Shown in pieces: positions 1-64,000 of a stretch of 64,000 nt of DNA; positions within the stretch are counted from its first letter, which is position 1; the number at the start of each line of letters is the position of its first letter. This stretch comes from Bacilli bacterium (GTDB taxonomy: Bacteria; Bacillota_I; Bacilli_A; RF39; UBA660), in the NCBI GenBank assembly GCA_017936845.1, contig JAGBES010000021.1, forward strand, positions 1,160 to 65,159. The letters are read 5' to 3'. The notes beneath the pieces are model-generated. The model was not told the DNA's origin. It searched no databases and saw nothing but the letters and a program-made list of their open reading frames with translations. A program made the position numbers and the translations under genes.

Positions 1-2045
1 GTTTTCTTTATCATATCATATACAATTATATCATCTGATATTGAAATTAATTTTTCTGAATATTCATTATATTTTTCTATATAATCAATGCTTACGGTTT
101 CTTCATTATTTAATAGTTTTCCTTCTCCTCTACTTTGACTATAATACATTTTATCTGTTAACCAATTTCCACTTGGAAAAACTACAACATTTTCATCTAT
201 ACTGAAGATATCATTACCTAAAGCATATTTATTTTTAAATCCTAACATATTACCTATTGTTGGTTGAACATCTATCATTCCCATTACTTTAGTAACTTCG
301 GTTTGTAATTTAGTATCTTTTGACCATATAATTAATGGTACCTTTCTATTTAATTCATAGAAATAATAGTCTACATCTGTATAACCTTCATCACCTTTTT
401 TTAGTAATGAATCTGTTTCTGGAACATAATTATAAAAACGATTATATTCTGATTTTTTTAATTTATTATCATGGTCACCATATATTATAACCACTGTATT
501 ATCTAATATTCCTTCTTTATCTAAATCTTCCATTAATTGTCCTAGAGCTTCATCAGCATAATGTACTGATTTAAAATAACTACCTAGTATTGTACCTTCC
601 ATATAAGGTGCGACTGCCTCTTCATATTCACCAGTTTCTTCATTATACTTTTGATATTTATAGGTTACTTCATAATCACTTATATCATCTATATCTGTAA
701 ATGGTGTATGATTTGTAAGCATAATCATCAAACCGTAGAACTTTTCATTTTTCTCTTTTATTTCTTTTATAATTGGAACTGATTGTCTAAAAAATGATTT
801 ATCACTAAGTCCAAGACCAATTGTTTCATCTATTTCATATGCATTTTTATAACAATAAAATTTATCATAACCTAAATTTTTATGTGTTACTGATCTATTC
901 CAAAATGAACAATTGTTACCATGCATGCTAAATACGTAATATCCTTTTTCTTTCAATAATTTTTGTGTAGTAACATAATCTCTATCAAAATAATTCATAA
1001 ATACAGTTCCTCTAGTAGATGGAAGCAATGATGAAGCATAAGTAAATTCTGTATCGCTACTTGTTCCTACACTTTCCTCTGAGTAAAAATTAGAAAAATA
1101 TAATCCTTCTTCTGATAATCTTTTTAAATTCGGAGCAACCTCTTTTCCATTGAAACTTGTATTAAGTACAAAATTTTGAATACTTTCAGCATGAATAACT
1201 AAAACATTTTTTCCTTCAAAAATATTTGTATATTTATTTATTGTTGATGTATCTTCTTTAGAAGTATAGTATTCTCTAAATTCTTTAGCGCTCTCATCAT
1301 ATCCAAACAGTGGATTTAATTCTGCTTTTAATGTTGATGTAATATCATTTATTTGATACATATATAATCCAAATTGCATTACTATATATTCTCTATTCCA
1401 TTGTTTACCTAAACGACTTATATCAACAGCAGTTAAAGTTGATATAAATAATCCAACAAATATTATACCTACTACTAATGTGTTAATTGCTCTTACCTTT
1501 CCTACTTCTATTTTAGCTACCTTTTCATAATATCCTTTTTTCCTTAAGAAATTATGTACAAATATAATTGCAACTATTTGATATACATAGAAAAAATCTT
1601 TTAATTCCATGATATTTTTTACAATAGCATCACTTACTCCTACTGCTTGAGTTGAAGATTTTAAAAGTGATACTGATGAGAATGATAAATAGTTTGTGTA
1701 ATAAACAGAATTTATGACACAATCTATTACAAATATACAAGACCATATAAAATAGTATTTAAATTGATGTTTTGGTTTAAATAAATATCCAAAGGCACCT
1801 ATTATTAATATAATAGCTAAATCAGCTATTATAGGCTTTATATTAAAATAATTTTTTACTGTAAAAAATCTAACTAAATATTCATTTATTAAAGATGTTA
1901 GAACAAATGTCAAAAATAAAATATTAGTACTAAAATATCTTTTAGACCAATTTTTTAAACTTTTAAAAAATTCCATAAAATCTTTTTTTAATGTATCAAA
2001 TCCTATGTATTGTTTTAATTTATTAACCTTATACTTTTTTTTCAA
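1..2045 (-). CDS. LtaS-type (sulfatase-fold) lipoteichoic acid synthase family membrane protein; C-terminal end lies outside the window
   Basis: Not in the ORF track because it runs off the edge; I translated the minus strand by hand. GAGGTG RBS then a TTG start at 2045. An N-terminal multi-TM region is followed by VIHAESIQNF, GTSSDTEFT (Thr nucleophile context), MHGNNCSFWNR, LTNHTPF and IIYGDHD, which are typical of LtaS/phosphoglycerol transferases. Confidence 0.8.
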   Translation of the reverse strand, partial: MKKKYKVNKLKQYIGFDTLKKDFMEFFKSLKNWSKRYFSTNILFLTFVLTSLINEYLVRFFTVKNYFNIKPIIADLAIILIIGAFGYLFKPKHQFKYYFIWSCIFVIDCVINSVYYTNYLSFSSVSLLKSSTQAVGVSDAIVKNIMELKDFFYVYQIVAIIFVHNFLRKKGYYEKVAKIEVGKVRAINTLVVGIIFVGLFISTLTAVDISRLGKQWNREYIVMQFGLYMYQINDITSTLKAELNPLFGYDESAKEFREYYTSKEDTSTINKYTNIFEGKNVLVIHAESIQNFVLNTSFNGKEVAPNLKRLSEEGLYFSNFYSEESVGTSSDTEFTYASSLLPSTRGTVFMNYFDRDYVTTQKLLKEKGYYVFSMHGNNCSFWNRSVTHKNLGYDKFYCYKNAYEIDETIGLGLSDKSFFRQSVPIIKEIKEKNEKFYGLMIMLTNHTPFTDIDDISDYEVTYKYQKYNEETGEYEEAVAPYMEGTILGSYFKSVHYADEALGQLMEDLDKEGILDNTVVIIYGDHDNKLKKSEYNRFYNYVPETDSLLKKGDEGYTDVDYYFYELNRKVPLIIWSKDTKLQTEVTKVMGMIDVQPTIGNMLGFKNKYALGNDIFSIDENVVVFPSGNWLTDKMYYSQSRGEGKLLNNEETVSIDYIEKYNEYSEKLISISDDIIVYDMIKK

Positions 2046-2110
2046 ATGAATCACCTCATTAATACTTATTTAGTATAACACTTTTATATATTTTTTTCAA
2101 ATAACTTTAA

Positions 2111-2134
2111 CAAAAAAACACTTATATGTGTTTT
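2111..2134 (-). terminator. Rho-independent terminator after the ABC-2 permease gene
   Basis: AAACAC/GTGTTT stem directly after the stop at 2133-2135, followed by a T-run on the minus strand. Confidence 0.5.
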
Positions 2135-3428
2135 AATTTTTTATGGCTTTAAACATCTTTTTCCATAAATTTTTTGATGAATAATTTAGGATACCAGCTT
2201 TATATATTTTAATACCATATTTAATAATTAAAAAGTTTGTTAATATCATTATTGATATTGATATTATAATATCTATTATATTTATTTGGTTTAATACTAA
2301 AAGTGATGGTGATAATATTGCTGATATAAATGGTACATATGAAAGTATTCTGATAAAAATTGATCCTTTAAACATTCCAGCTATCATTGATAAATAATAC
2401 CCAATTAATGATATTATTATTATTGGTGATTGTAGTTGTCCAAAATCTTCTGAATTTGTTGTCATAGACGCTAATACAGCTGCTACTAAAGAATATGCAA
2501 TAAGAGTTAACAACATTAATATTAGTGTTAGCGGAATTATATATACTAAACTATTCATAAATTCGGTTGTTGATACATTATTTATTACTTCTATTATTTT
2601 ATTTTCTATATTTGATGATCCTATATTAATACCTTTTCTTATTAATATACCTATTATACTATATAAAAATAACATAATTGCTTGCATAATTACAAATGCA
2701 TTACCTGATATTATTTTAGACATAAAATGAGTTGTAGGTGATACATTTGATATTATTATTTCCATTCCTCTTGTTTGCTTTTCATCATTTACTTCTGCAC
2801 CTATTGTTTGAATTAAGAAAATTGATAACATAAAAAATGGTAATATTACAAATGGAAAGACTGTAGAAATTATCATTTCCATATTTTCATCTTCTGACTG
2901 TTTATTTTTATCCAAATATTCTCTTTTTATATTTACTTCTTTATATATACTATTTAATTCATTAGGATCTATATCAGATTTCTTAATTGCTAGTGCTATT
3001 TTAGTATTATTTATAGCACTTAATATTATTTGATAATTTATACTATCTATATAGCCTTTTGATATTATATTAGCATCTATTATATTTTCTTTATCTTCAT
3101 TTACTATAATTATTATTTCATCTTTTTTTATTTGTTTTTTTAGTTCTTTTTTTGTTTTATTTTCCTTTATTATTTCAAATGGTTGGTCTTCTATTATCTT
3201 TGTATTTTTTATATTATTTTCTATTAAGTCAAATGTATAATTTGTATTATCTACAATATATACTTTGGTCTTTTCTTCATATTCTCCTCCAAAAAGTTTA
3301 ATTATTGAATCTACATTCATTATTCCTATTATTAATGTTACAAGAATTATATTAGCTATTAAAAACCATTTACTTTTTATTTTTCTAAGAAAACTATTTT
3401 TTATTAAAAATATCAATTTATTTGTCAT
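2133..3428 (-). CDS. ABC-2 type transporter permease (NatB/YhaP-like)
   Basis: One N-terminal TM, a large extracytoplasmic loop, then a C-terminal cluster of about 5 TM helices. Overlaps the upstream ATPase gene by 11 nt. Confidence 0.7.
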   Translation of the reverse strand: MTNKLIFLIKNSFLRKIKSKWFLIANIILVTLIIGIMNVDSIIKLFGGEYEEKTKVYIVDNTNYTFDLIENNIKNTKIIEDQPFEIIKENKTKKELKKQIKKDEIIIIVNEDKENIIDANIISKGYIDSINYQIILSAINNTKIALAIKKSDIDPNELNSIYKEVNIKREYLDKNKQSEDENMEMIISTVFPFVILPFFMLSIFLIQTIGAEVNDEKQTRGMEIIISNVSPTTHFMSKIISGNAFVIMQAIMLFLYSIIGILIRKGINIGSSNIENKIIEVINNVSTTEFMNSLVYIIPLTLILMLLTLIAYSLVAAVLASMTTNSEDFGQLQSPIIIISLIGYYLSMIAGMFKGSIFIRILSYVPFISAILSPSLLVLNQINIIDIIISISIMILTNFLIIKYGIKIYKAGILNYSSKNLWKKMFKAIKN

Positions 3429-4317
3429 ATAGTATACCTACCTTTGATACAAAAATTTCATTAAGTGATGGTTCTTCTACTACAAATTTAGTAACGTTTT
3501 CTTTACTTTTAACCACATTAAATACATCATTTATAATAGAACTATCTTTAATTTTAACTTCAAATTCATCTGCTTTTTCTATAACTGCTATAACACCTGG
3601 TATTTTAGTTAAATCTTCTCTTTTTAAATTTGCTTTAATAAAAATATTCTTTTTTCGATACTTTTCTTTTATTTCTTTTAAATATCCTTCTAATACTGTT
3701 TTTCCTTTTAAGATAATTGTTAGTTTTTTACAAAATAATTCTACATGTTCCATACGATGTGATGAAAATATTATCATACTTCCCATTTTTGATAATTCTA
3801 TTATTTCGTTTTTAAATAATTCAACATTAAAAGGATCTAAGCCAGAAAAGGGCTCATCTAATATTAATAATTTAGGCTTATTAAGTATTGCTATAATAAA
3901 TTGAATTTTTTGTTGATTTCCTTTTGATAATTCTTTTATTTTTTTATCTTTATATTCACTTATCCCAAATTTTTCTAATAGATAATCTAATCTTTTTATT
4001 ATTTCTTCATTTTTCATATTTTTTAAATTACCATAGAATATTGCTTGTTCTTTTACTGTTAACTTTGTAAGTAAACTTCTTTCTTCTGTTAAAAAACCTA
4101 TATTATCTGTAATATTATAATCTATTTTTTTACCATCTAATGTTATTTGTCCACTTGTTGGTTCTAATAATCCCATTATCATTCTAAATGTTGTTGTTTT
4201 TCCTGCTCCATTTACTCCTAAAAGTCCAAATATTTCTCCTTCTTTTACGGTAAATGATAAATTATCTACTGCTTTAAAATTACCATAATATTTTGTTACA
4301 TTTTCTACTTTTAACAT
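3418..4317 (-). CDS. ABC transporter ATP-binding protein (NatA/YhaQ-like)
   Basis: Walker A GVNGAGKTT, signature LSKGNQQK, Walker B LLILDEPFSGLD, and an extra C-terminal domain. Confidence 0.85.
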   Translation of the reverse strand: MLKVENVTKYYGNFKAVDNLSFTVKEGEIFGLLGVNGAGKTTTFRMIMGLLEPTSGQITLDGKKIDYNITDNIGFLTEERSLLTKLTVKEQAIFYGNLKNMKNEEIIKRLDYLLEKFGISEYKDKKIKELSKGNQQKIQFIIAILNKPKLLILDEPFSGLDPFNVELFKNEIIELSKMGSMIIFSSHRMEHVELFCKKLTIILKGKTVLEGYLKEIKEKYRKKNIFIKANLKREDLTKIPGVIAVIEKADEFEVKIKDSSIINDVFNVVKSKENVTKFVVEEPSLNEIFVSKVGILYDK

Positions 4318-4324
4318 ATTTCAC

Positions 4325-4609
4325 CTATCCATAATATCTTTTTAAATATACATTTTTTCCATTTTTATTTAATATAAATAAATCTTTATCTTTTTCTTCT
4401 GTTATTTTTCTTCCATATTTTGAATCTAGCGGTCCAAAACTATACATTATATTTTCATTTTCTAGAATTTCTTCATTTAAATATACATAATCTCCTTCTT
4501 TAGGTTCTTCTTCTAAATCATAAAATTCAATTAATAATACATATTTTTTTTGTTTATCTTTTAAATAATAATGAAAATTTTCTATTTTTTCTATTAATAA
4601 TTTCTTCAT
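4325..4609 (-). CDS. hypothetical small protein (94 aa)
   Basis: ORF with an upstream TTGAAA-N17-TATAAT promoter-like sequence. No recognisable motif. Confidence 0.45.
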   Translation of the reverse strand: MKKLLIEKIENFHYYLKDKQKKYVLLIEFYDLEEEPKEGDYVYLNEEILENENIMYSFGPLDSKYGRKITEEKDKDLFILNKNGKNVYLKRYYG

Positions 4610-4653
4610 TTTATCACCAAATTTATTATATATTAGTCTTTTATTTTTTTCAA

Positions 4654-4676
4654 TAAAAAAAGTCTATTGTAGACTT
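4654..4676 (-). terminator. terminator downstream of pilin-like gene 1
   Basis: AAGTCTA/TAGACTT stem followed by a T-run on the minus strand. Confidence 0.45.
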
Positions 4677-4729
4677 ATCTTTAAATTATTATATTGTTTA
4701 GTTAATATTTATGTCATAACTAAATATAA

Positions 4730-6424
4730 TTATTTATTTTCTATTTCATATGGATTATTCCATGTACCATTTCCATTAGAAATAGTAAGATCATTTTTAA
4801 CTTTTATAACTGGGCGAACACCATTTCCATTATACACACTATGTTGCATACCAAAACCATTGCTATAAACACGCCATGCTTTTTTAGATTCATTAGTATA
4901 TTTATTCATTGTCCAATAATAAAATATATTATTACTTGTTGTTGTATAATTTTGAGTTAATATTGTTGAAGATTGTCCTGACAATATTTCTCCCATCCTT
5001 ATTAATCCTACTTTGGTTGATATTCCGTTTGTTTTTGCCAATGAATTTATATAACTAAACCCTTCTTCTATTTCATCGCCTTGATAATACATTGTTTTTA
5101 CTATCTTATTAGAATTTAATAAACCCAACCATCTTAATACATCACTGTTTAATGTTGCGCCTATTCCTGAATCTAATACAAATGTATTATTATCTCCATA
5201 AGGTATATAATCATCATAAAATCCATCTAATATTAGTTTTATTCCATCGCTTTCTTTACTTACTACTCTATATGTTTTTCCTTCTAGTTTTATATATTCT
5301 CCACTTGTTACATTTTCTCCTAGTGTCCCCGTTTTATCACTTTCTTTATTCTCTGAAAGTACATAGTAATTTGAAGTGGTACCATCACCTTTGGTGATAG
5401 TAGATGTAGAATCGACATTTATAACTGGGCGAACTCCGTAAGAATCAACTATGGAACAAGATACAGCTTTACCAGTAACATCAAAACTTTTAATAATAGA
5501 AACACTATCTGGTGTCATTGTCCAAAAAATTGGTCCTAATAAGTAAGAAGAAGTATTTTCTTTTGATAAATAATATTCATCATATGATATTATTCCTACT
5601 TTTGCTATTACTTTATTTTCACTTGTACATGTTGTTCTTGCTTTTGTAAAAAATTTTTCATTACAAAAGTATGCACCTTCTTTTATAATACTTTTAGTAC
5701 TATTTAAATTACCATAAAAATAATCATTCAACCAATCATTTATATATCCTTCATTTATTTTATATGTTAAAGCTGTATTATAATATCCATATGGCATTGT
5801 TGCTATATTTTCATCTGTTATTAATCTTACTGTACCATCACTATTTATTCCCATGATTCTCCACATAAATCCATTATACCATACATAGTTATTTGTACTT
5901 GTTCCTTTTATATAACAACCATCCATATAGTTATATGTTCCACTTGTTTTACATGCTCCATTTTCATATACTAATGCTTTAGCTTTTTCTAATATTGGAT
6001 CTCCTTTAAGTACTACTTCTTCATTATTTGAACTATCACAAGCTCCATTTGTTTTTGCTTCTTTTCCATCATATTCTACATTATAATTATTTATACAAAG
6101 TGTTGCTTTTGTTATTCTTCCTTTTGTTATTGTTATTTTTCCACTTGTTGGTTTTGTTCCTTTTAATTTTACTTTATCTTCTATTGTTGTTATATCTATA
6201 TTTTCTCCGTCTTCTATTTTTGGATATTTTGTACTATCTAGCATACTCATTGAATTATTATATTCGATTGCTTCTATATAACCATATGCACTATCTACTG
6301 ATGCACTCTTTTTTGAATTATTTATCATATTTAATATTATTGGGGTTGCAATTAAAGCTATAATTGCTAGTATTACTATTACGGCTAGTAATTCTATTAA
6401 TGTAAATCCTTTTTTATTCTTCAT
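4730..6424 (-). CDS. modular type IV pilin-like protein 1 (prepilin N-terminal methylation domain plus two repeated C-terminal modules)
   Basis: MKNKKG|FTLIELLAVIVILAIIALIA: class III signal with Gly-1, Phe+1 and Glu+5. Pilin module of about 130 aa ending in a Cys pair. Two modules of about 200 aa each end in GVRPVI(N/K)V and contain W/YR..DG..(R/K)LI, KVG(I/L)I..E and (F/Y)WTM, a pattern I associate with DUF6273-type domains. Confidence 0.8.
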   Translation of the reverse strand: MKNKKGFTLIELLAVIVILAIIALIATPIILNMINNSKKSASVDSAYGYIEAIEYNNSMSMLDSTKYPKIEDGENIDITTIEDKVKLKGTKPTSGKITITKGRITKATLCINNYNVEYDGKEAKTNGACDSSNNEEVVLKGDPILEKAKALVYENGACKTSGTYNYMDGCYIKGTSTNNYVWYNGFMWRIMGINSDGTVRLITDENIATMPYGYYNTALTYKINEGYINDWLNDYFYGNLNSTKSIIKEGAYFCNEKFFTKARTTCTSENKVIAKVGIISYDEYYLSKENTSSYLLGPIFWTMTPDSVSIIKSFDVTGKAVSCSIVDSYGVRPVINVDSTSTITKGDGTTSNYYVLSENKESDKTGTLGENVTSGEYIKLEGKTYRVVSKESDGIKLILDGFYDDYIPYGDNNTFVLDSGIGATLNSDVLRWLGLLNSNKIVKTMYYQGDEIEEGFSYINSLAKTNGISTKVGLIRMGEILSGQSSTILTQNYTTTSNNIFYYWTMNKYTNESKKAWRVYSNGFGMQHSVYNGNGVRPVIKVKNDLTISNGNGTWNNPYEIENK

Positions 6425-6505
6425 ATTTTTCCTACTTCCTATTTTTTCTATACTAATTATATATAAAAAAAACTAATTTTTCAACTAGTTTTTAAATAAA
6501 ATATT

Positions 6506-7135
6506 TTATATCAAATCACTTTTTTTTATTATGTAAGTTTTATTTTTAGTATAAAAAGCATAAAATACATCTTCTAATTTTAAATTTTGTTTTTCTAATA
6601 ATTTATATAGCCATAATTTATCTTTTTTTATTTCTTTTAGTACTTCAAAATCAATTATTCCATCAAGTATTATGGGCATTGGATAATCCTTTGTTTTTTG
6701 AAATACTGATAGAGTCCCACTGTTTTCAAGTACAGCATAATCTACCTCTTCTATGCTTTTTATACCTTTTTCTCTTAACTGTGATATTAAATCATCTAAA
6801 CTATATCTTAATTTAGTCATTTGTTCAAAACATACTTTCCCTTTTTTTATAATAATACTTGGTCTACCATCTAAAAAGTTTCTTATTTTATTATTTTTCA
6901 TACTTATATAACTAAGTGATATTTGAATAATTACTAGTTCTATTATAGGTACTATTGAAACAAATATTGATCTTTTAGTTTCTTCTATACATATAGCTGC
7001 AAGTTCAGCTATTAAAATTGTTACAATTAAATCAATTATACTAAGTTCTCCAACTTCTTTTTTACCCATAATACGATATGATAATACAATTAAAAAATAT
7101 AATATAAATGTTTTTATTATAATATCTATGTACAT
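6506..7135 (-). CDS. DUF421 (YetF/YdfS family) membrane protein
   Basis: TM N-terminus followed by a soluble YetF-like C-terminal domain. Start moved to M16 (ATG 7135), which has an AGGTGA RBS. Confidence 0.65.
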   Translation of the reverse strand: MYIDIIIKTFILYFLIVLSYRIMGKKEVGELSIIDLIVTILIAELAAICIEETKRSIFVSIVPIIELVIIQISLSYISMKNNKIRNFLDGRPSIIIKKGKVCFEQMTKLRYSLDDLISQLREKGIKSIEEVDYAVLENSGTLSVFQKTKDYPMPIILDGIIDFEVLKEIKKDKLWLYKLLEKQNLKLEDVFYAFYTKNKTYIIKKSDLI

Positions 7136-7206
7136 AAGATCACCTATTTTATTATGGTAAGTTCTATTTTTTTTATTCAAGAATATTTTTTATTAAGGGT
7201 GATTTT

Positions 7207-7581
7207 ATGAATTATATAAAAAATGTTTCTTTTAGTATTTTATATATTATTGGTTTTATACTTATATTAACTTTTATTTTAACTTTATTTTCTTATTTCA
7301 ATATTTTTTCTGATAAATTAGTTTCTATTTTTAAAATATTAATACCTATTATTTCATTATTCATAGGTGGTTATTATTTAGGAAAAAGAAGCAATAAAAA
7401 AGGTTGGTTAGAAGGTTTAAAATTAGGTTTTATTTTTCTTGTTTTATTAATTATTTTTGAATTTTTAGCACTTGATATTGATTTTAAAATTAAAAATATA
7501 ATATATTATTTAATTATTATTTCTTCAACTTCGTTTGGTAGTATTATTGGTATTAATAAAAATATTGTCGAAAACAATTAA
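7207..7581 (+). CDS. small 4-TM membrane protein (YrzE/TIGR04086-like)
   Basis: 124 aa with four hydrophobic segments. The GGYYLGKRSNKKGWLEGLKLG motif resembles that family. Confidence 0.45.
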   Translation: MNYIKNVSFSILYIIGFILILTFILTLFSYFNIFSDKLVSIFKILIPIISLFIGGYYLGKRSNKKGWLEGLKLGFIFLVLLIIFEFLALDIDFKIKNIIYYLIIISSTSFGSIIGINKNIVENN

Positions 7582-7612
7582 TTGTGTTATAATCATTTAA
7601 CCGGGTGATTAT

Positions 7613-8110
7613 ATGACAAAATTTATTCTTGTTAGGCATACTAGTCCTAACTACTTAAAAGTTTTTGATATGGATATTAATAAATATTACGCTACAGCAT
7701 TTGCTCCTTTATCTAAAAAAGGAAAAGATGACGCTTTAATTTTAAGTGAAAATGAAATATTTAATAATAGTGACATTATGATATCTTCTCCTTTTACTAG
7801 GACACTTGAAACAGCTAATATAATTAATAAACATAATTTAGATTTAATTGTAGAACCAGGTTTACATGAATGGTTACCTGATATAAATAAAGAATACTTT
7901 AATGATTACTATAATAATATTGGTCCTTTTGAATCTTTAAAGAGTATAAAAAAAAGAAGTTTAAGTGTTTTAGAAAAATATTTAAATTATAATAAAGTGA
8001 TTGTTGTTTCTCATAGGGTTGTTATTTATTCTTTAACTAATATGGATACTAAAATGGGTGAATTCCATGAAATTGAAATGGATAAAAATAAAATAAAAGT
8101 AAAAAGATAA
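7613..8110 (+). CDS. histidine phosphatase family protein
   Basis: ILVRHT (RHG-type motif), SSPFTRTLETA, VVSHRVVI. Confidence 0.7.
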   Translation: MTKFILVRHTSPNYLKVFDMDINKYYATAFAPLSKKGKDDALILSENEIFNNSDIMISSPFTRTLETANIINKHNLDLIVEPGLHEWLPDINKEYFNDYYNNIGPFESLKSIKKRSLSVLEKYLNYNKVIVVSHRVVIYSLTNMDTKMGEFHEIEMDKNKIKVKR

Positions 8111-8114
8111 TAAA

Positions 8115-9143
8115 TCAACTTATTATCTTTTTTGCTGTTTTAAATATCATATATTTTATAATTGCTAGTAAATACGATATTACAAATACTATTAAAACTA
8201 TAGGCATCATAAATTTTAAATACTCTATTGGTGTTTTTAAATAATTATCTAGATTTTTATAAATAATCAAATCTACTATATAAGAAAACAAATATATATC
8301 AAGTGATAATTTAGAGATATTTGTTATTATTTTTGATATTATTTTATTTTTTATATCTGTTTTATATATTAATAAGAAGAATATTGTAGACATAATTATT
8401 ACAAGTAAACTATTATATCCTCCTAAGAAGCTTTTAGAAAAAATATCATTATAACTATAAATATATGTAAGAATTGTTTCTAATAATAATATACCAACAA
8501 ATATAAATATACCTTTTTTCTTTTTTATTTCTACTTGATATTCATTTATATAAGCACCTATAAAGTAATAAATATATGGATATAATATACTCCACCAATC
8601 TGGTATGATTTCTAATTTTATTTTATCAATATATAAATAGTTAACAAGTGGATATATAGAACATATACTTATTAATGTTAATATTAAGTATTGTTTTTTC
8701 TTTTTAGTATCTAAGGAATTATATAATATATTTAAAAATGGAATAATTAGAAATAAACCTATATACATTTCTACATACCAAGCATATCCACAAGCTGTAA
8801 AATCAAAAATACTTATTATCATTTTTAATATTCTTATATTTTCACCAAGATATATTTTTCTAAATAGAATACATATTATTGAAATAAAAATATAACTTAA
8901 TAATATATTTATAATTCTTTTATAGTATTTTTTATCTAATTTATCATTTCTTTTTAAATAACCAGTTAGTAACATAAATAATGGTACTCCTATATAAAAT
9001 AACCATCTAAATAGAATTGATATAAACATTCCTATTCCTTTTACATTAGTCTCATAAAAACCATTATTAAGAAAAAAATGAACGGATGGTACAAATAAAA
9101 CTGCTATAAATCTTACTAAATCAAGACCAGTTATCCTTTTCAT
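8115..9143 (-). CDS. acyltransferase family 3 (AT3) membrane protein
   Basis: GLDLVRFIAVLFV...H motif at the N-terminus and about 10 TM segments. Start set at ATG 9143 (GGTGA RBS). Confidence 0.7.
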   Translation of the reverse strand: MKRITGLDLVRFIAVLFVPSVHFFLNNGFYETNVKGIGMFISILFRWLFYIGVPLFMLLTGYLKRNDKLDKKYYKRIINILLSYIFISIICILFRKIYLGENIRILKMIISIFDFTACGYAWYVEMYIGLFLIIPFLNILYNSLDTKKKKQYLILTLISICSIYPLVNYLYIDKIKLEIIPDWWSILYPYIYYFIGAYINEYQVEIKKKKGIFIFVGILLLETILTYIYSYNDIFSKSFLGGYNSLLVIIMSTIFFLLIYKTDIKNKIISKIITNISKLSLDIYLFSYIVDLIIYKNLDNYLKTPIEYLKFMMPIVLIVFVISYLLAIIKYMIFKTAKKIIS

Positions 9144-9234
9144 ACAAATCACCACTTTTATTTTAACATATTTTAATATTTTTGTTATATATTTTTATTT
9201 ATATGTTATAATAAATATTTAATGAGGTGTATTT

Positions 9235-9909
9235 ATGAAAAAGAAAAAAAAGAAAATTTCTTATTTAAATTTAATTTTAATTTTTACATCAGTCTGTTTA
9301 ACTATATCTGTTTTTTTTAACATTTATCTTTCTAATAAAAAATATGTTAATTATGAAATGGATGAAAATATTGTATTCTTTGGTGATTCAATTACTAATA
9401 AATATAAAGTTGAAGAGTTCTTCCCAAATAGTCATGTTGTCAACAGTGGAATAAGTGGTGATAAAAGTTCTGATTTAATTGAAAGAATGGATGATGTTTA
9501 TAAATATAATCCATCTAAAGTATTTTTACTTATTGGTATTAATGATTTAAACAATGCTGTAGACCAAGATGAAATATTAAATAATATTCAAAAGATAGTT
9601 AATGGTATTAAAACAAATAGAAAATATACAAAAATTTATATTGAATCTGTTTATCCAATAAATAGAAATAGTTTTAATGAAAAAGATTATTCATTTAATG
9701 AAGATATTACAAATGATACTATTAAAGATTTTAACAATAAATTAAAGAATCTATGTAAAGAAAATAAAATTAATTATGTAAATGTCTATGATAATTTATT
9801 AGATTCTGATGGTAACCTAAAAGATATTTATACAGTTGAAGGATTACATTTAAATGATTTAGGTTATTATAAAGTTACTTCTAGTATAATTAAGTATATA
9901 AAAAAATAA
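9235..9909 (+). CDS. SGNH/GDSL hydrolase with N-terminal membrane anchor
   Basis: FFGDSIT (block I Ser), GINDL (block III), and DGLH-type block V (EGLHLND). Confidence 0.75.
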   Translation: MKKKKKKISYLNLILIFTSVCLTISVFFNIYLSNKKYVNYEMDENIVFFGDSITNKYKVEEFFPNSHVVNSGISGDKSSDLIERMDDVYKYNPSKVFLLIGINDLNNAVDQDEILNNIQKIVNGIKTNRKYTKIYIESVYPINRNSFNEKDYSFNEDITNDTIKDFNNKLKNLCKENKINYVNVYDNLLDSDGNLKDIYTVEGLHLNDLGYYKVTSSIIKYIKK

Positions 9910-9917
9910 TCATATGA

Positions 9918-10970
9918 TTATTTTTTCATTTGTTCTTTTATAAATTTTCCACTTTCTGTTAAGTATTTATCACTAATATCATTTGTAGGTGTATTAGGTA
10001 TTAGTAAAGCTGATGATTCGTTTTTGTCTGCTAATGACCAATTTACCCAACTTAAATTATTGTCATTCATATAATTAATCCATTTCAATGATTCATCTAA
10101 ATATATACCACCATTACCATCAGCTCTACTTGTTCCCCATTCACTTATAAAGATAGGAATTTTTTTTCTTGCTTCTGTTATTCTATCTCTTAACCAATCA
10201 GTATGTGTCCCAGCATAAAAATGACAAGCATACATAATATTATCAAACTCTAATGGTGAATTTGCTGCATCTATTAAATCTTGACTCCATGTTCCTGTTC
10301 CTACTATTATTATTCCATCACTATTATTTCTTATTTCTTTTATTACATCTATTGCATATGGTTTTATATCATTATTCCATGTTGCATTACCATTTGGCTC
10401 ATTACAAATTTCAAATATTACATTTGGTATATCTTTATACTTTTTTGATACTTCACCAAAAAATTCTAGTGCTTCAGTTTTATGAATATTTGGATTATTA
10501 TCACTTAATATGTGCCAATCAATTATGATATAAATATCTAAATCTATAGCATAGTCAACTATTTCATATACTTTGTTTTTTATTTCTTTATTTTGTATAT
10601 ATCCATTTTCTTCTGTATACATAGCAATTCTAAAAACATTAGCATGCCATTCATCTCTTAATTGTCTCATAACTTCTTTATTTGCATATTTTGCATACCA
10701 TTGTAATCCATGGGTACTTATACCTTTTAACTGAATTTTTTCATTATATTGATTTACTAAATCAACTCCATTTAATTTTAATTTTCCATTATAACTAACT
10801 AAATTATTTTTTTCTATTTTTGGTTCTTCTTGTTTTAACTTATCATTTTCTTTTGAATTATTTTCTATATTTACATTTTCTAATTGATTATTGCTATTTA
10901 AATATAGTCCTAATATACTTAATAATATTAAAAATAATATTGAAATAATAATTATTATTTTCTTTTTCAT
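9918..10970 (-). CDS. glycoside hydrolase family 5 (endoglucanase-like), secreted or anchored
   Basis: Signal anchor. GH5 motifs RIAMY, FEICNEPNG (acid/base Glu) and ISEWGT (nucleophile Glu). Confidence 0.8.
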   Translation of the reverse strand: MKKKIIIIISILFLILLSILGLYLNSNNQLENVNIENNSKENDKLKQEEPKIEKNNLVSYNGKLKLNGVDLVNQYNEKIQLKGISTHGLQWYAKYANKEVMRQLRDEWHANVFRIAMYTEENGYIQNKEIKNKVYEIVDYAIDLDIYIIIDWHILSDNNPNIHKTEALEFFGEVSKKYKDIPNVIFEICNEPNGNATWNNDIKPYAIDVIKEIRNNSDGIIIVGTGTWSQDLIDAANSPLEFDNIMYACHFYAGTHTDWLRDRITEARKKIPIFISEWGTSRADGNGGIYLDESLKWINYMNDNNLSWVNWSLADKNESSALLIPNTPTNDISDKYLTESGKFIKEQMKK

Positions 10971-11115
10971 AGTATCACCTGTTACCTTAACAATATTTTA
11001 ACATTGATATTATTAACAGTAAAGAAAAATATAGTTAAAATTTATAACAATTTTATACATATTCCAAATTGAATTAATTTCATTGTTTTTTTCAATATAT
11101 TATTTAAAATAAATT

Positions 11116-11149
11116 AAAAATGACATTTATAATTTATAATGTCATTTTT
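11116..11149 (-). terminator. terminator downstream of smc
   Basis: 12-bp perfect stem AAAAATGACATT/AATGTCATTTTT with a T-rich tail. Confidence 0.55.
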
Positions 11150-11170
11150 GTTATAAAAAATATAATTTAA

Positions 11171-14116
11171 CTATTTTACATCTTCTAATTTAACGCTTAC
11201 TAGCTTTGATACCCCTGATTCTTGCATTGTTATACCATATAGAATATCTGCATATTCCATAGTTCTTTTTTTATGTGTTATTAATATAAATTGTGTTTTT
11301 TCTTGTAATTTTTTTAAATAATTACCAAATGAATCAACATTTACCTCATCAAGTGCTGCTTCTACTTCATCCAATATACAAAATGGAACTGGTCTTGATT
11401 TTAAAATTGCAAATAATAAACTAATTGCTGTAAAAGTTTTCTCTCCACCTGATAAAAGTGAAATACTTTTTAAACTTTTTCCAGGAGGAGATGCAACTAT
11501 TTCTATTCCTGTTTCTAATATATTTGATGGATCTGTAAGTTTTAAATCAGCTGTTCCACCTTTAAATAATTCTTTAAATGTTTCTATAAAGTTTTCTCTT
11601 ATTGTTTTAAATGTTTTTGTAAATTCTTCTGTCATTACTTCATCCATTTCTTTAATAATTAAAAGTAATGTGTCTTCAGCTTTCATTAAATCTTCTTTTT
11701 GATTACATAAAAACTCATATCTTTCACTTACTTTATCATATTCTTCAATGGAATCTACATTTACATTTCCTAAATCTTTTATTATTTTTCTTAAACTATT
11801 AACTTTATTTCTTGCTTCCTCTTCTGGTATTTCTAATTTATAAATTGTTACTGCTTTTTCATATGTCATAGAATATGTTTCATTTAATTTATTAAGTAAA
11901 TTATCTAATTTTACATCCATTCTATTAACATCTATTTCTAATTCTTTCAATTCTTTATTTTTTTGATTGTAGATACTATTTTCTTGTTTTAAATTTAATT
12001 CATATTCTTCTAAATCATTATTTAGTGTTATTTTTTGTTTTTTTAAGTTTTCTAATTCTAACTCACATTTATTTTTTGAATTAATTGCTTCATAATATTC
12101 TTTTAATATATTATTTTCTTCACTACTTAAACTATTATTTAATAATCCATTTGTTCCATTTATTTCATTTTTAATATTCTCTATTTTAATTTTATAATCA
12201 TTCAATGTAATTTGTCTTGTTTTAATATATTCTACTAAATTTATTTTATCTCTATTTATTAAATATAATTTATCTTCTATTATTTTATAATTATAGTCAT
12301 TATCATTGATATCATTTTCTATATTTTTTATTTCTTCTATTATTTTATTTAGTTTTTTTATGTTGTTTTCAAGTTCATATTTTAAACTTATTACATTATT
12401 ATTTTGTTTTAAAGTACCACCTGTTATTGATCCTCCAACATGTAAAAGTTCGCCTGTAAGTGTTACTATTTTATATCTATAATTAACTTCTTTACTAATA
12501 ATATTGGCATTATCAATATTATCTACTACTATTACATTTCCTAATTGATTTTCTATAATATTTTGATATTTTTTTTCACATTTAACTAAATCTTTAGCTA
12601 TTCCAACAAATCCTTTTAATTTAGTTATTGATTCTATTGTCTTATCATCTATATATTTTGGCTTAATTATATTTAGTGGGAAGAATGTTACTCTACCTAA
12701 ATTATTATCTTTTAAATATTTAATTGATTCTTTTGCACATAATTCATTTTCAACTACTACATATGAAGTAGTTGCTCCTAAAGATGTTGTAATAGCAAGA
12801 GAATATTGTTCCTCTACTTCGATTAAATTTCCAATTGTATCACATATTCCTTTTATTTTAATATTGTTTAAAATACTTTTTACGGCACTTGGTAATACTC
12901 CATTATTTTCAATTCTATCTTTTATACTATTAATATAGTCTTCTACTTTATTTTTTTCTCTTATTTTTGTACTTAAATTAAATTCTAAATTTATTTTCTT
13001 TGTTTTTTCCTCTTCTATTATTTTTTCTTGTTGTTTTAAATTTTCTTCTATTTTATTTAATTCTTCTAATTTAATATCTAATTCACTTTGTATTTGATTA
13101 ATATTATTTGTAAATTCTAATTCTTTTTCTTTTAATTCTAAAATATTATTATGTAATTTTGTATCTTCAACATCATATTTTTTTCTTTCAAGTAGTATTG
13201 TTTTTTCACTATTTAGTTTTTCTACTAATGTTGTTTTTTCTAATAATTCATTGTTTAATTTATTTATTTGTTCTTCTAATTTACTCAAATTTAATTTATA
13301 TTCTTCTATTTTTGCTTCACTTTTATTATTTGTTACAGATATTTCAATAATTTCTTTATTTAATGATTCTATCCTACTTTTAAATTCAACATATTTATCA
13401 TTTATATCTGTTATATCTTTCGTAATTAAAGCAACTTCTACACTTTCAAGTTCTCCTGATTTTTCTAAATAAATAATTGCTTTATCTCTTTGTTCTTTTA
13501 ATGGTTCTACTTGATTTTTTAGTTCATTTATTATATCGTTTACACGATTCATATTATCATGAGTTCTTTCTAGTTTTCTAAGTGCTTCTTCTTTTCTTTT
13601 ACGATATTTTAAAACACTTGCAGCTTCTTCAAAAATAACTCTTCTACTTTCTGGTTTACTGCTTATTATTTCTTCTACTTTTCCTTGTGAAATTATATTA
13701 AATGACTCTTTTGCTATTCCACTATCTAATAATAAATTTGTTATATCTTTTAAGCGAACTCTTTCATTATTTAAAAAATACTCATTTGTTGAATCTCTAT
13801 AAACTCTTCTTGTAATTTCTATTTCATCAAATGGTATATTTAAATATTTATCTTTATTATCAAATATTAGTGTTACACTTGCATAATTTGATGGTTTTCT
13901 TGATTTAGAGCCTGAAAATATAACATCTGTTGTATTCCCATCTCCCCTTAATGATTTTACTGATTGTTCTCCTAATACCCATCTTACTGCGTCAACTACA
14001 TTACTTTTTCCACTACCATTTGGTCCAACTATACTTGTTATACCATCTGTAAGTTCTATATTTATTTTATCAGCAAATGATTTAAATCCATTAGCAATTA
14101 TTCTTTTTAAGTACAT
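11171..14116 (-). CDS. smc: chromosome segregation protein SMC
   Basis: N-terminal Walker A GPNGSGKSN, long coiled coils, hinge region, and C-terminal LSGGEKTFTAISLLFA plus CILDEVEAALD. Confidence 0.9.
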   Translation of the reverse strand: MYLKRIIANGFKSFADKINIELTDGITSIVGPNGSGKSNVVDAVRWVLGEQSVKSLRGDGNTTDVIFSGSKSRKPSNYASVTLIFDNKDKYLNIPFDEIEITRRVYRDSTNEYFLNNERVRLKDITNLLLDSGIAKESFNIISQGKVEEIISSKPESRRVIFEEAASVLKYRKRKEEALRKLERTHDNMNRVNDIINELKNQVEPLKEQRDKAIIYLEKSGELESVEVALITKDITDINDKYVEFKSRIESLNKEIIEISVTNNKSEAKIEEYKLNLSKLEEQINKLNNELLEKTTLVEKLNSEKTILLERKKYDVEDTKLHNNILELKEKELEFTNNINQIQSELDIKLEELNKIEENLKQQEKIIEEEKTKKINLEFNLSTKIREKNKVEDYINSIKDRIENNGVLPSAVKSILNNIKIKGICDTIGNLIEVEEQYSLAITTSLGATTSYVVVENELCAKESIKYLKDNNLGRVTFFPLNIIKPKYIDDKTIESITKLKGFVGIAKDLVKCEKKYQNIIENQLGNVIVVDNIDNANIISKEVNYRYKIVTLTGELLHVGGSITGGTLKQNNNVISLKYELENNIKKLNKIIEEIKNIENDINDNDYNYKIIEDKLYLINRDKINLVEYIKTRQITLNDYKIKIENIKNEINGTNGLLNNSLSSEENNILKEYYEAINSKNKCELELENLKKQKITLNNDLEEYELNLKQENSIYNQKNKELKELEIDVNRMDVKLDNLLNKLNETYSMTYEKAVTIYKLEIPEEEARNKVNSLRKIIKDLGNVNVDSIEEYDKVSERYEFLCNQKEDLMKAEDTLLLIIKEMDEVMTEEFTKTFKTIRENFIETFKELFKGGTADLKLTDPSNILETGIEIVASPPGKSLKSISLLSGGEKTFTAISLLFAILKSRPVPFCILDEVEAALDEVNVDSFGNYLKKLQEKTQFILITHKKRTMEYADILYGITMQESGVSKLVSVKLEDVK

Positions 14117-14202
14117 ACTATCACACCTTTAATATTTTTTATTATACTATAAATAAAATAAAAAAGAAAGTCTTATGATTTATTAATATAATATAATATA
14201 AT

Positions 14203-14234
14203 AAAAAGAACTTTTTCTTTAGAAAGTTCTTTTT
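14203..14234 (-). terminator. terminator downstream of pilin-like gene 2
   Basis: 12-bp stem AAAAAGAACTTT/AAAGTTCTTTTT with an 8-nt loop. Confidence 0.6.
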
Positions 14235-14288
14235 TTAACTTTTAATATCTTATATACTATATTTACTTGAATAAAAATATCAATCTAT

Positions 14289-16133
14289 TTAATCAGTTAC
14301 AGTCATATCATAAACTCCACCAGACTCATTGAAATAATAGTAAATAGCATGTGCACCATTTGGAATTACAAATGAATTTGTAGTTGTTCTAAAATCACCT
14401 ATATCTTTTACAACTTTTCCACCTATTGAATCATAGAAAGTAAGATATTGATATCCTTTTGATTTTATGTTTAACTTTTTTCCCCATGCACTTTCATCGA
14501 TATATATATATTTAGTAGTTTTATTAGTAGCTGAATAAAATGTAGATTTATCAGGATCTTCATCATAAGCTAATTGGCCTATTGCATCAGAAGGCAACGT
14601 TGCTATATATTCATATGTTTTCACTTCACTTGTTTCATTATTAGTTGTTTCTATAAATATTTTTTGACCAGCATTCATATATATAAGATCTGAATTATAA
14701 TTTTTATACTCTCCATTATCTATTTTATATTTTGTAGGATGAGAATATATTATTTCTATATATTCACCACCATTTTTAATTCCAGTTGATGTTATAGTTG
14801 GATATTCATATTTTTTCGTAATAATTTCATTAAAAAATTCAACTGGGCTTACCTCATATACTTGACAGGAATAACCTATATAAAATAATAAATATCTTGC
14901 ATTACTTGGAACATAATATTCCGTATTAACTGTTGCTAAATTTGCTAAAGTAACTTTAGTATTAGATATTTCCTCCTTATTTACATTTAAAAACACATGA
15001 TAAATTATATCGCTTGAATTATTATCGCGCCATTTTATTTTTATTTTTTTATTTTGCATTTCATCAGAAATTCTAAGATAAACATTTTTATTTGTTAAAT
15101 TTGTACCATATGTAGCTGTATTTTCATCTCCATCATATAAATTAGGGTAAAAAGTTTTATCTCTTGATGATTCACTTTCTATAATATCTGCTTCTACTGT
15201 TTCACTTTCTCTCTTGCTTCCATCTCTTACTAATTTTGCCTTAATTTTTGTTCCTGCTTTGGGTATTTCTTTAGTATATTTTTTCCATGTTTTACCATTA
15301 TCTAAACTATAATAAGCACTTGTTCCTTCTTGTTTTTCAAAATCAATTCCAATTACTTCTTTCATTTCTATTCCATTACTATATATAATTGGTGTAGATG
15401 ATAAATCTATAATAGTTGGTTTTCCTAATTCAACATTATCTATTTTAGTTTCTTCATAATTTTTTAAAGATATTTTTTTGTTATCTTTTATTATCCATGC
15501 TGATATTTTAGAGTTTTTTTGTAGTTTTAATGTTACTACATTATTTGTTGCTTTTATTTCTTCTCCATTTGTTATTTCTGATTCTCCTAATAATACTTTT
15601 CCACTTTCTACTTTGTAATAATATTCATAATTTCCTTTAGGATATGTTATAGTTAAATTTTTTGAAGTTTCCCAATTAAACGAATCAATTGTAAAATCTA
15701 CTATTAAAGATATATCCTCACAATTATTACTTGTTAAGGTTGCTACTCCACCAGTATATTCTACTATATAATCTTTCATACATAATATAGCAGATCCTAC
15801 TGTTCCATTTTCTAATATAGTTATTGTTCCAGCAGTAGGTTTTATTCCTTTCAAATCAATCAAATTATTAATTTTATCATATTGCTTATCACCAATAGCA
15901 GTATTTCTATTTACTCCATATTGTCCTTTTGATAATTTATCTTTATTCTTTAATAAATTTTCCGATTGATAAAGTTCTACAGCATTTATATAACCATATG
16001 TACTATTAACTGCAGCATTTTTTTTTGCATCGTTTATCATATTTAATATTATTGGGGTTGCTATTAAAGCAATAATTGCTAATATTATTATAACTGCTAA
16101 TAATTCTATAAGTGTGAAACCTTTTTGCTTCAT
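14289..16133 (-). CDS. modular type IV pilin-like protein 2 (pilin module plus Ig-like and discoidin/CBM-like modules)
   Basis: MKQKG|FTLIELLAVIIILAIIALIA. The pilin module is homologous to that of gene 1. The C-terminal part has YYSLDNGKTWKKY (chitobiase/Fn3-associated-like) and two stretches resembling F5/8 type C domains (NLYDGDENTATYG..., LAYDEDPDKSTFY...). Confidence 0.8.
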   Translation of the reverse strand: MKQKGFTLIELLAVIIILAIIALIATPIILNMINDAKKNAAVNSTYGYINAVELYQSENLLKNKDKLSKGQYGVNRNTAIGDKQYDKINNLIDLKGIKPTAGTITILENGTVGSAILCMKDYIVEYTGGVATLTSNNCEDISLIVDFTIDSFNWETSKNLTITYPKGNYEYYYKVESGKVLLGESEITNGEEIKATNNVVTLKLQKNSKISAWIIKDNKKISLKNYEETKIDNVELGKPTIIDLSSTPIIYSNGIEMKEVIGIDFEKQEGTSAYYSLDNGKTWKKYTKEIPKAGTKIKAKLVRDGSKRESETVEADIIESESSRDKTFYPNLYDGDENTATYGTNLTNKNVYLRISDEMQNKKIKIKWRDNNSSDIIYHVFLNVNKEEISNTKVTLANLATVNTEYYVPSNARYLLFYIGYSCQVYEVSPVEFFNEIITKKYEYPTITSTGIKNGGEYIEIIYSHPTKYKIDNGEYKNYNSDLIYMNAGQKIFIETTNNETSEVKTYEYIATLPSDAIGQLAYDEDPDKSTFYSATNKTTKYIYIDESAWGKKLNIKSKGYQYLTFYDSIGGKVVKDIGDFRTTTNSFVIPNGAHAIYYYFNESGGVYDMTVTD

Positions 16134-16169
16134 AAATTACACTTCCTATCATCAATTATATAATACCAA

Positions 16170-16196
16170 AAAACTAGTTTATTTACAACTAGTTTT
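16170..16196 (-). terminator. terminator after spoVAE
   Basis: AAAACTAGTT/AACTAGTTTT stem overlapping the spoVAE stop, with a T-run after it. Confidence 0.55.
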
Positions 16197-16546
16197 CAAC
16201 TCTTTGGATTAAAGAAGATTGATAAGATAAATGAGATTACAATTGCTGATATTATTCCTGTACTTGTAAGATCAAACATTCCCATAGCAAGTCCTATAAA
16301 ACCATATTCACTTGCTTTATCTAAAGCTCCATGAATAAGTAAATGTCCAAAGCTAGTTATTGGAACAAGTGCTCCTCCACCAGCCCATAATACAAACTTA
16401 TCATATAAACTAAATGTATCTAAAAAAGCTCCTATAACTACAAATAAGGTTGTTACATGTCCTGCTGTTAGTTTAGTATTATCTAAAATTATTTGTCCTA
16501 TTAAACATATTAATCCAGCAAATAAGAAAGCATTTAAGTATATCAT
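16196..16546 (-). CDS. spoVAE: stage V sporulation protein AE (SpoVAEB-type)
   Basis: 116-aa, 3-4 TM protein paralogous to the SpoVAC gene. It holds the last position in the spoVAC-AD-AE cluster and its start overlaps the preceding gene. Confidence 0.85.
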   Translation of the reverse strand: MIYLNAFLFAGLICLIGQIILDNTKLTAGHVTTLFVVIGAFLDTFSLYDKFVLWAGGGALVPITSFGHLLIHGALDKASEYGFIGLAMGMFDLTSTGIISAIVISFILSIFFNPKS

Positions 16547-17532
16547 ATTATAGCCTCCAAACTAATAGCATGTGCTATACTTGGAATTGATCTTTTTTCA
16601 TTAACTGATGTTGTACTATGTAATGAACCTGTTGCTACTAATAAAACTTTTGTTAATTTTTTCTTTTTCATTAAATCAAAAATATATGAATATGTAACTA
16701 AAGGTGCACATGCTGGTCCACTTCCTCCAGAATAAACAGGTTGTTTATCTAAATCGTATATCATACAAGCTGTATCTTCATATTTATTTAGTTCTATTCC
16801 ATATTCTATTTTCATATAGTCTTTTAATATAGCTTTTCCATATATTCCTAAGTCACCGCTTAATATAATATCATAATAATTTATATCTCTTTTAAGATCT
16901 TTTAAATGTCTATTTATTGTATCTGCAATTGCAGGAGCCATTACTGCTCCCATTTGATATGCATCTTTTATTCCTAAATCATTTACAATACCTATAGTAG
17001 CACTTTCGACTTTTATTTTTGATTTTTCTCTACTTAAATATGCACTTGCAGCTCCTGTTGTTGTAAAAGTTGTTGTTTTTGGTTTAGGTCCTCCATATTC
17101 TACAGGATATCTGAATTGTTTTTCTGCTGCATTATTATGTGATGATACTGAACATATACAATTTTTTATTTGATTTGCTTCTAACATATTAGATGCAATT
17201 ATTAATCCTTCTACACTACTAGCACATGCACTATATATACCTAAATATGGTATTTTTAAATTATTAGCTGCAAAATTAGATGCAGTTATTTGATTTAATA
17301 AGTCACCCGATATAAATAGGTCTATATCAAATTTTGTCTTACTTATCTTATTTAGCAATAAATCTACACTATCTTCTAATATTTTAGATTCTGCTTCTTC
17401 CCATGTATTTTTCCCAAAATAAAAGTCATCATAACTTTTATCAAAATAATTACTTAATGGTCCTTTTTTTTCATATGGTCCAGTAATCGTTGAAACTTCA
17501 TTTATATATACATTGTCATATTTAAATGTCAT
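16543..17532 (-). CDS. spoVAD: stage V sporulation protein AD
   Basis: 329 aa with a thiolase-like fold. The N-terminus ...GPYEKKGPLSNYFD is typical of SpoVAD, and it sits between spoVAC and spoVAE. Confidence 0.9.
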   Translation of the reverse strand: MTFKYDNVYINEVSTITGPYEKKGPLSNYFDKSYDDFYFGKNTWEEAESKILEDSVDLLLNKISKTKFDIDLFISGDLLNQITASNFAANNLKIPYLGIYSACASSVEGLIIASNMLEANQIKNCICSVSSHNNAAEKQFRYPVEYGGPKPKTTTFTTTGAASAYLSREKSKIKVESATIGIVNDLGIKDAYQMGAVMAPAIADTINRHLKDLKRDINYYDIILSGDLGIYGKAILKDYMKIEYGIELNKYEDTACMIYDLDKQPVYSGGSGPACAPLVTYSYIFDLMKKKKLTKVLLVATGSLHSTTSVNEKRSIPSIAHAISLEAII

Positions 17533-17975
17533 ATATTACCTCCAAAAATTAATAATCTTATCATCCCAAATATGTAAGCACTTACTACACCAAATATTAT
17601 TACTGATCCTGTAAGTTTTAACATACATGCTCCAATTCCTGTTACTAAACCCTCTTTTTTATAATCTAGTGCAGCACTTTGCATAGCATGAGCAAATCCT
17701 GTTATTGGTACAAATAATCCTGCTTTAGCAAAATTAACCCACTTATCAAAGAAACCAAAACATGTAAGTAAACATCCTATAAATATTAATGTTATTATCA
17801 TAAAAGTACCTGCTTCTTTTGTTGATATATTTAAATACGATACATAAACTTCTATTAAAAATTGTCCTATTACTCCCATTATTCCACCTGTTATAAATGC
17901 TATAATTCCATTATATAAGCGATTTTCTTTTGGTGTATGTTTTTTTACTAAATCTTGGTATTTATTTTTTTCCAT
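17529..17975 (-). CDS. spoVAC: stage V sporulation protein AC
   Basis: 148-aa membrane protein. N-terminus ...HTPKENRLYNGIIAFITGGIMGVIGQ matches the SpoVAC pattern. Confidence 0.9.
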   Translation of the reverse strand: MEKNKYQDLVKKHTPKENRLYNGIIAFITGGIMGVIGQFLIEVYVSYLNISTKEAGTFMIITLIFIGCLLTCFGFFDKWVNFAKAGLFVPITGFAHAMQSAALDYKKEGLVTGIGACMLKLTGSVIIFGVVSAYIFGMIRLLIFGGNI

Positions 17976-17990
17976 ATTATCACCTTTTTT

Positions 17991-18019
17991 TATTATGAAA
18001 AAAAGCTTATTTTTTATAC
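17991..18019 (-). promoter_or_regulatory. candidate forespore sigma-G type promoter for the spoVA operon
   Basis: Minus strand reads GTATA-N17-CATAATA, matching GHATR / CAHWHTA. It lies about 15 nt upstream of the spoVAC RBS. Confidence 0.35.
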
Positions 18020-18030
18020 AAAAAAAAGAA

Positions 18031-18165
18031 TTATTTTTTATTCTTTTCTTTTATTTTTTGTTTTAAAATATTTTCAAATGTTTTTTCTTTATCTTTTGAT
18101 TTTTCTTTATTGTTAAAGAATAAATTAATATTTGGATTTTTTTCTAGCTTTTCTATTTTAATCAT
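18031..18165 (-). CDS. possible Lys-rich micro-protein (44 aa), below the ORF-track cutoff
   Basis: ATG overlaps the yutD stop (AATGATTAA) with GGAG 9 nt upstream. Low-complexity sequence, so weak. Confidence 0.2.
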   Translation of the reverse strand: MIKIEKLEKNPNINLFFNNKEKSKDKEKTFENILKQKIKEKNKK

Positions 18166-18436
18166 TTATTTTCTCCATTACAAAATATCTACAATCATAT
18201 GCACATTCATTTTTTAAATAATTTTCTAAATTATTATAATCATTTATCTTATTAAATTTTTTATTTTCTTTTTTACAGAAACCTTTTAATCTTAATTTAC
18301 CATATGACCAATCACCTACTACATAATCATAATCATAAAAATAATCTGTTAATTTATTTTCTATTTCTTCTTTATCATATCCATCTCTATAATCTTTTAT
18401 TAAATTAAATTTTATACCATTTATTATTTTTTCCAT
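18158..18436 (-). CDS. yutD: YutD-like protein (DUF1027)
   Basis: 92 aa. DYDYVVGDWSYGKLRLKGF matches the YutD family signature as I recall it. Confidence 0.55.
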   Translation of the reverse strand: MEKIINGIKFNLIKDYRDGYDKEEIENKLTDYFYDYDYVVGDWSYGKLRLKGFCKKENKKFNKINDYNNLENYLKNECAYDCRYFVMEKIND

Positions 18437-18475
18437 ATTATCACCTGATTAAATTATATCATATTTTATATCTTT

Positions 18476-19243
18476 TTAATTATTATTTTGATTTGAATAT
18501 GGATAATAATAGGATGGAACATTTCCTTCTACTAATTTCATTATAACTGGTATATTTGCTTCTACTACAATTTCTTTGGTTTTAAAAGGTATTATAACTT
18601 GCATATAAACTTTAACATTAACACTTACTTTTATTAAAGCATTATTTATTCCATAGCTCATAACTTCTGTATTAATATCAGTTATAACATCTCCATTCAA
18701 ATTTATTTTTACTGGTATTTTTGGTCCTAAATTTGATATTAATGAATTACGAAACACTATTCCTGATGGTATTTCATATATAATTCCTTTTTTTAATTTT
18801 TCTAGATCATAACTACTTAATATAGTACTTGATAATTCTAGTTCTTCTATTCCTCCTGACTCTAATTGTTCTAAATAATTTTGCACATAAATTGTAATTT
18901 TATTTAAGACTGTATTTACTATAATAGGATTAAAATCAGTAGATACAATATTTCCTTCTTTATCTTTTGTTTGAATAAATAATTCTTCTTTATTCATATC
19001 TTTAAATACATTATTGTTTACTGCTTCTGTAATCATTACAGTTGCGATAGATTTTGCTTTTTTTTCAGCATATATCATAAGAATTGGTGTTATTTTTTTA
19101 CCTATTATACTTATACAAAAAATAATTGATATAAATAGTAATATTAGTATCAAAAATATTTTTTCTTTTTTGTTTATTTTCTTACTTTTATTCATTTTCA
19201 ATTTATATTTTTTTCTTTTTTTTAAATGAATTCTGTTTTTCAT
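18476..19243 (-). CDS. yunB: sporulation protein YunB
   Basis: Basic N-terminus, single TM, then ...ITPILMIYAEKKAKSIATVMITEAV... and a C-terminal GPKIPVKINLNGDV pattern typical of YunB. Size is about 255 aa. Confidence 0.6.
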   Translation of the reverse strand: MKNRIHLKKRKKYKLKMNKSKKINKKEKIFLILILLFISIIFCISIIGKKITPILMIYAEKKAKSIATVMITEAVNNNVFKDMNKEELFIQTKDKEGNIVSTDFNPIIVNTVLNKITIYVQNYLEQLESGGIEELELSSTILSSYDLEKLKKGIIYEIPSGIVFRNSLISNLGPKIPVKINLNGDVITDINTEVMSYGINNALIKVSVNVKVYMQVIIPFKTKEIVVEANIPVIMKLVEGNVPSYYYPYSNQNNN

Positions 19244-19294
19244 TTAACCACCTATTTAATTATATGATTAAATAATATAAAAAGTAGTTTTTAA

Positions 19295-20545
19295 CTACTT
19301 TGTTCTTTTATACATATAAACAGTTATATATGGATCTAATACACTAAATGGTGTACTACTTCCTGTTACTTCTGTATCACTTTTTGTTCCAGCAAATGTA
19401 CTTGTTACTGTTCCTGCTGCTGTTACTGAATGTGTATGCGTTGTATTACTTAAAGATACTGTTCCTTTTGCTGTTACTGTATGAGTATGTGCTCCTCCAC
19501 TTAATGTTCCATCAATCCATCTAGCATATGGATAAGCAGAATCTCCTTTTATATATTGTGCTTGCCATTCATATCCTGTTTTTGTACCACTTGGCCAAGC
19601 AAGTATCTTTTGTTCAAATGTGTGAGTATGACTTCCATTACTTGATGTTGTTGCACTACTTCCTGAAAACGTTGCAGTTGGAGTAACACTATTATTTCCT
19701 GTTGTAACTTTATTACCTGTAAATGTACTTGTTACTGTTCCTGATGGTGTATATAAATGTGAATGTGGTGGTAAATTTACATCTGCAAGTGAAATATTTC
19801 CTTCTGTTCCGCCTTCTTTATTTGCTTCTTTTGTTGTTCCTCTTAATACTTTTCCATCTCCATAGCTTTCCCATTCTCCACCTAAGGCATTTTTTACTTC
19901 TTCGGCTGTTTTTAAACTTGTTGATACATATATGCTTCCTACTGGATATATTTTATTTAAAGCATTTTCCGTTCCTACTTCATTATTGTTAATTTTTTCT
20001 TTTAAATCTTTATTATCTTTTTCTAACTCATCTACTCTACTTGATAGTTTTGTTATTGTTGATATTATATCATTTGATTCTTCTGAATTTAAATCATCTG
20101 ATGAAGCTGTAAGTAAACATATATCATCACTATTTAATGATAATAATTTTACTATGTTTTCTTTATAATTCTTTTTAGCACATATTTTTTCATCTATTGC
20201 TACTACAAATGTATCGCCTTTATTTGTTATTTCTACTCTTCCTTTTTTAGGAATTTTTCCTTTTACTGATAATTTTTTTACATCTTCTTCGTTACTTAAA
20301 TTAAATGATATATATTTTTCATTTGTTATTTTATTTGTTTTCCAATCTATTTCTTTACCATGTATTTGTTCCATTGATAGATAATTTTCTGCTGCTTTTA
20401 CTAATGTATATGTTGAATCTTTTAATGCACTTTTTTTAGCATCACTTACTATATTTAATATTAATGGTATTGCTATAAGTGCTATTACCGATAATATTAC
20501 TATGACTGCTAATAACTCTACTAATGTAAAACCTTTTTTTCTCAT
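19295..20545 (-). CDS. type IV pilin-like protein 3 with coiled coil and phage tail-fibre-like C-terminal domain
   Basis: True start is probably M20 (ATG 20545): MRKKG|FTLVELLAVIVILSVIALIA. Pilin module with a Cys pair, a coiled coil (ITKLSSRVDELEKDNKDLKEKI), then IYPVGSIYVS...GGEWESYG and four HxH motifs (HSH, HTH, HTH, HTH) with repeated GTVTSTF(T/A)G. Confidence 0.8.
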   Translation of the reverse strand: MRKKGFTLVELLAVIVILSVIALIAIPLILNIVSDAKKSALKDSTYTLVKAAENYLSMEQIHGKEIDWKTNKITNEKYISFNLSNEEDVKKLSVKGKIPKKGRVEITNKGDTFVVAIDEKICAKKNYKENIVKLLSLNSDDICLLTASSDDLNSEESNDIISTITKLSSRVDELEKDNKDLKEKINNNEVGTENALNKIYPVGSIYVSTSLKTAEEVKNALGGEWESYGDGKVLRGTTKEANKEGGTEGNISLADVNLPPHSHLYTPSGTVTSTFTGNKVTTGNNSVTPTATFSGSSATTSSNGSHTHTFEQKILAWPSGTKTGYEWQAQYIKGDSAYPYARWIDGTLSGGAHTHTVTAKGTVSLSNTTHTHSVTAAGTVTSTFAGTKSDTEVTGSSTPFSVLDPYITVYMYKRTK

Positions 20546-20604
20546 TTTGTTAACCCTACTTTCTACTATAACTAGTATACAATAAATAAATTTATTTTTC
20601 AATA

Positions 20605-20632
20605 TAATAAAAGAGGATTAATTATCCTCTTT
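20605..20632 (-). terminator. terminator between the micro-protein genes and pilin-like gene 3
   Basis: 9-bp stem AAAGAGGAT/ATCCTCTTT followed by TTTTATTAT on the minus strand. Confidence 0.6.
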
Positions 20633-20756
20633 ACCATGCTAAACATGAACCTAATATTATAGCAAGTAAGATATATAATACAATTATGATTATATATCCG
20701 TTACCACAACAATGTCCATGACTTACAGTTTCATTGCAGCTATTTTGACAAGACAT
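20631..20756 (-). CDS. YjcZ-like tiny membrane protein with Cys/His-rich head (41 aa)
   Basis: Hand-translated: MSCQNSCNETVSHGHCCGNGYIIIIVLYILLAIILGSCLAW. RBS GGAGG 8 nt upstream. Below the ORF-track cutoff. Confidence 0.55.
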   Translation of the reverse strand: MSCQNSCNETVSHGHCCGNGYIIIIVLYILLAIILGSCLAW

Positions 20757-20774
20757 AATTAACCTCCTAACTTA

Positions 20775-20858
20775 TTAAATATAAGCTCCTAGTATTATGA
20801 TTAAAAGAATAAATAAAACTAAAACAATAGCAGCTCCTGATACACCTGAGTTACACAT
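20775..20858 (-). CDS. YjcZ-family tiny sporulation membrane protein (27 aa)
   Basis: Hand-translated: MCNSGVSGAAIVLVLFILLIIILGAYI. RBS GGAGGA. The (F)A(L)IVVLFILLII core is the hallmark of the Bacillus YjcZ / tiny-TM family. Confidence 0.6.
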   Translation of the reverse strand: MCNSGVSGAAIVLVLFILLIIILGAYI

Positions 20859-20995
20859 ATATAACATTCCTCCTTTTTTTATCTTTTCACATTATTTTAT
20901 GGAAATTTTTTTATTATGTGATTACTTATGTTTATTTTCTTGTAATTTAATGTATTTTTTGATAATATATATATATAGTTTAAAGGAGGATATTT

Positions 20996-21955
20996 ATGAA
21001 AAAGAAACTATTATTAATTTCATTATGTAGTATATTATTACTATGTTCAGGTTGTAAAAAAGAAGTAAAACTAAAAGATGGTAAAGAAGTTGTTGCTTCT
21101 ATAGAAGGGAAGGATTTCACTGCTGAAGAGTTATTTGATGAATTAAAAGAAACTTATGGAGCTAGTACATTAACAAATATGATTGATGATTATATTGTTG
21201 ATAAAGAAGTAAAAGATAGTGATGAAGCAAATGAATATGCTAAGGCACAAATCGAATCTATGAAACAACAATATGAATCAGCTGGTTATGATTGGAATAA
21301 TGTTTTATCTCAATATGGTTATAGTAGTGAAAAAGATTTAGTTAAAGATTATTCTAAAGATTATAAAAAACAAATAGTTGCTAAAAACTACCTAAAAAAA
21401 GAAGTTACTGAAGATGAAATAAATAGATATTACGAAGAAGAAATTTATGGTAATTATACAGTAAAACATATTTTAATTAAACCTGAAACAAAGGATGATA
21501 TGTCTGATACAGAAATAGAAGAAGCTGAAAATAAAGCTAAAGAAAAAGCAGAAGAAGTTATAAAAAAATTAGATGATGGTTCTAAATGGGCTGATTTAGT
21601 TAAAGATTATTCTGAAGATGAAGGTTCTAAAAGCAATGAAGGTCTTATCGAGAACTTTACTAAAGGTGATGTTGTAGATGAATTTTTCGAAGCTACTTTA
21701 GAACTTAAAGATGGAGAATACACTAAAGAACCTGTTGAAAGTACTTATGGATATCATATTATTTTAAAGGTTAGTAATACTGAGAAGCCAAGTGTTAAAG
21801 ATTCTAAAGAAAAAATATTAAAAGAAATTGTTGAAAATAAATTAAGCAATGATGAAAATCTTTATAATAATACTTGGACTAAAATAAGAGAATCTTACAA
21901 ATTAAATATTAATGATTCTACAATTAAATCTGCTTATAATAAAAATAATAATTAA
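20996..21955 (+). CDS. prsA: foldase lipoprotein PrsA (PpiC-type peptidyl-prolyl isomerase)
   Basis: Lipobox LLLCSG|C. Parvulin domain (YTVKHILIKPE ... YGYHIILK). Confidence 0.85.
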   Translation: MKKKLLLISLCSILLLCSGCKKEVKLKDGKEVVASIEGKDFTAEELFDELKETYGASTLTNMIDDYIVDKEVKDSDEANEYAKAQIESMKQQYESAGYDWNNVLSQYGYSSEKDLVKDYSKDYKKQIVAKNYLKKEVTEDEINRYYEEEIYGNYTVKHILIKPETKDDMSDTEIEEAENKAKEKAEEVIKKLDDGSKWADLVKDYSEDEGSKSNEGLIENFTKGDVVDEFFEATLELKDGEYTKEPVESTYGYHIILKVSNTEKPSVKDSKEKILKEIVENKLSNDENLYNNTWTKIRESYKLNINDSTIKSAYNKNNN

Positions 21956-21981
21956 AAAGACTACATTTAATGTAGTTTTTT

Positions 21982-22827
21982 CTATTCTTTTAAATGTTCT
22001 TCTAAATTAGTTATTTTATACCCTCTACTTTTTATATAATTAATAATTATAGGTAATTCTTCTTCTAATTCACTATTCAAATTAAAGGATATAATACTAC
22101 CACTTTCTAAATTATTTTTTACTTCTGTATAAGGATTTTTATTTATTATTATATTTGGTATTATAGTGTAGTTATTATTTAATTTACATGTTTTTAATAA
22201 TTCTTTGTCTTTACTTTCACTATAACAATATCCTGTTTTTTGTTTACCTATTTTTTCTATTATTGTTTCCATCCATACAAATGAACTATCATTATAATCT
22301 CTATTATAGCTCAAATTACCTATAATATGATTTTCTCTTATTAATATTGGAACTAAATTGCTATTTTTTTCTAACCAGTATCCATCTACAAATAGATTAC
22401 CTTTTACTTCTTTTTTATCTAATATTTTTATTAAATTATCTATGTTATCATTTTTATCAATTAGAAATAATAAACTAACCATTTTTTTATTTTTATTTCC
22501 TTTTATAATAAATTTATCTTTATTTTTTTCTAATAATATTTTAGGTTTTGTTTCATCTAGAACTATCAATGATTCTTCAAATTTTCCATATCTTTTCATT
22601 CTACTATAACTTTTATTTATATTTAATTTTTCTCCACTCAATCCAGGAATTATTGTATCATCTTTTATAGTGGCATTTTCCCCTGGATTTTTATATTTAT
22701 TTTCTATTTTTTTTATTTCTATCATTATTGAATCATATTCTTTTACTACACTTACTGTCTTTTCGGTATAAAAAAAACTAAATCCCATTAAAGAAATGAT
22801 TCCTATAATTTGAAATAGTCTTTTCAT
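21982..22827 (-). CDS. NodB-fold polysaccharide deacetylase-like protein (PdaB-like) with degenerate catalytic motifs
   Basis: Signal anchor. Collinear with the PdaB layout (KMVSLLFLID.. / ..NHIIGNLSY.. / ..IISFNLN..), but the TFDD-type Asp pair is not conserved. Confidence 0.4.
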   Translation of the reverse strand: MKRLFQIIGIISLMGFSFFYTEKTVSVVKEYDSIMIEIKKIENKYKNPGENATIKDDTIIPGLSGEKLNINKSYSRMKRYGKFEESLIVLDETKPKILLEKNKDKFIIKGNKNKKMVSLLFLIDKNDNIDNLIKILDKKEVKGNLFVDGYWLEKNSNLVPILIRENHIIGNLSYNRDYNDSSFVWMETIIEKIGKQKTGYCYSESKDKELLKTCKLNNNYTIIPNIIINKNPYTEVKNNLESGSIISFNLNSELEEELPIIINYIKSRGYKITNLEEHLKE

Positions 22828-22858
22828 ATCATCACCTATTTAAATATATGTGATTTTT

Positions 22859-23995
22859 TTATTTTTTTTCATAATTTAAGTGTTTTAATTCAGGTAAAAC
22901 AAATAATCCGTCTTTTCTTATTAATTGATGGTCAAAATATATTTCTCCTCCACCATATTCTTTTCTTTGTATTAATACTAAATCCCAATGGATACTTGAA
23001 TCATTGCCATTATATGCATCATAATATGCTTGACCTGGTGTAAAATGAATACTTCCTATTATCTTTTCATCAAATAATATATCTCCCATTGGATTTTTTA
23101 TAGCAGGATTTAATCCTATTGCGAATTCACCTATGTATCTAGCTCCTTCATCTGTATCAAATATTTCATTTAATTTTTCATTATTTGATGATGCTGTTGC
23201 TTCTATTATTTTTCCATCTTTAAATTTTAAACTTACGTTTTCAAATACGTATCCTTGATATGGACTTTTAGTATTGTATGTAATTATTCCATTTACACTA
23301 TATTTTTCAGGAGCTGTATATATTTCTCCATCTGGTATATTATATTTACCACAACATGGAATTGATGGCATTTTATTAATACTAAATGTTATATCTGTAT
23401 CTGGTCCAATTATTCTAACATTTTTGGTTTTTTCCATTAATTCTTTTAATGGTTTTACATCATCATACATTTTACTATAGTCTATATTCATAGCATTTAG
23501 TGAAAAATCCATAAATTTTTCTGTTTTCATATTTGCTTTAAAAGCATCTAATCTGGATGGATAATTCAATAATACCCATCTTTTTTTATTTATTCTTATA
23601 GCATCACTTTCTTTTGTTGCTGCTCCTATTTTTTTTCTTATTTCTTTATCTATCTCATTATTTTCAAAGTCATTTGTTGAATATCTTATATTAATAAAAC
23701 AGTCATAATTTTCTACATCAAATTCATTATGCTTTTTTATTTCTTTTATTCTATTATCATTTGTATTTTCTAACAATAATGAATTAATTTCACTATCTAT
23801 TATTCTTACAAATGGTATTCCTTTATTTTTTACAATATCTTTTATTAAATAATTAATAAATTCATTTGCTTTTGTTGTACTTACTGTTATTAATATTCTA
23901 TCATCTGCTTTTACTTTTAATGAATAATTTACAATTGTACTACTTAATTTTTTTAGTCTTTCATTCATTTTTTCACTCTTTCCTAGTTCTTTCAT
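22859..23995 (-). CDS. aminopeptidase, M29 (AmpS/PepS) family
   Basis: NIPDGEIYTAP, GEFAIGLNP and SIHWDLV are typical of M29. The start may be M10 (ATG 23968). Confidence 0.8.
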   Translation of the reverse strand: MKELGKSEKMNERLKKLSSTIVNYSLKVKADDRILITVSTTKANEFINYLIKDIVKNKGIPFVRIIDSEINSLLLENTNDNRIKEIKKHNEFDVENYDCFINIRYSTNDFENNEIDKEIRKKIGAATKESDAIRINKKRWVLLNYPSRLDAFKANMKTEKFMDFSLNAMNIDYSKMYDDVKPLKELMEKTKNVRIIGPDTDITFSINKMPSIPCCGKYNIPDGEIYTAPEKYSVNGIITYNTKSPYQGYVFENVSLKFKDGKIIEATASSNNEKLNEIFDTDEGARYIGEFAIGLNPAIKNPMGDILFDEKIIGSIHFTPGQAYYDAYNGNDSSIHWDLVLIQRKEYGGGEIYFDHQLIRKDGLFVLPELKHLNYEKK

Positions 23996-24020
23996 ACTAT
24001 ATTATGAAAGGAGTTTTTTT

Positions 24021-24227
24021 ATGTATACAAATTATAATTATTCTAATATTCCAACAAATTATAGTAGATATCAAAATGATGATAGAATTGTTGGTGGATT
24101 TTTAGGACCGTTTATATTAGGTGGTATAACTGGTGGTTTACTTGCTCCTGCATTCTATCCAAGACCATATTATAATAATTATTATCCATATCCTGTTTCT
24201 TATTATTATGGAGGATATTATAGATAA
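24021..24227 (+). CDS. Tyr/Pro/Gly-rich small protein (68 aa)
   Basis: Strong RBS AAAGGAG. Sequence has a central GGFLGPFILGGITGGLLAP segment and a C-terminal PYYNNYYPYPVSYYYGGYYR. Confidence 0.5.
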   Translation: MYTNYNYSNIPTNYSRYQNDDRIVGGFLGPFILGGITGGLLAPAFYPRPYYNNYYPYPVSYYYGGYYR

Positions 24228-24233
24228 TATACA

Positions 24234-24259
24234 AAAACAGCAAAAAAATTTGCTGTTTT
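24234..24259. terminator. bidirectional terminator between the Tyr-rich gene and pyk
   Basis: 11-bp stem AAAACAGCAAA/TTTGCTGTTTT with an AAAA loop. Confidence 0.65.
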
Positions 24260-24277
24260 ATTAATTTATATAAGTTT

Positions 24278-25681
24278 TTATATTTCCTCTATCTTCATAA
24301 AGTTTGTAATTCTTTTTACGCCATTATTTGGAAAACCACCAGTTATTACTACTTTATCTTTTGGATTTAAATTAAATATTTCTTTTGCTTTTTCTTTTGC
24401 TATTTCTACTACTTCATCAGTACTATTACATACTGGAACTATACATGAATATACACCATAATTTAAAGATAAACTACGAGCAACTTCAGCACTTGTACAA
24501 GTTGCTAAAATCATACTATTAGGTTTTAAATTACTTATTTTTCTAGCACTATATCCACTAACTGTACTTGCTACTACTACTTTTATGTCTAATACTTTAG
24601 TACTTTCAACTACACCATCTGCTATTGTTTCTGTAATTCCTATTTTGTCTTTATATTGGAATGTTCCATTGTAATATTTTTCTGAATTTTCACATATTTC
24701 TGCCATATATTTAACTGTTTCTGCTGGGTATTTACCCATTGTTGTTTCTCCTGATAACATAACAGCATCTGCTCCATCTAATACAGCATTAGCAACATCA
24801 CTTACTTCTGCACGTGTTGGACGAGCAGATTTTTTCATTGATTCTAGCATTTCAGTTGCTACTATACAGAATTTTCCTTTTTCACGACAAGCTTTAATTA
24901 TTTTCTTTTGATATATTGGAAGCATTGTCATAGGAACTTCTACTCCTAAATCTCCTCTTGCTACCATAATACCATCTGATTCTTCTATTATTGAATCTAA
25001 GTTTTCTATTCCTGTCATACTTTCAATTTTTGATATTATTTTTAAATCTTCTCTATTTTCTTCTTTTAATATTTTTTTAGCTTCTAATACATCTTCTACA
25101 CATGATACAAATGATAAAGCTAAAAAGTCACCAGAATTACGACAAGCATAAATTATATCTTCTCTATCTTGTTCACTTATAAATGGAATATCTAGTTTTA
25201 CACCAGGAACACTTAAACTTTTTTTATTTCCTAAAACTCCTCCATTTATAATTTTACAAGTTACTCCATCTTCTTCTTTAGATATAACTGTCATTTTCAT
25301 TAAACCATTTTCTAGTAAAATAACATTTCCTACTTCAAGTGAGTCTATCGCATTTGGATGGTTAACTGAAAATCTTTCTTCATTTCCTAATACTTCTTCT
25401 TTTACAATTCTAATTGTTTTTCCTTCTACTAGATTTATTTCATCATTTTCTAACATTCCATTTCTAAATTCTGGACCTTTTGTATCATATAATATTCCAA
25501 TATGAAGACCAGTTCTTTTTGTTACTTCTTTTACAGTAGCAATATCTTTTTGTTTTTCTTCTTCTGTTGCATGTGAAAAATTAATACGGGCTACATTCGC
25601 TCCATTTAATACCATTTGTTCAAAAACATCTGGAATATAACTAGATGGTCCAAGACTAGTAATAATTTTTGTTTTTTTCAT
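24278..25681 (-). CDS. pyk: pyruvate kinase
   Basis: MKKTKIITSLGPSS..., GANVARINFSHA, MVARGDLGVE. Start set at ATG 25681 with a GAGGAGGAG RBS. Confidence 0.9.
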   Translation of the reverse strand: MKKTKIITSLGPSSYIPDVFEQMVLNGANVARINFSHATEEEKQKDIATVKEVTKRTGLHIGILYDTKGPEFRNGMLENDEINLVEGKTIRIVKEEVLGNEERFSVNHPNAIDSLEVGNVILLENGLMKMTVISKEEDGVTCKIINGGVLGNKKSLSVPGVKLDIPFISEQDREDIIYACRNSGDFLALSFVSCVEDVLEAKKILKEENREDLKIISKIESMTGIENLDSIIEESDGIMVARGDLGVEVPMTMLPIYQKKIIKACREKGKFCIVATEMLESMKKSARPTRAEVSDVANAVLDGADAVMLSGETTMGKYPAETVKYMAEICENSEKYYNGTFQYKDKIGITETIADGVVESTKVLDIKVVVASTVSGYSARKISNLKPNSMILATCTSAEVARSLSLNYGVYSCIVPVCNSTDEVVEIAKEKAKEIFNLNPKDKVVITGGFPNNGVKRITNFMKIEEI

Positions 25682-25774
25682 ATTATACTCCTCCTCAAAA
25701 CTAGATAATTTTACCACAAAAATTATATATTTGTCAATTGCTCTATTTTATATTTACAAAAAAAAGAAAAGAAG

Positions 25775-27328
25775 CTATTTTGCTTCTTCTATTGCTCTTG
25801 TTTCTCTAACTACAGTTACTTTTATAGTACCTGGATATTGTAATTCATTTTCTATTTTTTCTTTTATTTCTCTAGCTACTCTATAACTTCCTAAATCATC
25901 TATTTCTTCTGGTTTTACAATAACTCTTACTTCTCTACCAGCTTGAACGGCATAAGATTTTTCTACACCTTCTATACTTGTTGCTATTTTTTCTAAGTCT
26001 TCTAGTCTCTTTACATAATTTTCTAATGAATCACTTCTAGCACCTGGACGAGATGCTGACAAAGCATCAGCTATAGCTACTATTGTAGAGATAATACTAG
26101 TTGCTTCTGTATCTCCATGATGAGATTCAATAGCATTTACTACAATATCTGATTCTTTATATTTTTTAGCTATTTCGCTTCCTATTGAAACATGACTACC
26201 TTCTGTTTCATGATCTATAGCTTTTCCTATATCATGCAATAACCCTGCTCTTTTAGCAATATTTATATTTTCTCCTATTTCAGCTGCTATTAATCCAGAT
26301 ATATGAGCAACTTCTAATGAATGCATTAAAACATTTTGACCAAAACTTGTTCTAAAATGTAGTTTACCTATTAACTCTACTAATTCAGCATCCATTTTAG
26401 TTATTCCTAATTCAAATAGTGCTGATTCTCCATATTCTCTTATTTTCAAGTTCATTTCTTTACTTACTTTATCATATAATTCTTCTATTCTTGTTGGATG
26501 TATTCTTCCATCTTTAATTAATGTTTCTAGAGTAATTCTAGCTATTTCTCTTCTTAATGGATCAAATGAAGATAAAACTATAGCCTCTGGTGTATCATCG
26601 ATTATTAAATCTACTCCTGTTACTGCTTCTATTGTTCTAATATTTCTTCCTTCTCTACCAATTATTCTACCTTTCATTTCATCATTTGGTAATTCTACAA
26701 CTGTAACAGTTTGTTCATTTGCCACATCACTTGAATATTTTTGCATGCATGATACTAACATTGCTTTTGCTTTTTTATCTACTTCTAATTTAGCTTCTGA
26801 TTCTCTTTCTTTAATATAACTAATTATTTCTAAGTTCATCATTTCTTCCACTTTTTTTAAGATTACATCTTTTGCTTCTGATTTTGATAATCCTGCAATT
26901 TTTTCTAATTCTTCTATTTGTTGTTGTTTAATTTCATCCACTTTTACTTGTTCATTTTGAATTTCTTTTTGTTTATTAATTAAATTATTTTCTTTTTCAT
27001 CTAATAAGAGTTCACGATTTTGCATAGTTTGATCTCTTCTATCGATATTTGTCTCACGAATTAATAATCGTTCCTCTATTTCTTTTATTTCACTTTTTTT
27101 ATCTTTTACATAATTATCTGTTTCTAATTTTATACGATATGCTTCATCTTTTGCTTCTACAATACTATCTCTTTTTGCTTTTTCAGCTTCTTTCTTAGCA
27201 TTTTCTATCATTTTTTCTGCTTTTGATTCTGCATTAGCATTTTTAATATAATTAAAAATAATCATAACAATTATTCCAACAAAAAGTCCGATTAAAACTA
27301 GTAAAATGGAGAAAAATACATTATCCAT
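25775..27328 (-). CDS. rny: ribonuclease Y
   Basis: N-terminal TM, coiled coil, KH domain ([12 protein letters not shown]) and HD domain (HSLEV...LLHDIGK). Confidence 0.9.
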
Positions 27329-27498
27329 ATTATACCTCCATTAATTTCTATTAAAGTAAATTATATTTACCCAATTTAATTATAATATTTATTTTAGAAA
27401 ATTACAAGTTTTTATTTAATAATGTTATATTTTTATTTTTATGATAAAATATTACAAGGATATAGTATATTTTTTTGTGTATATAATAGGAGGTAAAA

Positions 27499-27972
27499 AT
27501 GAAAGATAATGATTTATATATAACACAATTATATAATAGAAATGTTGATCGTATGTACAAGATTTGTTATATCTATTTTAAAGGAAACAAATATGACATT
27601 GAAGATGCTATACAGTCAATATTTATAAAAGTAATGGAAAAAAATATAACTTTTGAAAATTTAAATCATGAAAAAGCTTGGTTTATTGTTGCTACTAATA
27701 ATTTTTGTAAAAATAAAGTTAAACATTGGTGGAATAAAAATAAAGAATTAGATTTTGATATTAAAGATGAGATAAAAGAAGATAATACTTTAGAAAAAGT
27801 ATTAAATTTACCTTCAAAATATAAAACGGCTATTTATATGCATTATTACGAGGGTTACTCATGCATAGAAATAGCTAACATATTAGGTATTAATGAAAAT
27901 ACAATTTATTCTTATCTACATAAAGGAAGATTATTATTAAAAGAAATTATTGAGGAGGAAGAAAATGAATAA
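27499..27972 (+). CDS. ECF-type sigma-70 family RNA polymerase sigma factor
   Basis: 157 aa. The region 4 HTH is YYEGYSCIEIANILGINENTIYSYLHKGR. Confidence 0.8.
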   Translation: MKDNDLYITQLYNRNVDRMYKICYIYFKGNKYDIEDAIQSIFIKVMEKNITFENLNHEKAWFIVATNNFCKNKVKHWWNKNKELDFDIKDEIKEDNTLEKVLNLPSKYKTAIYMHYYEGYSCIEIANILGINENTIYSYLHKGRLLLKEIIEEEENE

Positions 27973-28942
27973 GTTTAAAAAAACAATTGACAAAATTGAA
28001 TTAGATGAAACCGAAAAAAGAAAAATACTAAACAATATTTTGAATCATAAAAAGAAATCATTTAGTTTTAATACATTTGTATTAAAGTTTGCAACATTTG
28101 TTTTAGCATCAACTTTAGTTATAGGAAGTTCATATGCGCTTGTAAAATACTTTAAGTTAGACAATAAAATTAAAGATTTATTTGATTTAAACGATAAAGT
28201 TGCCAATGATATAGAAGGATCAGATATTAATATATCTAAAAAATATGAAGATTTAACAATTAATATTTTACAAACTATTACATCTGAAAATAATTTATAT
28301 ATAAGATTAGATTTAATTGGTAAAAATGGAAAAAAATATATTTCAAATAAATTATTAAACGAAAATTTTATTAATGAAGATGATATTGAAAGAACAGAGT
28401 ATGATGATGGTATGATAGAGTATTTTTTTAATAACCAATCTTATGAAAGTGTTGGTATGACATTACTTGATGAAAAAGAAAATATTACATCTTATTTATT
28501 AGAATTTTCATTTGTTAAAAGTTTTAATGGTGGTATATATGCATTAAGAATATATACTGAAAATGATAAATCATATGATATAACATTCAATATAGAAAAA
28601 AACAACAGTAAAACTATAAAAAAAGAAATTAGTAAAACTATATATGATAAAAATAATTTAATATTAAAAACAAATTATATTTCTATAAATTATAATAATA
28701 TAACTTTAAATTATAATGTTAATGATGATAATATATTTAGCAATTTAGAAGCTTATGGTGAACAATTTGAATCATGTAAATTAAAATATAAAGATAATAA
28801 AATAGAAAATCTTGTTTTGATTATAAATAAAAGTCAAAATAATGATGGATCATATAATTCTATATTTGGTTATAAAAATAATTTTATTGATTTAGATAAT
28901 GTTAAATCTATTATAATAAATAATACTGAATTTGAATTATAA
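27965..28942 (+). CDS. putative anti-sigma factor (single-pass membrane protein, DUF4179-like)
   Basis: Start ATG 27965 overlaps the sigma stop (ATGAATAA) and has a GAGGAGGAAG RBS. Short cytoplasmic head, one TM, extracytoplasmic domain. Confidence 0.5.
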   Translation: MNKFKKTIDKIELDETEKRKILNNILNHKKKSFSFNTFVLKFATFVLASTLVIGSSYALVKYFKLDNKIKDLFDLNDKVANDIEGSDINISKKYEDLTINILQTITSENNLYIRLDLIGKNGKKYISNKLLNENFINEDDIERTEYDDGMIEYFFNNQSYESVGMTLLDEKENITSYLLEFSFVKSFNGGIYALRIYTENDKSYDITFNIEKNNSKTIKKEISKTIYDKNNLILKTNYISINYNNITLNYNVNDDNIFSNLEAYGEQFESCKLKYKDNKIENLVLIINKSQNNDGSYNSIFGYKNNFIDLDNVKSIIINNTEFEL

Positions 28943-28969
28943 AACAAGAAGTTAATCTATAACTTCTTG
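28943..28969. repeat. left copy of the 27-bp direct repeat (target duplication) flanking the IS; itself a perfect hairpin
   Basis: ACAAGAAGTTAATCTATAACTTCTTGT, identical to 30570-30596. 10-bp stem and 7-nt loop. Confidence 0.85.
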
Positions 28970-30569
28970 TCAGACTGTAGACAAACCCCTAGATTTTTCT
29001 AGAGGTTTTCTTATAAATAAATTTTTTCATTAAAATTTATAATATTTTTTAATATTTTTATGAAATTATATAGAATTGATGATAATGTAAGAGGTTTCTT
29101 TCCTACATTATCATTTTTTATTGCTATATTTTTCATATTTTGGGCAGCACAAATAAGCCATGTATAATGTTGATTTTTTTTAACTCCTTTATACATAGCA
29201 TATCTATATCCATGATTTTGTTTTGAATCTGCAAAACTTCTTTCTACATGTTCTTTTCTTTTTTGATAAAGTTCTTTTCCTTCTTTCGAAAGTCTATTTT
29301 ATCTAAATATCTCATTCCATTCTTCATGTATGTGTCTTCTTACTACTTTTGTTTTATCTATATTTTCATATTTTTTATAACCATTTTTATCTATTAGACC
29401 TTTATATTCTAAAACTTCTCCTGTTTCTTTTTCATAATATACATCTAATTCTTTTACATATTCATATTTATTTTTTTCTTTTCTTGATTCTGGCGTTCCA
29501 TATCTTCTATATCCAAATACTCCAAATATATTATTTTCTATAAAATACTTTTTTATATCTAGAGTTAAATAACCTGAATCGACACCATATTTCTTTATAT
29601 CAAATCCAAATTTATGTTTTATATATTCAGCTCTATCTATAAATGGAGATGAATCATGGACATTTCCTTTTGTAACATAAGCATCTACTATTATATTACA
29701 TTTATCATCTACTGTCCTATGATCTAAATACATAAATCCTTTCTCTTTATTATCTCTATGGTAATATCCACTTTCTTTATCTGTTGTGCTTACTTTAATA
29801 TGTTTTTCTTCTACTTCATCTTTATATTCAAATGGTTTTCTTCCTTGTTTAATTCTTTCTTCATTTATTTCGTTTTCTAACCATTTACGTCTTTCTTTAA
29901 TAATACTTACTATCTCGTCATCATATTTATTTTTATTGGCATTTGCTTTTTTATGAGTTGAATCTGTATAAAATGTTGTTCCATCAACCAAATTATATTT
30001 TATTGCTTGATTTACTATTTCTACAAATATTTCTTCAAATATATCTGAATCTTTAAATCTTCTTTCATAATTTTTACTAAATGTTGAAAAGTGTGGTGTA
30101 TCTTTTCCAAACGGTATTCCTAAAAACCATCTATATTCTGCATCAACTTTTATTTTTTTACACGTTTGTCTCATTGATTTTAATCCATCTAATGCTTGTA
30201 TAAAAACTATCTTAAACAATACTACTGGATCTATGCTTGGTCTTCCATTATTATCACAATATAAGTCTTTTACTTTATCATAAATAAAAGTGAAATCTAT
30301 ATATTTATCTATCTTACGAAATAAACTGTCTTCAGGCACAATTTCTTCCATAGTAGTCATTAAGATTTCACTTTGTATATTTTTATTTATGGTTATCATT
30401 TTATCACTTACTTTCTTTATTTAACCATTTATATTATATCATTTTTTCCATAAAAAAACGAGATAAGTAAGTTCTTTTATCGGTTAAATAAAGATTTTAT
30501 CTCGCAATTTAATTATACAACATATTTATAAAAAAGAAAAGAGTGTTCTTTTACTTTGTCAACACTCTG
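28970..30569 (-). mobile_element. IS1182-family-like insertion sequence (1600 bp)
   Basis: Terminal inverted repeats CAGACTGTAGACAAA (28970-) and CAGAGTGTTGACAAA (reverse complement, ending at 30569), 13/15 identical. A single transposase reading frame. Flanked by 27-bp direct repeats. Confidence 0.8.
29011..30399 (-). pseudogene. IS1182/IS5-type DDE transposase interrupted by one in-frame TAA (29299-29301)
   Basis: The N-terminal part has GRPSIDPVVLFKIVFIQ. After the TAA the same frame continues for 95 codons (..LYQKRKEHVERSFADSKQNHGYRYAMYKG..), which is the conserved C-terminal block that in this family carries the catalytic Glu. Confidence 0.8.
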
Positions 30570-30596
30570 ACAAGAAGTTAATCTATAACTTCTTGT
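30570..30596. repeat. right copy of the 27-bp direct repeat; terminator hairpin overlapping the recA stop
   Basis: Identical to 28943-28969. Followed by T9 on the plus strand. Contains the last six recA codons and the stop. Confidence 0.85.
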
Positions 30597-31600
30597 TTTT
30601 TTTCTGTAGTTGGTGCTATTTCATAATATTCTCTTACCTTTTTATCTATTTCTTCTTTTAATTTATTATTTGATTTTAGTAATTCTTTTACATTTTCTTT
30701 TCCTTGACCTAGTTTTTCTCCATTATAAGCATACCAAGCACCTGATTTTTCTATTATACCTACTTCACTTGATAAATCTACAAGTTCTCCTTCTTTTGAA
30801 ACTCCTTCTCCATACATAATATCTACATTACAACTTTTAAATGGAGGTGCCATTTTATTTTTTACAACTTTGACACTTGTTTTATTTCCAATAACATCAG
30901 CACCATTTTTTATTTGTTCACTTCTTCTTATTTCAAGTCTAACTGATGAATAAAATTTAAGTGCTCTTCCTCCTGGTGTTACCTCTGGATTTCCAAACAT
31001 AACGCCTACTTTTTCTCTTAATTGATTTATGAAAATACATACTGTATTGGTCTTATTTATAACTGGTGACAATTTTCTTAATGCTTGACTCATTAATCTT
31101 GCTTGAAGTCCTACATGAGAATCTCCCATTTCTCCTTCTATTTCTGCTTGTGGAACTAAAGCAGCTACTGAATCTATTACAATTACACTTATAGCTCCAC
31201 TTCTAACTAGAGCTTCACATATTTCTAATGCTTGTTCTCCATTATCTGGTTGTGATAATAGTAAATCATCAATATTAACTCCTATTTTTGATGCATATGT
31301 AGGATCTAGAGCATGTTCTGCATCTATAAATGCTGCTCTTCCTCCTAATTTTTGAGCTTCTGCAATTGCATGTAATGCAAATGTTGTTTTTCCACTTGAT
31401 TCAGGACCATATATTTCTATAATTCTTCCTTTAGGAAAACCTCCTATTCCTAATGCTATATCTAATGATAATGATCCTGTAGGAATTACATCTATATTTT
31501 TATGTTCATGATCTCCTAATTTCATCACTGAACCTTTTCCAAATTGTTTTTCTATATCAGCTAAAACTTGATCTAGAGTCTTATCTGCTGTTTTTGCCAT
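30578..31600 (-). CDS. recA: recombinase RecA
   Basis: [28 protein letters not shown]-type motifs. 340 aa. Confidence 0.95.
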
Positions 31601-31630
31601 TTATATTCCTCCTCTATTAAATACAACTTA

Positions 31631-31659
31631 ATTATATAATATTAAAATCTATCTGTCAA
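31631..31659 (-). promoter_or_regulatory. sigma-A type promoter of recA
   Basis: Minus strand reads TTGACA (31659-31654), N17, TATAAT (31636-31631). Confidence 0.55.
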
Positions 31660-31668
31660 TACTTTTTA

Positions 31669-31682
31669 CGAACATTTGTTTT
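31669..31682 (-). promoter_or_regulatory. candidate LexA (Cheo/SOS) box
   Basis: CGAACATTTGTTTT versus the Firmicute consensus CGAACRNRYGTTYC. Lies just upstream of the -35. One half-site is degenerate. Confidence 0.4.
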
Positions 31683-31753
31683 ATTATTTTTGCTGGTAAT
31701 TTTTTACAGAAATAAAAAAAATTCTAAGCAAATTTAGAATTTTTGTATAATAT

Positions 31754-32371
31754 TTATTCAATTTCTATTTTTTCAACTTTTTCATCAAAGATAAATTTCT
31801 TATTCATATTATAGTATTCAATACCTGAAATAACTGATAATACGCATGCTACTATAAGAAGAGCATCTGAAACTCTTAAATTAAATAATTCAAATGGTAA
31901 ATTATAGAATAGTGTTAAAACAATTCCTACCATTAAACATGCTGTTTTTAATTTTCCCATTTTTATAGCTGCTACTACATTTCCTTTACTTCCTGCTATC
32001 ATTTTAATTGAATTTACAACACTATCGCGACAAACAATAATAACTGGAATAATTGGCGATATAAATCCTTTAGCTGCTAATATTATTAAAATTGGATTTA
32101 CTAATATTTTATCTGCTATAGCATCTATCATTTTTCCAAAGTCAGTAACTAAATTATACTTTCTGGCTATATGTCCATCTAAAAAATCAGTAAGTGATGC
32201 TATTATAAATAATACACCAGATATTAAATATGTTACATCTACGACAATTGATTCATTTATAAATAACTGTGGAACATTAATTCCAGCTGCATCAAATGGA
32301 AATAATAACAATATAATAATTATTATTGTAAGTACTATTCTACTTAAAGTTATTTTATTTGGTAAATTCAT
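31754..32371 (-). CDS. pgsA: CDP-diacylglycerol--glycerol-3-phosphate 3-phosphatidyltransferase
   Basis: CDP-alcohol phosphatidyltransferase motif DFLDGHIARKYNLVTDFGKMIDAIADK. Confidence 0.9.
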   Translation of the reverse strand: MNLPNKITLSRIVLTIIIIILLLFPFDAAGINVPQLFINESIVVDVTYLISGVLFIIASLTDFLDGHIARKYNLVTDFGKMIDAIADKILVNPILIILAAKGFISPIIPVIIVCRDSVVNSIKMIAGSKGNVVAAIKMGKLKTACLMVGIVLTLFYNLPFELFNLRVSDALLIVACVLSVISGIEYYNMNKKFIFDEKVEKIEIE

Positions 32372-32381
32372 TTTATCTCTC

Positions 32382-32870
32382 CTATTTTATTATATTTTCT
32401 GTTGTATTTTCTTTTGGACTATTATTATCTAAACCTTTTATTACAAAGCAACAACCTACAACCAATATAAGCACTATTAATATATATATTATAATAGGTG
32501 AAATTTTTAACTTATTTTGTTTTTCGTATGTATAAGGTGAAACAACTTTTCTTTCTTCTTTTTTCTCATTATTTAAAACTTGTTTTTTTGCTTTTTTTAT
32601 ATCATCTAATGATATTTTAGAAGTATAGTCAAATAAAAATTCATTAAATTCATCTATCATATCTTCATAATCTAATCCTAAATACTTTGAATAATCACGT
32701 ATAAAGTATTTTAAGTAGAAAACATCTTGAAATGCATCTTTATTTCCTGCTTCTATATTTTCTATTTGTGAAGGTTTTAGTTTTAAGTCATTGGCTGCTT
32801 CTTCTATAGTAATACCAATACTTTCTCTAGCTTCTTTTAAAGCTTCACCAATTTCTTTCAACAATAACAC
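32382..32870 (-). CDS. RodZ-like HTH membrane protein
   Basis: N-terminal XRE-type HTH, one TM near the C-terminus, and a position directly upstream of pgsA as for ymfM/rodZ in Bacillus. Non-ATG start (GTG/TTG). Confidence 0.55.
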   Translation of the reverse strand: MLLLKEIGEALKEARESIGITIEEAANDLKLKPSQIENIEAGNKDAFQDVFYLKYFIRDYSKYLGLDYEDMIDEFNEFLFDYTSKISLDDIKKAKKQVLNNEKKEERKVVSPYTYEKQNKLKISPIIIYILIVLILVVGCCFVIKGLDNNSPKENTTENIIK

Positions 32871-32891
32871 CTACTTTCTAAATAAAAAAAA

Positions 32892-33247
32892 TTAATATTT
32901 TATAAGCCATGTTCTGTTCCTATTTCTAGGCGACAAACATTTATCTACCTGTTTCCAGGTCCCTTAAAAGATTCTTATTCTCTTTTAATAGGCTCCCCTA
33001 CCAAAATTTGGGTTTCTCGCTCGTGGGGTTTACCGCGTTCCATTTCCTCCGTTTCCAGATTCTTCGTCACTATGGCACTTTTATATTTACTTTAACCATA
33101 TTATAAAACTTAGGTTATTTCAAAGCCGTTAAGTTTCCTTACCATAGGTTATTTTTTCCCTATGCACGAACACTATAGTCATCACAGACTATGCGAGCAT
33201 GGACTTTCCTCTATATTACAAGAATACAGCGTTTGTCAAAATATTAA
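32892..33247 (-). ncRNA. rnpB: RNase P RNA, bacterial class B
   Basis: Minus strand contains GAGGAAAGTCCATGCTCGCA (P4 5' side), GTGCCATAGTGACGAAG, GGAACGCGGTAAACCCCACGAGCGAGAAACCCAAATTTTGGTAGGGGA and ACAGAACATGGCTTA (P4 3' side). P1 is formed by TTAATATTTT / AAAATATTAA. A GC-rich island with no ORF. Confidence 0.9.
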
Positions 33248-33567
33248 TCATCACCATATATAATTTTTTCTAGATTTGATAATCTTCTAAGTAAATCAAC
33301 ATTGCTAATATCATTATTAGATCCTTCTTTTATTACATCTAATTTTGTTTTCAATGTTCTTATTTCTTGTTTTAATCTAATATTATCTTCTAATAATTCT
33401 TTTTTATCATTTTCAAGTTCTTTAATAATTGATACAAATTCTTCATAATCTCTTATAATAACATCTAAATATTTATCTACTTCTTGTGGTCTGTAACCTC
33501 TAGTATCTATTTTAAACTCTTTTTCTAAGATATCTTTTCCTGTCAAAAGTATTCTTTCTTGGTACAC
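33244..33567 (-). CDS. gpsB: cell-cycle protein GpsB (DivIVA-domain)
   Basis: FKIDTRGYRPQEVDKYLD DivIVA N-domain plus a C-terminal coiled coil. Adjacent to rnpB as in Bacillus. Confidence 0.8.
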   Translation of the reverse strand: MYQERILLTGKDILEKEFKIDTRGYRPQEVDKYLDVIIRDYEEFVSIIKELENDKKELLEDNIRLKQEIRTLKTKLDVIKEGSNNDISNVDLLRRLSNLEKIIYGDD

Positions 33568-33662
33568 TTATCCCACCTCTTTTTCCTATTAACATTTTAT
33601 AAAATATTTACCCATTTGTCAATTTCTTTTAATATTATATTAAAAAAAGATTAAAGAATTCT

Positions 33663-35006
33663 TTAATCTTTAACTATTTTAATTTTTACTTTTTTAGTTT
33701 TTGATACATAAGATGCCTTGACTTCTATACCTTCTACATTTACTGGTACTTCATATTCACCTTCTGTATAACCACTTAAATCAATATATGCACTTATATC
33801 TGATTCATTAATATTTTTAATAACATTTTCTACACCTTTTACTGTTACTGTTACTTTTGTTGAATTTTCATCTACTCCTTGTACACTGTAACCATCTGCT
33901 AGATTTTTTGATTCAATATCTATATCTTTGAAATCTTTATTTGTCACTGAATCTAATGTTATTTTTACTGTTATATTATTTATTGATAATGATCTTGTAC
34001 CAACTGGTTTATTTAATTCTAATTTATATTCTTTGTTTTCTTTTAAATCTGTGACATCTACGTTTACTGGGATATATGTTATATCTTTTAATGCATCTTG
34101 ATCACCATATACTGTTACTTTTGTTTCACTTTGACTTATTGAACTTATTGCTTTTCCAAAACTTACTTCTCCTTCTGGTATTATTTTTATAGGAACTTCT
34201 TTATTTGGAGAAGATATTTTTAAGTCAACATCTATCTTAGCTGGAACTATTTCAACATCTACTACATCTCCTGATTTATTATAAGCCTTTAGTGGAACAT
34301 CTTTTACTGTTAAGTTACCACTTTTTTGTTCAGATAATTCATCTATATCTAATATAGCTTTTACAGATGCTACTTCATTTAATTGATGTTCTGCTCCTTT
34401 TATAACTACTTTATCAGTTTCATAATTTATATCGTCTATTGTTAGTTTTTGATCTAATTTATCTTGATTAATTAAATCTACGGATAAAGTCATTGTTTTT
34501 GATACTTTTTGATATATAATTACAGTTACAGTTGATGGATTAACCATGTAGTCTATCTTTCCTACATTTTGATTATAGTTTATATTTACTTTATGTGTTC
34601 CTGGTTTTAAACCACTTAAATCTACTGTAACATCATGCGATGATGATTGTTTTGCTATATAAAGATCTGTTTTACTTCCTATTAATGTTACATCTACCGT
34701 TTCTGGTAGTCCTTCTACAACATATGCTTCTTCATTATAAATTGATTTTACTACTTGTTCTTTTAATACTTCTGCTGTATTATCATTAAATACTATTATT
34801 TTTTGATCTATTATTATGAATGTTACAATTGCTAAAAATAGTGAAATAAATAATAATGTATTGCTCGTCGATAACCAATTTTCTATTTTTTTACTTGAAT
34901 TTTCAAATCTTGATGTAATTCTATATATTAATTTTGTTATTGGAAAAATAATAATTTTATCTATTACTTTCCAAATATTTAGAAAGAATTTTTTAATTAT
35001 TTTCAT
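33663..35006 (-). CDS. cdaR: CdaR (YbbR-domain regulator of diadenylate cyclase)
   Basis: N-terminal TM followed by four beta-rich YbbR-like repeats. Overlaps cdaA. Start chosen at ATG 35006 (GAAGGAG RBS). Confidence 0.8.
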   Translation of the reverse strand: MKIIKKFFLNIWKVIDKIIIFPITKLIYRITSRFENSSKKIENWLSTSNTLLFISLFLAIVTFIIIDQKIIVFNDNTAEVLKEQVVKSIYNEEAYVVEGLPETVDVTLIGSKTDLYIAKQSSSHDVTVDLSGLKPGTHKVNINYNQNVGKIDYMVNPSTVTVIIYQKVSKTMTLSVDLINQDKLDQKLTIDDINYETDKVVIKGAEHQLNEVASVKAILDIDELSEQKSGNLTVKDVPLKAYNKSGDVVDVEIVPAKIDVDLKISSPNKEVPIKIIPEGEVSFGKAISSISQSETKVTVYGDQDALKDITYIPVNVDVTDLKENKEYKLELNKPVGTRSLSINNITVKITLDSVTNKDFKDIDIESKNLADGYSVQGVDENSTKVTVTVKGVENVIKNINESDISAYIDLSGYTEGEYEVPVNVEGIEVKASYVSKTKKVKIKIVKD

Positions 35007-35814
35007 CTGATGCATCTCCTTCATCTTGATCTTCCATCAATATTGATTTTTTTGGTCTTAATTCTTCAAGTAAAATTAGTTTTATATCATCTATTGTTAA
35101 ATTATAATTTAATTCTCCATTCATAGCCACAGAAAGTCTTCCTGTTTCTTCTGATACAACTAAAGCAATACAATCCCCTGTTTCAGAAATTCCAAGAGCA
35201 GCTCTATGTCTTGTTCCAAGTCGTTTACTAATTTTCATATTATCACTTGTTGGAAATACAGCTCCAGCACTTGTTATTTTATCCCCCTGTATTATTACTC
35301 CACCATCATGAAGTGGATTATTTGGGAAAAATATTGATATTAGTAAATCTGATGAGATATCTGCATATATTTTTTTTGACTTTTCAATATAATCATTTAG
35401 ACTATTATCTCTTTCTAATACTATAAGTGCCCCTATTCTAGATTTTTTTAAATAATCCATAGCATTAGTTATTTCATATACTACTCTTTCTCTTTCATCT
35501 ACTGTAAGTATTTTATGTCTTCCAAGCAATTGACTTCTTCCTAAGTATTCTAATACATTTCTTATTTCAGGTTGGAATATTACTATGAGTGCTAATGGTC
35601 CCCATGTTATAATATAATCTAAAATATAACCTATTGTAACTAAATTTAACCAATCACTTATTACTTTTAGTCCTATTATTATAAGTATTCCTTTAAATAG
35701 TAATACCATTTTTACATTTCTTCTTAAGTTTTTTAATATATAGTAAAAAGCTCCCCACACTAACAAAACATCTAATAGTTTTGTTATAAAACTAATTATA
35801 CTATCAAATGTCAT
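34993..35814 (-). CDS. cdaA: diadenylate cyclase CdaA
   Basis: Three TM helices plus a DAC domain with HDGGVII and GTRHRAALG. Confidence 0.9.
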   Translation of the reverse strand: MTFDSIISFITKLLDVLLVWGAFYYILKNLRRNVKMVLLFKGILIIIGLKVISDWLNLVTIGYILDYIITWGPLALIVIFQPEIRNVLEYLGRSQLLGRHKILTVDERERVVYEITNAMDYLKKSRIGALIVLERDNSLNDYIEKSKKIYADISSDLLISIFFPNNPLHDGGVIIQGDKITSAGAVFPTSDNMKISKRLGTRHRAALGISETGDCIALVVSEETGRLSVAMNGELNYNLTIDDIKLILLEELRPKKSILMEDQDEGDASDENN

Positions 35815-35910
35815 ATGCGCCCTCCTTTATCTTACTAATAAATTATATCATAATAATTTTATAAATAAAATAATTTTCAAAAATTTTAAAAAAAATACCC
35901 AAAACGGGTA

Positions 35911-36402
35911 TTATATTAAATTAGATAAAAATGGTAATAGAATTATAACAATAATCATTAAAATAGCTAAAAATATAATAAATTTTATATTGGCATTATC
36001 ATCTTTATCAAGATTAGGTTTCTCATTACTTATATAACCATATTTAGGTTTTTCCTCTTCTATTTTTTCATCCAAATTAACTTCTATTTTATCATCTGAA
36101 ATAGTATTTTCTTGCTCATTAGTAATTGGAGTTCCAAAAATATTATCTGCTTGTACACTAGACATTTCATTTACTATACCTGATTTATTCATATCTTGAA
36201 CTGGTTGTTGATTTTGATCCATATCAATATTTGTTGTTTGATAATTATTCATATCTTGATTTTGATAATCATTCATATATTGATTATTATTTGTACTTGT
36301 TTGATAATCATTAATATTGGGATTTATGTTATTCTGATTTTGATAATTATTAAAATCTATTACATTCATATTATCATTATTATCAAAATTATTATTTTCC
36401 AT
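35911..36402 (-). CDS. Asn/Gln-rich tail-anchored protein
   Basis: N/Q/D/Y low-complexity N-terminal half (repeated N(D/N)YQ) and a single C-terminal TM (FIIFLAILMIIVIILLPFL). Confidence 0.45.
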   Translation of the reverse strand: MENNNFDNNDNMNVIDFNNYQNQNNINPNINDYQTSTNNNQYMNDYQNQDMNNYQTTNIDMDQNQQPVQDMNKSGIVNEMSSVQADNIFGTPITNEQENTISDDKIEVNLDEKIEEEKPKYGYISNEKPNLDKDDNANIKFIIFLAILMIIVIILLPFLSNLI

Positions 36403-36463
36403 ATTATCAACCTCTCTATTCTATTAATAGTATAACAAATTTTTTTTAATTTTTAAAGCTTTT

Positions 36464-38146
36464 TTATTCAAATTGTTTATTATATAGTTCATAATACTTA
36501 TTTTTATTCTTAATTAGTTTATTATGATTACCTATTTCTATTATTTTTCCTTTTTCTATTACTATTATTTTATCTGCATTTTTTATTGTTGAAAGTCTAT
36601 GAGCAATTATGATTGATGTTTTATTTTTTAATAATTCTTGTAGTCCTTGATAAATATATTTTTCTGTTTTTAGATCTACATCACTTGTTGCTTCATCTAA
36701 TATTACTATTTTAGGATTTTTTACAATACATCTTATAATTGATATCAATTGTTTTTCCCCATTTGATATATTTGATGCATCATAGTCTATTACTGTATTA
36801 TATCCATTTTCTAACTTTTCTATAAATCTATTAGCACCTATTTTTTTACATATTTCTATTACTTTTTCATCACTTATTTTGTTTCCATATTTTATGTTTT
36901 CCATTATTGTTCCATTAAATAAATAGTTTTCTTGTAATACTATTCCAATGTTTTCTCTTAATGATTTTATATCTATATCGTTTATATCTATATTATCAAT
37001 TAATATTTTACCACTATTTATTTTATAAAATTTTAAAAGTAAACTTGCTATAGTTGTTTTTCCACTTCCTGTTTGTCCTATAATAGCTATTTTTTCTTTT
37101 GCTTTTATTTCAAAATCTATATTTTTTAATATATATTTTTTATCATATTTAAATTTTACATTTTTAAACACAATATTTTTTTTAAAATCTAGTTTTTTAT
37201 TATTTTTATTTTTTTCTATTTTGTAATCAATTATTTCAAATATTCTATTTGATCCTGCTATAGCTTCTCCTATAGTACTTGAAAGTGATGCTACTTCTGT
37301 TATGGGTTCTCTAAACATTGATGCATATGATAAAAAAGCTATTATACTTCCAATTTCTATTTTTCCCTTTACTACTAGAATAGAACCTACACCTATTATT
37401 AAAATATTACTTAAATTATTTAATATTATGTTTATTGGTAATAACAAATACGAATACATATTTGAATTAATTGATATTTTTTTATATTTTTCATTTATTT
37501 TATCAAATTTTCTTATAAAATATTTTTCTTTATTTATTGTTTTTATAGTTTTTAGATTACTTACTATTTCTTCTGTTTCTGATGTAAGTTCTCCTAATGT
37601 ATTTTGACTTTCCATAAAATAATCATTTATTTTTTTACTCATTTTACTTATAATGATAAAAAATAAAGGTACTGTTATAATTACTATGGATGACAATATA
37701 AAATTCATATAAAACATCATTATTGTTACACCTATAAATGTAATTATACTTGCTATTATTGTTATAATTACTTCACTTAAACAATCATTTATTTTATCTA
37801 TATCATTTGTTAATATACTCATTATATTACCTTTATCATTTTTATCAAAATATGTTAATGGTAATTGTTCTAATTTATTAAATACTTCTTTTCTTAGTTC
37901 ATATAAAATGTTTTGACTTTTTATTATTACTATATTATTTGTTATTATACTTATAATTAATTTCATAATATAAAATATTAATAATACTATTAATAAGTTT
38001 ATTATATTTTTATTTATATTATCTATTGCTTTACCTATAATGTATGGTGTTATTACTCCTATTAATGTTGATATTATTGTAAGTATTATTAGAGTTATTA
38101 TTGTATTTTTTTTCATGTATGAAAATATTCTTTTTAAATTATTCAT
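36464..38146 (-). CDS. ABC exporter half-transporter (TMD-NBD), consensus NBD with degenerate signature
   Basis: Walker A GQTGSGKTT, Walker B VILDEATS, H-loop IIIAHR, signature ISNGE instead of LSGGQ. Confidence 0.85.
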   Translation of the reverse strand: MNNLKRIFSYMKKNTIITLIILTIISTLIGVITPYIIGKAIDNINKNIINLLIVLLIFYIMKLIISIITNNIVIIKSQNILYELRKEVFNKLEQLPLTYFDKNDKGNIMSILTNDIDKINDCLSEVIITIIASIITFIGVTIMMFYMNFILSSIVIITVPLFFIIISKMSKKINDYFMESQNTLGELTSETEEIVSNLKTIKTINKEKYFIRKFDKINEKYKKISINSNMYSYLLLPINIILNNLSNILIIGVGSILVVKGKIEIGSIIAFLSYASMFREPITEVASLSSTIGEAIAGSNRIFEIIDYKIEKNKNNKKLDFKKNIVFKNVKFKYDKKYILKNIDFEIKAKEKIAIIGQTGSGKTTIASLLLKFYKINSGKILIDNIDINDIDIKSLRENIGIVLQENYLFNGTIMENIKYGNKISDEKVIEICKKIGANRFIEKLENGYNTVIDYDASNISNGEKQLISIIRCIVKNPKIVILDEATSDVDLKTEKYIYQGLQELLKNKTSIIIAHRLSTIKNADKIIVIEKGKIIEIGNHNKLIKNKNKYYELYNKQFE

Positions 38147-39831
38147 TATATAACCTCCCCTATATCGTATAATTTCTTATAGTTTTGGTTATCTAATAGT
38201 TCTTCGTGTGTTCCTATTTTTTCTATTTTGCCGTTACTTATTAATACTATTTTATCAAAATTTTTTACTGTTCTTATTCTATTTGTTATAAATATAATTG
38301 TTTTATCTTTATATTCTTTTAAGATATTTTTTATTATTTTTTCTTCTGTTTTTAAGTCTAAAGCACTTAGTGAATCATCAAGAACTAATAAACTAAAATC
38401 TTCTAATAAACTTCTACATAAAATTATTCTTTCTTTTTCTCCCCCACTTAAATTTTTTCCATTTTGTTCTATTATATATTTTAATTTCTTTTCTTTTTTA
38501 TTTACAATGTTTTCTGACAATGTAATTTTTAAAACTTTTTCTATATTTATCTTTTTATTAAATTTTATATTATTTGCTATTGTATTTTTAAATACATTAT
38601 TTTTTTGATTAATTATTCTTATTTCTTTTCTTAAACTACTAATATTATATTTTCTTATATCTATATCATTTATTAATACATTTCCTTTTGTTATATCATA
38701 ATTTCTTGTAAGAAGATTAATAAGAGTTGTTTTACCACTTCCAGATTCTCCTACAATAGCTATTTTTTCTTTGTTTTTTATTATTAAGTTTATGTTTTCT
38801 AAATTATATTTTTTATTATATGAGAAGCATACATTTTTTAATTCTATTTGTTTTATTCTATTTAATATCTTTCCTTTATTTTTTATTTCTTCTTTTTTAG
38901 TTAATATTTCTTTTATTCTTTTCATTGATACAGTACTTTCTAATATCAATAAAAAAATCATTGATACTGATATTATTGATGATAAAAGTAAGCTTATATA
39001 TTCTATAAATGCTGTTATATTACCTATTTCAAAACCATATTTTATCTGTTGTTTACTAATTATTAATATTAAAATTGTTGTTATATTAATTATAAATATT
39101 ATTAATGGCATCATTAAAGATAATATTTTTAATGCTTTGATATTTATGTTTTTTAGTTCATTATTTTGCACTTTAAATTTATTTATTTCATATTTTTCTT
39201 TATTATTTGCTTTTACTAATTTTATCATATTTATATTTTCTCTAACTTTAGAGTTAAATGAATCTATTTTTTCATATGTTATTCTAAAATACGGATATGA
39301 TTTTTTCATAAATATATAACTTATTATAATTATAATTGGTACTATTATTAATAGTATTAATGACAATTTTAAACTAAGTGTTAAACACATAAATATACTA
39401 CCTATTATTATAATTGGTACTTTAATAAATACTTTTAGAATTAAAAATATAACGTTTTCTATATTTGATATATCATTTGTAGTAAGCGTTACTATATTTC
39501 CTATATTTAAATGATCTATATTTTTATAATCTAAATTTAATGATTTATTTACTATTTTTTTTCTTAATTTAGTGGATATATCTACACTAATAAAAGTTGA
39601 TATATATGTTCCTAATATACTTCCAATAATTCCAAGTATTAATATTAAAAGCATTATAATTATTTTAATAATTATATATTTTATATCATTATTAGTTATA
39701 CCAATATTTATTATGTTTGCTAAAATAAGTGGCAATGATAATTCCATTATTACTTCTAATATTACACATATCATACTTAAAAATAGTTTTAATTTGTACT
39801 GCAAAAGAAATTGAAATATCTCTTTTTTCAA
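38146..39831 (-). CDS. ABC exporter half-transporter (TMD-NBD), degenerate NBD
   Basis: Walker A GESGSGKTT, signature LSGGE, Walker B LLVLDDS (Asp in place of the catalytic Glu), and an H-loop His replaced (FITNR). Overlaps the partner gene by 1 nt. Confidence 0.85.
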   Translation of the reverse strand: MKKEIFQFLLQYKLKLFLSMICVILEVIMELSLPLILANIINIGITNNDIKYIIIKIIIMLLILILGIIGSILGTYISTFISVDISTKLRKKIVNKSLNLDYKNIDHLNIGNIVTLTTNDISNIENVIFLILKVFIKVPIIIIGSIFMCLTLSLKLSLILLIIVPIIIIISYIFMKKSYPYFRITYEKIDSFNSKVRENINMIKLVKANNKEKYEINKFKVQNNELKNINIKALKILSLMMPLIIFIINITTILILIISKQQIKYGFEIGNITAFIEYISLLLSSIISVSMIFLLILESTVSMKRIKEILTKKEEIKNKGKILNRIKQIELKNVCFSYNKKYNLENINLIIKNKEKIAIVGESGSGKTTLINLLTRNYDITKGNVLINDIDIRKYNISSLRKEIRIINQKNNVFKNTIANNIKFNKKINIEKVLKITLSENIVNKKEKKLKYIIEQNGKNLSGGEKERIILCRSLLEDFSLLVLDDSLSALDLKTEEKIIKNILKEYKDKTIIFITNRIRTVKNFDKIVLISNGKIEKIGTHEELLDNQNYKKLYDIGEVI

Positions 39832-39912
39832 CTTAATACACTTCCTTTAGGGTACTACTTAATTAAATAGTAAACTATTAATAAATTAAAGTCAATAAAA
39901 AAAGCAGATTTA

Positions 39913-40575
39913 CTACTTTTTGATTTTAACTTTAATTTTTAAATCTTCTTCAATATAATTATTTATTTTATTATATACTATCTCATCATCTATTTTTTCC
40001 TTTAGTTTATCTTCATTATATAATTCTATATACAAATCTTTATTTTGATTGTATAGATTGTATGATTTTACATCCTGTAAGGCTTCTTTTATTTTTTCTT
40101 TATCATCTATTTTTATTAATTTAGTATTTTTTATAGTATCATTATTTTTTTTATTATTTAAATATTTTAATTTTTTCTTACTTTTATTTATTATTTTTGA
40201 TAGTGCTATATTTTCAAATAATATATTTTTTATTTTTTGTTTATAGTTATTTTCTAATTTAGTTACTGTAATTTCCATTGGTATTATCAATAATAATGGT
40301 AAAAGCATCAAAATATTTAATGTATTTATAAATGTTCCTAATACTATTAATGTTATAAATACTATACTAAACATATTTAATTTTGTTAATATTTTTTTTA
40401 TATTAGTAAAATTACTTATTAAATAATTATTATCTCTTTTTTTCATTTCTAATGTTTCTATTATATTTTCTTCTATTAATATATCTTCTATATTTTTACT
40501 ACATTTATATACTTTATTTTTAACATCTTCTTTTACAAATACATTTTCTCCTATACATTGATATTCTTGATTCAT
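39913..40575 (-). CDS. hypothetical membrane protein with C-terminal coiled coil
   Basis: Two adjacent TM helices in the middle. No recognisable motif. Confidence 0.4.
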   Translation of the reverse strand: MNQEYQCIGENVFVKEDVKNKVYKCSKNIEDILIEENIIETLEMKKRDNNYLISNFTNIKKILTKLNMFSIVFITLIVLGTFINTLNILMLLPLLLIIPMEITVTKLENNYKQKIKNILFENIALSKIINKSKKKLKYLNNKKNNDTIKNTKLIKIDDKEKIKEALQDVKSYNLYNQNKDLYIELYNEDKLKEKIDDEIVYNKINNYIEEDLKIKVKIKK

Positions 40576-40620
40576 TTTTTCACCTCTATTTATTATATTT
40601 AGTATAGGCCTTTTAGTTAC

Positions 40621-40645
40621 AAAAAATAACTGATTAACAGTTATT
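40621..40645 (-). terminator. terminator of the tyrS operon
   Basis: AATAACTG/CAGTTATT stem overlapping the tyrS stop, with T6 following on the minus strand. Confidence 0.6.
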
Positions 40646-41870
40646 CAAATATTCCCATATAATATTTTTTCTTTCCTCTTCTTATAACTATAGCTTTATT
40701 TTCTATAGCTTTATCTTTAGAAATAATTTCATTTTCATCAGTTACTTTATCACCATTTATTAAAATAGAACCAGCATTTATAAATTCTCTTGCTTCTCTT
40801 TTACTTGAAGCAATACCATTATTAACAATTAAATCTATTAAACTATATTCTTTATCAATAGTAAAACTTGGAATATCTTTAAAAGCACTTTCAATTTCAT
40901 CTAATTTTAATTCTTTTATATTACCACTAAATAAAGCTTCACTTATTTTTAAGGCTTTATTATATTCTTCTTTACCATGTAAGAAAGTTATAACACATTC
41001 AGCTAATTTTTTTTGGGCTATTCTAAGTTCAGGTTTTTCATTATGTTCTTTTTCTATTGCTTCTATTTCTTCTTTTGTTAAAAATGTAAATACTTTTAAA
41101 TAATCTATTATTTTTTCATCTTCAGCATTTATTAAGAATTGATATAATTCATAACTAGATGTTTTATTTTTATCTAGCCATAAAGCATTACCTTCTGATT
41201 TACCAAATTTTTTGCCAGTTGAATCTGTTACTAATGGCATAGTAAAAGCATATACTTCTTTCCCTGTTTTTTTTCTAATTAAATCTACACCTGCTGTAAT
41301 ATTTCCCCATTGATCTGAACCTGCTACTTGTAAAGTACAATTTTTTGTTTCATATAGATGTAAAAAATCTAAGGCTTGCATAATCATGTAAGAAAATTCA
41401 GTATATGTTATACCGTTTTCTAATCTTCTTCTTATTATATCTTTATCTAACATATAATTTATATTAAAATATTTTCCATAATCTCTTAAAAAATCAATAA
41501 AATTAATATCTTTTGACCAATCATAGTTATTTACTACTTCAAAGCCAAATAATTCTTCTGCTTGTTTTGTTAAACATTCAATATTATGTTCTATCTCTTC
41601 AACTGATTTCATTTCTCTTTCTGTAGTTGGTCTAGGATCTCCAATACGTCCTGTTGCTCCTCCTATTAAAAGTATTGGTTTGTGTCCAGCATCAGCTAAT
41701 CTTTTTGATATTAAAAAACTTGATAAATGTCCTAAATGCATAGAATCAGCAGTTGGATCTGTTCCTATATAAAATGTTAATTTTTCATTGTTTAATTTAT
41801 CTTCTAAATCTGGACTGGTTACATCTTTAATAAGTCCTCTCCATTTTAATTCTTCAAATAATGTCATCAT
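40641..41870 (-). CDS. tyrS: tyrosine--tRNA ligase
   Basis: HIGH motif (MHLGHL), KMSKS motif (KFGKS), and a C-terminal S4-like domain. Confidence 0.95.
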   Translation of the reverse strand: MMTLFEELKWRGLIKDVTSPDLEDKLNNEKLTFYIGTDPTADSMHLGHLSSFLISKRLADAGHKPILLIGGATGRIGDPRPTTEREMKSVEEIEHNIECLTKQAEELFGFEVVNNYDWSKDINFIDFLRDYGKYFNINYMLDKDIIRRRLENGITYTEFSYMIMQALDFLHLYETKNCTLQVAGSDQWGNITAGVDLIRKKTGKEVYAFTMPLVTDSTGKKFGKSEGNALWLDKNKTSSYELYQFLINAEDEKIIDYLKVFTFLTKEEIEAIEKEHNEKPELRIAQKKLAECVITFLHGKEEYNKALKISEALFSGNIKELKLDEIESAFKDIPSFTIDKEYSLIDLIVNNGIASSKREAREFINAGSILINGDKVTDENEIISKDKAIENKAIVIRRGKKKYYMGIFE

Positions 41871-42328
41871 TTATCACTCCTATATTTTTTTATTTTTTGT
41901 CTTAAAGCAAATTCTGGAATTTTATATTTTCTCATTAATAAGTAGCATAATTCACAGTCATTTGTGAACACTTCATTTTTTAAATATGTTGTCATTAATT
42001 TATTTTCTGTAAGTAAATTAATAGCATATTCAACTATTTCTTCATTTTCTTCTTGATAAAAATCTATATCTGAAATTGTTTTGCCATATCTTTTTTCTTC
42101 TTTTAAATATAAATCATATAAGCTAATAAAGTAAGCTACTACAAATCTTTTATATTCTAATGTTTGAAAATCATCTATCACTATAATTTTTTCTTTTTTT
42201 TCTTTATTGATTAATATGCATCCTCTAATATTCTTTTCTAGTAGTTTTGATAATTGAACATCAAAACCTCTATCTTTTGCTAATTTTACACTATCTATTT
42301 TTTTTATATTGTTATTATCTTCCATCAT
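41867..42328 (-). CDS. hypothetical protein, remotely ImmA/IrrE-like but lacking HExxH
   Basis: The layout LAKDRGFDV...RGCIL......IIVID....EYKRFVVAYFISLY ... KYKIPEFALRQKI resembles ImmA/IrrE (DUF955), but the metal-binding HExxH is absent. Weak call. Confidence 0.3.
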   Translation of the reverse strand: MMEDNNNIKKIDSVKLAKDRGFDVQLSKLLEKNIRGCILINKEKKEKIIVIDDFQTLEYKRFVVAYFISLYDLYLKEEKRYGKTISDIDFYQEENEEIVEYAINLLTENKLMTTYLKNEVFTNDCELCYLLMRKYKIPEFALRQKIKKYRSDK

Positions 42329-42977
42329 TATTTATACCATCTTTCATTATTTCTACACCATTACTAGTTCCAAGCCTTGTAGCACCTTTGTTTATCATAG
42401 CTTCAGCTTCTTCTAATGTTTTAATTCCTCCACTAGCTTTTATTTCAAGTATTTCATTTTTATGTTTATTTATTAATTCTATGTCTTCTAATTGTGCTCC
42501 TTTTGGACCAAATCCTGTTGATGTTTTTATAAAATTAACAAATGTTTCACTACATATTTCTGTCATTTTAATTATTTCATTTTTATCTAAATAACAAGTT
42601 TCTATTATTACTTTTAAAATATGTCCATCTATTGAATCTCTTATTTCTTCTATTTCTTCTTTTATATAATCATATTCTTTATTTTTTAGTGCTTCTATAT
42701 TAATTACCATATCTATTTCATCTGCACCATTTTCTATAGCATTTATAGCTTCAAAAACTTTTGTTTCTTTTGTATTATATCCATTTGGAAAACCTATTAC
42801 TGTGCATACTGATACAGTAGAATCTTTAAGTAAATTTTTAGCTAATTTTACATAATAAGGTGACACACATACTGAAGCAAAATGATATTTTTTAGCTTCT
42901 TCACATAACTTTTCTATATCTTTTAAATTTGAAGTAACTTTTAAATTAGTATGATCAATATATTTATTTAATTCCAT
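42315..42977 (-). CDS. deoC: deoxyribose-phosphate aldolase
   Basis: IDHTNLK, EIDMVINI, IKASGGI (Schiff-base Lys context). Confidence 0.9.
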   Translation of the reverse strand: MELNKYIDHTNLKVTSNLKDIEKLCEEAKKYHFASVCVSPYYVKLAKNLLKDSTVSVCTVIGFPNGYNTKETKVFEAINAIENGADEIDMVINIEALKNKEYDYIKEEIEEIRDSIDGHILKVIIETCYLDKNEIIKMTEICSETFVNFIKTSTGFGPKGAQLEDIELINKHKNEILEIKASGGIKTLEEAEAMINKGATRLGTSNGVEIMKDGINNDGR

Positions 42978-43609
42978 TATAGCATCTCCTTTAATTCATA
43001 AAGACTTTTTATTACTTTATGTTTTTGTTTTTCTTTTATTTTGTTTTTCAAGTCTACTTGTATTACATTTATATTTAATACTTTTGCTCCTTTTATATCA
43101 ACTTCATAATTATCACCTATCATCAAACATTCATTTGGTTTATAAGGACCAATTGCTTTTATGAATGCTTCCTTATTTGGTTTTAATGTTATTTCTTCAC
43201 ATCCATAGAATTCTTTAAAGAATTTATCTATTCCTAATGTTTTTAATCTTCCTACTTGCGCTTCTTTGAAATAATTTGTAAGTAAAACTATTTCATATTT
43301 TTTATCTAAATATGTAAATAATTCTATCATTTTTTCATCATTTTGTGGTGCTAATGTAGATTGATTTATTAATAGTTTATTTATAAATTCTATATCTAAA
43401 TTTAAATTAGTATTTCTATTTATATCTTGTAATAGTATTTCTTTAGTTAATATTTTTCTTATTTTTTCTTGTTCTTCTATTACTTTATCTATTATTTTAT
43501 AATCTACATCTATATCAAATTCTTTCATTGTTTTTTTTAGTGCTTCTACATATTCATCTTTCCACAATATAATTGTATTGTCTAAGTCAAAAATAATTCT
43601 TTTTATCAT
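42977..43609 (-). CDS. HAD-superfamily hydrolase
   Basis: Motif I IIFDLDNTI and motif IV MIGDNYEVDI. Confidence 0.75.
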   Translation of the reverse strand: MIKRIIFDLDNTIILWKDEYVEALKKTMKEFDIDVDYKIIDKVIEEQEKIRKILTKEILLQDINRNTNLNLDIEFINKLLINQSTLAPQNDEKMIELFTYLDKKYEIVLLTNYFKEAQVGRLKTLGIDKFFKEFYGCEEITLKPNKEAFIKAIGPYKPNECLMIGDNYEVDIKGAKVLNINVIQVDLKNKIKEKQKHKVIKSLYELKEML

Positions 43610-43624
43610 AAAAACCTCCTATTT

Positions 43625-43790
43625 AAAAAATCATTATAAATATAAGGACGAATTATTCGCGGTACCACCTTATTTCATAATGATTTATGCTCTTTAATTT
43701 ATAACGGAATTATCCGATTCAATTCAAAATACGTAATTCGTATATTTTATCTTGGTTAACTTTCATCGACCGTTAACTTTCTAATTACTA
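43625..43790 (-). promoter_or_regulatory. T-box riboswitch leader, probable Tyr (UAC) specifier
   Basis: Minus strand has AAUAAGGUGGUACCGCG (T-box sequence), then a long terminator helix (AAAUCAUUAU...AUAAUGAUUU) and U6. The Stem I base is GUAAUU/AAUUAC, with AUAUACG directly 5' of the closing helix (UAC plus a purine). GC-rich, no ORF. Confidence 0.75.
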
Positions 43791-43849
43791 ATAAAATAAC
43801 TACTTAATATTTATCACAATTAATTATTTATATTATATTATTTTTACTT

Positions 43850-44200
43850 TTATTTTTCAATATCTTCTTTATGAATTTCTTCAATTATATTTTCTATTTT
43901 TTTACCATATTCTATTGATTCATCGTAGATAAATTCAAGTTCTGGAACATATCTTATATCAACTCTTTCCATAAGTTCTTTTCTAATAAATCCAGCTGCA
44001 TTTTTCAAAGCCTTTTTTGTTGAATCCTTTTTTGAATCATCAAGTATAGTATAATATACTTTAGCATAACTTAGATCATTAGTTACATGACAATCTGTTA
44101 CAGTTACAAATTTTATATCTTGATCTTTTACTTCATTAGCAAGTATATAACTTATTTCTTTTACAAGATTACTTGCTATTCTATCTATTTTAATGCTCAT
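43850..44200 (-). CDS. rbfA: ribosome-binding factor A
   Basis: Start at ATG 44200 (AGGTGA RBS). R..RV..L..E....I-type N-terminus. Position after infB. Confidence 0.9.
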   Translation of the reverse strand: MSIKIDRIASNLVKEISYILANEVKDQDIKFVTVTDCHVTNDLSYAKVYYTILDDSKKDSTKKALKNAAGFIRKELMERVDIRYVPELEFIYDESIEYGKKIENIIEEIHKEDIEK

Positions 44201-44259
44201 ATTATCACCTACATACATTATATAATAATTAAAATTTTTTTACAATAAAATAGAAAGAA

Positions 44260-46353
44260 TTATCTTTCTATTTCTACCATTTCATATGCTTCTATTATAT
44301 CTTTTACCTTTATATCATTAAAGTTTTCTATTGTGATACCACATTCTAATCCTTTTTTAACTTCTTTTACAGTATCTTTTTCTCTTTGGACTGATCCTAT
44401 ATTTCCATCATATACAACAACGCCATCTCTTATTATTCTTGCTTTTGCATCTCTTTTAATTAGACCATCTATTACATATGATCCAGCAATTGTACCAACT
44501 TTTGAGAATTTAAATAATTGTCTTATTTCTGCTGAACCTATTATTTTTTCTTCATATACAGGTTCTAACATACCTTTCATTGCTGCTTCTATTTCTTCTA
44601 CTGCTTTATATATAATATTATATAATCTAATTTCTACATTATTTTCTTTAGCAATATCTCTAATTGCATTAGTAGGTCTTACATTAAAACCAATAATAAT
44701 AGCATTTGATGCTTTAGCAAGTACGATGTCACTTTCAGTAATAGATCCTACACTACTTCTAATAACCTTTACTCTTACATCTTCAACTTCTATTTTTTCT
44801 AATGAATTTTTAACTGCTTCACTTGAACCATGTACATCTGCTTTTATAATAACATTAATTTCTTTTAATCCTTCACCAATTTTATTAAATAAATCATCTA
44901 ATGAAACAGCTTCACTTGATTTATTTTCTTTTAATTTTGCTGCTGTTTTTCTTTGTTCACTTATATTATGAGCTTCTTTTTCTGTTTCAAAAGCCATAAA
45001 TCTATCTCCAGCTTCTGGAACATCAGAAAGCCCTGTTATTTCTACTGGTGTAGAAGGAGTTGCTTCTGTTATTTCTTTTCCTTGATCATTTTTTAAAGTT
45101 CTTACTTTTCCATAACTTGTTCCAACAACTACTGGATCTCCAAGTCTTAAAGTTCCATTTTGTATTAATACAGTTGCTACTGTTCCAACTTGTTTATCAA
45201 GTCTTGATTCAATAACTGTTCCAATTGCATAACGTGATGGATTTGCTTTATATTCTTCCATTTCAGCTACTAAAAGAATATTTTCTAAAAGTTCATCAAT
45301 ACCTATTCCTGCTTTTGCTGAAATATTTGTAAATATTGTATCTCCACCCCATGCTTCTGGTGTTAATCCATATTCTGCAAGTTCTGTCATAACTTTTTCT
45401 ACATTAGCATCTGGTTTGTCTATTTTATTTATAGCAACTAATATTGGTACATTAGCTGCTTTAGCATGATCTATTGCTTCTTTTGTTTGAGGCATAACAC
45501 CGTCATCTGCAGCAACTATAATAATTACTATATCGGTAATACTTGCACCACGAGCTCTCATTTCTGTAAATGCCGCATGTCCTGGAGTATCTATAAATGT
45601 TATTCTCTCTCCATTATGTTCTACTTGATATGCACTTATTGCTTGTGTTATTCCTCCAGCTTCCCCTAAAGCTACATTTGTCTTTCTAATTGTATCAAGG
45701 AGAGTTGTTTTTCCATGGTCTACATGGCCCATTATTGTTACTACTGGAGCTCTTTTTATTAAATCTTCTTCTTTATCATTTACAACAAATTCTTCAAAAT
45801 TAGCAACATTTACGGTTTCTTCTCTTTTAAGTTCTTTTCCATATTCTGATACTAGTATTTCTGTATTTTCAAAATCTAAACTATTATTTACATTAGCCAT
45901 TATTCCTAACATAAATAGTTTTTTTATTAATTCAGTAGCTGGTACATTTAATTTATTAGCAATTTCTCCTACACGCATACCTTCTTTATATATTATAATA
46001 TTTTCATCTTTTTCATTATTTGATTGTAGTTTTTCCTTATTTTTATACATTTCTTTTTTCTTAGTTGCTAATTCCTTTTTTGATACTTTAGGTACTACCT
46101 TTTTAGGTTTAACTTTTTGTTTTGAAATTGTTTCATCTAAGTCAATATCTTCTTTTTCTGCAACCATTTCTGCTAATTCTTCTATTTCTTCTTCATCTAT
46201 TACTTCATCTATTACATTATCAAGTTCAATAATATCTTCTTCGCTTAATAAATCTTCTTCATTATTTATATTTATACCTAATTCTTTACATTTTTTTATT
46301 ATTTCTCCTACAGATTTATTAACATCTAATGCATACTCAATAACTGACATCAT
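44260..46353 (-). CDS. infB: translation initiation factor IF-2
   Basis: G domain [25 protein letters not shown]. Conserved C-terminal domains. Confidence 0.95.
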
Positions 46354-46368
46354 AATATCACCTCTTTC

Positions 46369-46884
46369 TTATTTTTTTACTTTAACCTTTTTATTTATTA
46401 GTTCTTCATATGAAATATATTCTACATCTGCTTTATCAAACATAAGTTTTGCTAAAGCTACTTTATCAGTGAAACGATATTCTTTTAAATATACAACCTT
46501 TTTTATTCCTGATTGAATTATAGCTTTTGTACACTCTAAGCAAGGAAATAGAGTTACAAATATTGTTGAATTATCTAAATCACTATGACTACCTCTGTAG
46601 TTTAATATTGAATTTAATTCTGCGTGTACAATAAATGTATTTTTTATTTTGGATATATCATTATAATACTTACTATTTGGATCTTCTCCTTCACAGTTAT
46701 AAGGTATTTCATCATCAGAAAATCCTTTTGTTGAACCATTATATCCTTCAGATAATATTTTATTATCTTTTACAATACATGCACCTACTTGTGTACTGGG
46801 ATCTTTACTTCTTTTAGCAGCTAATATAGCATGTTCCATAAAATATTCATCCCATGTAATATAGTCTTCTCTTTTTCCTGGCAT
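46369..46884 (-). CDS. dCMP deaminase (ComEB-like cytidine/deoxycytidylate deaminase)
   Basis: Zinc motifs HAELNSI and PCLECTKAI. Confidence 0.8.
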
Positions 46885-46903
46885 ACCAATACCCCCTAGT
46901 ATT

Positions 46904-47161
46904 TTATAAATATGATTTTAATTCTTCGTATATTTCTTCAGAAACTTCTGTTTCTAAATGTTTATCAAGTTGTTTATTTTGTTTTGCTTTCATTATTGTT
47001 TCTAAGTCCTTTTTTAAATATGCTCCTCTACCATTTGCTTTTCCTGTTATATCAACTATAACTTTACCTTCTGGTGTTCTAACTACTCTTATTAAATCTT
47101 TTTTAGGACATTTTTCTTTTGTTATTACGCAAGTCCTCATAGGTATTTTTTTTATTTTCAT
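46904..47161 (-). CDS. ylxR: YlxR/RnpM family RNA-binding protein (DUF448)
   Basis: PMRTCVITKEK.PKKDLIRVV and GRGAYL motifs. Position between nusA and infB. Confidence 0.8.
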   Translation of the reverse strand: MKIKKIPMRTCVITKEKCPKKDLIRVVRTPEGKVIVDITGKANGRGAYLKKDLETIMKAKQNKQLDKHLETEVSEEIYEELKSYL

Positions 47162-48319
47162 TTAATCACCTAGTATATTTATTCCATCTTCTCTTGCTTG
47201 ATCATAACTTTTTACATCTATCTTATAGTGCGTTAAACGAGCAGCTAATCTAACATTTGATCCTTTTTTACCAATTGCTAATGATAGGTTATCATCATCT
47301 ACTATTACATATGCTTCCTTTTTTTCTTCATTTGTTATAAAGACATGTAAATTTCTAGCTGGACTTAATGCATTTTCTATAAACTTAGTAGCATCTTTAT
47401 CATATGGAATTATATCTACTTTTTCACCATTTAATTCTTTTATTATATTGTTTATTCTAGAACCTCTTTCTCCTATACATGATCCTACTGGATCTACATT
47501 TGGATCTTCTGAATATACGGCAATCTTAGTTCTATTTCCAGCATCACGTGCTACACTATATATCAAAATTATTCCCTCGTTTACTTCTGGAATTTCTAAC
47601 TCAAATAATCTTTTTACAAAACCATAGTGTGTTCTTGATAATAAAATTAATGGACCTTTTGAATTATTTTCTACTTTAGTAATATATACTTTTATAGATG
47701 ATCCCATTTTTATATTTTCTCCTGGTATTATTTCTGATTTTGGTAAGATTCCTTGTGTTCTTCCTAAATCTATATAATAATTTCTTTCATCTTCCATTGC
47801 TACTATTCCTGTAGCTAGTTCTTCTTCTTTATCTGAAAATTCTTCTATTATAACATTTCTTTCTGCTTCTCTTATTTTTTGTATAACAACTTGTTTTGCA
47901 GTAGAAGCTGCTACTCTTCCAAAATCTTTTGGTGTTACTTCTTCTTCTATTGTTTCTCCTATTTTAATATCTGGAACAATTTTTCTTGCTTCTTCTAATG
48001 TTAAATGAATTTTCTCATCATATACAAATGGTAATACTGGTTCATCTTCATCATCTTCTTCATTAATTGTTGAAAAATCAATATCTGAAAATTTTTTATA
48101 CTTATCTTCTTCATTTCTATCAACTACTGTTTTATAAGAATATACTTTTACCTCTCCTGTTTCACGATTAATATCTATTCTAACATTTGATAATGAGTTA
48201 TAATTTTTTTTATATGCTGATGTTAATGCAAGTTCTAATGCTTCATATATAACTTCAGGATTTATTCCTTTTTCTTTTACTAATAAATCTACTGCTCTTT
48301 TAAATTCTTTGTTATCCAT
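47162..48319 (-). CDS. nusA: transcription termination/antitermination factor NusA
   Basis: Start set at ATG 48319 (MDNKEFKRAVDLLVKEKGI), one nt after the rimP stop. S1 and two KH domains (GSCIGERGSRI, AIGKKGSNVRLA). Confidence 0.9.
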   Translation of the reverse strand: MDNKEFKRAVDLLVKEKGINPEVIYEALELALTSAYKKNYNSLSNVRIDINRETGEVKVYSYKTVVDRNEEDKYKKFSDIDFSTINEEDDEDEPVLPFVYDEKIHLTLEEARKIVPDIKIGETIEEEVTPKDFGRVAASTAKQVVIQKIREAERNVIIEEFSDKEEELATGIVAMEDERNYYIDLGRTQGILPKSEIIPGENIKMGSSIKVYITKVENNSKGPLILLSRTHYGFVKRLFELEIPEVNEGIILIYSVARDAGNRTKIAVYSEDPNVDPVGSCIGERGSRINNIIKELNGEKVDIIPYDKDATKFIENALSPARNLHVFITNEEKKEAYVIVDDDNLSLAIGKKGSNVRLAARLTHYKIDVKSYDQAREDGINILGD

Positions 48320-48320
48320 T

Positions 48321-48587
48321 TTATTCACAACCTTTCTCTTTTGAACATACATCTAAAATATAATTTTCTTCTATTGGATCCGCTTCATCAATAATTGGAT
48401 TTATTAAATTAGATACTGTTACACAATCTTCTACTTCCATAATTCCTTGTTTATCAATAATGATTCTAAGAAAATTTATACTTCCCTCTTTCTCATAAAC
48501 AACTTGATCTAAAATATAATTATTATCTGTAATTGTTTTTTCAACTAAATTTCTTATTTTTTCTTCTATCTTCATATACCTCTCCAT
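48321..48587 (-). CDS. rimP: ribosome maturation factor RimP, N-terminal domain only (88 aa)
   Basis: Position upstream of nusA and a RimP-like N-domain (..FLRIIIDK...VEDCVTVSNLINPIIDEADPIEENYILDV.S). No room for the usual C-terminal domain. Confidence 0.55.
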   Translation of the reverse strand: MERYMKIEEKIRNLVEKTITDNNYILDQVVYEKEGSINFLRIIIDKQGIMEVEDCVTVSNLINPIIDEADPIEENYILDVCSKEKGCE

Positions 48588-48597
48588 AAATTATATT

Positions 48598-48620
48598 AAA
48601 GAGTGGGATTTCCCACTCTT
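48598..48620 (-). terminator. terminator-like hairpin in the leader of the rimP-nusA-infB operon
   Basis: AAGAGTGGGA/TCCCACTCTT stem followed by TTTAATATAATTT on the minus strand. It lies between a TGATATAAT extended -10 and the rimP RBS. Confidence 0.4.
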
Positions 48621-48722
48621 CGCTTCACTATTACAATTATATCATAAAATTCATTTTTTAAAACCTTTTTTTATAATTTTATAACTTTTTTTTATTTTAC
48701 ATGTTATAATAATATAGGTGAT

Positions 48723-49436
48723 ATGATGAAAAATAGCAAAAAATTTATAAATTATTTGGTTAATGCTTTATTAGGCTTTGGATGTATTTTTATTTATTTT
48801 TTTATTTCTGATTTAGAAATATATTTTCTAAGTTTGTTTGGAATTGATTATACTGAACTATCAACTTCCTTTAAAATTATATATTTAATTATTTGGGAAA
48901 TTGTAACTATATGTCTAATTGCACTTTTGTTAAATAAAAAACTATCAAAAGACTTTGAAAATATGAAAAAGAATCATAAACAATATTTTAAAAAATACTT
49001 TAAATTTTGGTTAATAGCTGTTGCAATCATGATGATTAGTAATCTATTTATAAATTTCTTTTTAGATAATGGTATATCTTCTAATGAAGAAACATTAAGA
49101 GAGATGTTTAAAATAAGTCCAATTTATATATTTTTTTCTTCTGTTATATATGCTCCTTTTGTAGAAGAATTAGTTTTTAGACAAAGTATAAAAAATATTA
49201 TTCCAAATAAGATTATATTTATTATTGTTTCTGGATTAATATTTGGTGGATTACATATTGTTAGTGGATATTCTGGTTTAACTGATTTACTATATTTAAT
49301 TCCTTATTGTGCTCCAGGGTTTGCTTTTGCATATATTTTAGCTGATTCTGACAATATATTTATTTCTATCGCTTTACATTTTATGCATAATGGTATATTA
49401 ATCGCATTACAATTTATATTATTAATTTTTTCATAA
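48723..49436 (+). CDS. CPBP family intramembrane glutamic endopeptidase (CAAX protease/Abi)
   Basis: PFVEELVFRQ (EExxxR), FGGLH, ALHFMHN. Confidence 0.75.
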   Translation: MMKNSKKFINYLVNALLGFGCIFIYFFISDLEIYFLSLFGIDYTELSTSFKIIYLIIWEIVTICLIALLLNKKLSKDFENMKKNHKQYFKKYFKFWLIAVAIMMISNLFINFFLDNGISSNEETLREMFKISPIYIFFSSVIYAPFVEELVFRQSIKNIIPNKIIFIIVSGLIFGGLHIVSGYSGLTDLLYLIPYCAPGFAFAYILADSDNIFISIALHFMHNGILIALQFILLIFS

Positions 49437-49488
49437 AAGAAGTTTTCTTCTTTTTTTTTATATGATAAAATAGTATTGGTGATAAAAA

Positions 49489-50367
49489 TTGAAAAAAGGA
49501 ACTGTAAAGAAAATAATTATATTTTTTATTATTTTAATTATTACAATTTCATCTATTCTTTTGTATAGTAGATTTATAGCTACAAAAAATATTCAAATTC
49601 ACGAATATAAAATAGTTAATAAAAATTTTACTGATGAATATTATGGTTTAAAAATTGTTCACATTTCAGATATCCATTATGGGAGAATTACTTTTGAAAA
49701 AGAATTAAATGAATTAGTAAAAAAAGTTAATATGACTAAACCAGATATTATTGTTTTTACTGGAGATTTAATTGATCAAGATAATAAATTAAACAATGAA
49801 GAAGCTGATAAAATTAGTTCTATTTTATCTGAAATGAATGCTACAGTAGGAAAGTATGCTATTAATGGTAACCATGATTATTATTTTAAAGATTGGGATT
49901 TAATTGTTGAAAACAGTGGTTTTAAAATACTAAATGATAATTATGATTTGATATATTTAAGAAACGATAAATATATAATGATTTCGGGCATGAGCACTAA
50001 TTCATATGGTAAAAAAAGCATAAATGAAAAATTAAATGATTCTAGTTCTTATCTAAAAGATAAGAAAGATGATGAAAAGCCAATATATTCTATTTTACTA
50101 ATGCATGAGCCTGATTATATTGACGATATTAATTTAAATGATTATAATCTAGTTCTTGCTGGTCATTCACACAATGGACAAGTAAGAATTCCTATAATTG
50201 GTGCTTTAAAATTTACTTTACCTATGGGTTCTAGAAAATACTATGATACATATTATAAAGTTAAAAATACTGATTTATATGTATCAAATGGTATAGGAAC
50301 ATCTACTGTTAACTTTAGATTATTTAATAAACCATCATTTAATCTCTATAGATTTACTAATAAATAA
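49489..50367 (+). CDS. membrane-anchored metallophosphoesterase (YkuE-like)
   Basis: HISDIHYG, TGDLID, GNHD, MHEP, GHSHNGQ. TTG start. Confidence 0.8.
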   Translation: MKKGTVKKIIIFFIILIITISSILLYSRFIATKNIQIHEYKIVNKNFTDEYYGLKIVHISDIHYGRITFEKELNELVKKVNMTKPDIIVFTGDLIDQDNKLNNEEADKISSILSEMNATVGKYAINGNHDYYFKDWDLIVENSGFKILNDNYDLIYLRNDKYIMISGMSTNSYGKKSINEKLNDSSSYLKDKKDDEKPIYSILLMHEPDYIDDINLNDYNLVLAGHSHNGQVRIPIIGALKFTLPMGSRKYYDTYYKVKNTDLYVSNGIGTSTVNFRLFNKPSFNLYRFTNK

Positions 50368-50435
50368 GTTATATACTTATTTTTTTTTAATATATTTCAT
50401 ATAATTTAATAAAATATAATTAAGATAAAAATAAA

Positions 50436-50456
50436 AACCGTTGAAATTCAACGGTT
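50436..50456 (-). terminator. terminator downstream of tRNA-Ala
   Basis: AACCGTTG/CAACGGTT stem with a T-run on the minus strand. Confidence 0.5.
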
Positions 50457-50466
50457 AAATATCATA

Positions 50467-50543
50467 TGGTGGAGAATAAGGGATTCGAACCCTTGACCTC
50501 CACGGTGCAAGCGTGGCGCTCTAGCCAACTGAGCTAATTCCCC
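50467..50543 (-). tRNA. tRNA-Ala (anticodon UGC), CCA encoded
   Basis: Reverse complement is GGGGAATTAGCTCAGTTGGCTAGAGCGCCACGCTTGCACCGTGGAGGTCAAGGGTTCGAATCCCTTATTCTCCACCA. Cloverleaf with a G3:U70 pair, anticodon loop CTTGCAC and a GTTCGAATC T-loop. Confidence 0.95.
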
Positions 50544-50556
50544 ATACAACGCTAAA

Positions 50557-50586
50557 ATTATATCACATAAATTAAATTATTGTCAA
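50557..50586 (-). promoter_or_regulatory. sigma-A promoter of the tRNA-Ala gene
   Basis: Minus strand TTGACA-N18-TATAAT, with the -10 ending about 13 nt before the mature 5' end. Confidence 0.5.
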
Positions 50587-50680
50587 CATTTTTTAATTAA
50601 TTTTTTTATTAACAAACTGAAGTAGTACCATAATTTAGAATTTTCATATAATAAATTAGAAAATATAGGGAGGGATATTT

Positions 50681-51670
50681 TTGAAAAAAATATTATTTTC
50701 ACTAGGTATTGTTTTAATAGCAGTCATAATTGCTTTAACAATATTTATGTGTACTAGAAAAGAAAGTAATCTAAAGAAAATAAAAGTTGCTGAAGTTACA
50801 CACTCTGTTTTTTATGCACCACAATATGTAGCTCATTCATTAGGATATTATGAAGATGAAGGATTAGATGTTGAAATAATATTAACACCAGGAGCTGATG
50901 CTGTTGCAGCTGCTGTATTATCTGGCGATGTACAAATAGGATTTTGTGGAAGTGAACAAACAATATATATATATAATCAAGGTGAAAAAGATTATTTAAT
51001 TAATTTTTCTGCACTTACTAAAAAAGATGGAAGTTTCCTAATTTCAAGAAAAGAAAATAAAAACTTCAAAATTACAGATTTAAAAGGTAGTCATATAATT
51101 GCTGGTAGAAAAGGTGGAATGCCTTCTATGACTTTGAAATGGGCATTAAATCAAAATGGTATAAATACTGATAAAGATTTAAATTTTGATACAAGTATTG
51201 CTTTTGCATCTATGAATGGTGCATTTATAGGAGGAACTGGTGACTATGTAACAGCTTTTGAACCTTCAGCTTCACAATTAGTTAAACAAGGATATGGTTA
51301 TATTGTAGCTTCAATAGGTGAATTAGGTGGGAATGTACCATATACAACTTATAATGCTAGAAAAAGCTATATAAATAAAAATAAAGATGTTATAGAAGGA
51401 TTTACAAAAGCTACTAAAAGAGGACTTGACTATGTTCATAATCATACTGCTAAAGAAATTGCTAATACAATTACTTCATACTTTCCAGATGTTTCATATA
51501 ATGAACTAGTTAATGCAATAGAGAAATATAAAAATATAGATTCATGGTATGAAACAACAGAAATAAATGAAAAAGATTTTAATCATATACAAGAAATTAT
51601 AAAAAATGATAATGAACTTGATAAAAAAGCACCTTTTGATAAATTAGTAGATAACTCATTTTCTAAATAA
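50681..51670 (+). CDS. ABC transporter substrate-binding protein (NMT1/SsuA/ThiY-like)
   Basis: N-terminal anchor. Periplasmic-binding fold resembling the sulfonate/nitrate/HMP family (VTHSVFYAPQYVA, GADAVAAAVLSG). No riboswitch is recognisable upstream. Confidence 0.7.
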   Translation: MKKILFSLGIVLIAVIIALTIFMCTRKESNLKKIKVAEVTHSVFYAPQYVAHSLGYYEDEGLDVEIILTPGADAVAAAVLSGDVQIGFCGSEQTIYIYNQGEKDYLINFSALTKKDGSFLISRKENKNFKITDLKGSHIIAGRKGGMPSMTLKWALNQNGINTDKDLNFDTSIAFASMNGAFIGGTGDYVTAFEPSASQLVKQGYGYIVASIGELGGNVPYTTYNARKSYINKNKDVIEGFTKATKRGLDYVHNHTAKEIANTITSYFPDVSYNELVNAIEKYKNIDSWYETTEINEKDFNHIQEIIKNDNELDKKAPFDKLVDNSFSK

Positions 51671-52089
51671 TGAATAAAATATTAGAAGTTAAAAATTTAA
51701 GAAAAATTTATCACACTAAAAAAGATGAAATATTAGCTGTTGATGATTTTTCTTTTGATTTATATAAAGGTGAATTTGTTTCAATAGTTGGTCCTAGCGG
51801 TTGTGGCAAAAGTACCATTTTGTCAATATTATGTAATCTTATTGATCATAGTGACGGAAAAATAAAATTTAATAATGATTCAAAAATTGGATATATGTTA
51901 CAAGATGATAGTTTATTTGATTTTAGAAATATTTTAAGCAATTGTCTAATAGGATTAGAGATTAATAAAAATTTAAATCAAGAAAATAAAGAATATGTAG
52001 AAAAGTTATTAAAAGATTATGGATTATACGAATTTAAAGATAAATATCCAGATAATTTATCTGGTGGAATGAGACAGAGAGTTGTATGA
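51670..52089 (+). pseudogene. 5' part of an ABC transporter ATPase gene, cut after the signature motif by an inserted element
   Basis: Walker A GPSGCGKST, Q-loop, signature LSGGMRQRV, then V-stop supplied by foreign sequence. Walker B and the H-loop are missing here and are found at 63805-64000. Confidence 0.85.
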
Positions 52090-52104
52090 AGTTAGTATAG
52101 ACAC
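52078..52104. repeat. attL: 7-bp core AGAGTTG (52078-52084) plus element-internal arm AGTATAGACAC (52094-52104)
   Basis: The core is repeated at 63808-63814. The arm is the perfect reverse complement of 63789-63799. Confidence 0.75.
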
Positions 52105-52152
52105 AAGTGTAATAATTAGGATTTGCTTATAACCATTATAGATAAAGGAGAA

Positions 52153-52554
52153 ATGATTATTATGTTATTAGAAAATAATACAGAAAAAGTAATTGATTTA
52201 ATAGATAAATTTGATAAATTAAATGATAAAGATAAAATCAGATTAGCAATATATATAATGGAAAATAAAAGTTTTAATACTACATTTAATATAAGAGATA
52301 TAATTATTCTTTTAAAAGAAGTAATGGATATACTTGATGATAGTTATTTAAAAACAATAGTTAATTTTAGTAAATATGAAAAATTATTATTGTTATCCTC
52401 AAAATATTTAGAACTATCTGAAAATGAAAAGAAATGTTTCACAGTTGAAATGTTATTTAATATTTACGAAAATGATTTTAATAATAAGATTATAAATGCA
52501 GAAATTAATAGGAACTTGCTAATATATGATTATTGTTATTCTGTAATAAATTAA
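52153..52554 (+). CDS. hypothetical protein (element cargo)
   Basis: ORF behind an AAAGGAG RBS. The start is ambiguous (52153 or 52162). Helical-looking, no motif. Confidence 0.4.
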   Translation: MIIMLLENNTEKVIDLIDKFDKLNDKDKIRLAIYIMENKSFNTTFNIRDIIILLKEVMDILDDSYLKTIVNFSKYEKLLLLSSKYLELSENEKKCFTVEMLFNIYENDFNNKIINAEINRNLLIYDYCYSVIN

Positions 52555-52587
52555 AACAAAAGATATGGAATTTGCATCCATATCTTT

Positions 52588-53376
52588 TTATCTATGTTTT
52601 TCATTTTCATCTAACGTAGGAAATCCCCAGTCAATATCATCTCCGAAATCAGATATTATTTCTTGTTGAGATATCGGTTGTGACTTAGCTTGAACGTCCT
52701 GTTGATCTAACTGATTTAATATTTGTGCATATCCTTCAAAAATAGGTTCTGCTTGTAATCTTTTTTTTGTTATTTCTAATACCTTTTTATATCTTTCTTT
52801 CACCTTAGATAATGTATCTTCAGACATAATTCTTTCAAATTTTTTATTAATTCTTACAGCCTGTTTTTCTACATCATAACATCCAATTATAAACTGTGAA
52901 TCAACATATAAATTCATATTTTGATTTTCATCATACATTTCTGTCATAAAAGCCCCATATTTTTCGCCTTGCAAATCACCATTATCTGCAGATTGATTTA
53001 TATACTCATTTGGCAAACGAAGAATTATAATTTTTTTAGAATCTTTATGATCCCAATTATTAAATTCATTTTCAACTTCTTCTAAAGTTGGAGGATTTAA
53101 ACCCAATTCTTGATATTTAGATATCATTTCTAGGGTTGGCATTCCCATTTGCTTTGACGTCTTATATAGTGAATTATCTTTTGTTCTTAATCCCATTTCA
53201 AAAATAGAATCCACAACACTTTCGTCATTACCTTTTCTACCTGTTCCATGAGCATAATATGAATAACCTGATTCAGACAATATAGGTTCTAATTGCTCCA
53301 TAGTTACATAAATTTCTTCAGTATTTACCATTTTTATTTCATCATTTTTATTTTTCATATTGTTCCTCACTTGCAT
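52588..53376 (-). CDS. hypothetical protein (element cargo, 262 aa)
   Basis: Long ORF of non-low-complexity sequence. No motif I can name. Confidence 0.45.
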   Translation of the reverse strand: MQVRNNMKNKNDEIKMVNTEEIYVTMEQLEPILSESGYSYYAHGTGRKGNDESVVDSIFEMGLRTKDNSLYKTSKQMGMPTLEMISKYQELGLNPPTLEEVENEFNNWDHKDSKKIIILRLPNEYINQSADNGDLQGEKYGAFMTEMYDENQNMNLYVDSQFIIGCYDVEKQAVRINKKFERIMSEDTLSKVKERYKKVLEITKKRLQAEPIFEGYAQILNQLDQQDVQAKSQPISQQEIISDFGDDIDWGFPTLDENEKHR

Positions 53377-53425
53377 TATACCATTTTAATTTAAAAAAAT
53401 ATATTTTCCCCATATTTTTTAAAAA

Positions 53426-56029
53426 TTAATCCTTAAATTTTTTTCTTAATACTGACTTAAATAATTCATCAATTAAGAAAATACATATACATACTCCTAC
53501 ACAATATAAAACTTGTAATATATTTAATGATACAATATTAAATATAGATTTAAGTGGAGTAGTAAATATAATAATTTGTATTAAAATTAAAATAATCATA
53601 CTTTTATTCATATAACTATTTCCAAACATTCCAGTTTCAAAAATGCTTTTCTTTAAATTTCTACAGGAGTATGCAAAAATCATTTCTAATATTATCAAAG
53701 TTAAAAATGCCATTGTAGTACCATCATTTATTCCATATAACTCTTTATTTAAGAAATATACAAGAATAACCGCAATTGTTTTTAAAATTGATGAGATAAT
53801 AATTTTTGAAATGAGAAATGGTGTAAAAAATGAACTATCTTTTTTTCTAACATTTCTACTCATAATATCACTTTGTTCTTTTTCAAATGCAAGCGCTATT
53901 GCAGGTATTGAATCTGTTATTAAATTTATATATAAAAGTTGAATAGGTAAAAATATTTCTAATCCAAATATCATACCTAAAAATACTATTAAAACCTCTG
54001 CAATATTACCTGTCAATAAATAAACTAAAACATTTCTAATGTTATCATATATTCTTCTACCTTCTTTTACTGCAGTAACTATTGTTGAAAAACTATCATC
54101 AGAAAGTATTATATCCGAAACCCCCTTTGAAACTTCTGTCCCAGTTATTCCCATACCAACACCAATATTTGCATTTTTAAGTGCTGGTGCATCATTTACT
54201 CCATCACCAGTCATAGCAACAATTTTATTATTAGCTTTCCAAGCATTTACAATCGATAATTTATTTATAGGACTAACTCTAGCGTAAACAGAAAAATTAT
54301 TAACAATATCTTTAAGTTCTTCTTCGGAATATTTATCTAATTCAATTCCTGAAATTGCCTCATCATCAGTTTCTAGTATTCCTATTTCTTTTGCTATTGA
54401 AGTTGCAGTTGACAAGCTATCTCCTGTAATCATTATTGGTTTAATATGTGCTAATTTACACATCTCTATTGCTTCTTTTACATCATCTCTAGGTGGATCC
54501 ATCATACAAGTCATTCCAACAAATACAAGTTCAGATTCAAGATTATTATTTAATTCATATTCATTATTTAAATCTTTATATGCGAAAGATAGAATCCTAA
54601 ACGCTTTATTTGATTCTTGAATTTCTATTTCTTTTAATTCTTTTATTTTATCATCAGTTAATTTTTTTATTTTTCCATCTTCTAATATTCTATTACAGCA
54701 TTTAATAATAGAATCGAAACTACCTTTTGTTAATATCTTATTGCAATCATCAAATCGATTAATTGTAGACATCATTTTTCTATCAGAGTCAAAGGGCAAT
54801 TCATCTATTCTTTGGTGTTCATTTTTAATATGATCTACATCCAAAGTACATTCACAATAATTATATAAAGCTATTTCTGTTGGATCACCAATATATTCAT
54901 TTTCATTCTTACAAACATCATTATTTAAAATCATAATATCAAGAAGCAAGTTTTCAAGTAATGTATCATTTTCATTATATAAATTATTATCATAATATAA
55001 TTCTCTAATTTTCATTTTATTTTGAGTTATAGTACCTGTTTTATCAGAACAAATAATTTCAGTACAACCTAGTGTTTCAACAGAAGACATCTTTCTAACA
55101 ATAGCTTTCTTTTTCGCCATTGAACTTATTCCTAACGAAAGTGTAATAGTAATAACCGCAGGTAGTCCCTCAGGTATTGCAGCAACTGCAAGTGATATAG
55201 AAAGCATTATTACTTCGGTTATTTCCATACCTTTAATAATTCCAACTATAAACATAACAACTATTATAACTGCTATTATTAGAGATAATACCTTGCTTAT
55301 TTCATTTATTTTCATTTCAAGTGGTGTTATTTCTTTTTCTTCATTATTTAAACTATTTGCAATTTTTCCTATTTCAGTTTTCATTCCTATCTCAGTCACA
55401 ACTGCAAGTGCTTTTCCATAAACCACATTTGTTCCTGAATAAATCATATTTTTTCTTTCCGATAGTGCAACATCACTTTCAAGTTTTACAATACTTTTGC
55501 TTACAGCTAATGATTCACCAGTAAGAGAAGATTCATCAACTTTGAGTGATGCCTCCCATATTAATCTAGCATCAGCTGGGACAGTATCTCCAGCCTCTAG
55601 CACAAGAATATCACCTCTAACAATTTCTTCACTATTTATAATATATATATTTCCATTTCTTTTTACTTTTACTTTTGATACTTGCATTTTCTTTAACGAA
55701 TCTATAGCTTTATCTGCCTTTAATTCTTGAGCAAAACCTAATATAGCATTAATAATTACTATTGCTAAAATTATAATACTATCTGTAAATGATTCATTAT
55801 TCAATAAAGATATTATAAATGAAATTATCGATGATATTATCAAAATAATTATCATTAAATCTTTAAATTCATTTAGAAATTTTAGAAAATTAGATTGTTT
55901 TTTATTATCCTGTAATTTATTATAACCTTCTTTTTTCAGTCTTTTTTCTACTTCGCTAGATGAAAGCCCATTTCTCGATGTAGATAAGTTCTTTAATACT
56001 TCCTCAACATTTAAATTATAGTATCTCAT
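53426..56029 (-). CDS. P-type cation-transporting ATPase, type IIA-like (Ca2+-ATPase-like)
   Basis: TGES, phosphorylation site CSDKTGTITQN, MITGD, hinge TGDGVNDAPAL, and 10 TM. Start probably ATG 56029. Confidence 0.9.
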   Translation of the reverse strand: MRYYNLNVEEVLKNLSTSRNGLSSSEVEKRLKKEGYNKLQDNKKQSNFLKFLNEFKDLMIIILIISSIISFIISLLNNESFTDSIIILAIVIINAILGFAQELKADKAIDSLKKMQVSKVKVKRNGNIYIINSEEIVRGDILVLEAGDTVPADARLIWEASLKVDESSLTGESLAVSKSIVKLESDVALSERKNMIYSGTNVVYGKALAVVTEIGMKTEIGKIANSLNNEEKEITPLEMKINEISKVLSLIIAVIIVVMFIVGIIKGMEITEVIMLSISLAVAAIPEGLPAVITITLSLGISSMAKKKAIVRKMSSVETLGCTEIICSDKTGTITQNKMKIRELYYDNNLYNENDTLLENLLLDIMILNNDVCKNENEYIGDPTEIALYNYCECTLDVDHIKNEHQRIDELPFDSDRKMMSTINRFDDCNKILTKGSFDSIIKCCNRILEDGKIKKLTDDKIKELKEIEIQESNKAFRILSFAYKDLNNEYELNNNLESELVFVGMTCMMDPPRDDVKEAIEMCKLAHIKPIMITGDSLSTATSIAKEIGILETDDEAISGIELDKYSEEELKDIVNNFSVYARVSPINKLSIVNAWKANNKIVAMTGDGVNDAPALKNANIGVGMGITGTEVSKGVSDIILSDDSFSTIVTAVKEGRRIYDNIRNVLVYLLTGNIAEVLIVFLGMIFGLEIFLPIQLLYINLITDSIPAIALAFEKEQSDIMSRNVRKKDSSFFTPFLISKIIISSILKTIAVILVYFLNKELYGINDGTTMAFLTLIILEMIFAYSCRNLKKSIFETGMFGNSYMNKSMIILILIQIIIFTTPLKSIFNIVSLNILQVLYCVGVCICIFLIDELFKSVLRKKFKD

Positions 56030-56039
56030 ATTGCACAAC

Positions 56040-56195
56040 CTATTTATCTAATTTAACTTCTTTCCAATTATTTTTTTTATCAATTTCATCTAAATTTTTC
56101 AAAGTTTCTTTAATAATTTTTTCCTGTTTTTTCATAGTTTTCTCTAATTTATTTAATTTGCGATTAAATTTTAACTTTTCTATTTTTTTATTCAT
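56040..56195 (-). CDS. small Lys-rich coiled-coil protein (51 aa) coupled to the P-type ATPase gene
   Basis: AAGGAG RBS 7 nt before ATG 56195. The stop lies about 10 nt before the ATPase start. Confidence 0.35.
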   Translation of the reverse strand: MNKKIEKLKFNRKLNKLEKTMKKQEKIIKETLKNLDEIDKKNNWKEVKLDK

Positions 56196-56210
56196 ACTGC
56201 TCTCCTTTAT

Positions 56211-56273
56211 TATAATTATTACTTCAATTTTAATTATACCACACTTCAAACATAATTGAAGTAATAATTATAT
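56211..56273. promoter_or_regulatory. perfect 19-bp inverted repeat (operator-like) bracketing the ATPase-operon promoter
   Basis: TATAATTATTACTTCAATT (56211-56229) and AATTGAAGTAATAATTATA (56255-56273). The 25-nt spacer contains a minus-strand TGGTATAAT extended -10. The right arm overlaps a plus-strand TTGAAG -35. Confidence 0.5.
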
Positions 56274-56315
56274 AATTTTAATATAAAATTCAAAAAATAA
56301 TAATGGAGGTATTAA

Positions 56316-56654
56316 ATGAAAAATGCTACTACAATGAACAATTTGAAAAAGATAGTAAAAGCAAAAAATAAATCACTAACATCATTAGCTGTAGAGTTAG
56401 AAGTTTCACAAGAAGCAATTAGTCAATATATTAGTGGTAAAATAAAGCCTAAAACTTCCACTATTATTCAAATGGCAAAAATATTAAATACAACTACTGA
56501 TTATTTACTTGACTTAACTGACAATCCTAATCCATCAGATTTTGTACTATCTGAAAAAGAAAATATGATTATAAATAACTATCGTTCATTTGATGATACA
56601 AATAAGATTAAAGTAGAAACATACATTGAAGCAATTAAAGATTTGTACAAATAA
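56316..56654 (+). CDS. XRE-family HTH transcriptional regulator
   Basis: LTSLAVELEVSQEAISQYISGKIKP HTH. Transcribed divergently from the ATPase operon. Confidence 0.8.
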   Translation: MKNATTMNNLKKIVKAKNKSLTSLAVELEVSQEAISQYISGKIKPKTSTIIQMAKILNTTTDYLLDLTDNPNPSDFVLSEKENMIINNYRSFDDTNKIKVETYIEAIKDLYK

Positions 56655-56686
56655 AAAGATATATCATACTACACGATATATCTTTT
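56654..56686 (+). terminator. terminator of the HTH regulator gene
   Basis: 12-bp stem AAAAGATATATC/GATATATCTTTT followed by TT. Confidence 0.65.
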
Positions 56687-56747
56687 TTATGACGTTATGA
56701 CATCTTTTTTCACTAACCCCTAGCAAATAAAAATGTCATAAATGTCA

Positions 56748-57488
56748 TTATTCATTATCTTCTAAAAAATAATTAACAAGTTTCTCATAATTATCTTGGC
56801 TATTTAAGCAAGTATCAATTAAATAACCTTTTACATTATTTGTTTGATATTCTTTTATTCCTCTTATATAAAAATCTTTATTTCTATCTTCTATATAGAA
56901 AGGCATAATATCATTATATAAACATTCTCTAAACATTATCATTCTACCAACTCTACCATTTCCATCTTGGAATGGGTGAATCTTCTCAAATCTAACATGA
57001 AATTCAATAATGTCTTCAATACTTTTTTTATCAATTTTATCGTACCAATTCATTAATTCTTTCATGTCATTTTGAACATTATTTGGTAATGATGTAGTAA
57101 TATTTCCAACAAAGTTTTTTCTTTTTTTATAATCTCCAACATTAAACCATTCTTTTTCACTATCAGTTAAAGTTCCATCTTTTAAGATAAAATGAAATTT
57201 TTTTATCATATCTTCTGATAATTTATCATCTATTGTATCTAACATATATTTAAATAAAGTAAAATGATTTTTTGTTTCAGTAGCATCTTTTAATACTATT
57301 ACTTTTTCACTACTTGTTAAAATAGTTCCTGTATCATAAATACTTGCTGTTTCATCTGGAGTAATAGTTGAACCTTCAATATGATTAGTATTATATGCAA
57401 AATCAAGTTGTGTCTTATGATAAAGACTACCAGATAAATTCATGTTTTTTTGTTCTATTAAAGCTTTCTTAATATCTTTTACTTCCAT
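56748..57488 (-). CDS. Fic/Fido domain protein (class II, N-terminal inhibitory motif)
   Basis: Active-site motif HPFQDGNGRVGR. N-terminal TNHIEG fits the (S/T)xxxE(G/N) inhibitory motif. Start at ATG 57488 (AAAGGAAAGGAG RBS). Confidence 0.85.
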   Translation of the reverse strand: MEVKDIKKALIEQKNMNLSGSLYHKTQLDFAYNTNHIEGSTITPDETASIYDTGTILTSSEKVIVLKDATETKNHFTLFKYMLDTIDDKLSEDMIKKFHFILKDGTLTDSEKEWFNVGDYKKRKNFVGNITTSLPNNVQNDMKELMNWYDKIDKKSIEDIIEFHVRFEKIHPFQDGNGRVGRMIMFRECLYNDIMPFYIEDRNKDFYIRGIKEYQTNNVKGYLIDTCLNSQDNYEKLVNYFLEDNE

Positions 57489-57489
57489 A

Positions 57490-57939
57490 TTATTCTCCTT
57501 TCCTTTTATTGAAAGTTTTTTCAATAAGTTCTTTTGTTTCTTTATTAGCACTATATACTGATAAATAATTAAATAATAAGGCAATAGTTAAAAGTGAATA
57601 AGTGAATATAATTACATATATATTACTTTTAATACTACTTTGTATCATTTCTAAAAACATTACGCTTAAATACATTAAACCACTTAATACTATTATAATA
57701 GCAGTAGCATCATCAAATGATCTTTTAATTGACTTAGATTTATTATGGTCTAAATCAATTCCAATTCTACTCCAAGTATGTACATAAAACACTTCACAAA
57801 TTAACATTAATGATACTAATATCCAGTATATAGCACACGCTATATCTTTTTTAGTGATTAAATATATTACCATTGCAAATAGTAATAAAATGTTTGTAAT
57901 TATAACTAGATATTTACTTAAATTAATTTTTCTTTGCAT
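57490..57939 (-). CDS. 4-TM membrane protein, translationally coupled between the repressor and fic
   Basis: AAGGAGG RBS before ATG 57939. The stop is 1 nt before the fic ATG. Four hydrophobic helices. Confidence 0.5.
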   Translation of the reverse strand: MQRKINLSKYLVIITNILLLFAMVIYLITKKDIACAIYWILVSLMLICEVFYVHTWSRIGIDLDHNKSKSIKRSFDDATAIIIVLSGLMYLSVMFLEMIQSSIKSNIYVIIFTYSLLTIALLFNYLSVYSANKETKELIEKTFNKRKGE

Positions 57940-58435
57940 TTTCAATTGCCTCCTTTCTTCTAGCACTTTCTAACACATTAATAATTTCCTTACTTGTAGA
58001 TATTTGATATTCGGTATCTTCTATAGTTTGTTCCATCACTTCTTTTTCAGTATCAGGAATATTATCATTTGTTAGTTTTTGTTTAAATGATTCAACTAGT
58101 TCTTCCCAGTTTTTAATCATTGCAGAGGTATTTAAAATTGCATCTACTATTTGGTCTCCTTTTAAACTTGAATAATAGTTTGTTAAAAAAGGATTTAATG
58201 GAGTAACTTGAAAACCAAGACCAGCAGCATACATTAAGTCATTGTAATTAATATCAATATATTTACTTATCTTTCTTAATGTTTTAGGATTAGGTATTTC
58301 TCTTTCGCCTGATTCTATACGAGCAAGTTCGGTATCACTAATATTGGCAAGTCTTGAAAGTTCTCTTTTAGATATACCTTTTTTTTCTCTTGCTTCAGCA
58401 ATAATTTCTCCAACGCTTTTGTCATTTTGTATCAT
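57923..58435 (-). CDS. XRE-family HTH regulator (CI-like repressor candidate of the element)
   Basis: GISKRELSRLANISDTELARIESGER HTH plus a C-terminal domain of about 100 aa. Transcribed divergently from the replication/mobilization genes. Confidence 0.8.
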   Translation of the reverse strand: MIQNDKSVGEIIAEAREKKGISKRELSRLANISDTELARIESGEREIPNPKTLRKISKYIDINYNDLMYAAGLGFQVTPLNPFLTNYYSSLKGDQIVDAILNTSAMIKNWEELVESFKQKLTNDNIPDTEKEVMEQTIEDTEYQISTSKEIINVLESARRKEAIENAKKN

Positions 58436-58460
58436 GGTACATTGCCCCTTTCGTAGTTAT

Positions 58461-58605
58461 AATATACCATATTTTTAGCAATAATTCAACTTTTTTGAAG
58501 AAATTTTATTATTTTTGCAACTTTTTAGTTGACATTTGCATTTTTAAAGTGTATATTCAACTTATAAGTTGCATTTGTCGTAGATTTGCAACTTATGTAT
58601 AGTTG
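58461..58605. promoter_or_regulatory. divergent promoter/operator switch region of the element
   Basis: Leftward TTGAAT-N17-TATATT (58489-58461). Rightward TTGACA-N17-TATATT (58529-58557). Three CAACT..AGTTG inverted repeats at 58518-58531, 58558-58571 (a perfect 14-bp palindrome) and 58589-58605. Confidence 0.5.
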
Positions 58606-58763
58606 TTTGAAAATCTCATAGAGTTGGATATTGTAAGCGCCGTAAATTGCCGACTCGTAAAACAAATTACAAAGGTGCCTAGTAATAACCCTATTGGTAC
58701 GGGAGTTGTTGATTATCTAAAATCATCAATAATAGCAAAAAAAATAATGAAAGGAGGAATCTA

Positions 58764-59714
58764 ATGAAATCTTTAGGAGAAATAAAAAATAGCATAAAAA
58801 AAGACTTCATTGTAAATGGAATGTTGAAGTCTGAAGGTGTTTATTGTTTAGTTGCATTACCTAAAGTTGGAAAGTCTATGTTAGCACTACAACTTTCTGA
58901 CTCAATAGCAAACAACAAACAATTTTTAGGATTTGAAATTAAACCTTCACCTGTTCTTTATGTTAGCACAGAAAATTCTGGGAGTCAATTATATGAAAGA
59001 ACAAAACTTATGAATATTGAATTTACTGATGACAATTTTAAATTTATAGATAGAAATCAATATCCAGTATTTTATTTAAGAGATTTGGAATATGATATAA
59101 AACAATTTTCAGAGTCTGGTGGTAAATTATTAATTATAGATATGATAAAAGATATTAAATTTGATAAAAAAATTGAAACTAATAGTTATGACGATATAGG
59201 ACAAGTTGCTATTCCAAAATTAAGAGAATACTGTTATAAATATCATTTAACAATTTTGTTTGTTCATCATTTAAATAAAAAAGGTAAATCATTAGGATCA
59301 ACTGCTTATGATGGTGCTGTTGACGGAATATTAAGATTAACTCAAAGTAGTGTGGATAAAAAAAGGTATAGATTAGTAGTTGATAATAGAGATTATGAAG
59401 GATTAGATTTATCTTTAATTAAAGATGATAAATGTATTTTATCAGTTTGTCATGAAGAAGATGATGAAGAAGAATTAGATATAAATTTAGTTTTATTGAT
59501 TAAATATGCTATTTCAAAAATAGAATTTGAATTCACTTGTTCAAGTATTATTAAAGATTTAAATTTAACAATCACACCAAAAAGATTTGGCAAACTTTTA
59601 AATTCAAATATTAAAAGATTAGAATGTGAAGGTCTTCATATTATAAGTAATAGAGTTAGTAATGCTCGTAAATATATTGCTAAATATGAAGAACCTATTA
59701 TAGAAAATGAATAA
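58764..59714 (+). CDS. RecA-fold ATPase (RepA/AAA_25-like replication or helicase-loader protein)
   Basis: Walker A LPKVGKSM, Walker B LLIIDMI, and LFVHHLNKKG, typical of RepA-like proteins of mobile elements. Confidence 0.6.
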   Translation: MKSLGEIKNSIKKDFIVNGMLKSEGVYCLVALPKVGKSMLALQLSDSIANNKQFLGFEIKPSPVLYVSTENSGSQLYERTKLMNIEFTDDNFKFIDRNQYPVFYLRDLEYDIKQFSESGGKLLIIDMIKDIKFDKKIETNSYDDIGQVAIPKLREYCYKYHLTILFVHHLNKKGKSLGSTAYDGAVDGILRLTQSSVDKKRYRLVVDNRDYEGLDLSLIKDDKCILSVCHEEDDEEELDINLVLLIKYAISKIEFEFTCSSIIKDLNLTITPKRFGKLLNSNIKRLECEGLHIISNRVSNARKYIAKYEEPIIENE

Positions 59715-59822
59715 TTTTCTATTAAAGTTTTTGATAACTTTTTTCTAAAAAGTTAGTAAAAAATGAACGAGGCACGTTTTGTGAGTTTACTCATGAAAGT
59801 GACGATAGTGAATATTTTTACA

Positions 59823-60002
59823 ATTATTAAAATAGAAACTAATCTATTTTAATAATAAATTAAATAATAAGTATCTAGTAGATAGTTATTATTTAATCTT
59901 GTTTGTAGCATTACACCTTTACTCTTGTTTAGGTGTATTTGCGTAAAACAAGCATGGTTTTTTAGGGTATCCCTAAACTCACGTGGGCTATGCCCTAGTG
60001 AG
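59823..60002. repeat. cluster of inverted repeats upstream of the relaxase gene (candidate oriT and/or single-strand origin)
   Basis: 14-bp perfect IR 59823-59836/59843-59856. 16-bp IR with one mismatch at 59862-59894. Smaller GC-containing hairpins at 59913-59936, 59961-59977 and 59978-60002. Confidence 0.35.
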
Positions 60003-60055
60003 ATATGTCAATAAATGACCAATTCATCTAAATAAGTATATCAAGGAGGTAATAA

Positions 60056-61507
60056 ATGTATGATGGAAAGCAAGTAATTAGATTTGAAAATAAATTTAAA
60101 GCCAAAGATTTAGGTGGACTCGGTATAGAATTAGTTAAAAGAAAAGGTACAGGAAACTATGACAAAGATAGAACAAAATTTAATACGTCTTATGTACCAC
60201 TCTCTAAAACTACTCTACAAGAACAAGTTTATTCTAAATTAAAAGAAAATGAAATATATTATAATGATAGCAAGAATGTTAACTTATTAAATGGTGCTAT
60301 CGTAACAAGTGGTAAAGAGTTCTTTACCAGTTTAGGAATGAATTTTATAGATAGTGGTAGAAAAGTTCAAAAAGGGAAAAACAAAGGAAAACCTATTCTA
60401 GTTCCTGATATTAAATCTGAAAATGATATACCAGAAAAAGTTAAACAATTTTTTGATGATAGTTATATATTTTTAGAAAATCTTGTTGGTAAGGAAAATA
60501 TAGTTTATGCAGAAGTTCATTATGATGAAGATACACCACATATGCACTTCTATTTTCTTCCAGTAGTTGATAAGGTAAAAAGAAAAGTATTTGAAACCGA
60601 TGAAAATGGTAAAATTTTATATCGAGAAGGTATTGATAAAAATGGTAATACAAAAATGGTTCCTATACAAAAGAAAGACGAAAAAGGAAAAAATGTGTAT
60701 AACATTGAAACTGGTAAATTTTTAAATTGTGATCACTTTTGGAAACAATTAGGTGGGAAAGCATCTTTTGCTAAAATTCAAGATGACTTTAATGATTATA
60801 TAACAAAGAAAGGTTTTAATCTTGATCGTGGTAATATAGGTGGTAATGCCCATCATATAACTAAAAATGAAAAAATCGTCATGGATTTACAAGAACAAAT
60901 AGATGATATGAAAAAGGAATTACAAAAAAATCAAAAATTAAACAATATAGAATTAGATACTAATAAAGAATTTAAAGATATAGAAACTAATGATATTTTA
61001 AATCCAGTTAAAAGAAAAATAGTGGGTTATAAGGATGAAGATATAAATAAATTAATTGAATATTCTAAATCGACTGGTAAAGAAAATTCTAAAAATAAAA
61101 ATATAATCCGTAAAAAAGATAGTTTGATTAATGATTTAAATTTAGAAATAAACTTATTACAAAGTGAAAATGCTAAATTAAAAGATGGTCGTGGTATTAA
61201 AGAAAGAGATACTATTATAGAAGAACAAAAAGTTAAAATAAATAGTTTAAGTAATTTGATAAAACAAAAAGATAAAATCATTGAAAGTCTAGAAGATAAG
61301 ATTGATAAACTACAAGAGTCTTTTGAAAAATTTAAAAATAAAATGTATACCTTATGCGATAAATTTTGTAAAGCTATTTCTCATCTAGTTGGTAAACATG
61401 ATATTGAAGAAGATGAAATTGATTATGATATGTTTGAATATCACGCAGACAATATTATCCATAAATACGAAAAAAAGGAAATTGATAAAGATGATTTTTG
61501 CTTATAA
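60056..61507 (+). CDS. MobV (Mob/Pre) family relaxase
   Basis: Motif III HYDEDTPHMHFYFLPV (HxDE...PHxH). N-terminal K.K..LGG....R.....N.D..R...N layout. Long C-terminal coiled coil. I could not find the motif I His of HxxR at the expected spot. Confidence 0.75.
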   Translation: MYDGKQVIRFENKFKAKDLGGLGIELVKRKGTGNYDKDRTKFNTSYVPLSKTTLQEQVYSKLKENEIYYNDSKNVNLLNGAIVTSGKEFFTSLGMNFIDSGRKVQKGKNKGKPILVPDIKSENDIPEKVKQFFDDSYIFLENLVGKENIVYAEVHYDEDTPHMHFYFLPVVDKVKRKVFETDENGKILYREGIDKNGNTKMVPIQKKDEKGKNVYNIETGKFLNCDHFWKQLGGKASFAKIQDDFNDYITKKGFNLDRGNIGGNAHHITKNEKIVMDLQEQIDDMKKELQKNQKLNNIELDTNKEFKDIETNDILNPVKRKIVGYKDEDINKLIEYSKSTGKENSKNKNIIRKKDSLINDLNLEINLLQSENAKLKDGRGIKERDTIIEEQKVKINSLSNLIKQKDKIIESLEDKIDKLQESFEKFKNKMYTLCDKFCKAISHLVGKHDIEEDEIDYDMFEYHADNIIHKYEKKEIDKDDFCL

Positions 61508-61736
61508 AATACCATGTTCTTATATTCTCTATGATAAACATTGTAATCTAGTTATTAAAACAAATAATAATATAAATCATAAAATGTATAAAAATATATC
61601 TTTTTTAATAAATGTACCAAATAAAATAATGAATAAAGTTAAAATGAAATATGATTGGAGGATTGGTAATATGAGAAAAAACTATATAAATAACACATAC
61701 TATGATTACAAATGTTTTATTAAATTCTTAACATAA
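61491..61736 (+). CDS. possible small protein (81 aa) downstream of mob
   Basis: In-frame ATG inside track ORF 61389-61736, beginning just before the mob stop. Weak RBS. Confidence 0.2.
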   Translation: MIFAYKIPCSYILYDKHCNLVIKTNNNINHKMYKNISFLINVPNKIMNKVKMKYDWRIGNMRKNYINNTYYDYKCFIKFLT

Positions 61737-61961
61737 ATCTGATAGGAGGAATTATTATAAACATTCAGTACAATGTTATTGATATTATAAGTAAAACTAT
61801 AACTGAAGTAGATTTAAAAGAACAAATAAATAAAAAATTATTCAAAATAATTGAAATGTTAGAACTTAAAGGATAATAAATGAAATTTATTTGTTATAAT
61901 GTAATTGGTTATAAGTTTAACTTAAATCCTAATTATTGCCTAAGTATTGGAGGTAATAGTT

Positions 61962-63572
61962 ATGAATGAAATGGAGAGTGTTAAGAAAAAGGTATATAGA
62001 GTTGGTATTTATTTAAGATTATCTGATGAAGATAGAGATAAGCAAAATAAATTAGATGATAGTGAGTCAATTAAAAATCAAAGACATTTACTAATGATGG
62101 AAATTGATAAACACGATGATTTTATATTAGTTGATGAATATTCAGATGAAGATTTATCTGGTGCAGGAACTTATAGACCCGAATTTGAAAGATTGATAAA
62201 AGATTGTGAAGATGGGAAAATAGATATCGTTATATGTAAGAGTCAATCAAGATTTTCTAGGGATATGGAAGTAATTGAAAAATATATTCATAATAAATTT
62301 ATTGAGTGGGGAGTTAGATTTATAGGTCTTGCTGACAATGCTGATACAAATGTTGCAGGTAATAAAAAATCTCGTCAAATAAATGGACTTGTTAATGAAT
62401 GGTTTTTAGAAGATACTTCTAATAATATTCGTAGTGCTTTTAATGCTAAAATGCGTAAGGGAGAATTTATTTCCCCTTTCGCAGCATTTGGGTATGAAGT
62501 TGATAAAGATGATAATAATAAATTAGTTGTTGATCCAGTTGCTTCAGAAGTAGTTAAAGAAATATTTGAACTATATTTAAAAGGTTTAGGATTTACAGGT
62601 ATTGCAAAATATTTAAATAATAAAAAAATACCCTGTCCTTCTCTTTATAAGTATCAAAAAGGAATTAAACTTAATGTAATAAGTAATCGCCCTAGAGAAC
62701 AAATAAAATGGACTACAAACGCTATAAAAACAATTCTTTCAAATGAATTATATATAGGTAATTTAGTTCAAGGAAAAAGGACCACTGTTAGTTATAAAAA
62801 TCATAAAATTAAAAATAAAGATAAAAATGAATGGATTCGTATAGAAAATACACATGAAGCTATTATTGATAAAGAAACTTTTAACAAAACACAAATTGCG
62901 ATGCAAGAAAGAACTAAACCATCTACTAAAACGGGAACAATTCACAATTTTTCTGGTAAAGTGTTTTGTCTAGAATGTAATCATTATATGAGAAAGAAAA
63001 ATTCTAGTAAACATGAATATCTAGTATGTTCTAACAATCGTGATGGATATGATGATTGTATAAATAAAGATTCTATTAGATATGATTTATTAGAAAATAT
63101 TATTCTAGAAGCAATTAATAGTAAAATAAAAAAATACTATGATGAAGTTAAATTAGATAATCTTGTACAAACTAAAAAAAATAATCGTTTCGAAAGTAAA
63201 ATTAATGCTTTAGAAAAAAGAAAAAATGATGTAAATAAAAAAATAGCACAAACTAGAAAATATCTACAAAGTCTTTATGAAGATAAAGTTAATGGTGTTA
63301 TAACAAATGAGCAATTTAAAGATTTAATTGGTGATTATAATAAAAATGAAGATATATATACTAATCAAATAAAAGAAATTGATGAAGAAATTAATTATTA
63401 TAAAGCCAAACAAGATAGTTCGTTAAATTATAAAGAAATTTTTAGTAAGTACGAAACTCTTGAAAGTCTAAATAGGGTTATTATTGATGAATTTGTTGAT
63501 AAAATCTTTATTGGAAAATTAGATAAAGAAAATAATAAAAGAGATATTCAAATAAAATGGAACTTTGAGTGA
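61962..63572 (+). CDS. large serine recombinase (resolvase/invertase N-domain + recombinase + zinc-ribbon + coiled coil)
   Basis: VGIYLRLSDEDRD (catalytic Ser), SRFSRD, the Cys cluster C..C...C.....C, and a long C-terminal coiled coil. ATG 61962 follows a GGAGG RBS. TGTTATAAT extended -10 at 61892-61900. Confidence 0.9.
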   Translation: MNEMESVKKKVYRVGIYLRLSDEDRDKQNKLDDSESIKNQRHLLMMEIDKHDDFILVDEYSDEDLSGAGTYRPEFERLIKDCEDGKIDIVICKSQSRFSRDMEVIEKYIHNKFIEWGVRFIGLADNADTNVAGNKKSRQINGLVNEWFLEDTSNNIRSAFNAKMRKGEFISPFAAFGYEVDKDDNNKLVVDPVASEVVKEIFELYLKGLGFTGIAKYLNNKKIPCPSLYKYQKGIKLNVISNRPREQIKWTTNAIKTILSNELYIGNLVQGKRTTVSYKNHKIKNKDKNEWIRIENTHEAIIDKETFNKTQIAMQERTKPSTKTGTIHNFSGKVFCLECNHYMRKKNSSKHEYLVCSNNRDGYDDCINKDSIRYDLLENIILEAINSKIKKYYDEVKLDNLVQTKKNNRFESKINALEKRKNDVNKKIAQTRKYLQSLYEDKVNGVITNEQFKDLIGDYNKNEDIYTNQIKEIDEEINYYKAKQDSSLNYKEIFSKYETLESLNRVIIDEFVDKIFIGKLDKENNKRDIQIKWNFE

Positions 63573-63788
63573 GAGTTTGATTATTCTTACTCTCTACTCA
63601 TTACTTATATAAACTCTAAATATACATAATTTTAATAAAATATATAATTAGGCTTGAATCACTATGACACATTGGACAAGTCTTATAAATACTAGGAAAA
63701 GTTAAACTTTAGTAAAAAATATATTAAAAATAATAGTTTGAATTAGAACACGAGTTAACCTTTATAAAATAAAGGAATTAGATAGTAA

Positions 63789-63814
63789 GTGTCTATACTG
63801 CATTCAAAGAGTTG
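63789..63814. repeat. attR: element-internal arm GTGTCTATACT (63789-63799) plus 7-bp core AGAGTTG (63808-63814)
   Basis: Mirror image of attL. Joined, the two ends give a dyad-symmetric attP centred inside the core. Confidence 0.75.
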
Positions 63815-64000
63815 CTCTAATTAGAACACTTGCAACTAAACCTGATATTCTACTTTTAGATGAACCTTTCAGTGCATTAGATTATCAAACAAGACTTGCC
63901 GTATCTGATGATGTATATAAAATCATAAAAAAAGAAAAAAAGAGTGCCATTATGGTAACACATGATATAGCAGAAGCTGTTTCTATGTCAGATAGAATAA
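63805..64000 (+). pseudogene. 3' part of the interrupted ABC transporter ATPase gene (continues past the window)
   Basis: QRVALIRTLATKPDILLLDEPFSALD (Walker B and D-loop) and IMVTHDIAEA (H-loop). No start codon upstream in frame (TGA at 63739). Confidence 0.85.

Follow-up and report, generated by a model that had tools for sequence, protein, structure and literature searches.

In an uncultured gut bacterium, a gene on the minus strand of the window (the whole 64,000-nt stretch of DNA that was analysed) encodes a 416-aa protein that appears to carry the end of a phage tail fibre on a type IV pilin. N_methyl and Gp10_C domains are predicted on the one polypeptide, which places it among the modular pilins, and their combination is kept across many protein clusters. 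We consider it somewhat likely that the protein is a modular type IV minor pilin and, as a homotrimer at the tip of a pilus, serves as an adhesin. The great diversity of modular pilins is on record, and the case here adds a new module to a known class. The gene, its parts and the signals upstream of it are as follows.

19295..20545, minus strand: whole gene, a 416-aa modular prepilin-type protein plus TAG stop
20531..20545, minus strand: class III (prepilin) leader MRKKG, 5 residues, predicted cleavage after Gly5
20126..20530, minus strand: pilin module, aa 6-140, hydrophobic alpha1 helix followed by a small beta-sheet globule
19976..20125, minus strand: linker and heptad coiled coil, aa 141-190 (helix 155-187 in the AF2 model)
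19751..19975, minus strand: N-terminal half of Gp10_C (collar-type), aa 191-265, ending NLPPHSH
19376..19750, minus strand: insert inside Gp10_C, aa 266-390, with an ascending strand, a central 'tip' and a descending strand
19757-19765, minus strand: HxH-1, aa 261-263
19622-19630, minus strand: HxH-2, aa 306-308
19481-19489, minus strand: HxH-3, aa 353-355
19430-19438, minus strand: HxH-4, aa 370-372
19298..19375, minus strand: C-terminal half of Gp10_C, aa 391-416 (..FSVLDPYITVYMYKRTK), which aligns with the C-terminus of T4 gp10, IQPYITVYRWIRI
20574..20602, minus strand: promoter-like site of sigma-70 type, TTGAAA-17-TATACT, 10/12 consensus matches
20610..20632, minus strand: terminator-like hairpin that closes the upstream small-peptide gene

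The strings quoted in an earlier sequence-only reading of this DNA are all present in the translation. At its full length the reading frame starts further upstream, with a TTG (20602). The ATG at 20545, which gives MRKKG/FTLVELL (slash, predicted cleavage site), is the start common to all 40 aligned homologues, so the concern that the start might be misassigned can be set aside. The promoter-like site, called by consensus match only, lies ~29 nt 5' of this ATG and resembles a sigma-A promoter. The terminator-like hairpin behind the upstream small-peptide gene implies that transcription of the target gene begins at a start of its own. The gene is chromosomal and, judged by these signals, monocistronic.

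The prepilin half and its stalk

The N-terminus, MRKKG/FTLVELLAVIVILSVIALIAIP, is made up of a short basic leader, Gly-1, Phe+1, Glu+5 and ~20 hydrophobic residues in a stretch. It scores above the cut-off for both Pfam N_methyl (30.3 bits; cut-off 21.2) and TIGR02532 (31.3 bits; cut-off 16.3). These are the hallmarks of a prepilin-peptidase substrate, and they identify a putative class III signal peptide of a type IV pilin or other type 4 filament subunit, whose five-residue leader would be cleaved off before assembly into a filament. No substitution occurs at G5, F6, T7, L8, E10, L11 or L12 in 40 homologues, although overall identity is only 30-85%. The Glu falls at position 5 of the predicted mature protein, within the alpha1 helix. 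The hydrophobic N-terminal helix is ~55 residues long. In the AF2 monomer model (pLDDT 86-96, mostly >90) it spans residues 8-62 and is followed by strands at 77-136, i.e., the model has the long helix on an antiparallel beta-sheet that defines the pilin fold. Cys122 is inside the pilin module, and Cys143, just past it, is a possible disulfide partner. The top matches to solved structures by sequence (phmmer) are pilins: S. sanguinis PilE1 (8pfb, E 2.5e-7), to which the pilin part is closest, and 9lab (2.4e-6). The canonical prepilin signal and the predicted pilin fold both uphold the earlier assignment of this half to the type IV pilins.

A class III signal could also serve for export and as a membrane anchor, cleaved or not, for a fibre that is not a pilus subunit. 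The chains would then trimerise via the coiled coil and the tip and stand as a lectin-like spike through the wall. Archaea carry class III signals on non-filament surface proteins, e.g., the sugar-binding proteins of Sulfolobus, which speaks for this reading. The Gly-1, the Phe+1 and especially the Glu+5, are invariant in 40 divergent homologues, and the pilin globule is likewise well conserved and confidently predicted, which is hard to reconcile with a simple anchor. We regard a cell-anchored fibre as unlikely, though as a serious alternative, and return to it with the genomic context below.

The sequence-only reading also proposed a heptad coiled coil after the pilin module and quoted a segment that corresponds to aa 164-185. 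The predicted helix and the homologues agree with this. The a/d register runs through I164, L167, V171, L174, N178, L181 and I185, and among homologues the length of the stalk varies by +7 and +14 residues, steps that keep the heptads in phase. The core has Ile/Val at a, Leu at d and one Asn at a, a pattern that by itself is no indicator of a trimer. The linker at aa 137-155 has lower model confidence and may be flexible. This bears on the possibility that the protein decorates the pilus shaft, in which single copies inserted at intervals would hold the fibre module out sideways, either trimerising with neighbours or remaining monomeric. The authors of the modular pilin catalogue allow a location in the filament body given a flexible enough linker (PMC8179133). 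However, the homologous domains of gp10 and gp37 are intertwined trimers (PMC6957217 and PDB titles), adjacent subunits of a pilus are staggered, with major pilins between them, and a coiled coil favours parallel chains in register. Thus, shaft decoration is improbable.

The phage-type fibre end

By sequence, the C-terminal 226 residues are a phage-type fibre end. Pfam Gp10_C (PF21939) matches aa 196-415 over profile positions 2-139 of 139 with 47.5 bits (cut-off 27), and this curated threshold is exceeded with both terminal blocks covered, so that the protein is by sequence a member of the family. The N-terminal half of the domain contains the block IYPVGSIYVS...GGEWESYGDGKVLRG (aa 199-236) and aligns with the T4 gp10 sequence IYPIGTIY...GSW...GGS..NLP. 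The terminal blocks shared with gp10 are IYPxGxIY...GxW...NLP and PYITVYxW. In the C-terminal half all 40 homologues keep P405, V409 and R414. A profile of the C-terminal region (A3) matches T4 gp10 (2fkk) with E 3.9e-11 through both terminal blocks; its other matches are the long-tail-fibre structure 8kec (3.7e-4), gp37 (2xgf, 1.8e-3) and the fibre structure 9nxk (3.2e-3).

The two Gp10_C halves (aa 191-265 and 391-416) are split by the insert. Its ascending Ser/Thr/Gly strand carries GTVTSTFTG (aa 269-277) and HxH-2, its centre (~aa 310-350) is a hypervariable 'tip', and its descending strand carries HxH-3, HxH-4 and GTVTSTFAG (aa 378-386). Eight of the nine His residues are in HxH motifs, and when the C-terminal 229 aa were shuffled 200,000 times, four or more such motifs arose in only 3 cases. 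The four HxH motifs claimed earlier are thus present. They are not regularly spaced, as had been stated (the intervals are 45, 47 and 17 residues); they form two pairs that flank a central non-repeat segment.

This layout resembles that of the T4 gp37 tip (2XGF). In gp37, domain D10 has the collar fold of gp10, gp11 and gp12, domain D11 is inserted into D10, and seven iron ions are held by histidines (PMC6957217). As in gp37, the predicted collar domain is split by an HxH stem of ascending and descending strands. The receptor-binding knob of gp37 is distal and encoded mid-chain, and the variable segment here is mid-insert. HxH-containing Ser/Thr/Gly strands that flank a distal knob and are inserted in a collar domain are the arrangement of a gp37-type stem, which we assign here at the level of sequence layout. 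With four HxH motifs compared to seven iron sites in gp37, the stem here would be shorter. The two proteins also differ in that the tip here is on a pilin and that of gp37 is on a fibre shaft, their identity is low (~20%), and the gene here is accompanied neither by phage genes nor by a chaperone gene of gp38/gp57A type.

A profile of the HxH insert (A4) has gp37 as its best PDB match, but the E-value of 6.7e-4 is marginal, and both it and the 1.8e-3 of profile A3 come with strong compositional bias. The alignment places the HxH motifs in register on both sides of the central non-repeat stretch. A PDB search with the HxH region as a single sequence gave chance matches only, and thus the relation to gp37 is visible only at the profile level. 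Foldseek against the PDB returned T4 gp10 first (prob 1.0), and a gp37 fragment reached only E 4.7e-3 and prob 0.30. In the BFVD, 20 viral proteins were found with E<1e-3; apart from one endoglucanase, the named ones belong to baseplates, tail fibres or tails. The fold search with a C-terminal-only monomer model was weak (gp10 top, prob 0.8, E 0.06), and its other matches were mostly beta-hairpin pore toxins. The insert has pLDDT ~50 in the AF2 monomer models, as expected of a chain that folds only as a trimer, but this is no proof, and a monomer model of a presumed trimer is uninformative. Taken with the Gp10_C score above cut-off and the profile matches, gp10 as the top Foldseek match confirms the suggested relation of the C-terminus to phage fibre and baseplate domains.

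Homologues and genomic setting

The fusion of pilin and tip recurs in dozens of protein clusters from genomes of uncultured gut "Bacilli", down to 30% identity. All 40 fusion homologues carry HxH motifs (2-8 per protein). H261 and H263 are kept in at least 90% of the 40, and H353, H355, H370 and H372 in at least 90% of 86 relatives; the histidines are therefore conserved, as the phage-fibre comparison in the sequence-only reading had required. The central segment of the insert is not. It is 22-24% identical between proteins with 99-100% identical pilin modules, P0010 is the converse mosaic, and P0032 and P0205 have the same scaffold with other tips. Pilin scaffold, coiled-coil length and tip recombine independently in this gut-Bacilli family.

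Two further proteins, P0034 and P0102, have the same tip behind an ordinary Sec signal peptide, without the pilin module and without the heptad stalk. Both are chromosomal, ~50% identical and of the same tip architecture and HxH layout. Display on a pilus is thus not required for the tip to function, a point in favour of the cell-anchored fibre. On the other side, related MAGs (L018) carry genes for typical 150-aa major pilins with the same N-terminus, which imply that a filament exists.

Because the family of the C-terminal module is best known from phage baseplates and fibres, the gene might be a prophage remnant or a tail-fibre gene with a wrong or accidentally fused N-terminus. We examined seven contexts, six of the pilin fusion and one of the Sec-signal form P0034. 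In each the gene is single among housekeeping genes, with no phage gene within 10-20 kb. The yunB/spoVA synteny is kept in a homologue of 66% identity, and other homologues adjoin EF-Tu, ClpC, trigger factor or MutL. The left side of the source contig showed only housekeeping genes and a holin/M23 pair. A prepilin motif precedes the YPVGSIY block in none of 71 viral ORFs, compared to 8 of 20 cellular ones, so the pilin part is absent from all 71 viral homologues. The retention of the fusion in dozens of clusters and the gene's own promoter-like site after an upstream terminator point the same way. A phage origin for the gene as it stands is effectively refuted by context, conservation and gene signals. 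None of the outcomes that the sequence-only reading had named as speaking against it has thus come up, and its interpretation is supported. The protein shares the Gp10_C domain with phages but is not a part of a phage tail or baseplate. A link to sporulation was also considered and rejected; the yunB and spoVA neighbours are found only in close relatives, and the promoter is sigma-A-like.

We did not find a close phage donor of the tip. Its identity to viral relatives is 23-48% (25-42% for cultured phages, 23-48% for IMG/VR contigs), and a recent transfer is not detectable. A host-encoded phage tip could in principle shield the phage receptor on the cell's own surface as a mask or decoy, with a knob that tracks phage specificity. 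A hypervariable knob on a conserved scaffold, modules exchanged in the manner of an arms race, and a kinship with phage fibres that must recognise Gram-positive surfaces would all fit. Yet the phage tips found are at most 48% identical, and adhesins under selection by a host or by competitors vary likewise. We consider this role very improbable.

Two other large prepilin-type genes are present in the window.

14289..16133, minus strand: second large prepilin-type gene, 614 aa; alpha1 helix near-identical; syntenic in a relative
4730..6424, minus strand: third large prepilin-type gene, 564 aa, with N_methyl and a weak DUF6273 match

The 614-aa protein is likely a fellow subunit of the same filament system. 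Pfam scans of 48 ORFs of the window gave no match to an ATPase for pilus assembly, to a platform protein or to a prepilin peptidase. In the window and 86 related-pilin loci (1.24 Mb), motif scans revealed no convincing Walker A or Asp box of T2SSE and no convincing GxGDxK motif of A24. Two observations favour the cell-anchored fibre: none of ~90 related loci has pilus machinery nearby, and the large prepilin-type genes occur one by one between housekeeping genes, with three in this window alone.

Precedents and a possible role at the pilus tip

The sequence-only reading knew of no described fusion between a pilin and a phage fibre tip. Pilins with unrelated modules are a described class. A 2021 catalogue of modular pilins lists 264 architectures, among them a pilin with the S74 chaperone domain of phage tailspikes (29 proteins) and one pilin with a phage tail collar protein (PMC8179133). 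A pilin with a Gp10_C/HxH module is absent from that 264-architecture list (PMC8179133), and a literature search for a fusion of a pilin and a phage fibre tip found nothing.

Known modular pilins include PilB, with a vWA module, and PilC, with a lectin one, both of S. sanguinis (Raynaud et al., 2021; PMC8179133). As in these, what follows the N-terminal IPR012902/N_methyl module is a module with no specific tie to pili. Modular pilins occur in monoderm bacteria and have a predicted tip location and a role as adhesins (PMC8179133). In contrast to the S. sanguinis proteins, the module here is a phage fibre end, it is joined via a coiled coil and not a short loop, it is expected to be an obligate trimer, and the gene is outside any pil locus.

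An obligate trimer was also thought to conflict with a pilin, which is inserted as a monomer. There is a precedent. CofB of ETEC CFA/III and TcpB of V. cholerae are type IVb minor pilins that form homotrimers at the pilus tip (PMC6048534, PMC9565799, PMC10120004), and the conflict is to that extent removed by CofB in ETEC (PMC6048534). These homotrimers show that a trimeric pilin is physically possible. CofB and TcpB have a pilin domain, a linker and a C-terminal part, as here, and their beta-rich C-terminal domains homotrimerise. The trimer starts assembly, ends at the tip and mediates binding. Sequence and fold searches of the PDB detected no similarity to CofB or TcpB. They are of the type IVb class, are encoded in pilus operons and have an H-type lectin fold, whereas the protein here has a 5-aa leader of type IVa/Com-like form, a coiled coil, a putative metal-binding stem of phage type and a lone gene. 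The comparison is thus an analogy of mechanism only.

On this analogy the tip-located homotrimer may be pictured as follows. The small pilin globule is followed by a short linker and a coiled coil of four heptads, as the prediction and the heptad-preserving length changes show. Three chains, by homology with gp10 and gp37, would intertwine, run up through HxH strands to the distal hypervariable knob and return through two more HxH motifs, a path that matches the needle topology of T4 gp37 at the sequence level and from which a similar three-dimensional structure may be expected. Each triplet of HxH motifs could bind one metal ion on the threefold axis, four ions per trimer. The bulky trimeric module cannot fit inside the pilus shaft, and therefore the three copies would most likely make up the first turn of the filament, as CofB does in ETEC. 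The variable knob would then lie at the distal end and act in adhesion or receptor binding. Its most plausible candidate ligand, to judge from fibre tips, is a glycan on the surface of either the host or another bacterium.

More tentatively, uncultured gut Bacilli may use the type IV pilin as a general launching platform for receptor-binding fibres of phage style; we think this possible, but rather doubtful. Each genome would hold a scattered repertoire of prepilins, each a scaffold with an adjustable heptad stalk and an exchangeable hypervariable trimeric tip. The modules might be shuffled as in phage fibres, and the tips might set the targets of the pili, e.g., DNA donors, prey, partners or host mucus. 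If so, the tips would do for these bacteria what host-range determinants do for a phage, and genes might pass by this route between the fibres of phages and the adhesins of pili.

If the protein is a trimeric pilus tip, it would be, to our knowledge, the first gp37-like metal-stabilised fibre needle that works outside a phage tail or tailocin, here on a bacterial pilus subunit. CofB/TcpB would also no longer be the only known way to mount an adhesin of threefold symmetry on a one-start helical filament; the protein here would be a second one, reached independently. The boundaries between scaffold and tip are natural swap points and could be used to engineer binders displayed on pili. Variation of the tip between strains on almost identical scaffolds is the signature of a specificity determinant, and the tips could thus indicate what these bacteria bind in the gut. 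The family points to an unexplored repertoire for surface recognition in abundant, uncultured gut Bacilli, and our results suggest that gut bacteria of this kind equip the filaments on their own surface with recognition tips of phage type.

Gene start and pilin half

The modular prepilin-type protein and the signals that precede its gene are as follows.

19295-20545, minus strand, gene encoding the 416-aa protein
20602-20574, minus strand, promoter-like site (TTGAAA-17-TATACT) upstream of the gene
20632-20610, minus strand, terminator hairpin upstream of the gene, ending the preceding small-peptide gene

The far end of the mechanical ORF is a TTG at 20602. The start common to all homologues in the alignment is the ATG at 20545, giving MRKKGFTLVELL. 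Two tiny ORFs lie directly upstream (20631-20756 and about 20785-20868, both minus strand). Each encodes a Cys/Gly-rich head followed by a very hydrophobic tail (MSCQNSCNETVSHGHCCGNGYIIIIVLYILLAIILGSCLAW and MCNSGVSGAAIVLVLFILLIIILGAYI), and a Pfam scan of 20631-20756 gave no match.

Profiles and modelling identify the N-terminal half as a pilin. Pfam N_methyl scores 30.3 bits (cut-off 21.2) and TIGR02532 passes its threshold; matches to the ComGC, ComGE, PilA, and GspG models fall below their cut-offs. The closest sequences among solved structures are pilins, namely S. sanguinis PilE1 (8pfb; E 2.5e-7, aa 6-95), MshA, geopilin, and PilA. In an AlphaFold2 model based on 86 homologues, residues 8-62 form a helix and 77-136 a beta-sheet (pLDDT mostly >90), and a further helix spans 155-187. 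G5, F6, T7, L8, E10, L11, and L12 are invariant across 40 full-length homologues (30-85% identity). These residues are required for prepilin-peptidase cleavage and filament packing. Helix 155-187 carries an a/d pattern (I164, L167, V171, L174, N178, L181, I185), and the insertions that distinguish homologues there are exactly 7 and 14 residues long, so it behaves as a real coiled coil.

Tip half and its variation

Profile and model comparisons show the C-terminal half to be a phage-type fibre end, with the following predicted layout.

aa 191-265, collar, N-terminal half
aa 266 to ~310, ascending stem
aa ~310-350, distal knob
aa ~350-390, descending stem
aa 391-416, collar, C-terminal half

Gp10_C (PF21939) matches at 47.5 bits (cut-off 27), and its full 139-position profile is spread over aa 196-415, which means that some 80 residues are inserted. 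PHROG family 6465 ('tail protein') also matches (E 1e-8). A profile of the C-terminal region matched T4 gp10 (2fkk, E 3.9e-11) via two blocks, IYPIGTIY..GSW..GQGKVLVG..GGS..NLP and, at the extreme C-terminal end, PYITVYRW. The same profile matched the cyanophage A-1(L) long tail fibre (8kec, E 3.7e-4), the T4 gp37 tip (2xgf, E 1.8e-3), and the Pa223 fibre (9nxk). A Foldseek search of the full model against the PDB placed T4 gp10 first (prob 1.0 and 0.98). Against BFVD, the full model matched 20 viral proteins at E<1e-3; apart from one endoglucanase, all that are named belong to baseplates, tail fibres, or tails. Such a chain is extended when modelled as a monomer, which keeps the TM-scores low; pLDDT in the insert is about 50 in monomer models. 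A fold search with a model of the C-terminal part alone gave weak matches, with gp10 first (prob 0.8, E 0.06).

In gp37, domain D10 (residues 811-881 and 1010-1026) adopts the collar fold known from gp10, gp11, and gp12, and the stem-and-tip domain D11, with seven iron ions on histidines, is inserted into it (PMC6957217; PMC11705849). This arrangement explains the layout of the C-terminal half, where the collar is split in the same way with stem and knob between its halves. The topology is shared with gp37, but the sequence significance is marginal. A profile of the HxH insert alone has gp37 as its best PDB match (E 6.7e-4), in an alignment with strong composition bias that places the HxH motifs in register on either side of a central non-repeat stretch.

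Every string quoted in the sequence-only reading is found in the protein. The regular spacing it described for the HxH motifs did not hold up; they are not periodic (aa 261, 306, 353, and 370), and two pairs flank a central segment. The four motifs hold 8 of the 9 histidines; when the C-terminal 229 residues were shuffled 200,000 times, only 3 shuffles gave at least four motifs. GTVTSTF(T/A)G sits six residues after each outer motif. H261 and H263 are kept in at least 90% of 40 fusion proteins, and H353, H355, H370, and H372 in at least 90% of 86 relatives. Each homologue has 2-8 HxH motifs.

The predicted central knob is hypervariable among homologue sequences. Two homologues (P0002, P0003) match the protein almost perfectly in the pilin module (99-100% identity), but at aa 301-350 identity drops to 22-24%, whereas in a third (P0010) the pilin globule is 33% identical and the collar half 78%. 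Two others (P0032, P0205) carry unrelated C-terminal modules on the same pilin and coiled-coil scaffold, and stalk length differs widely (P0086, P0170). Pilin, stalk, and tip thus recombine independently, as happens in phage fibres. At one locus (L091, 12-2704) a second gene, P0030, stands in tandem behind the fusion gene P0013. Its tip is almost the same, but its prepilin motif is degenerate (KFTLLV, lacking Gly-1 and Glu+5) and its pilin module shortened; it could be a duplicate in decay or a copy that serves as a tip reservoir.

Genomic context and spread of the family

The window comes from the chromosome of a spore-former and is GC-poor (about 23%). Locally, the genes run in the order SMC, a 614-aa prepilin-type gene, spoVAE-AD-AC, yutD, yunB, the fusion gene, the two tiny peptides, prsA, a deacetylase, and an M29 peptidase. 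The same order recurs around a 66%-identical homologue in a Hadza gut metagenome, and more distant homologues adjoin ftsAZ/uvrA/mutL, EF-Tu, ClpC, trigger factor, or femAB/enolase. We found no phage genes in any context examined around the gene and its homologues. The Gp10_C domain also occurs in phages, with HxH motifs (median 3), but these relatives are only 23-48% identical to the protein. Among ORFs with the YPVGSIY block, a prepilin motif is present in 0/71 viral and 8/20 cellular cases. The housekeeping contexts and prepilin-free viral relatives effectively rule out a prophage part. The protein shares a domain with phage Gp10_C proteins but is not a phage component; it belongs to a cellular gene family.

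Searching 1.84 billion representatives with the full-length profile gave 919 proteins at E<1e-30. Of the 150 top-ranked, about 20 span the profile from end to end, and 8 of 10 partial matches examined have the N_methyl plus Gp10_C architecture. Relatives in species-representative genomes come only from uncultured gut 'Bacilli', 'Tenericutes/Mycoplasmatota', or Erysipelotrichaceae MAGs, several with multiple loci per MAG. NCBI names one member 'hypothetical protein [Bacilli bacterium]'. One chromosomal gene (P0034) has the same tip behind a Sec signal peptide. A sortase gene and an adjoining SpaA-type pilin gene are found about 2.7 kb away (L084, 10001-15502), so the lineage also has sortase-type pili.

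The window holds three large prepilin-type genes in 64 kb. Besides the fusion gene, these encode the 614-aa protein (14289-16133, minus strand), with no recognisable domain beyond N_methyl, and a 564-aa protein (4730-6424, minus strand) with a weak DUF6273 match. Both have N-terminal helices nearly identical to that of the fusion protein and stand alone among housekeeping genes. A 'Tenericutes' MAG (L018, 9986-11677) carries three tandem, nearly identical genes for 150-159-aa pilins whose N-terminus is as in the large modular pilins; no assembly genes adjoin.

At the window edge, genes for Fic, AAA_25 (RepA-like), a Mob_Pre relaxase, and a large serine recombinase (56748-63572) cluster in what looks like a small integrative mobilisable element; the sign of the GC skew flips at about 58 kb. 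At 51670-52554 (plus strand), a 139-aa ORF matches just the N-terminal part of an ABC ATPase and the next ORF, of 143 aa, has no match; the two are probably one ABC ATPase gene split by a frameshift or sequencing error. Just past the window's left end, a 205-kb contig from the same organism carries a Phage_holin_5_2 gene and, after it, one for an M23 peptidase (L085, 14169-15249); the surroundings contain no further phage genes. The pair could be a stand-alone lysis or sporulation-related cassette.

Display of the tip and place among modular pilins

The analysis shows a prepilin N-terminus of canonical type, a pilin-fold module, a heptad stalk, and a collar with stem and knob as in gp37. We lean toward a modular pilin at the pilus tip, with a trimeric fibre part and a ligand-binding knob. 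The prepilin would be cleaved and inserted into a type 4 filament, and the fibre part would trimerise around four axial metal sites. A bulky trimer could not be buried in the shaft, so three copies would form the first turn of the pilus and remain at its tip, where the hypervariable knob may be the ligand-binding surface. A trimeric tip arrangement has been demonstrated for CofB (ETEC), a homotrimeric minor pilin (PMC6048534), and tip display has been proposed for modular pilins in general (PMC8179133). The likeness to CofB and TcpB is one of functional analogy only. The leading alternative, clearly less probable, is a trimeric spike that stands free on a membrane anchor and needs the class III signal for export alone. 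In its favour, neither the window nor the 1.24 Mb around related pilin genes yielded an assembly ATPase, a platform protein, or a prepilin peptidase, and the Sec-signal variant shows that the tip does not need a pilin to function. Strict conservation of Glu+5 and the pilin globule, and the typical 150-aa major pilins with the same N-terminus in related MAGs, count against the spike.

The protein has the defining features of modular type IV pilins (Raynaud et al., 2021, PMC8179133). That catalogue of 264 architectures includes 29 proteins in which a pilin carries a phage tailspike S74 chaperone domain, and a single one with phage tail-collar domains; the Gp10_C/HxH module is absent from it. A literature search for a pilin fused to Gp10_C/HxH found no description. 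The pilin-Gp10_C fusion is real, widespread, and undescribed, and it fits the established idea of pilins as carriers of grafted modules.

Follow-up and report, generated by a model that had tools for sequence, protein, structure and literature searches.

The 64,000-nucleotide stretch analysed here (the window) carries an 11,730 bp integrated element that splits the ATPase gene of an ABC importer operon in two, and we consider it highly probable (roughly 85%) that the insert belongs to the site-specific integrative mobilizable elements (IMEs), that its large serine recombinase (LSR) recombines a 46-bp attP with an attB in the NitT/TauT-type ATPase gene, and that it is mobilizable between hosts. 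A first-pass annotation had proposed that an LSR element splits this gene and that precise excision would rebuild the reading frame, and conspecific alleles with an empty site show this directly. The element and the parts of the target operon are as follows.

50681..51670, + strand, substrate-binding protein gene (NMT1/SsuA-like), gene 1 of the target ABC operon (Pfam NMT1 4e-23, NMT1_2)
51670..52084, + strand, 5' part of the ABC ATPase gene (Walker A, Q-loop, signature LSGGMRQRV)
52083..63812, no strand, integrated element, 11,730 bp (ends ambiguous within the 7 bp common to both junctions)
63805..64000, + strand, 3' part of the ABC ATPase gene (QRVALIRTL, Walker B, D-loop, H-loop), extending past the window

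Every sequence statement that had been made about the interruption was verified. The 5' open reading frame (51670-52089, 139 aa) ends in ...LSGGMRQRVV-stop directly after the signature motif, with its stop codon (52087-52089) inside element DNA, and the ATPase frame picks up at 63805 with QRVALIRTLATKPDILLLDEPFSALD...VTHD and stays open to the window end. The 5' part is 100% identical to residues 1-138 of an intact 248-aa protein (P0001), and the 3' part is identical to residues 136-200. Joining the two, the check suggested at first pass, gave a 200-aa product that matches Pfam ABC_tran over positions 2-136/137, collinear through the join; the rejoined ORF is likewise collinear with intact homologues (L001, L002, L003 and L008), and public assemblies contain full-length proteins of 248 aa to which it is 100% identical. 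The operon has the expected substrate-binding gene upstream (its NCBIfam SsuA_fam score was below the cut-off) and permease gene downstream, the latter being visible with the rest of the ATPase gene in contigs L132 and L124. The interrupted gene codes for the ATPase of a NitT/TauT-type importer, for which no role in sporulation is known.

A search of related strains for the uninterrupted gene, also suggested earlier, identified the 248-aa gene in strains of the same species with flanks 99.1–100% identical to the window and with unchanged synteny around the substrate-binding gene. Alignment to the empty-site contigs breaks off at 52084 and starts again at 63805 (a 10-nt overlap), and the element is missing from conspecific contigs L124-L131. 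Both alleles are common, the gene being intact in 10 contigs and interrupted in 7. The intact alleles came from other samples than the interrupted ones among those listed, so the polymorphism alone is no proof of ongoing excision; an exact attP search for the excised circle in metagenome contigs and viral contigs gave no match.

The junctions resolve into two hybrid attachment sites.

52056..52104, + strand, attL: attB left half, GT crossover dinucleotide (52081-52082) and attP right half (TGTATGAAG..AGTATAGACAC)
63789..63836, + strand, attR: attP left half (GTGTCTATACTGCATTCAAAGA), GT crossover dinucleotide (63811-63812) and attB right half

The sequence AGAGTTG, described at first pass as a 7-bp core, does occur at 52078-52084 and 63808-63814, with no longer identity on either side; however, across ~15 independent junction pairs only AGT is common to both junctions, and this, together with the centre of the attP dyad, places the crossover at the dinucleotide GT inside those 7 bp. 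The full 7-bp match is, on comparison of the sites, a similarity between attB and attP. The reconstructed attP has the dyad symmetry that had been claimed for the joined ends, at 17/25 positions and centred between the G and T of the 7-bp core. The perfect 11-bp inverted repeats reported just inside the ends were also found (AGTATAGACAC at 52094-52104, its reverse complement at 63789-63799), and these are the only 2 occurrences in 64 kb (0.05 expected; 0/100 shuffles reached 2). Over the family as a whole, attP is a 46-bp two-tier dyad, GTGTCT-N7-ATTCA-N4-GT-N4-TGAAT-N7-AGACAC, with a consensus complementarity of 87–100% at 5–9 and 18–22 bp from the GT centre, and a complete natural attP-like site lies between two tandem family members at L089. 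The attB lies in the stretch coding LSGGM(R/K)QRVALIRTL. Base composition gave no contrast between element (24.6% G+C) and flank (23.5%).

The genes of the element are, from left to right:

52123..52554, + strand, conserved left-end ORF, 143 aa (probably an internal ATG start, 130 aa)
52588..53376, - strand, cargo ORF, 262 aa (no Pfam, NCBIfam or PHROG family match)
53426..56038, - strand, cargo P-type cation ATPase, Ca2+ type (P2), 870 aa
56316..56654, + strand, HTH_3 (XRE-type) regulator, 112 aa (Pfam HTH_3 1.4e-11)
56748..57584, - strand, cargo Fic-domain protein, motif HPFQDGNGRVGR (from translation; Pfam Fic 6.1e-18)
57490..57966, - strand, small membrane protein, 158 aa in the ORF list, 149 aa in the gene calls of the assemblies
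57923..58435, - strand, XRE-type HTH protein, 170 aa, candidate repressor of the mobility/recombination string (Pfam HTH_19 6.8e-13)
58764..59714, + strand, AAA_25 (RepA/DnaB-core-like) ATPase, 316 aa (Pfam AAA_25 1.9e-20)
60056..61507, + strand, MobV/Pre-family relaxase, 483 aa (Pfam Mob_Pre 1.1e-16, above the cut-off)
61962..63572, + strand, LSR, 536 aa (541 aa from the TTG at 61947)

The LSR has the catalytic motif YLRLSDED and matches the Pfam domains Resolvase, Recombinase, Zn_ribbon_recom and DUF4368, all above their cut-offs; its gene ends ~235 nt before the right junction, which it had been said to abut. The relaxase contains the motif HYDEDTPHMH at residue 155 and scored 94.4 bits against the NCBIfam MobV model, slightly below the 100-bit cut-off; its N-terminal motif with the catalytic residue was not identified. 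LSR, MobV/Pre relaxase and AAA_25 ATPase are the combination on which the earlier proposal of a mobilizable element was founded. The cargo ATPase matches E1-E2_ATPase, Cation_ATPase_N, Cation_ATPase_C and Hydrolase in Pfam, and its top NCBIfam models are Ca2+ ATPases, every one slightly below its cut-off. No Pfam, NCBIfam or PHROG family was matched by the left-end ORF, which has homologues at the same end of four related elements (L084, L086, L087 and L089). The small membrane protein, with a weak, below cut-off match to DUF6773, is encoded in the same orientation as the repressor-like gene and adjoins the HTH gene in related elements too.

Several of these matches could point to a prophage or phage satellite with a serine integrase: the recombinase matches a PHROG integrase family (1e-104), the HTH proteins (including that at 57923..58435) match PHROG transcriptional repressor families, and the AAA_25 protein matches PHROG helicase/primase ATPase cores. 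We nevertheless regard such an origin as extremely improbable, as no capsid, terminase, portal, tail or lysis family was found among the ORFs, the element encodes a MobV/Pre relaxase, its length is only 11.7 kb and the exact attP search gave no match in viral contigs. Since searches against Pfam, NCBIfam and PHROG identified neither conjugation-pore nor phage structural families, the element is best classified as an IME; the window shows no conjugative helper element.

Two intergenic regions are candidates for the control and the initiation of transfer.

58485..58596, + strand, candidate control region: sigma70-like promoter TTGACA-17-TATATT (58529-58557), overlapped by CAACT-N-AGTTG palindromes
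59859..60005, + strand, candidate oriT region upstream of the relaxase gene

The promoter is the best match in the element (11/12), and inverted repeats were detected in the region around it, which holds 3/3 of the exact copies of TGCAACTTWT in 64 kb plus two one-mismatch copies. The HTH gene at 57923..58435 is divergent from this operator-flanked promoter, behind which lies a string consisting of an ORF at 58603 and the AAA_25, relaxase and recombinase genes. By acting on the palindromic operators that overlie this strong promoter, the XRE-type repressor probably keeps the string switched off. The candidate oriT includes a 19-nt hairpin (arms 59859-59877 and 59879-59897), whose pairing is preserved via compensatory change in relatives, and an invariant G+C-rich block (59971-60005), and this intergenic DNA is 81% conserved, versus ~73% for adjacent coding DNA (L084, L086, L087 and L110).

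Searches with the LSR revealed a family of elements in ~20 gut MAG species, with LSRs 68–100% identical and one shared insertion codon in the orthologous gene; at L081-L099 and L110 the family LSR lies between two halves of the orthologous ATPase gene. The count covers every family member with readable flanks (~20 loci), and judged by these the family is strictly site-specific. Its members occur in uncultured gut MAGs of very low G+C content that bear the label Bacilli or Tenericutes. Some members are reduced to the recombinase and one or two genes, and the smaller members L091 and L093 have no recognizable relaxase, so not every family member is strictly an IME.

This specificity bears on the likeness to Tn4451 noted at first pass, which holds for the combination of LSR, MobV relaxase and ATPase but not for target choice, Tn4451 having low target specificity (PMC5704250). 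Tn4451/Tn4453 (Clostridium perfringens/Clostridioides difficile; TnpX, TnpZ) have the same module set, an oriT upstream of the relaxase gene, an expected excision to a circle and a DUF4368-type recombinase C-terminus, a domain linked to multi-targeting LSRs by Durrant et al. (2022, PMC10083194); the TnpX catalytic domain is also among the few PDB relatives of our LSR, all of which match its catalytic domain only. A transposon of this type that landed in the gene by chance is, however, very unlikely. All ~20 readable loci are at one codon, and the detectable similarity to TnpX is confined to the catalytic domain. The ends of Tn4451 are reported to be short and GA-centred, whereas the crossover here is a GT in a conserved 46-bp attP. 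No catP (chloramphenicol resistance) or other resistance gene was found in the element with Pfam and NCBIfam. The same study of LSR/target-gene clusters (PMC10083194) describes diverged LSRs at one conserved coding site (the prolyl-isomerase example) and deduces attB and attP by the comparative logic used here; in contrast to its association, the DUF4368-bearing LSR of our element behaves as single-site.

The element belongs to an already known class and has been transferred recently. Its nucleotide identity is 98.9–100% in at least four host backgrounds, and hosts with a 98.9–99.6% identical element have flanking ABC sequence only 74–80% identical, which shows recent horizontal transfer. A second recombinase element splits the adjacent permease gene in the same contig, just past the window end, so excision of the 11.7-kb element alone would not restore transport. 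An operon struck twice, the lack of a circular junction in public assemblies and the lack of an identified recombination directionality factor (RDF) would all suit an old, decaying insertion that has lost excision and left a plain pseudogene. We give this very little credence: the ORFs of the element are all intact and its att half-sites perfect, some strains of the species have the insertion while others lack it, and near-identical copies occupy several hosts.

The first-pass annotation had further suggested a developmental or reversible switch, noting that the host sporulates; the host does carry sporulation genes (SpoVAC, SpoVAD and YunB all exceed their NCBIfam cut-offs). Like skin (sigK), SPbeta (spsM) and gin (gerE) (PMC4191935, PMC5025042, PMC5595907), the element carries an LSR, interrupts a reading frame, would excise without a scar and resides in a host equipped with sporulation genes; such intervening elements (vfbin also) need not be prophages (PMC5595907, PMC4191935), and the smallest family members would fit such a role. 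An element of this kind would be excised in the sporulating mother cell or another programmed condition, the germ line retaining the interrupted copy. Known cases, however, sit in sporulation genes that the mother cell expresses (PMC5595907), unlike the importer ATPase here, and we found no sigmaE/sigmaK -10 motifs in front of the recombinase gene, the relaxase gene or the first gene of the string, where there is instead the sigma70-like operator-flanked promoter. The relaxase, the many conspecific strains with an intact gene and no element, and the second element in the permease gene also set it apart, and 99% identity across species with 74–80% flanks indicates horizontal spread rather than an inherited fixed switch. 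We therefore did not retain this suggestion and consider a programmed role very improbable.

The preferred reading, a site-specific IME, finds its closest counterparts in the serine-recombinase IMEs of Firmicutes (streptococcal elements in rumA and other dispensable genes; Guedon et al. 2017, PMC5704250; Coluzzi et al. 2017, PMC5357655), which usually insert in and disrupt dispensable genes (PMC5704250) and likewise have a single LSR, a relaxase (often MobV), no mating-pore genes, a very short core common to attL and attR and a variable cargo module. Our element differs in its uncultured hosts, in its cargo of a Ca2+-type P-type ATPase and Fic protein, in an LSR ≤37% identical to any PLSDB plasmid LSR, and in its target, a NitT/TauT-type ABC ATPase gene interrupted between signature motif and Walker B, which is new for such IMEs as far as literature searches show.

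From what is known of the LSR family, we infer that the recombinase would recombine the dyad-symmetric attP with attB inside the ATPase gene by strand exchange at the GT of a valine codon, splitting the gene and inactivating the ATPase, and that the reverse reaction would rebuild it without a scar. Excision may or may not need an RDF; TnpX works without one (PMC5704250), and RDF-free excision could hold for this element as well. [quoted passage not shown]

The ATPase reading frame that begins at 51670 terminates prematurely at 52089, giving a product of 139 residues that ends in LSGGMRQRVV-stop, and the frame is resumed at 63805 (QRVALIRTLATKPDILLLDEPFSALD...VTHD), from where it runs to the end of the window. 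Both junctions carry the heptamer AGAGTTG (52078–52084 and 63808–63814) with no further identity on either side, and an inverted 11-mer, AGTATAGACAC, is found at 52094–52104 with its complement at 63789–63799. These are the sole two copies of the 11-mer in 64 kb, where 0.05 copies would be expected by chance and two copies were reached in none of 100 shuffles. When the two parts of the gene are joined, the resulting 200-residue product is collinear with known ABC ATPases: it matches Pfam ABC_tran (positions 2–136 of 137) across the join, and a search of a large protein collection found it to be 100% identical over all 200 residues to three full-length proteins of 248 residues (P0001–P0003). 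The uninterrupted gene also exists in related strains, as P0001 is encoded on contigs L124–L131, whose gene order is that of the window (IF-2, NusA, a Rce1-like protease, a metallophosphoesterase, an NMT1-type binding protein, the ATPase and a 261-residue permease). The DNA of these contigs is 99.1–100% identical to the window, and in every one of them the match ends at 52084 and restarts at 63805, with an overlap of 10 nt; the empty target site, attB, can therefore be read directly as ...GGAATGAGACAGAGAGTTGCTCTAATTAGAACAC.... More remote intact homologs (64–72% amino acid identity; L001, L002, L003, L008 and others) are equally collinear. The exact interrupted N-terminal product was present on seven contigs and the intact product on ten, and therefore both alleles circulate in the species; among the samples listed, the intact and interrupted alleles came from different ones. 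All that the first-pass annotation stated about the sequence was correct, and its structural interpretation, an ABC ATPase gene split by an inserted element (element 1, 52083–63812), is confirmed and sharpened by these matches.

An assembly artefact is ruled out by the recurrence of the same junctions in seven independent conspecific contigs and in other species. Gene healing, in which the element would supply a replacement gene end, is likewise ruled out, since attL encodes QRVV-stop and attR is without a Walker A domain. Two short contigs with the interrupted allele, L141 (SRR12529200) and L142 (SRR12529166), end within ~20 nt of the attL junction, the type of assembly break that a mixture of occupied and empty alleles in the sample would be expected to cause. 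The exact 38-nt attP junction of an excised circle (...GTGTCTATACTGCATTCAAAGAGTTGTATGAAGTTAGTATAGACAC...) was without a match in the metagenome_contigs and viral_contigs collections; this is uninformative, since circular forms are rarely assembled.

The recombinase of the element, LSR1 (61962–63572, plus strand, 536 residues), scored above the Pfam cut-offs for Resolvase (PF00239, 67.7 bits against a cut-off of 23.3, with the motif VGIYLRLSDEDRD present), Recombinase (PF07508, 91.7 bits), the zinc ribbon Zn_ribbon_recom (PF13408, 44.9 bits) and DUF4368, and has the catalytic motif YLRLSDED. Having catalytic, recombinase and zinc-ribbon domains together with a dyad-symmetric attP, LSR1 would be classed as a large serine recombinase, and indirect support for the predicted attP × attB recombination comes from the occupied and empty sites within one species and from the same element in several. 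The stretch shared by the two junctions, 7 bp in the window, is shorter at other loci, e.g., attL CAAAGAGTTG against attR CATACAGTAG at L084 and the pair CAGAGAGTTG and CAAGCAGTAT at L093, and AGT is the only sequence common to both junctions at all loci compared. CAG is found both at the conspecific empty site and at attL, and the CAA at attR therefore derives from the element. Assuming exchange at GT, we rebuilt attB and attP for 15 loci and obtained the attP consensus AGTGTCT-N7-ATTCA-N4-GT-N4-TGAAT-N7-AGACAC, in which the outer GTGTCT/AGACAC and inner ATTCA/TGAAT arms are 87–100% complementary and lie 18–22 bp and 5–9 bp, respectively, from the GT centre; the attB consensus showed weak symmetry only. 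A two-tier attP around a non-palindromic dinucleotide is what is expected of large serine recombinases, the inner motifs being for the recombinase domain and the outer ones for the zinc-ribbon domain. The heptamer, which had been put forward earlier as the core, is indeed present at both junctions but is not itself the crossover: because AGT alone is common to the junctions across loci and the dyad is centred on GT, it reflects similarity of attB and attP around a 2-bp crossover. At locus L089 (~5637–5682 and 11621–11644) two LSR1-family elements lie in tandem in the ATPase gene with a complete attP-like hybrid site between them (GTGTCCTTACAACATTCAAAGA-GT-TGTATGAATATAGTATAGACAC), a natural confirmation of the reconstructed attP; the tandem arrangement suggests accretion at a site already occupied.

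A search with LSR1 of one genome per species (GTDB) returned 43 loci. At all those with a 68–100% identical recombinase (L081–L099 and L110) the recombinase gene lies between or beside the halves of the orthologous ABC ATPase (48–89% identical to those of the window), usually with the binding-protein gene upstream and the permease gene downstream, and all junctions in the LSR1 family (~20 loci) fall at one codon of this one gene. The elements themselves range in size from 4.2 to ~12 kb, and across the family the recombinase gene may be at the left or the right element end and may point with or against the ATPase gene. The modules for relaxase, AAA_25 ATPase and repressor are common only to the closest relatives (L084–L087 and L110), while the smallest members, L091 (7200–11641, 4.4 kb) and L093 (9042–13220, 4.2 kb), consist of the recombinase and one or two cargo genes, with no recognizable relaxase in either. 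The cargo of L091 includes a protein of 363 residues that looks DUF1016/YhcG-like by eye, and that of L093 a 214-residue collagen-repeat (GPT/GPQ) protein reminiscent of the exosporium BclA type and a 320-residue Fic-like protein. DUF4368 has been associated with multi-targeting large serine recombinases by Durrant et al. (PMC10083194); the DUF4368-bearing clade of LSR1 behaves as single-site.

The window itself belongs to contig L132 (100% identical; ENA ERZ28654807 scaffold_106, 205 kb). Element 1 also occurs at 98.9–99.6% identity over up to 11.7 kb in L081, L082, L083, L134, L136 and L137, where the flanking ABC sequence is just 74–80% identical to that of the window and the downstream genes differ, and at 99.5% in L133, which has no flank match of at least 100 nt. 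A near-identical element within diverged flanks shows recent entry into several species, always at the same codon; in the predicted mode of transfer, the element would be mobilized in trans by a conjugative element.

The 11,730-bp insert shows no contrast in G+C with its flanks (24.6% versus 23.5%). Its relaxase matches Pfam Mob_Pre (61.7 bits against a cut-off of 25.5), has the HxDExxPHxH motif in the form HYDEDTPHMH, and scores 94.4 bits with NCBIfam MobV, slightly below the 100-bit cut-off. The other ORFs encode an AAA_25 ATPase (helicase-primase-core-like), two XRE-type HTH proteins, a Fic protein, an 870-residue Ca2+-type P-type ATPase, a small membrane protein and three products without a family. 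No element ORF matched T4SS, VirB4, mating-pore or coupling-protein families (Pfam, NCBIfam) or capsid, terminase, tail or lysis families (PHROGs, Pfam), phage-type matches in PHROGs and Pfam being confined to integrase, repressor-type HTH and helicase-core families. A prophage or temperate phage is rejected on the absence of virion structural, packaging and lysis genes in Pfam and PHROGs. A recombinase and a relaxase in the absence of mating-pore and phage structural genes is therefore the gene set of an integrative mobilizable element (IME), and element 1, with its own recombinase, att-bounded ends and an empty site, would qualify as a site-specific serine-recombinase IME. Such IMEs integrate in dispensable genes, disrupting them (PMC5704250), and element 1 is like them in its working and its gene set. 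The likeness to Tn4451-type transposons proposed in the first-pass annotation holds for the large serine recombinase, the MobV relaxase, the RepA-like ATPase and the mobilizable type; it does not extend to target specificity, as Tn4451 and Tn4453 have low target-site specificity (PMC5704250), whereas the family of element 1 sits at a single codon in ~20 related loci. The TnpX recombinase of Tn4451/Tn4453 matched LSR1 with an E-value of 3e-9, a comparison to the 120-residue TnpX catalytic-domain structure only, and the two have DUF4368 in common. In a megablast search of PLSDB the sole match to the element was 219 nt of a Fusobacterium record, and the best plasmid-borne large serine recombinases in PLSDB were at most 37% identical to LSR1. 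We found no description of this integration target in the literature; this target, which lies between the signature motif and Walker B of a NitT/TauT-type ATPase, is new, as are the lineage of the hosts and the cargo.

Of the sigma70-like promoter matches in the element, the best, TTGACA-17-TATATT (58529–58557), lies in the gap between a divergent gene for a 170-residue HTH protein and a co-oriented gene string made up of an ORF at 58603, the AAA_25 gene, the relaxase gene, small ORFs and the recombinase gene. The sequence TGCAACTTWT has three exact copies in the 64 kb; all of them, and two copies with one mismatch, are inside 58485–58596, where they make CAACT-N-AGTTG palindromes over the -35 and directly past the -10, probably a repressor-operator layout. 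A general sigma70 scan (93 matches against 104 expected) was uninformative at 24% G+C, save for this single 11/12 site with clustered operators. The mobility string is headed by a 53-residue ORF (58603–58764) in a stretch unusually G+C-rich for this genome (GCGCCGTAAATTGCCGACTCG); it had no family match and could be a small regulator or recombination directionality factor (RDF), or a structured leader RNA. In the diverged relatives, the intergenic DNA upstream of the relaxase gene is 81% conserved against ~73% for neighbouring coding DNA, and includes an invariant G+C-rich block (59971–60005) and a 19-nt hairpin in which a compensatory change preserves the pairing, making it a likely candidate for the oriT region.

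The host belongs to a lineage of uncultured gut bacteria with ~24% G+C, whose MAGs carry the label Bacilli or Tenericutes. The first-pass annotation described it as a sporulating bacterium, and its gene content bears this out, SpoVAD, SpoVAC and YunB all scoring above their NCBIfam cut-offs:

16543–19243, minus strand: sporulation gene cluster SpoVAD, SpoVAC and YunB (NCBIfam)
21982–22827: YlxY-like polysaccharide deacetylase

This uncultured ~24% G+C gut lineage thus retains endospore genes. Elsewhere in the window, three large proteins of 435–614 residues that begin like type IV pilins (KGFTLIELLAVIVILAIIALIA) are encoded at 4730–6424, 14289–16133 and 19295–20602 (all minus strand), a neighbouring homolog being annotated PF07963 N_methyl on an empty-site contig, and an IS1182-family transposase gene (29299–30399, minus strand; 266 bits, slightly below the 270-bit cut-off) has recA on one side and an ECF sigma/anti-sigma pair on the other.

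The sporulation genes favour the suggestion, made earlier, that the insertion is a developmental or reversible gene switch of the skin or SPbeta type. The intervening elements known to date interrupt sporulation genes, and sporulation sigma factors drive their recombinase or RDF (PMC5595907, PMC4191935, PMC5025042). In skin, SPbeta and gin the interrupted gene is a mother-cell sporulation gene, whereas the operon split by element 1 encodes a binding protein, the ATPase of a NitT/TauT-type ABC importer and a permease (substrate class NitT/TauT/SsuA-like, below NCBIfam cut-offs), and in its target gene element 1 thus departs from the sporulation intervening elements. No riboswitch was found upstream of the binding-protein gene (Rfam, gathering thresholds; the sole RNAs matched were RNase P class B and a single tRNA). 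Further points against a switch are that the element is spreading between species, that conspecific strains with the intact gene are common, and that no sigmaE or sigmaK -10 motif (CATACA-T, CATA-N3-TA) was found upstream of the recombinase gene, the relaxase gene or the operon head, a weak test given that the consensus is from distant species. In addition, the permease gene of the same operon is itself interrupted in the window's own contig. The match of L132 to the empty-site allele ends again at 12791, with 172 nt of the permease gene still to run; at this point begins a second element (L132 12792–21611, ~750 nt past the window end), which carries a 422-residue serine recombinase (LSR2; L132 12825–14093, minus strand), HTH genes, an 863-residue ABC-FtsX protein and a Mob_Pre relaxase. 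For transport to be restored in this strain, excision of element 1 would therefore not be enough, and taking all of this evidence together we consider a developmental switch very improbable.

Relatives of LSR2 (52–99% identity) occupy the corresponding position of the permease gene in L081, L083, L084, L085, L088, L091, L096 and L098. A composite transposon, with elements 1 and 2 moving together with the DNA between them, is rejected because this intervening ABC/permease DNA is ~80% identical between L132 and L081 and element 1 is 99% identical. At L093 (3488–8626) the binding-protein gene appears to be split (residues 22–150 and 135–323) around a third serine recombinase, just 31% identical to LSR1, and therefore all three genes of the operon are recombinase targets somewhere in the lineage. 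That the operon might be a dedicated landing pad for unrelated serine-recombinase elements, with their excision co-ordinated by a host signal (sporulation or substrate starvation) as an on-demand, multi-element reversible switch, seems to us a shade more doubtful still.

Considered as a site-specific IME, element 1 opens no new biological principle. It provides a clean natural case of integration by a large serine recombinase, with both alleles in one species, an identical element in several, and ~15 independent pairs of junctions that narrow the crossover down to one dinucleotide; together these define both attachment sites without experiment. The outcome is a recombinase with its attP and attB, ready for testing, from a clade with DUF4368, a type believed to be mostly multi-targeting; such a triple is of practical interest for genome-engineering toolkits. 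For the organisms themselves, it means that uncultured, very low-G+C gut bacteria swap mobilizable elements across species boundaries, and that one small ABC importer operon has been repeatedly sacrificed as their integration target.
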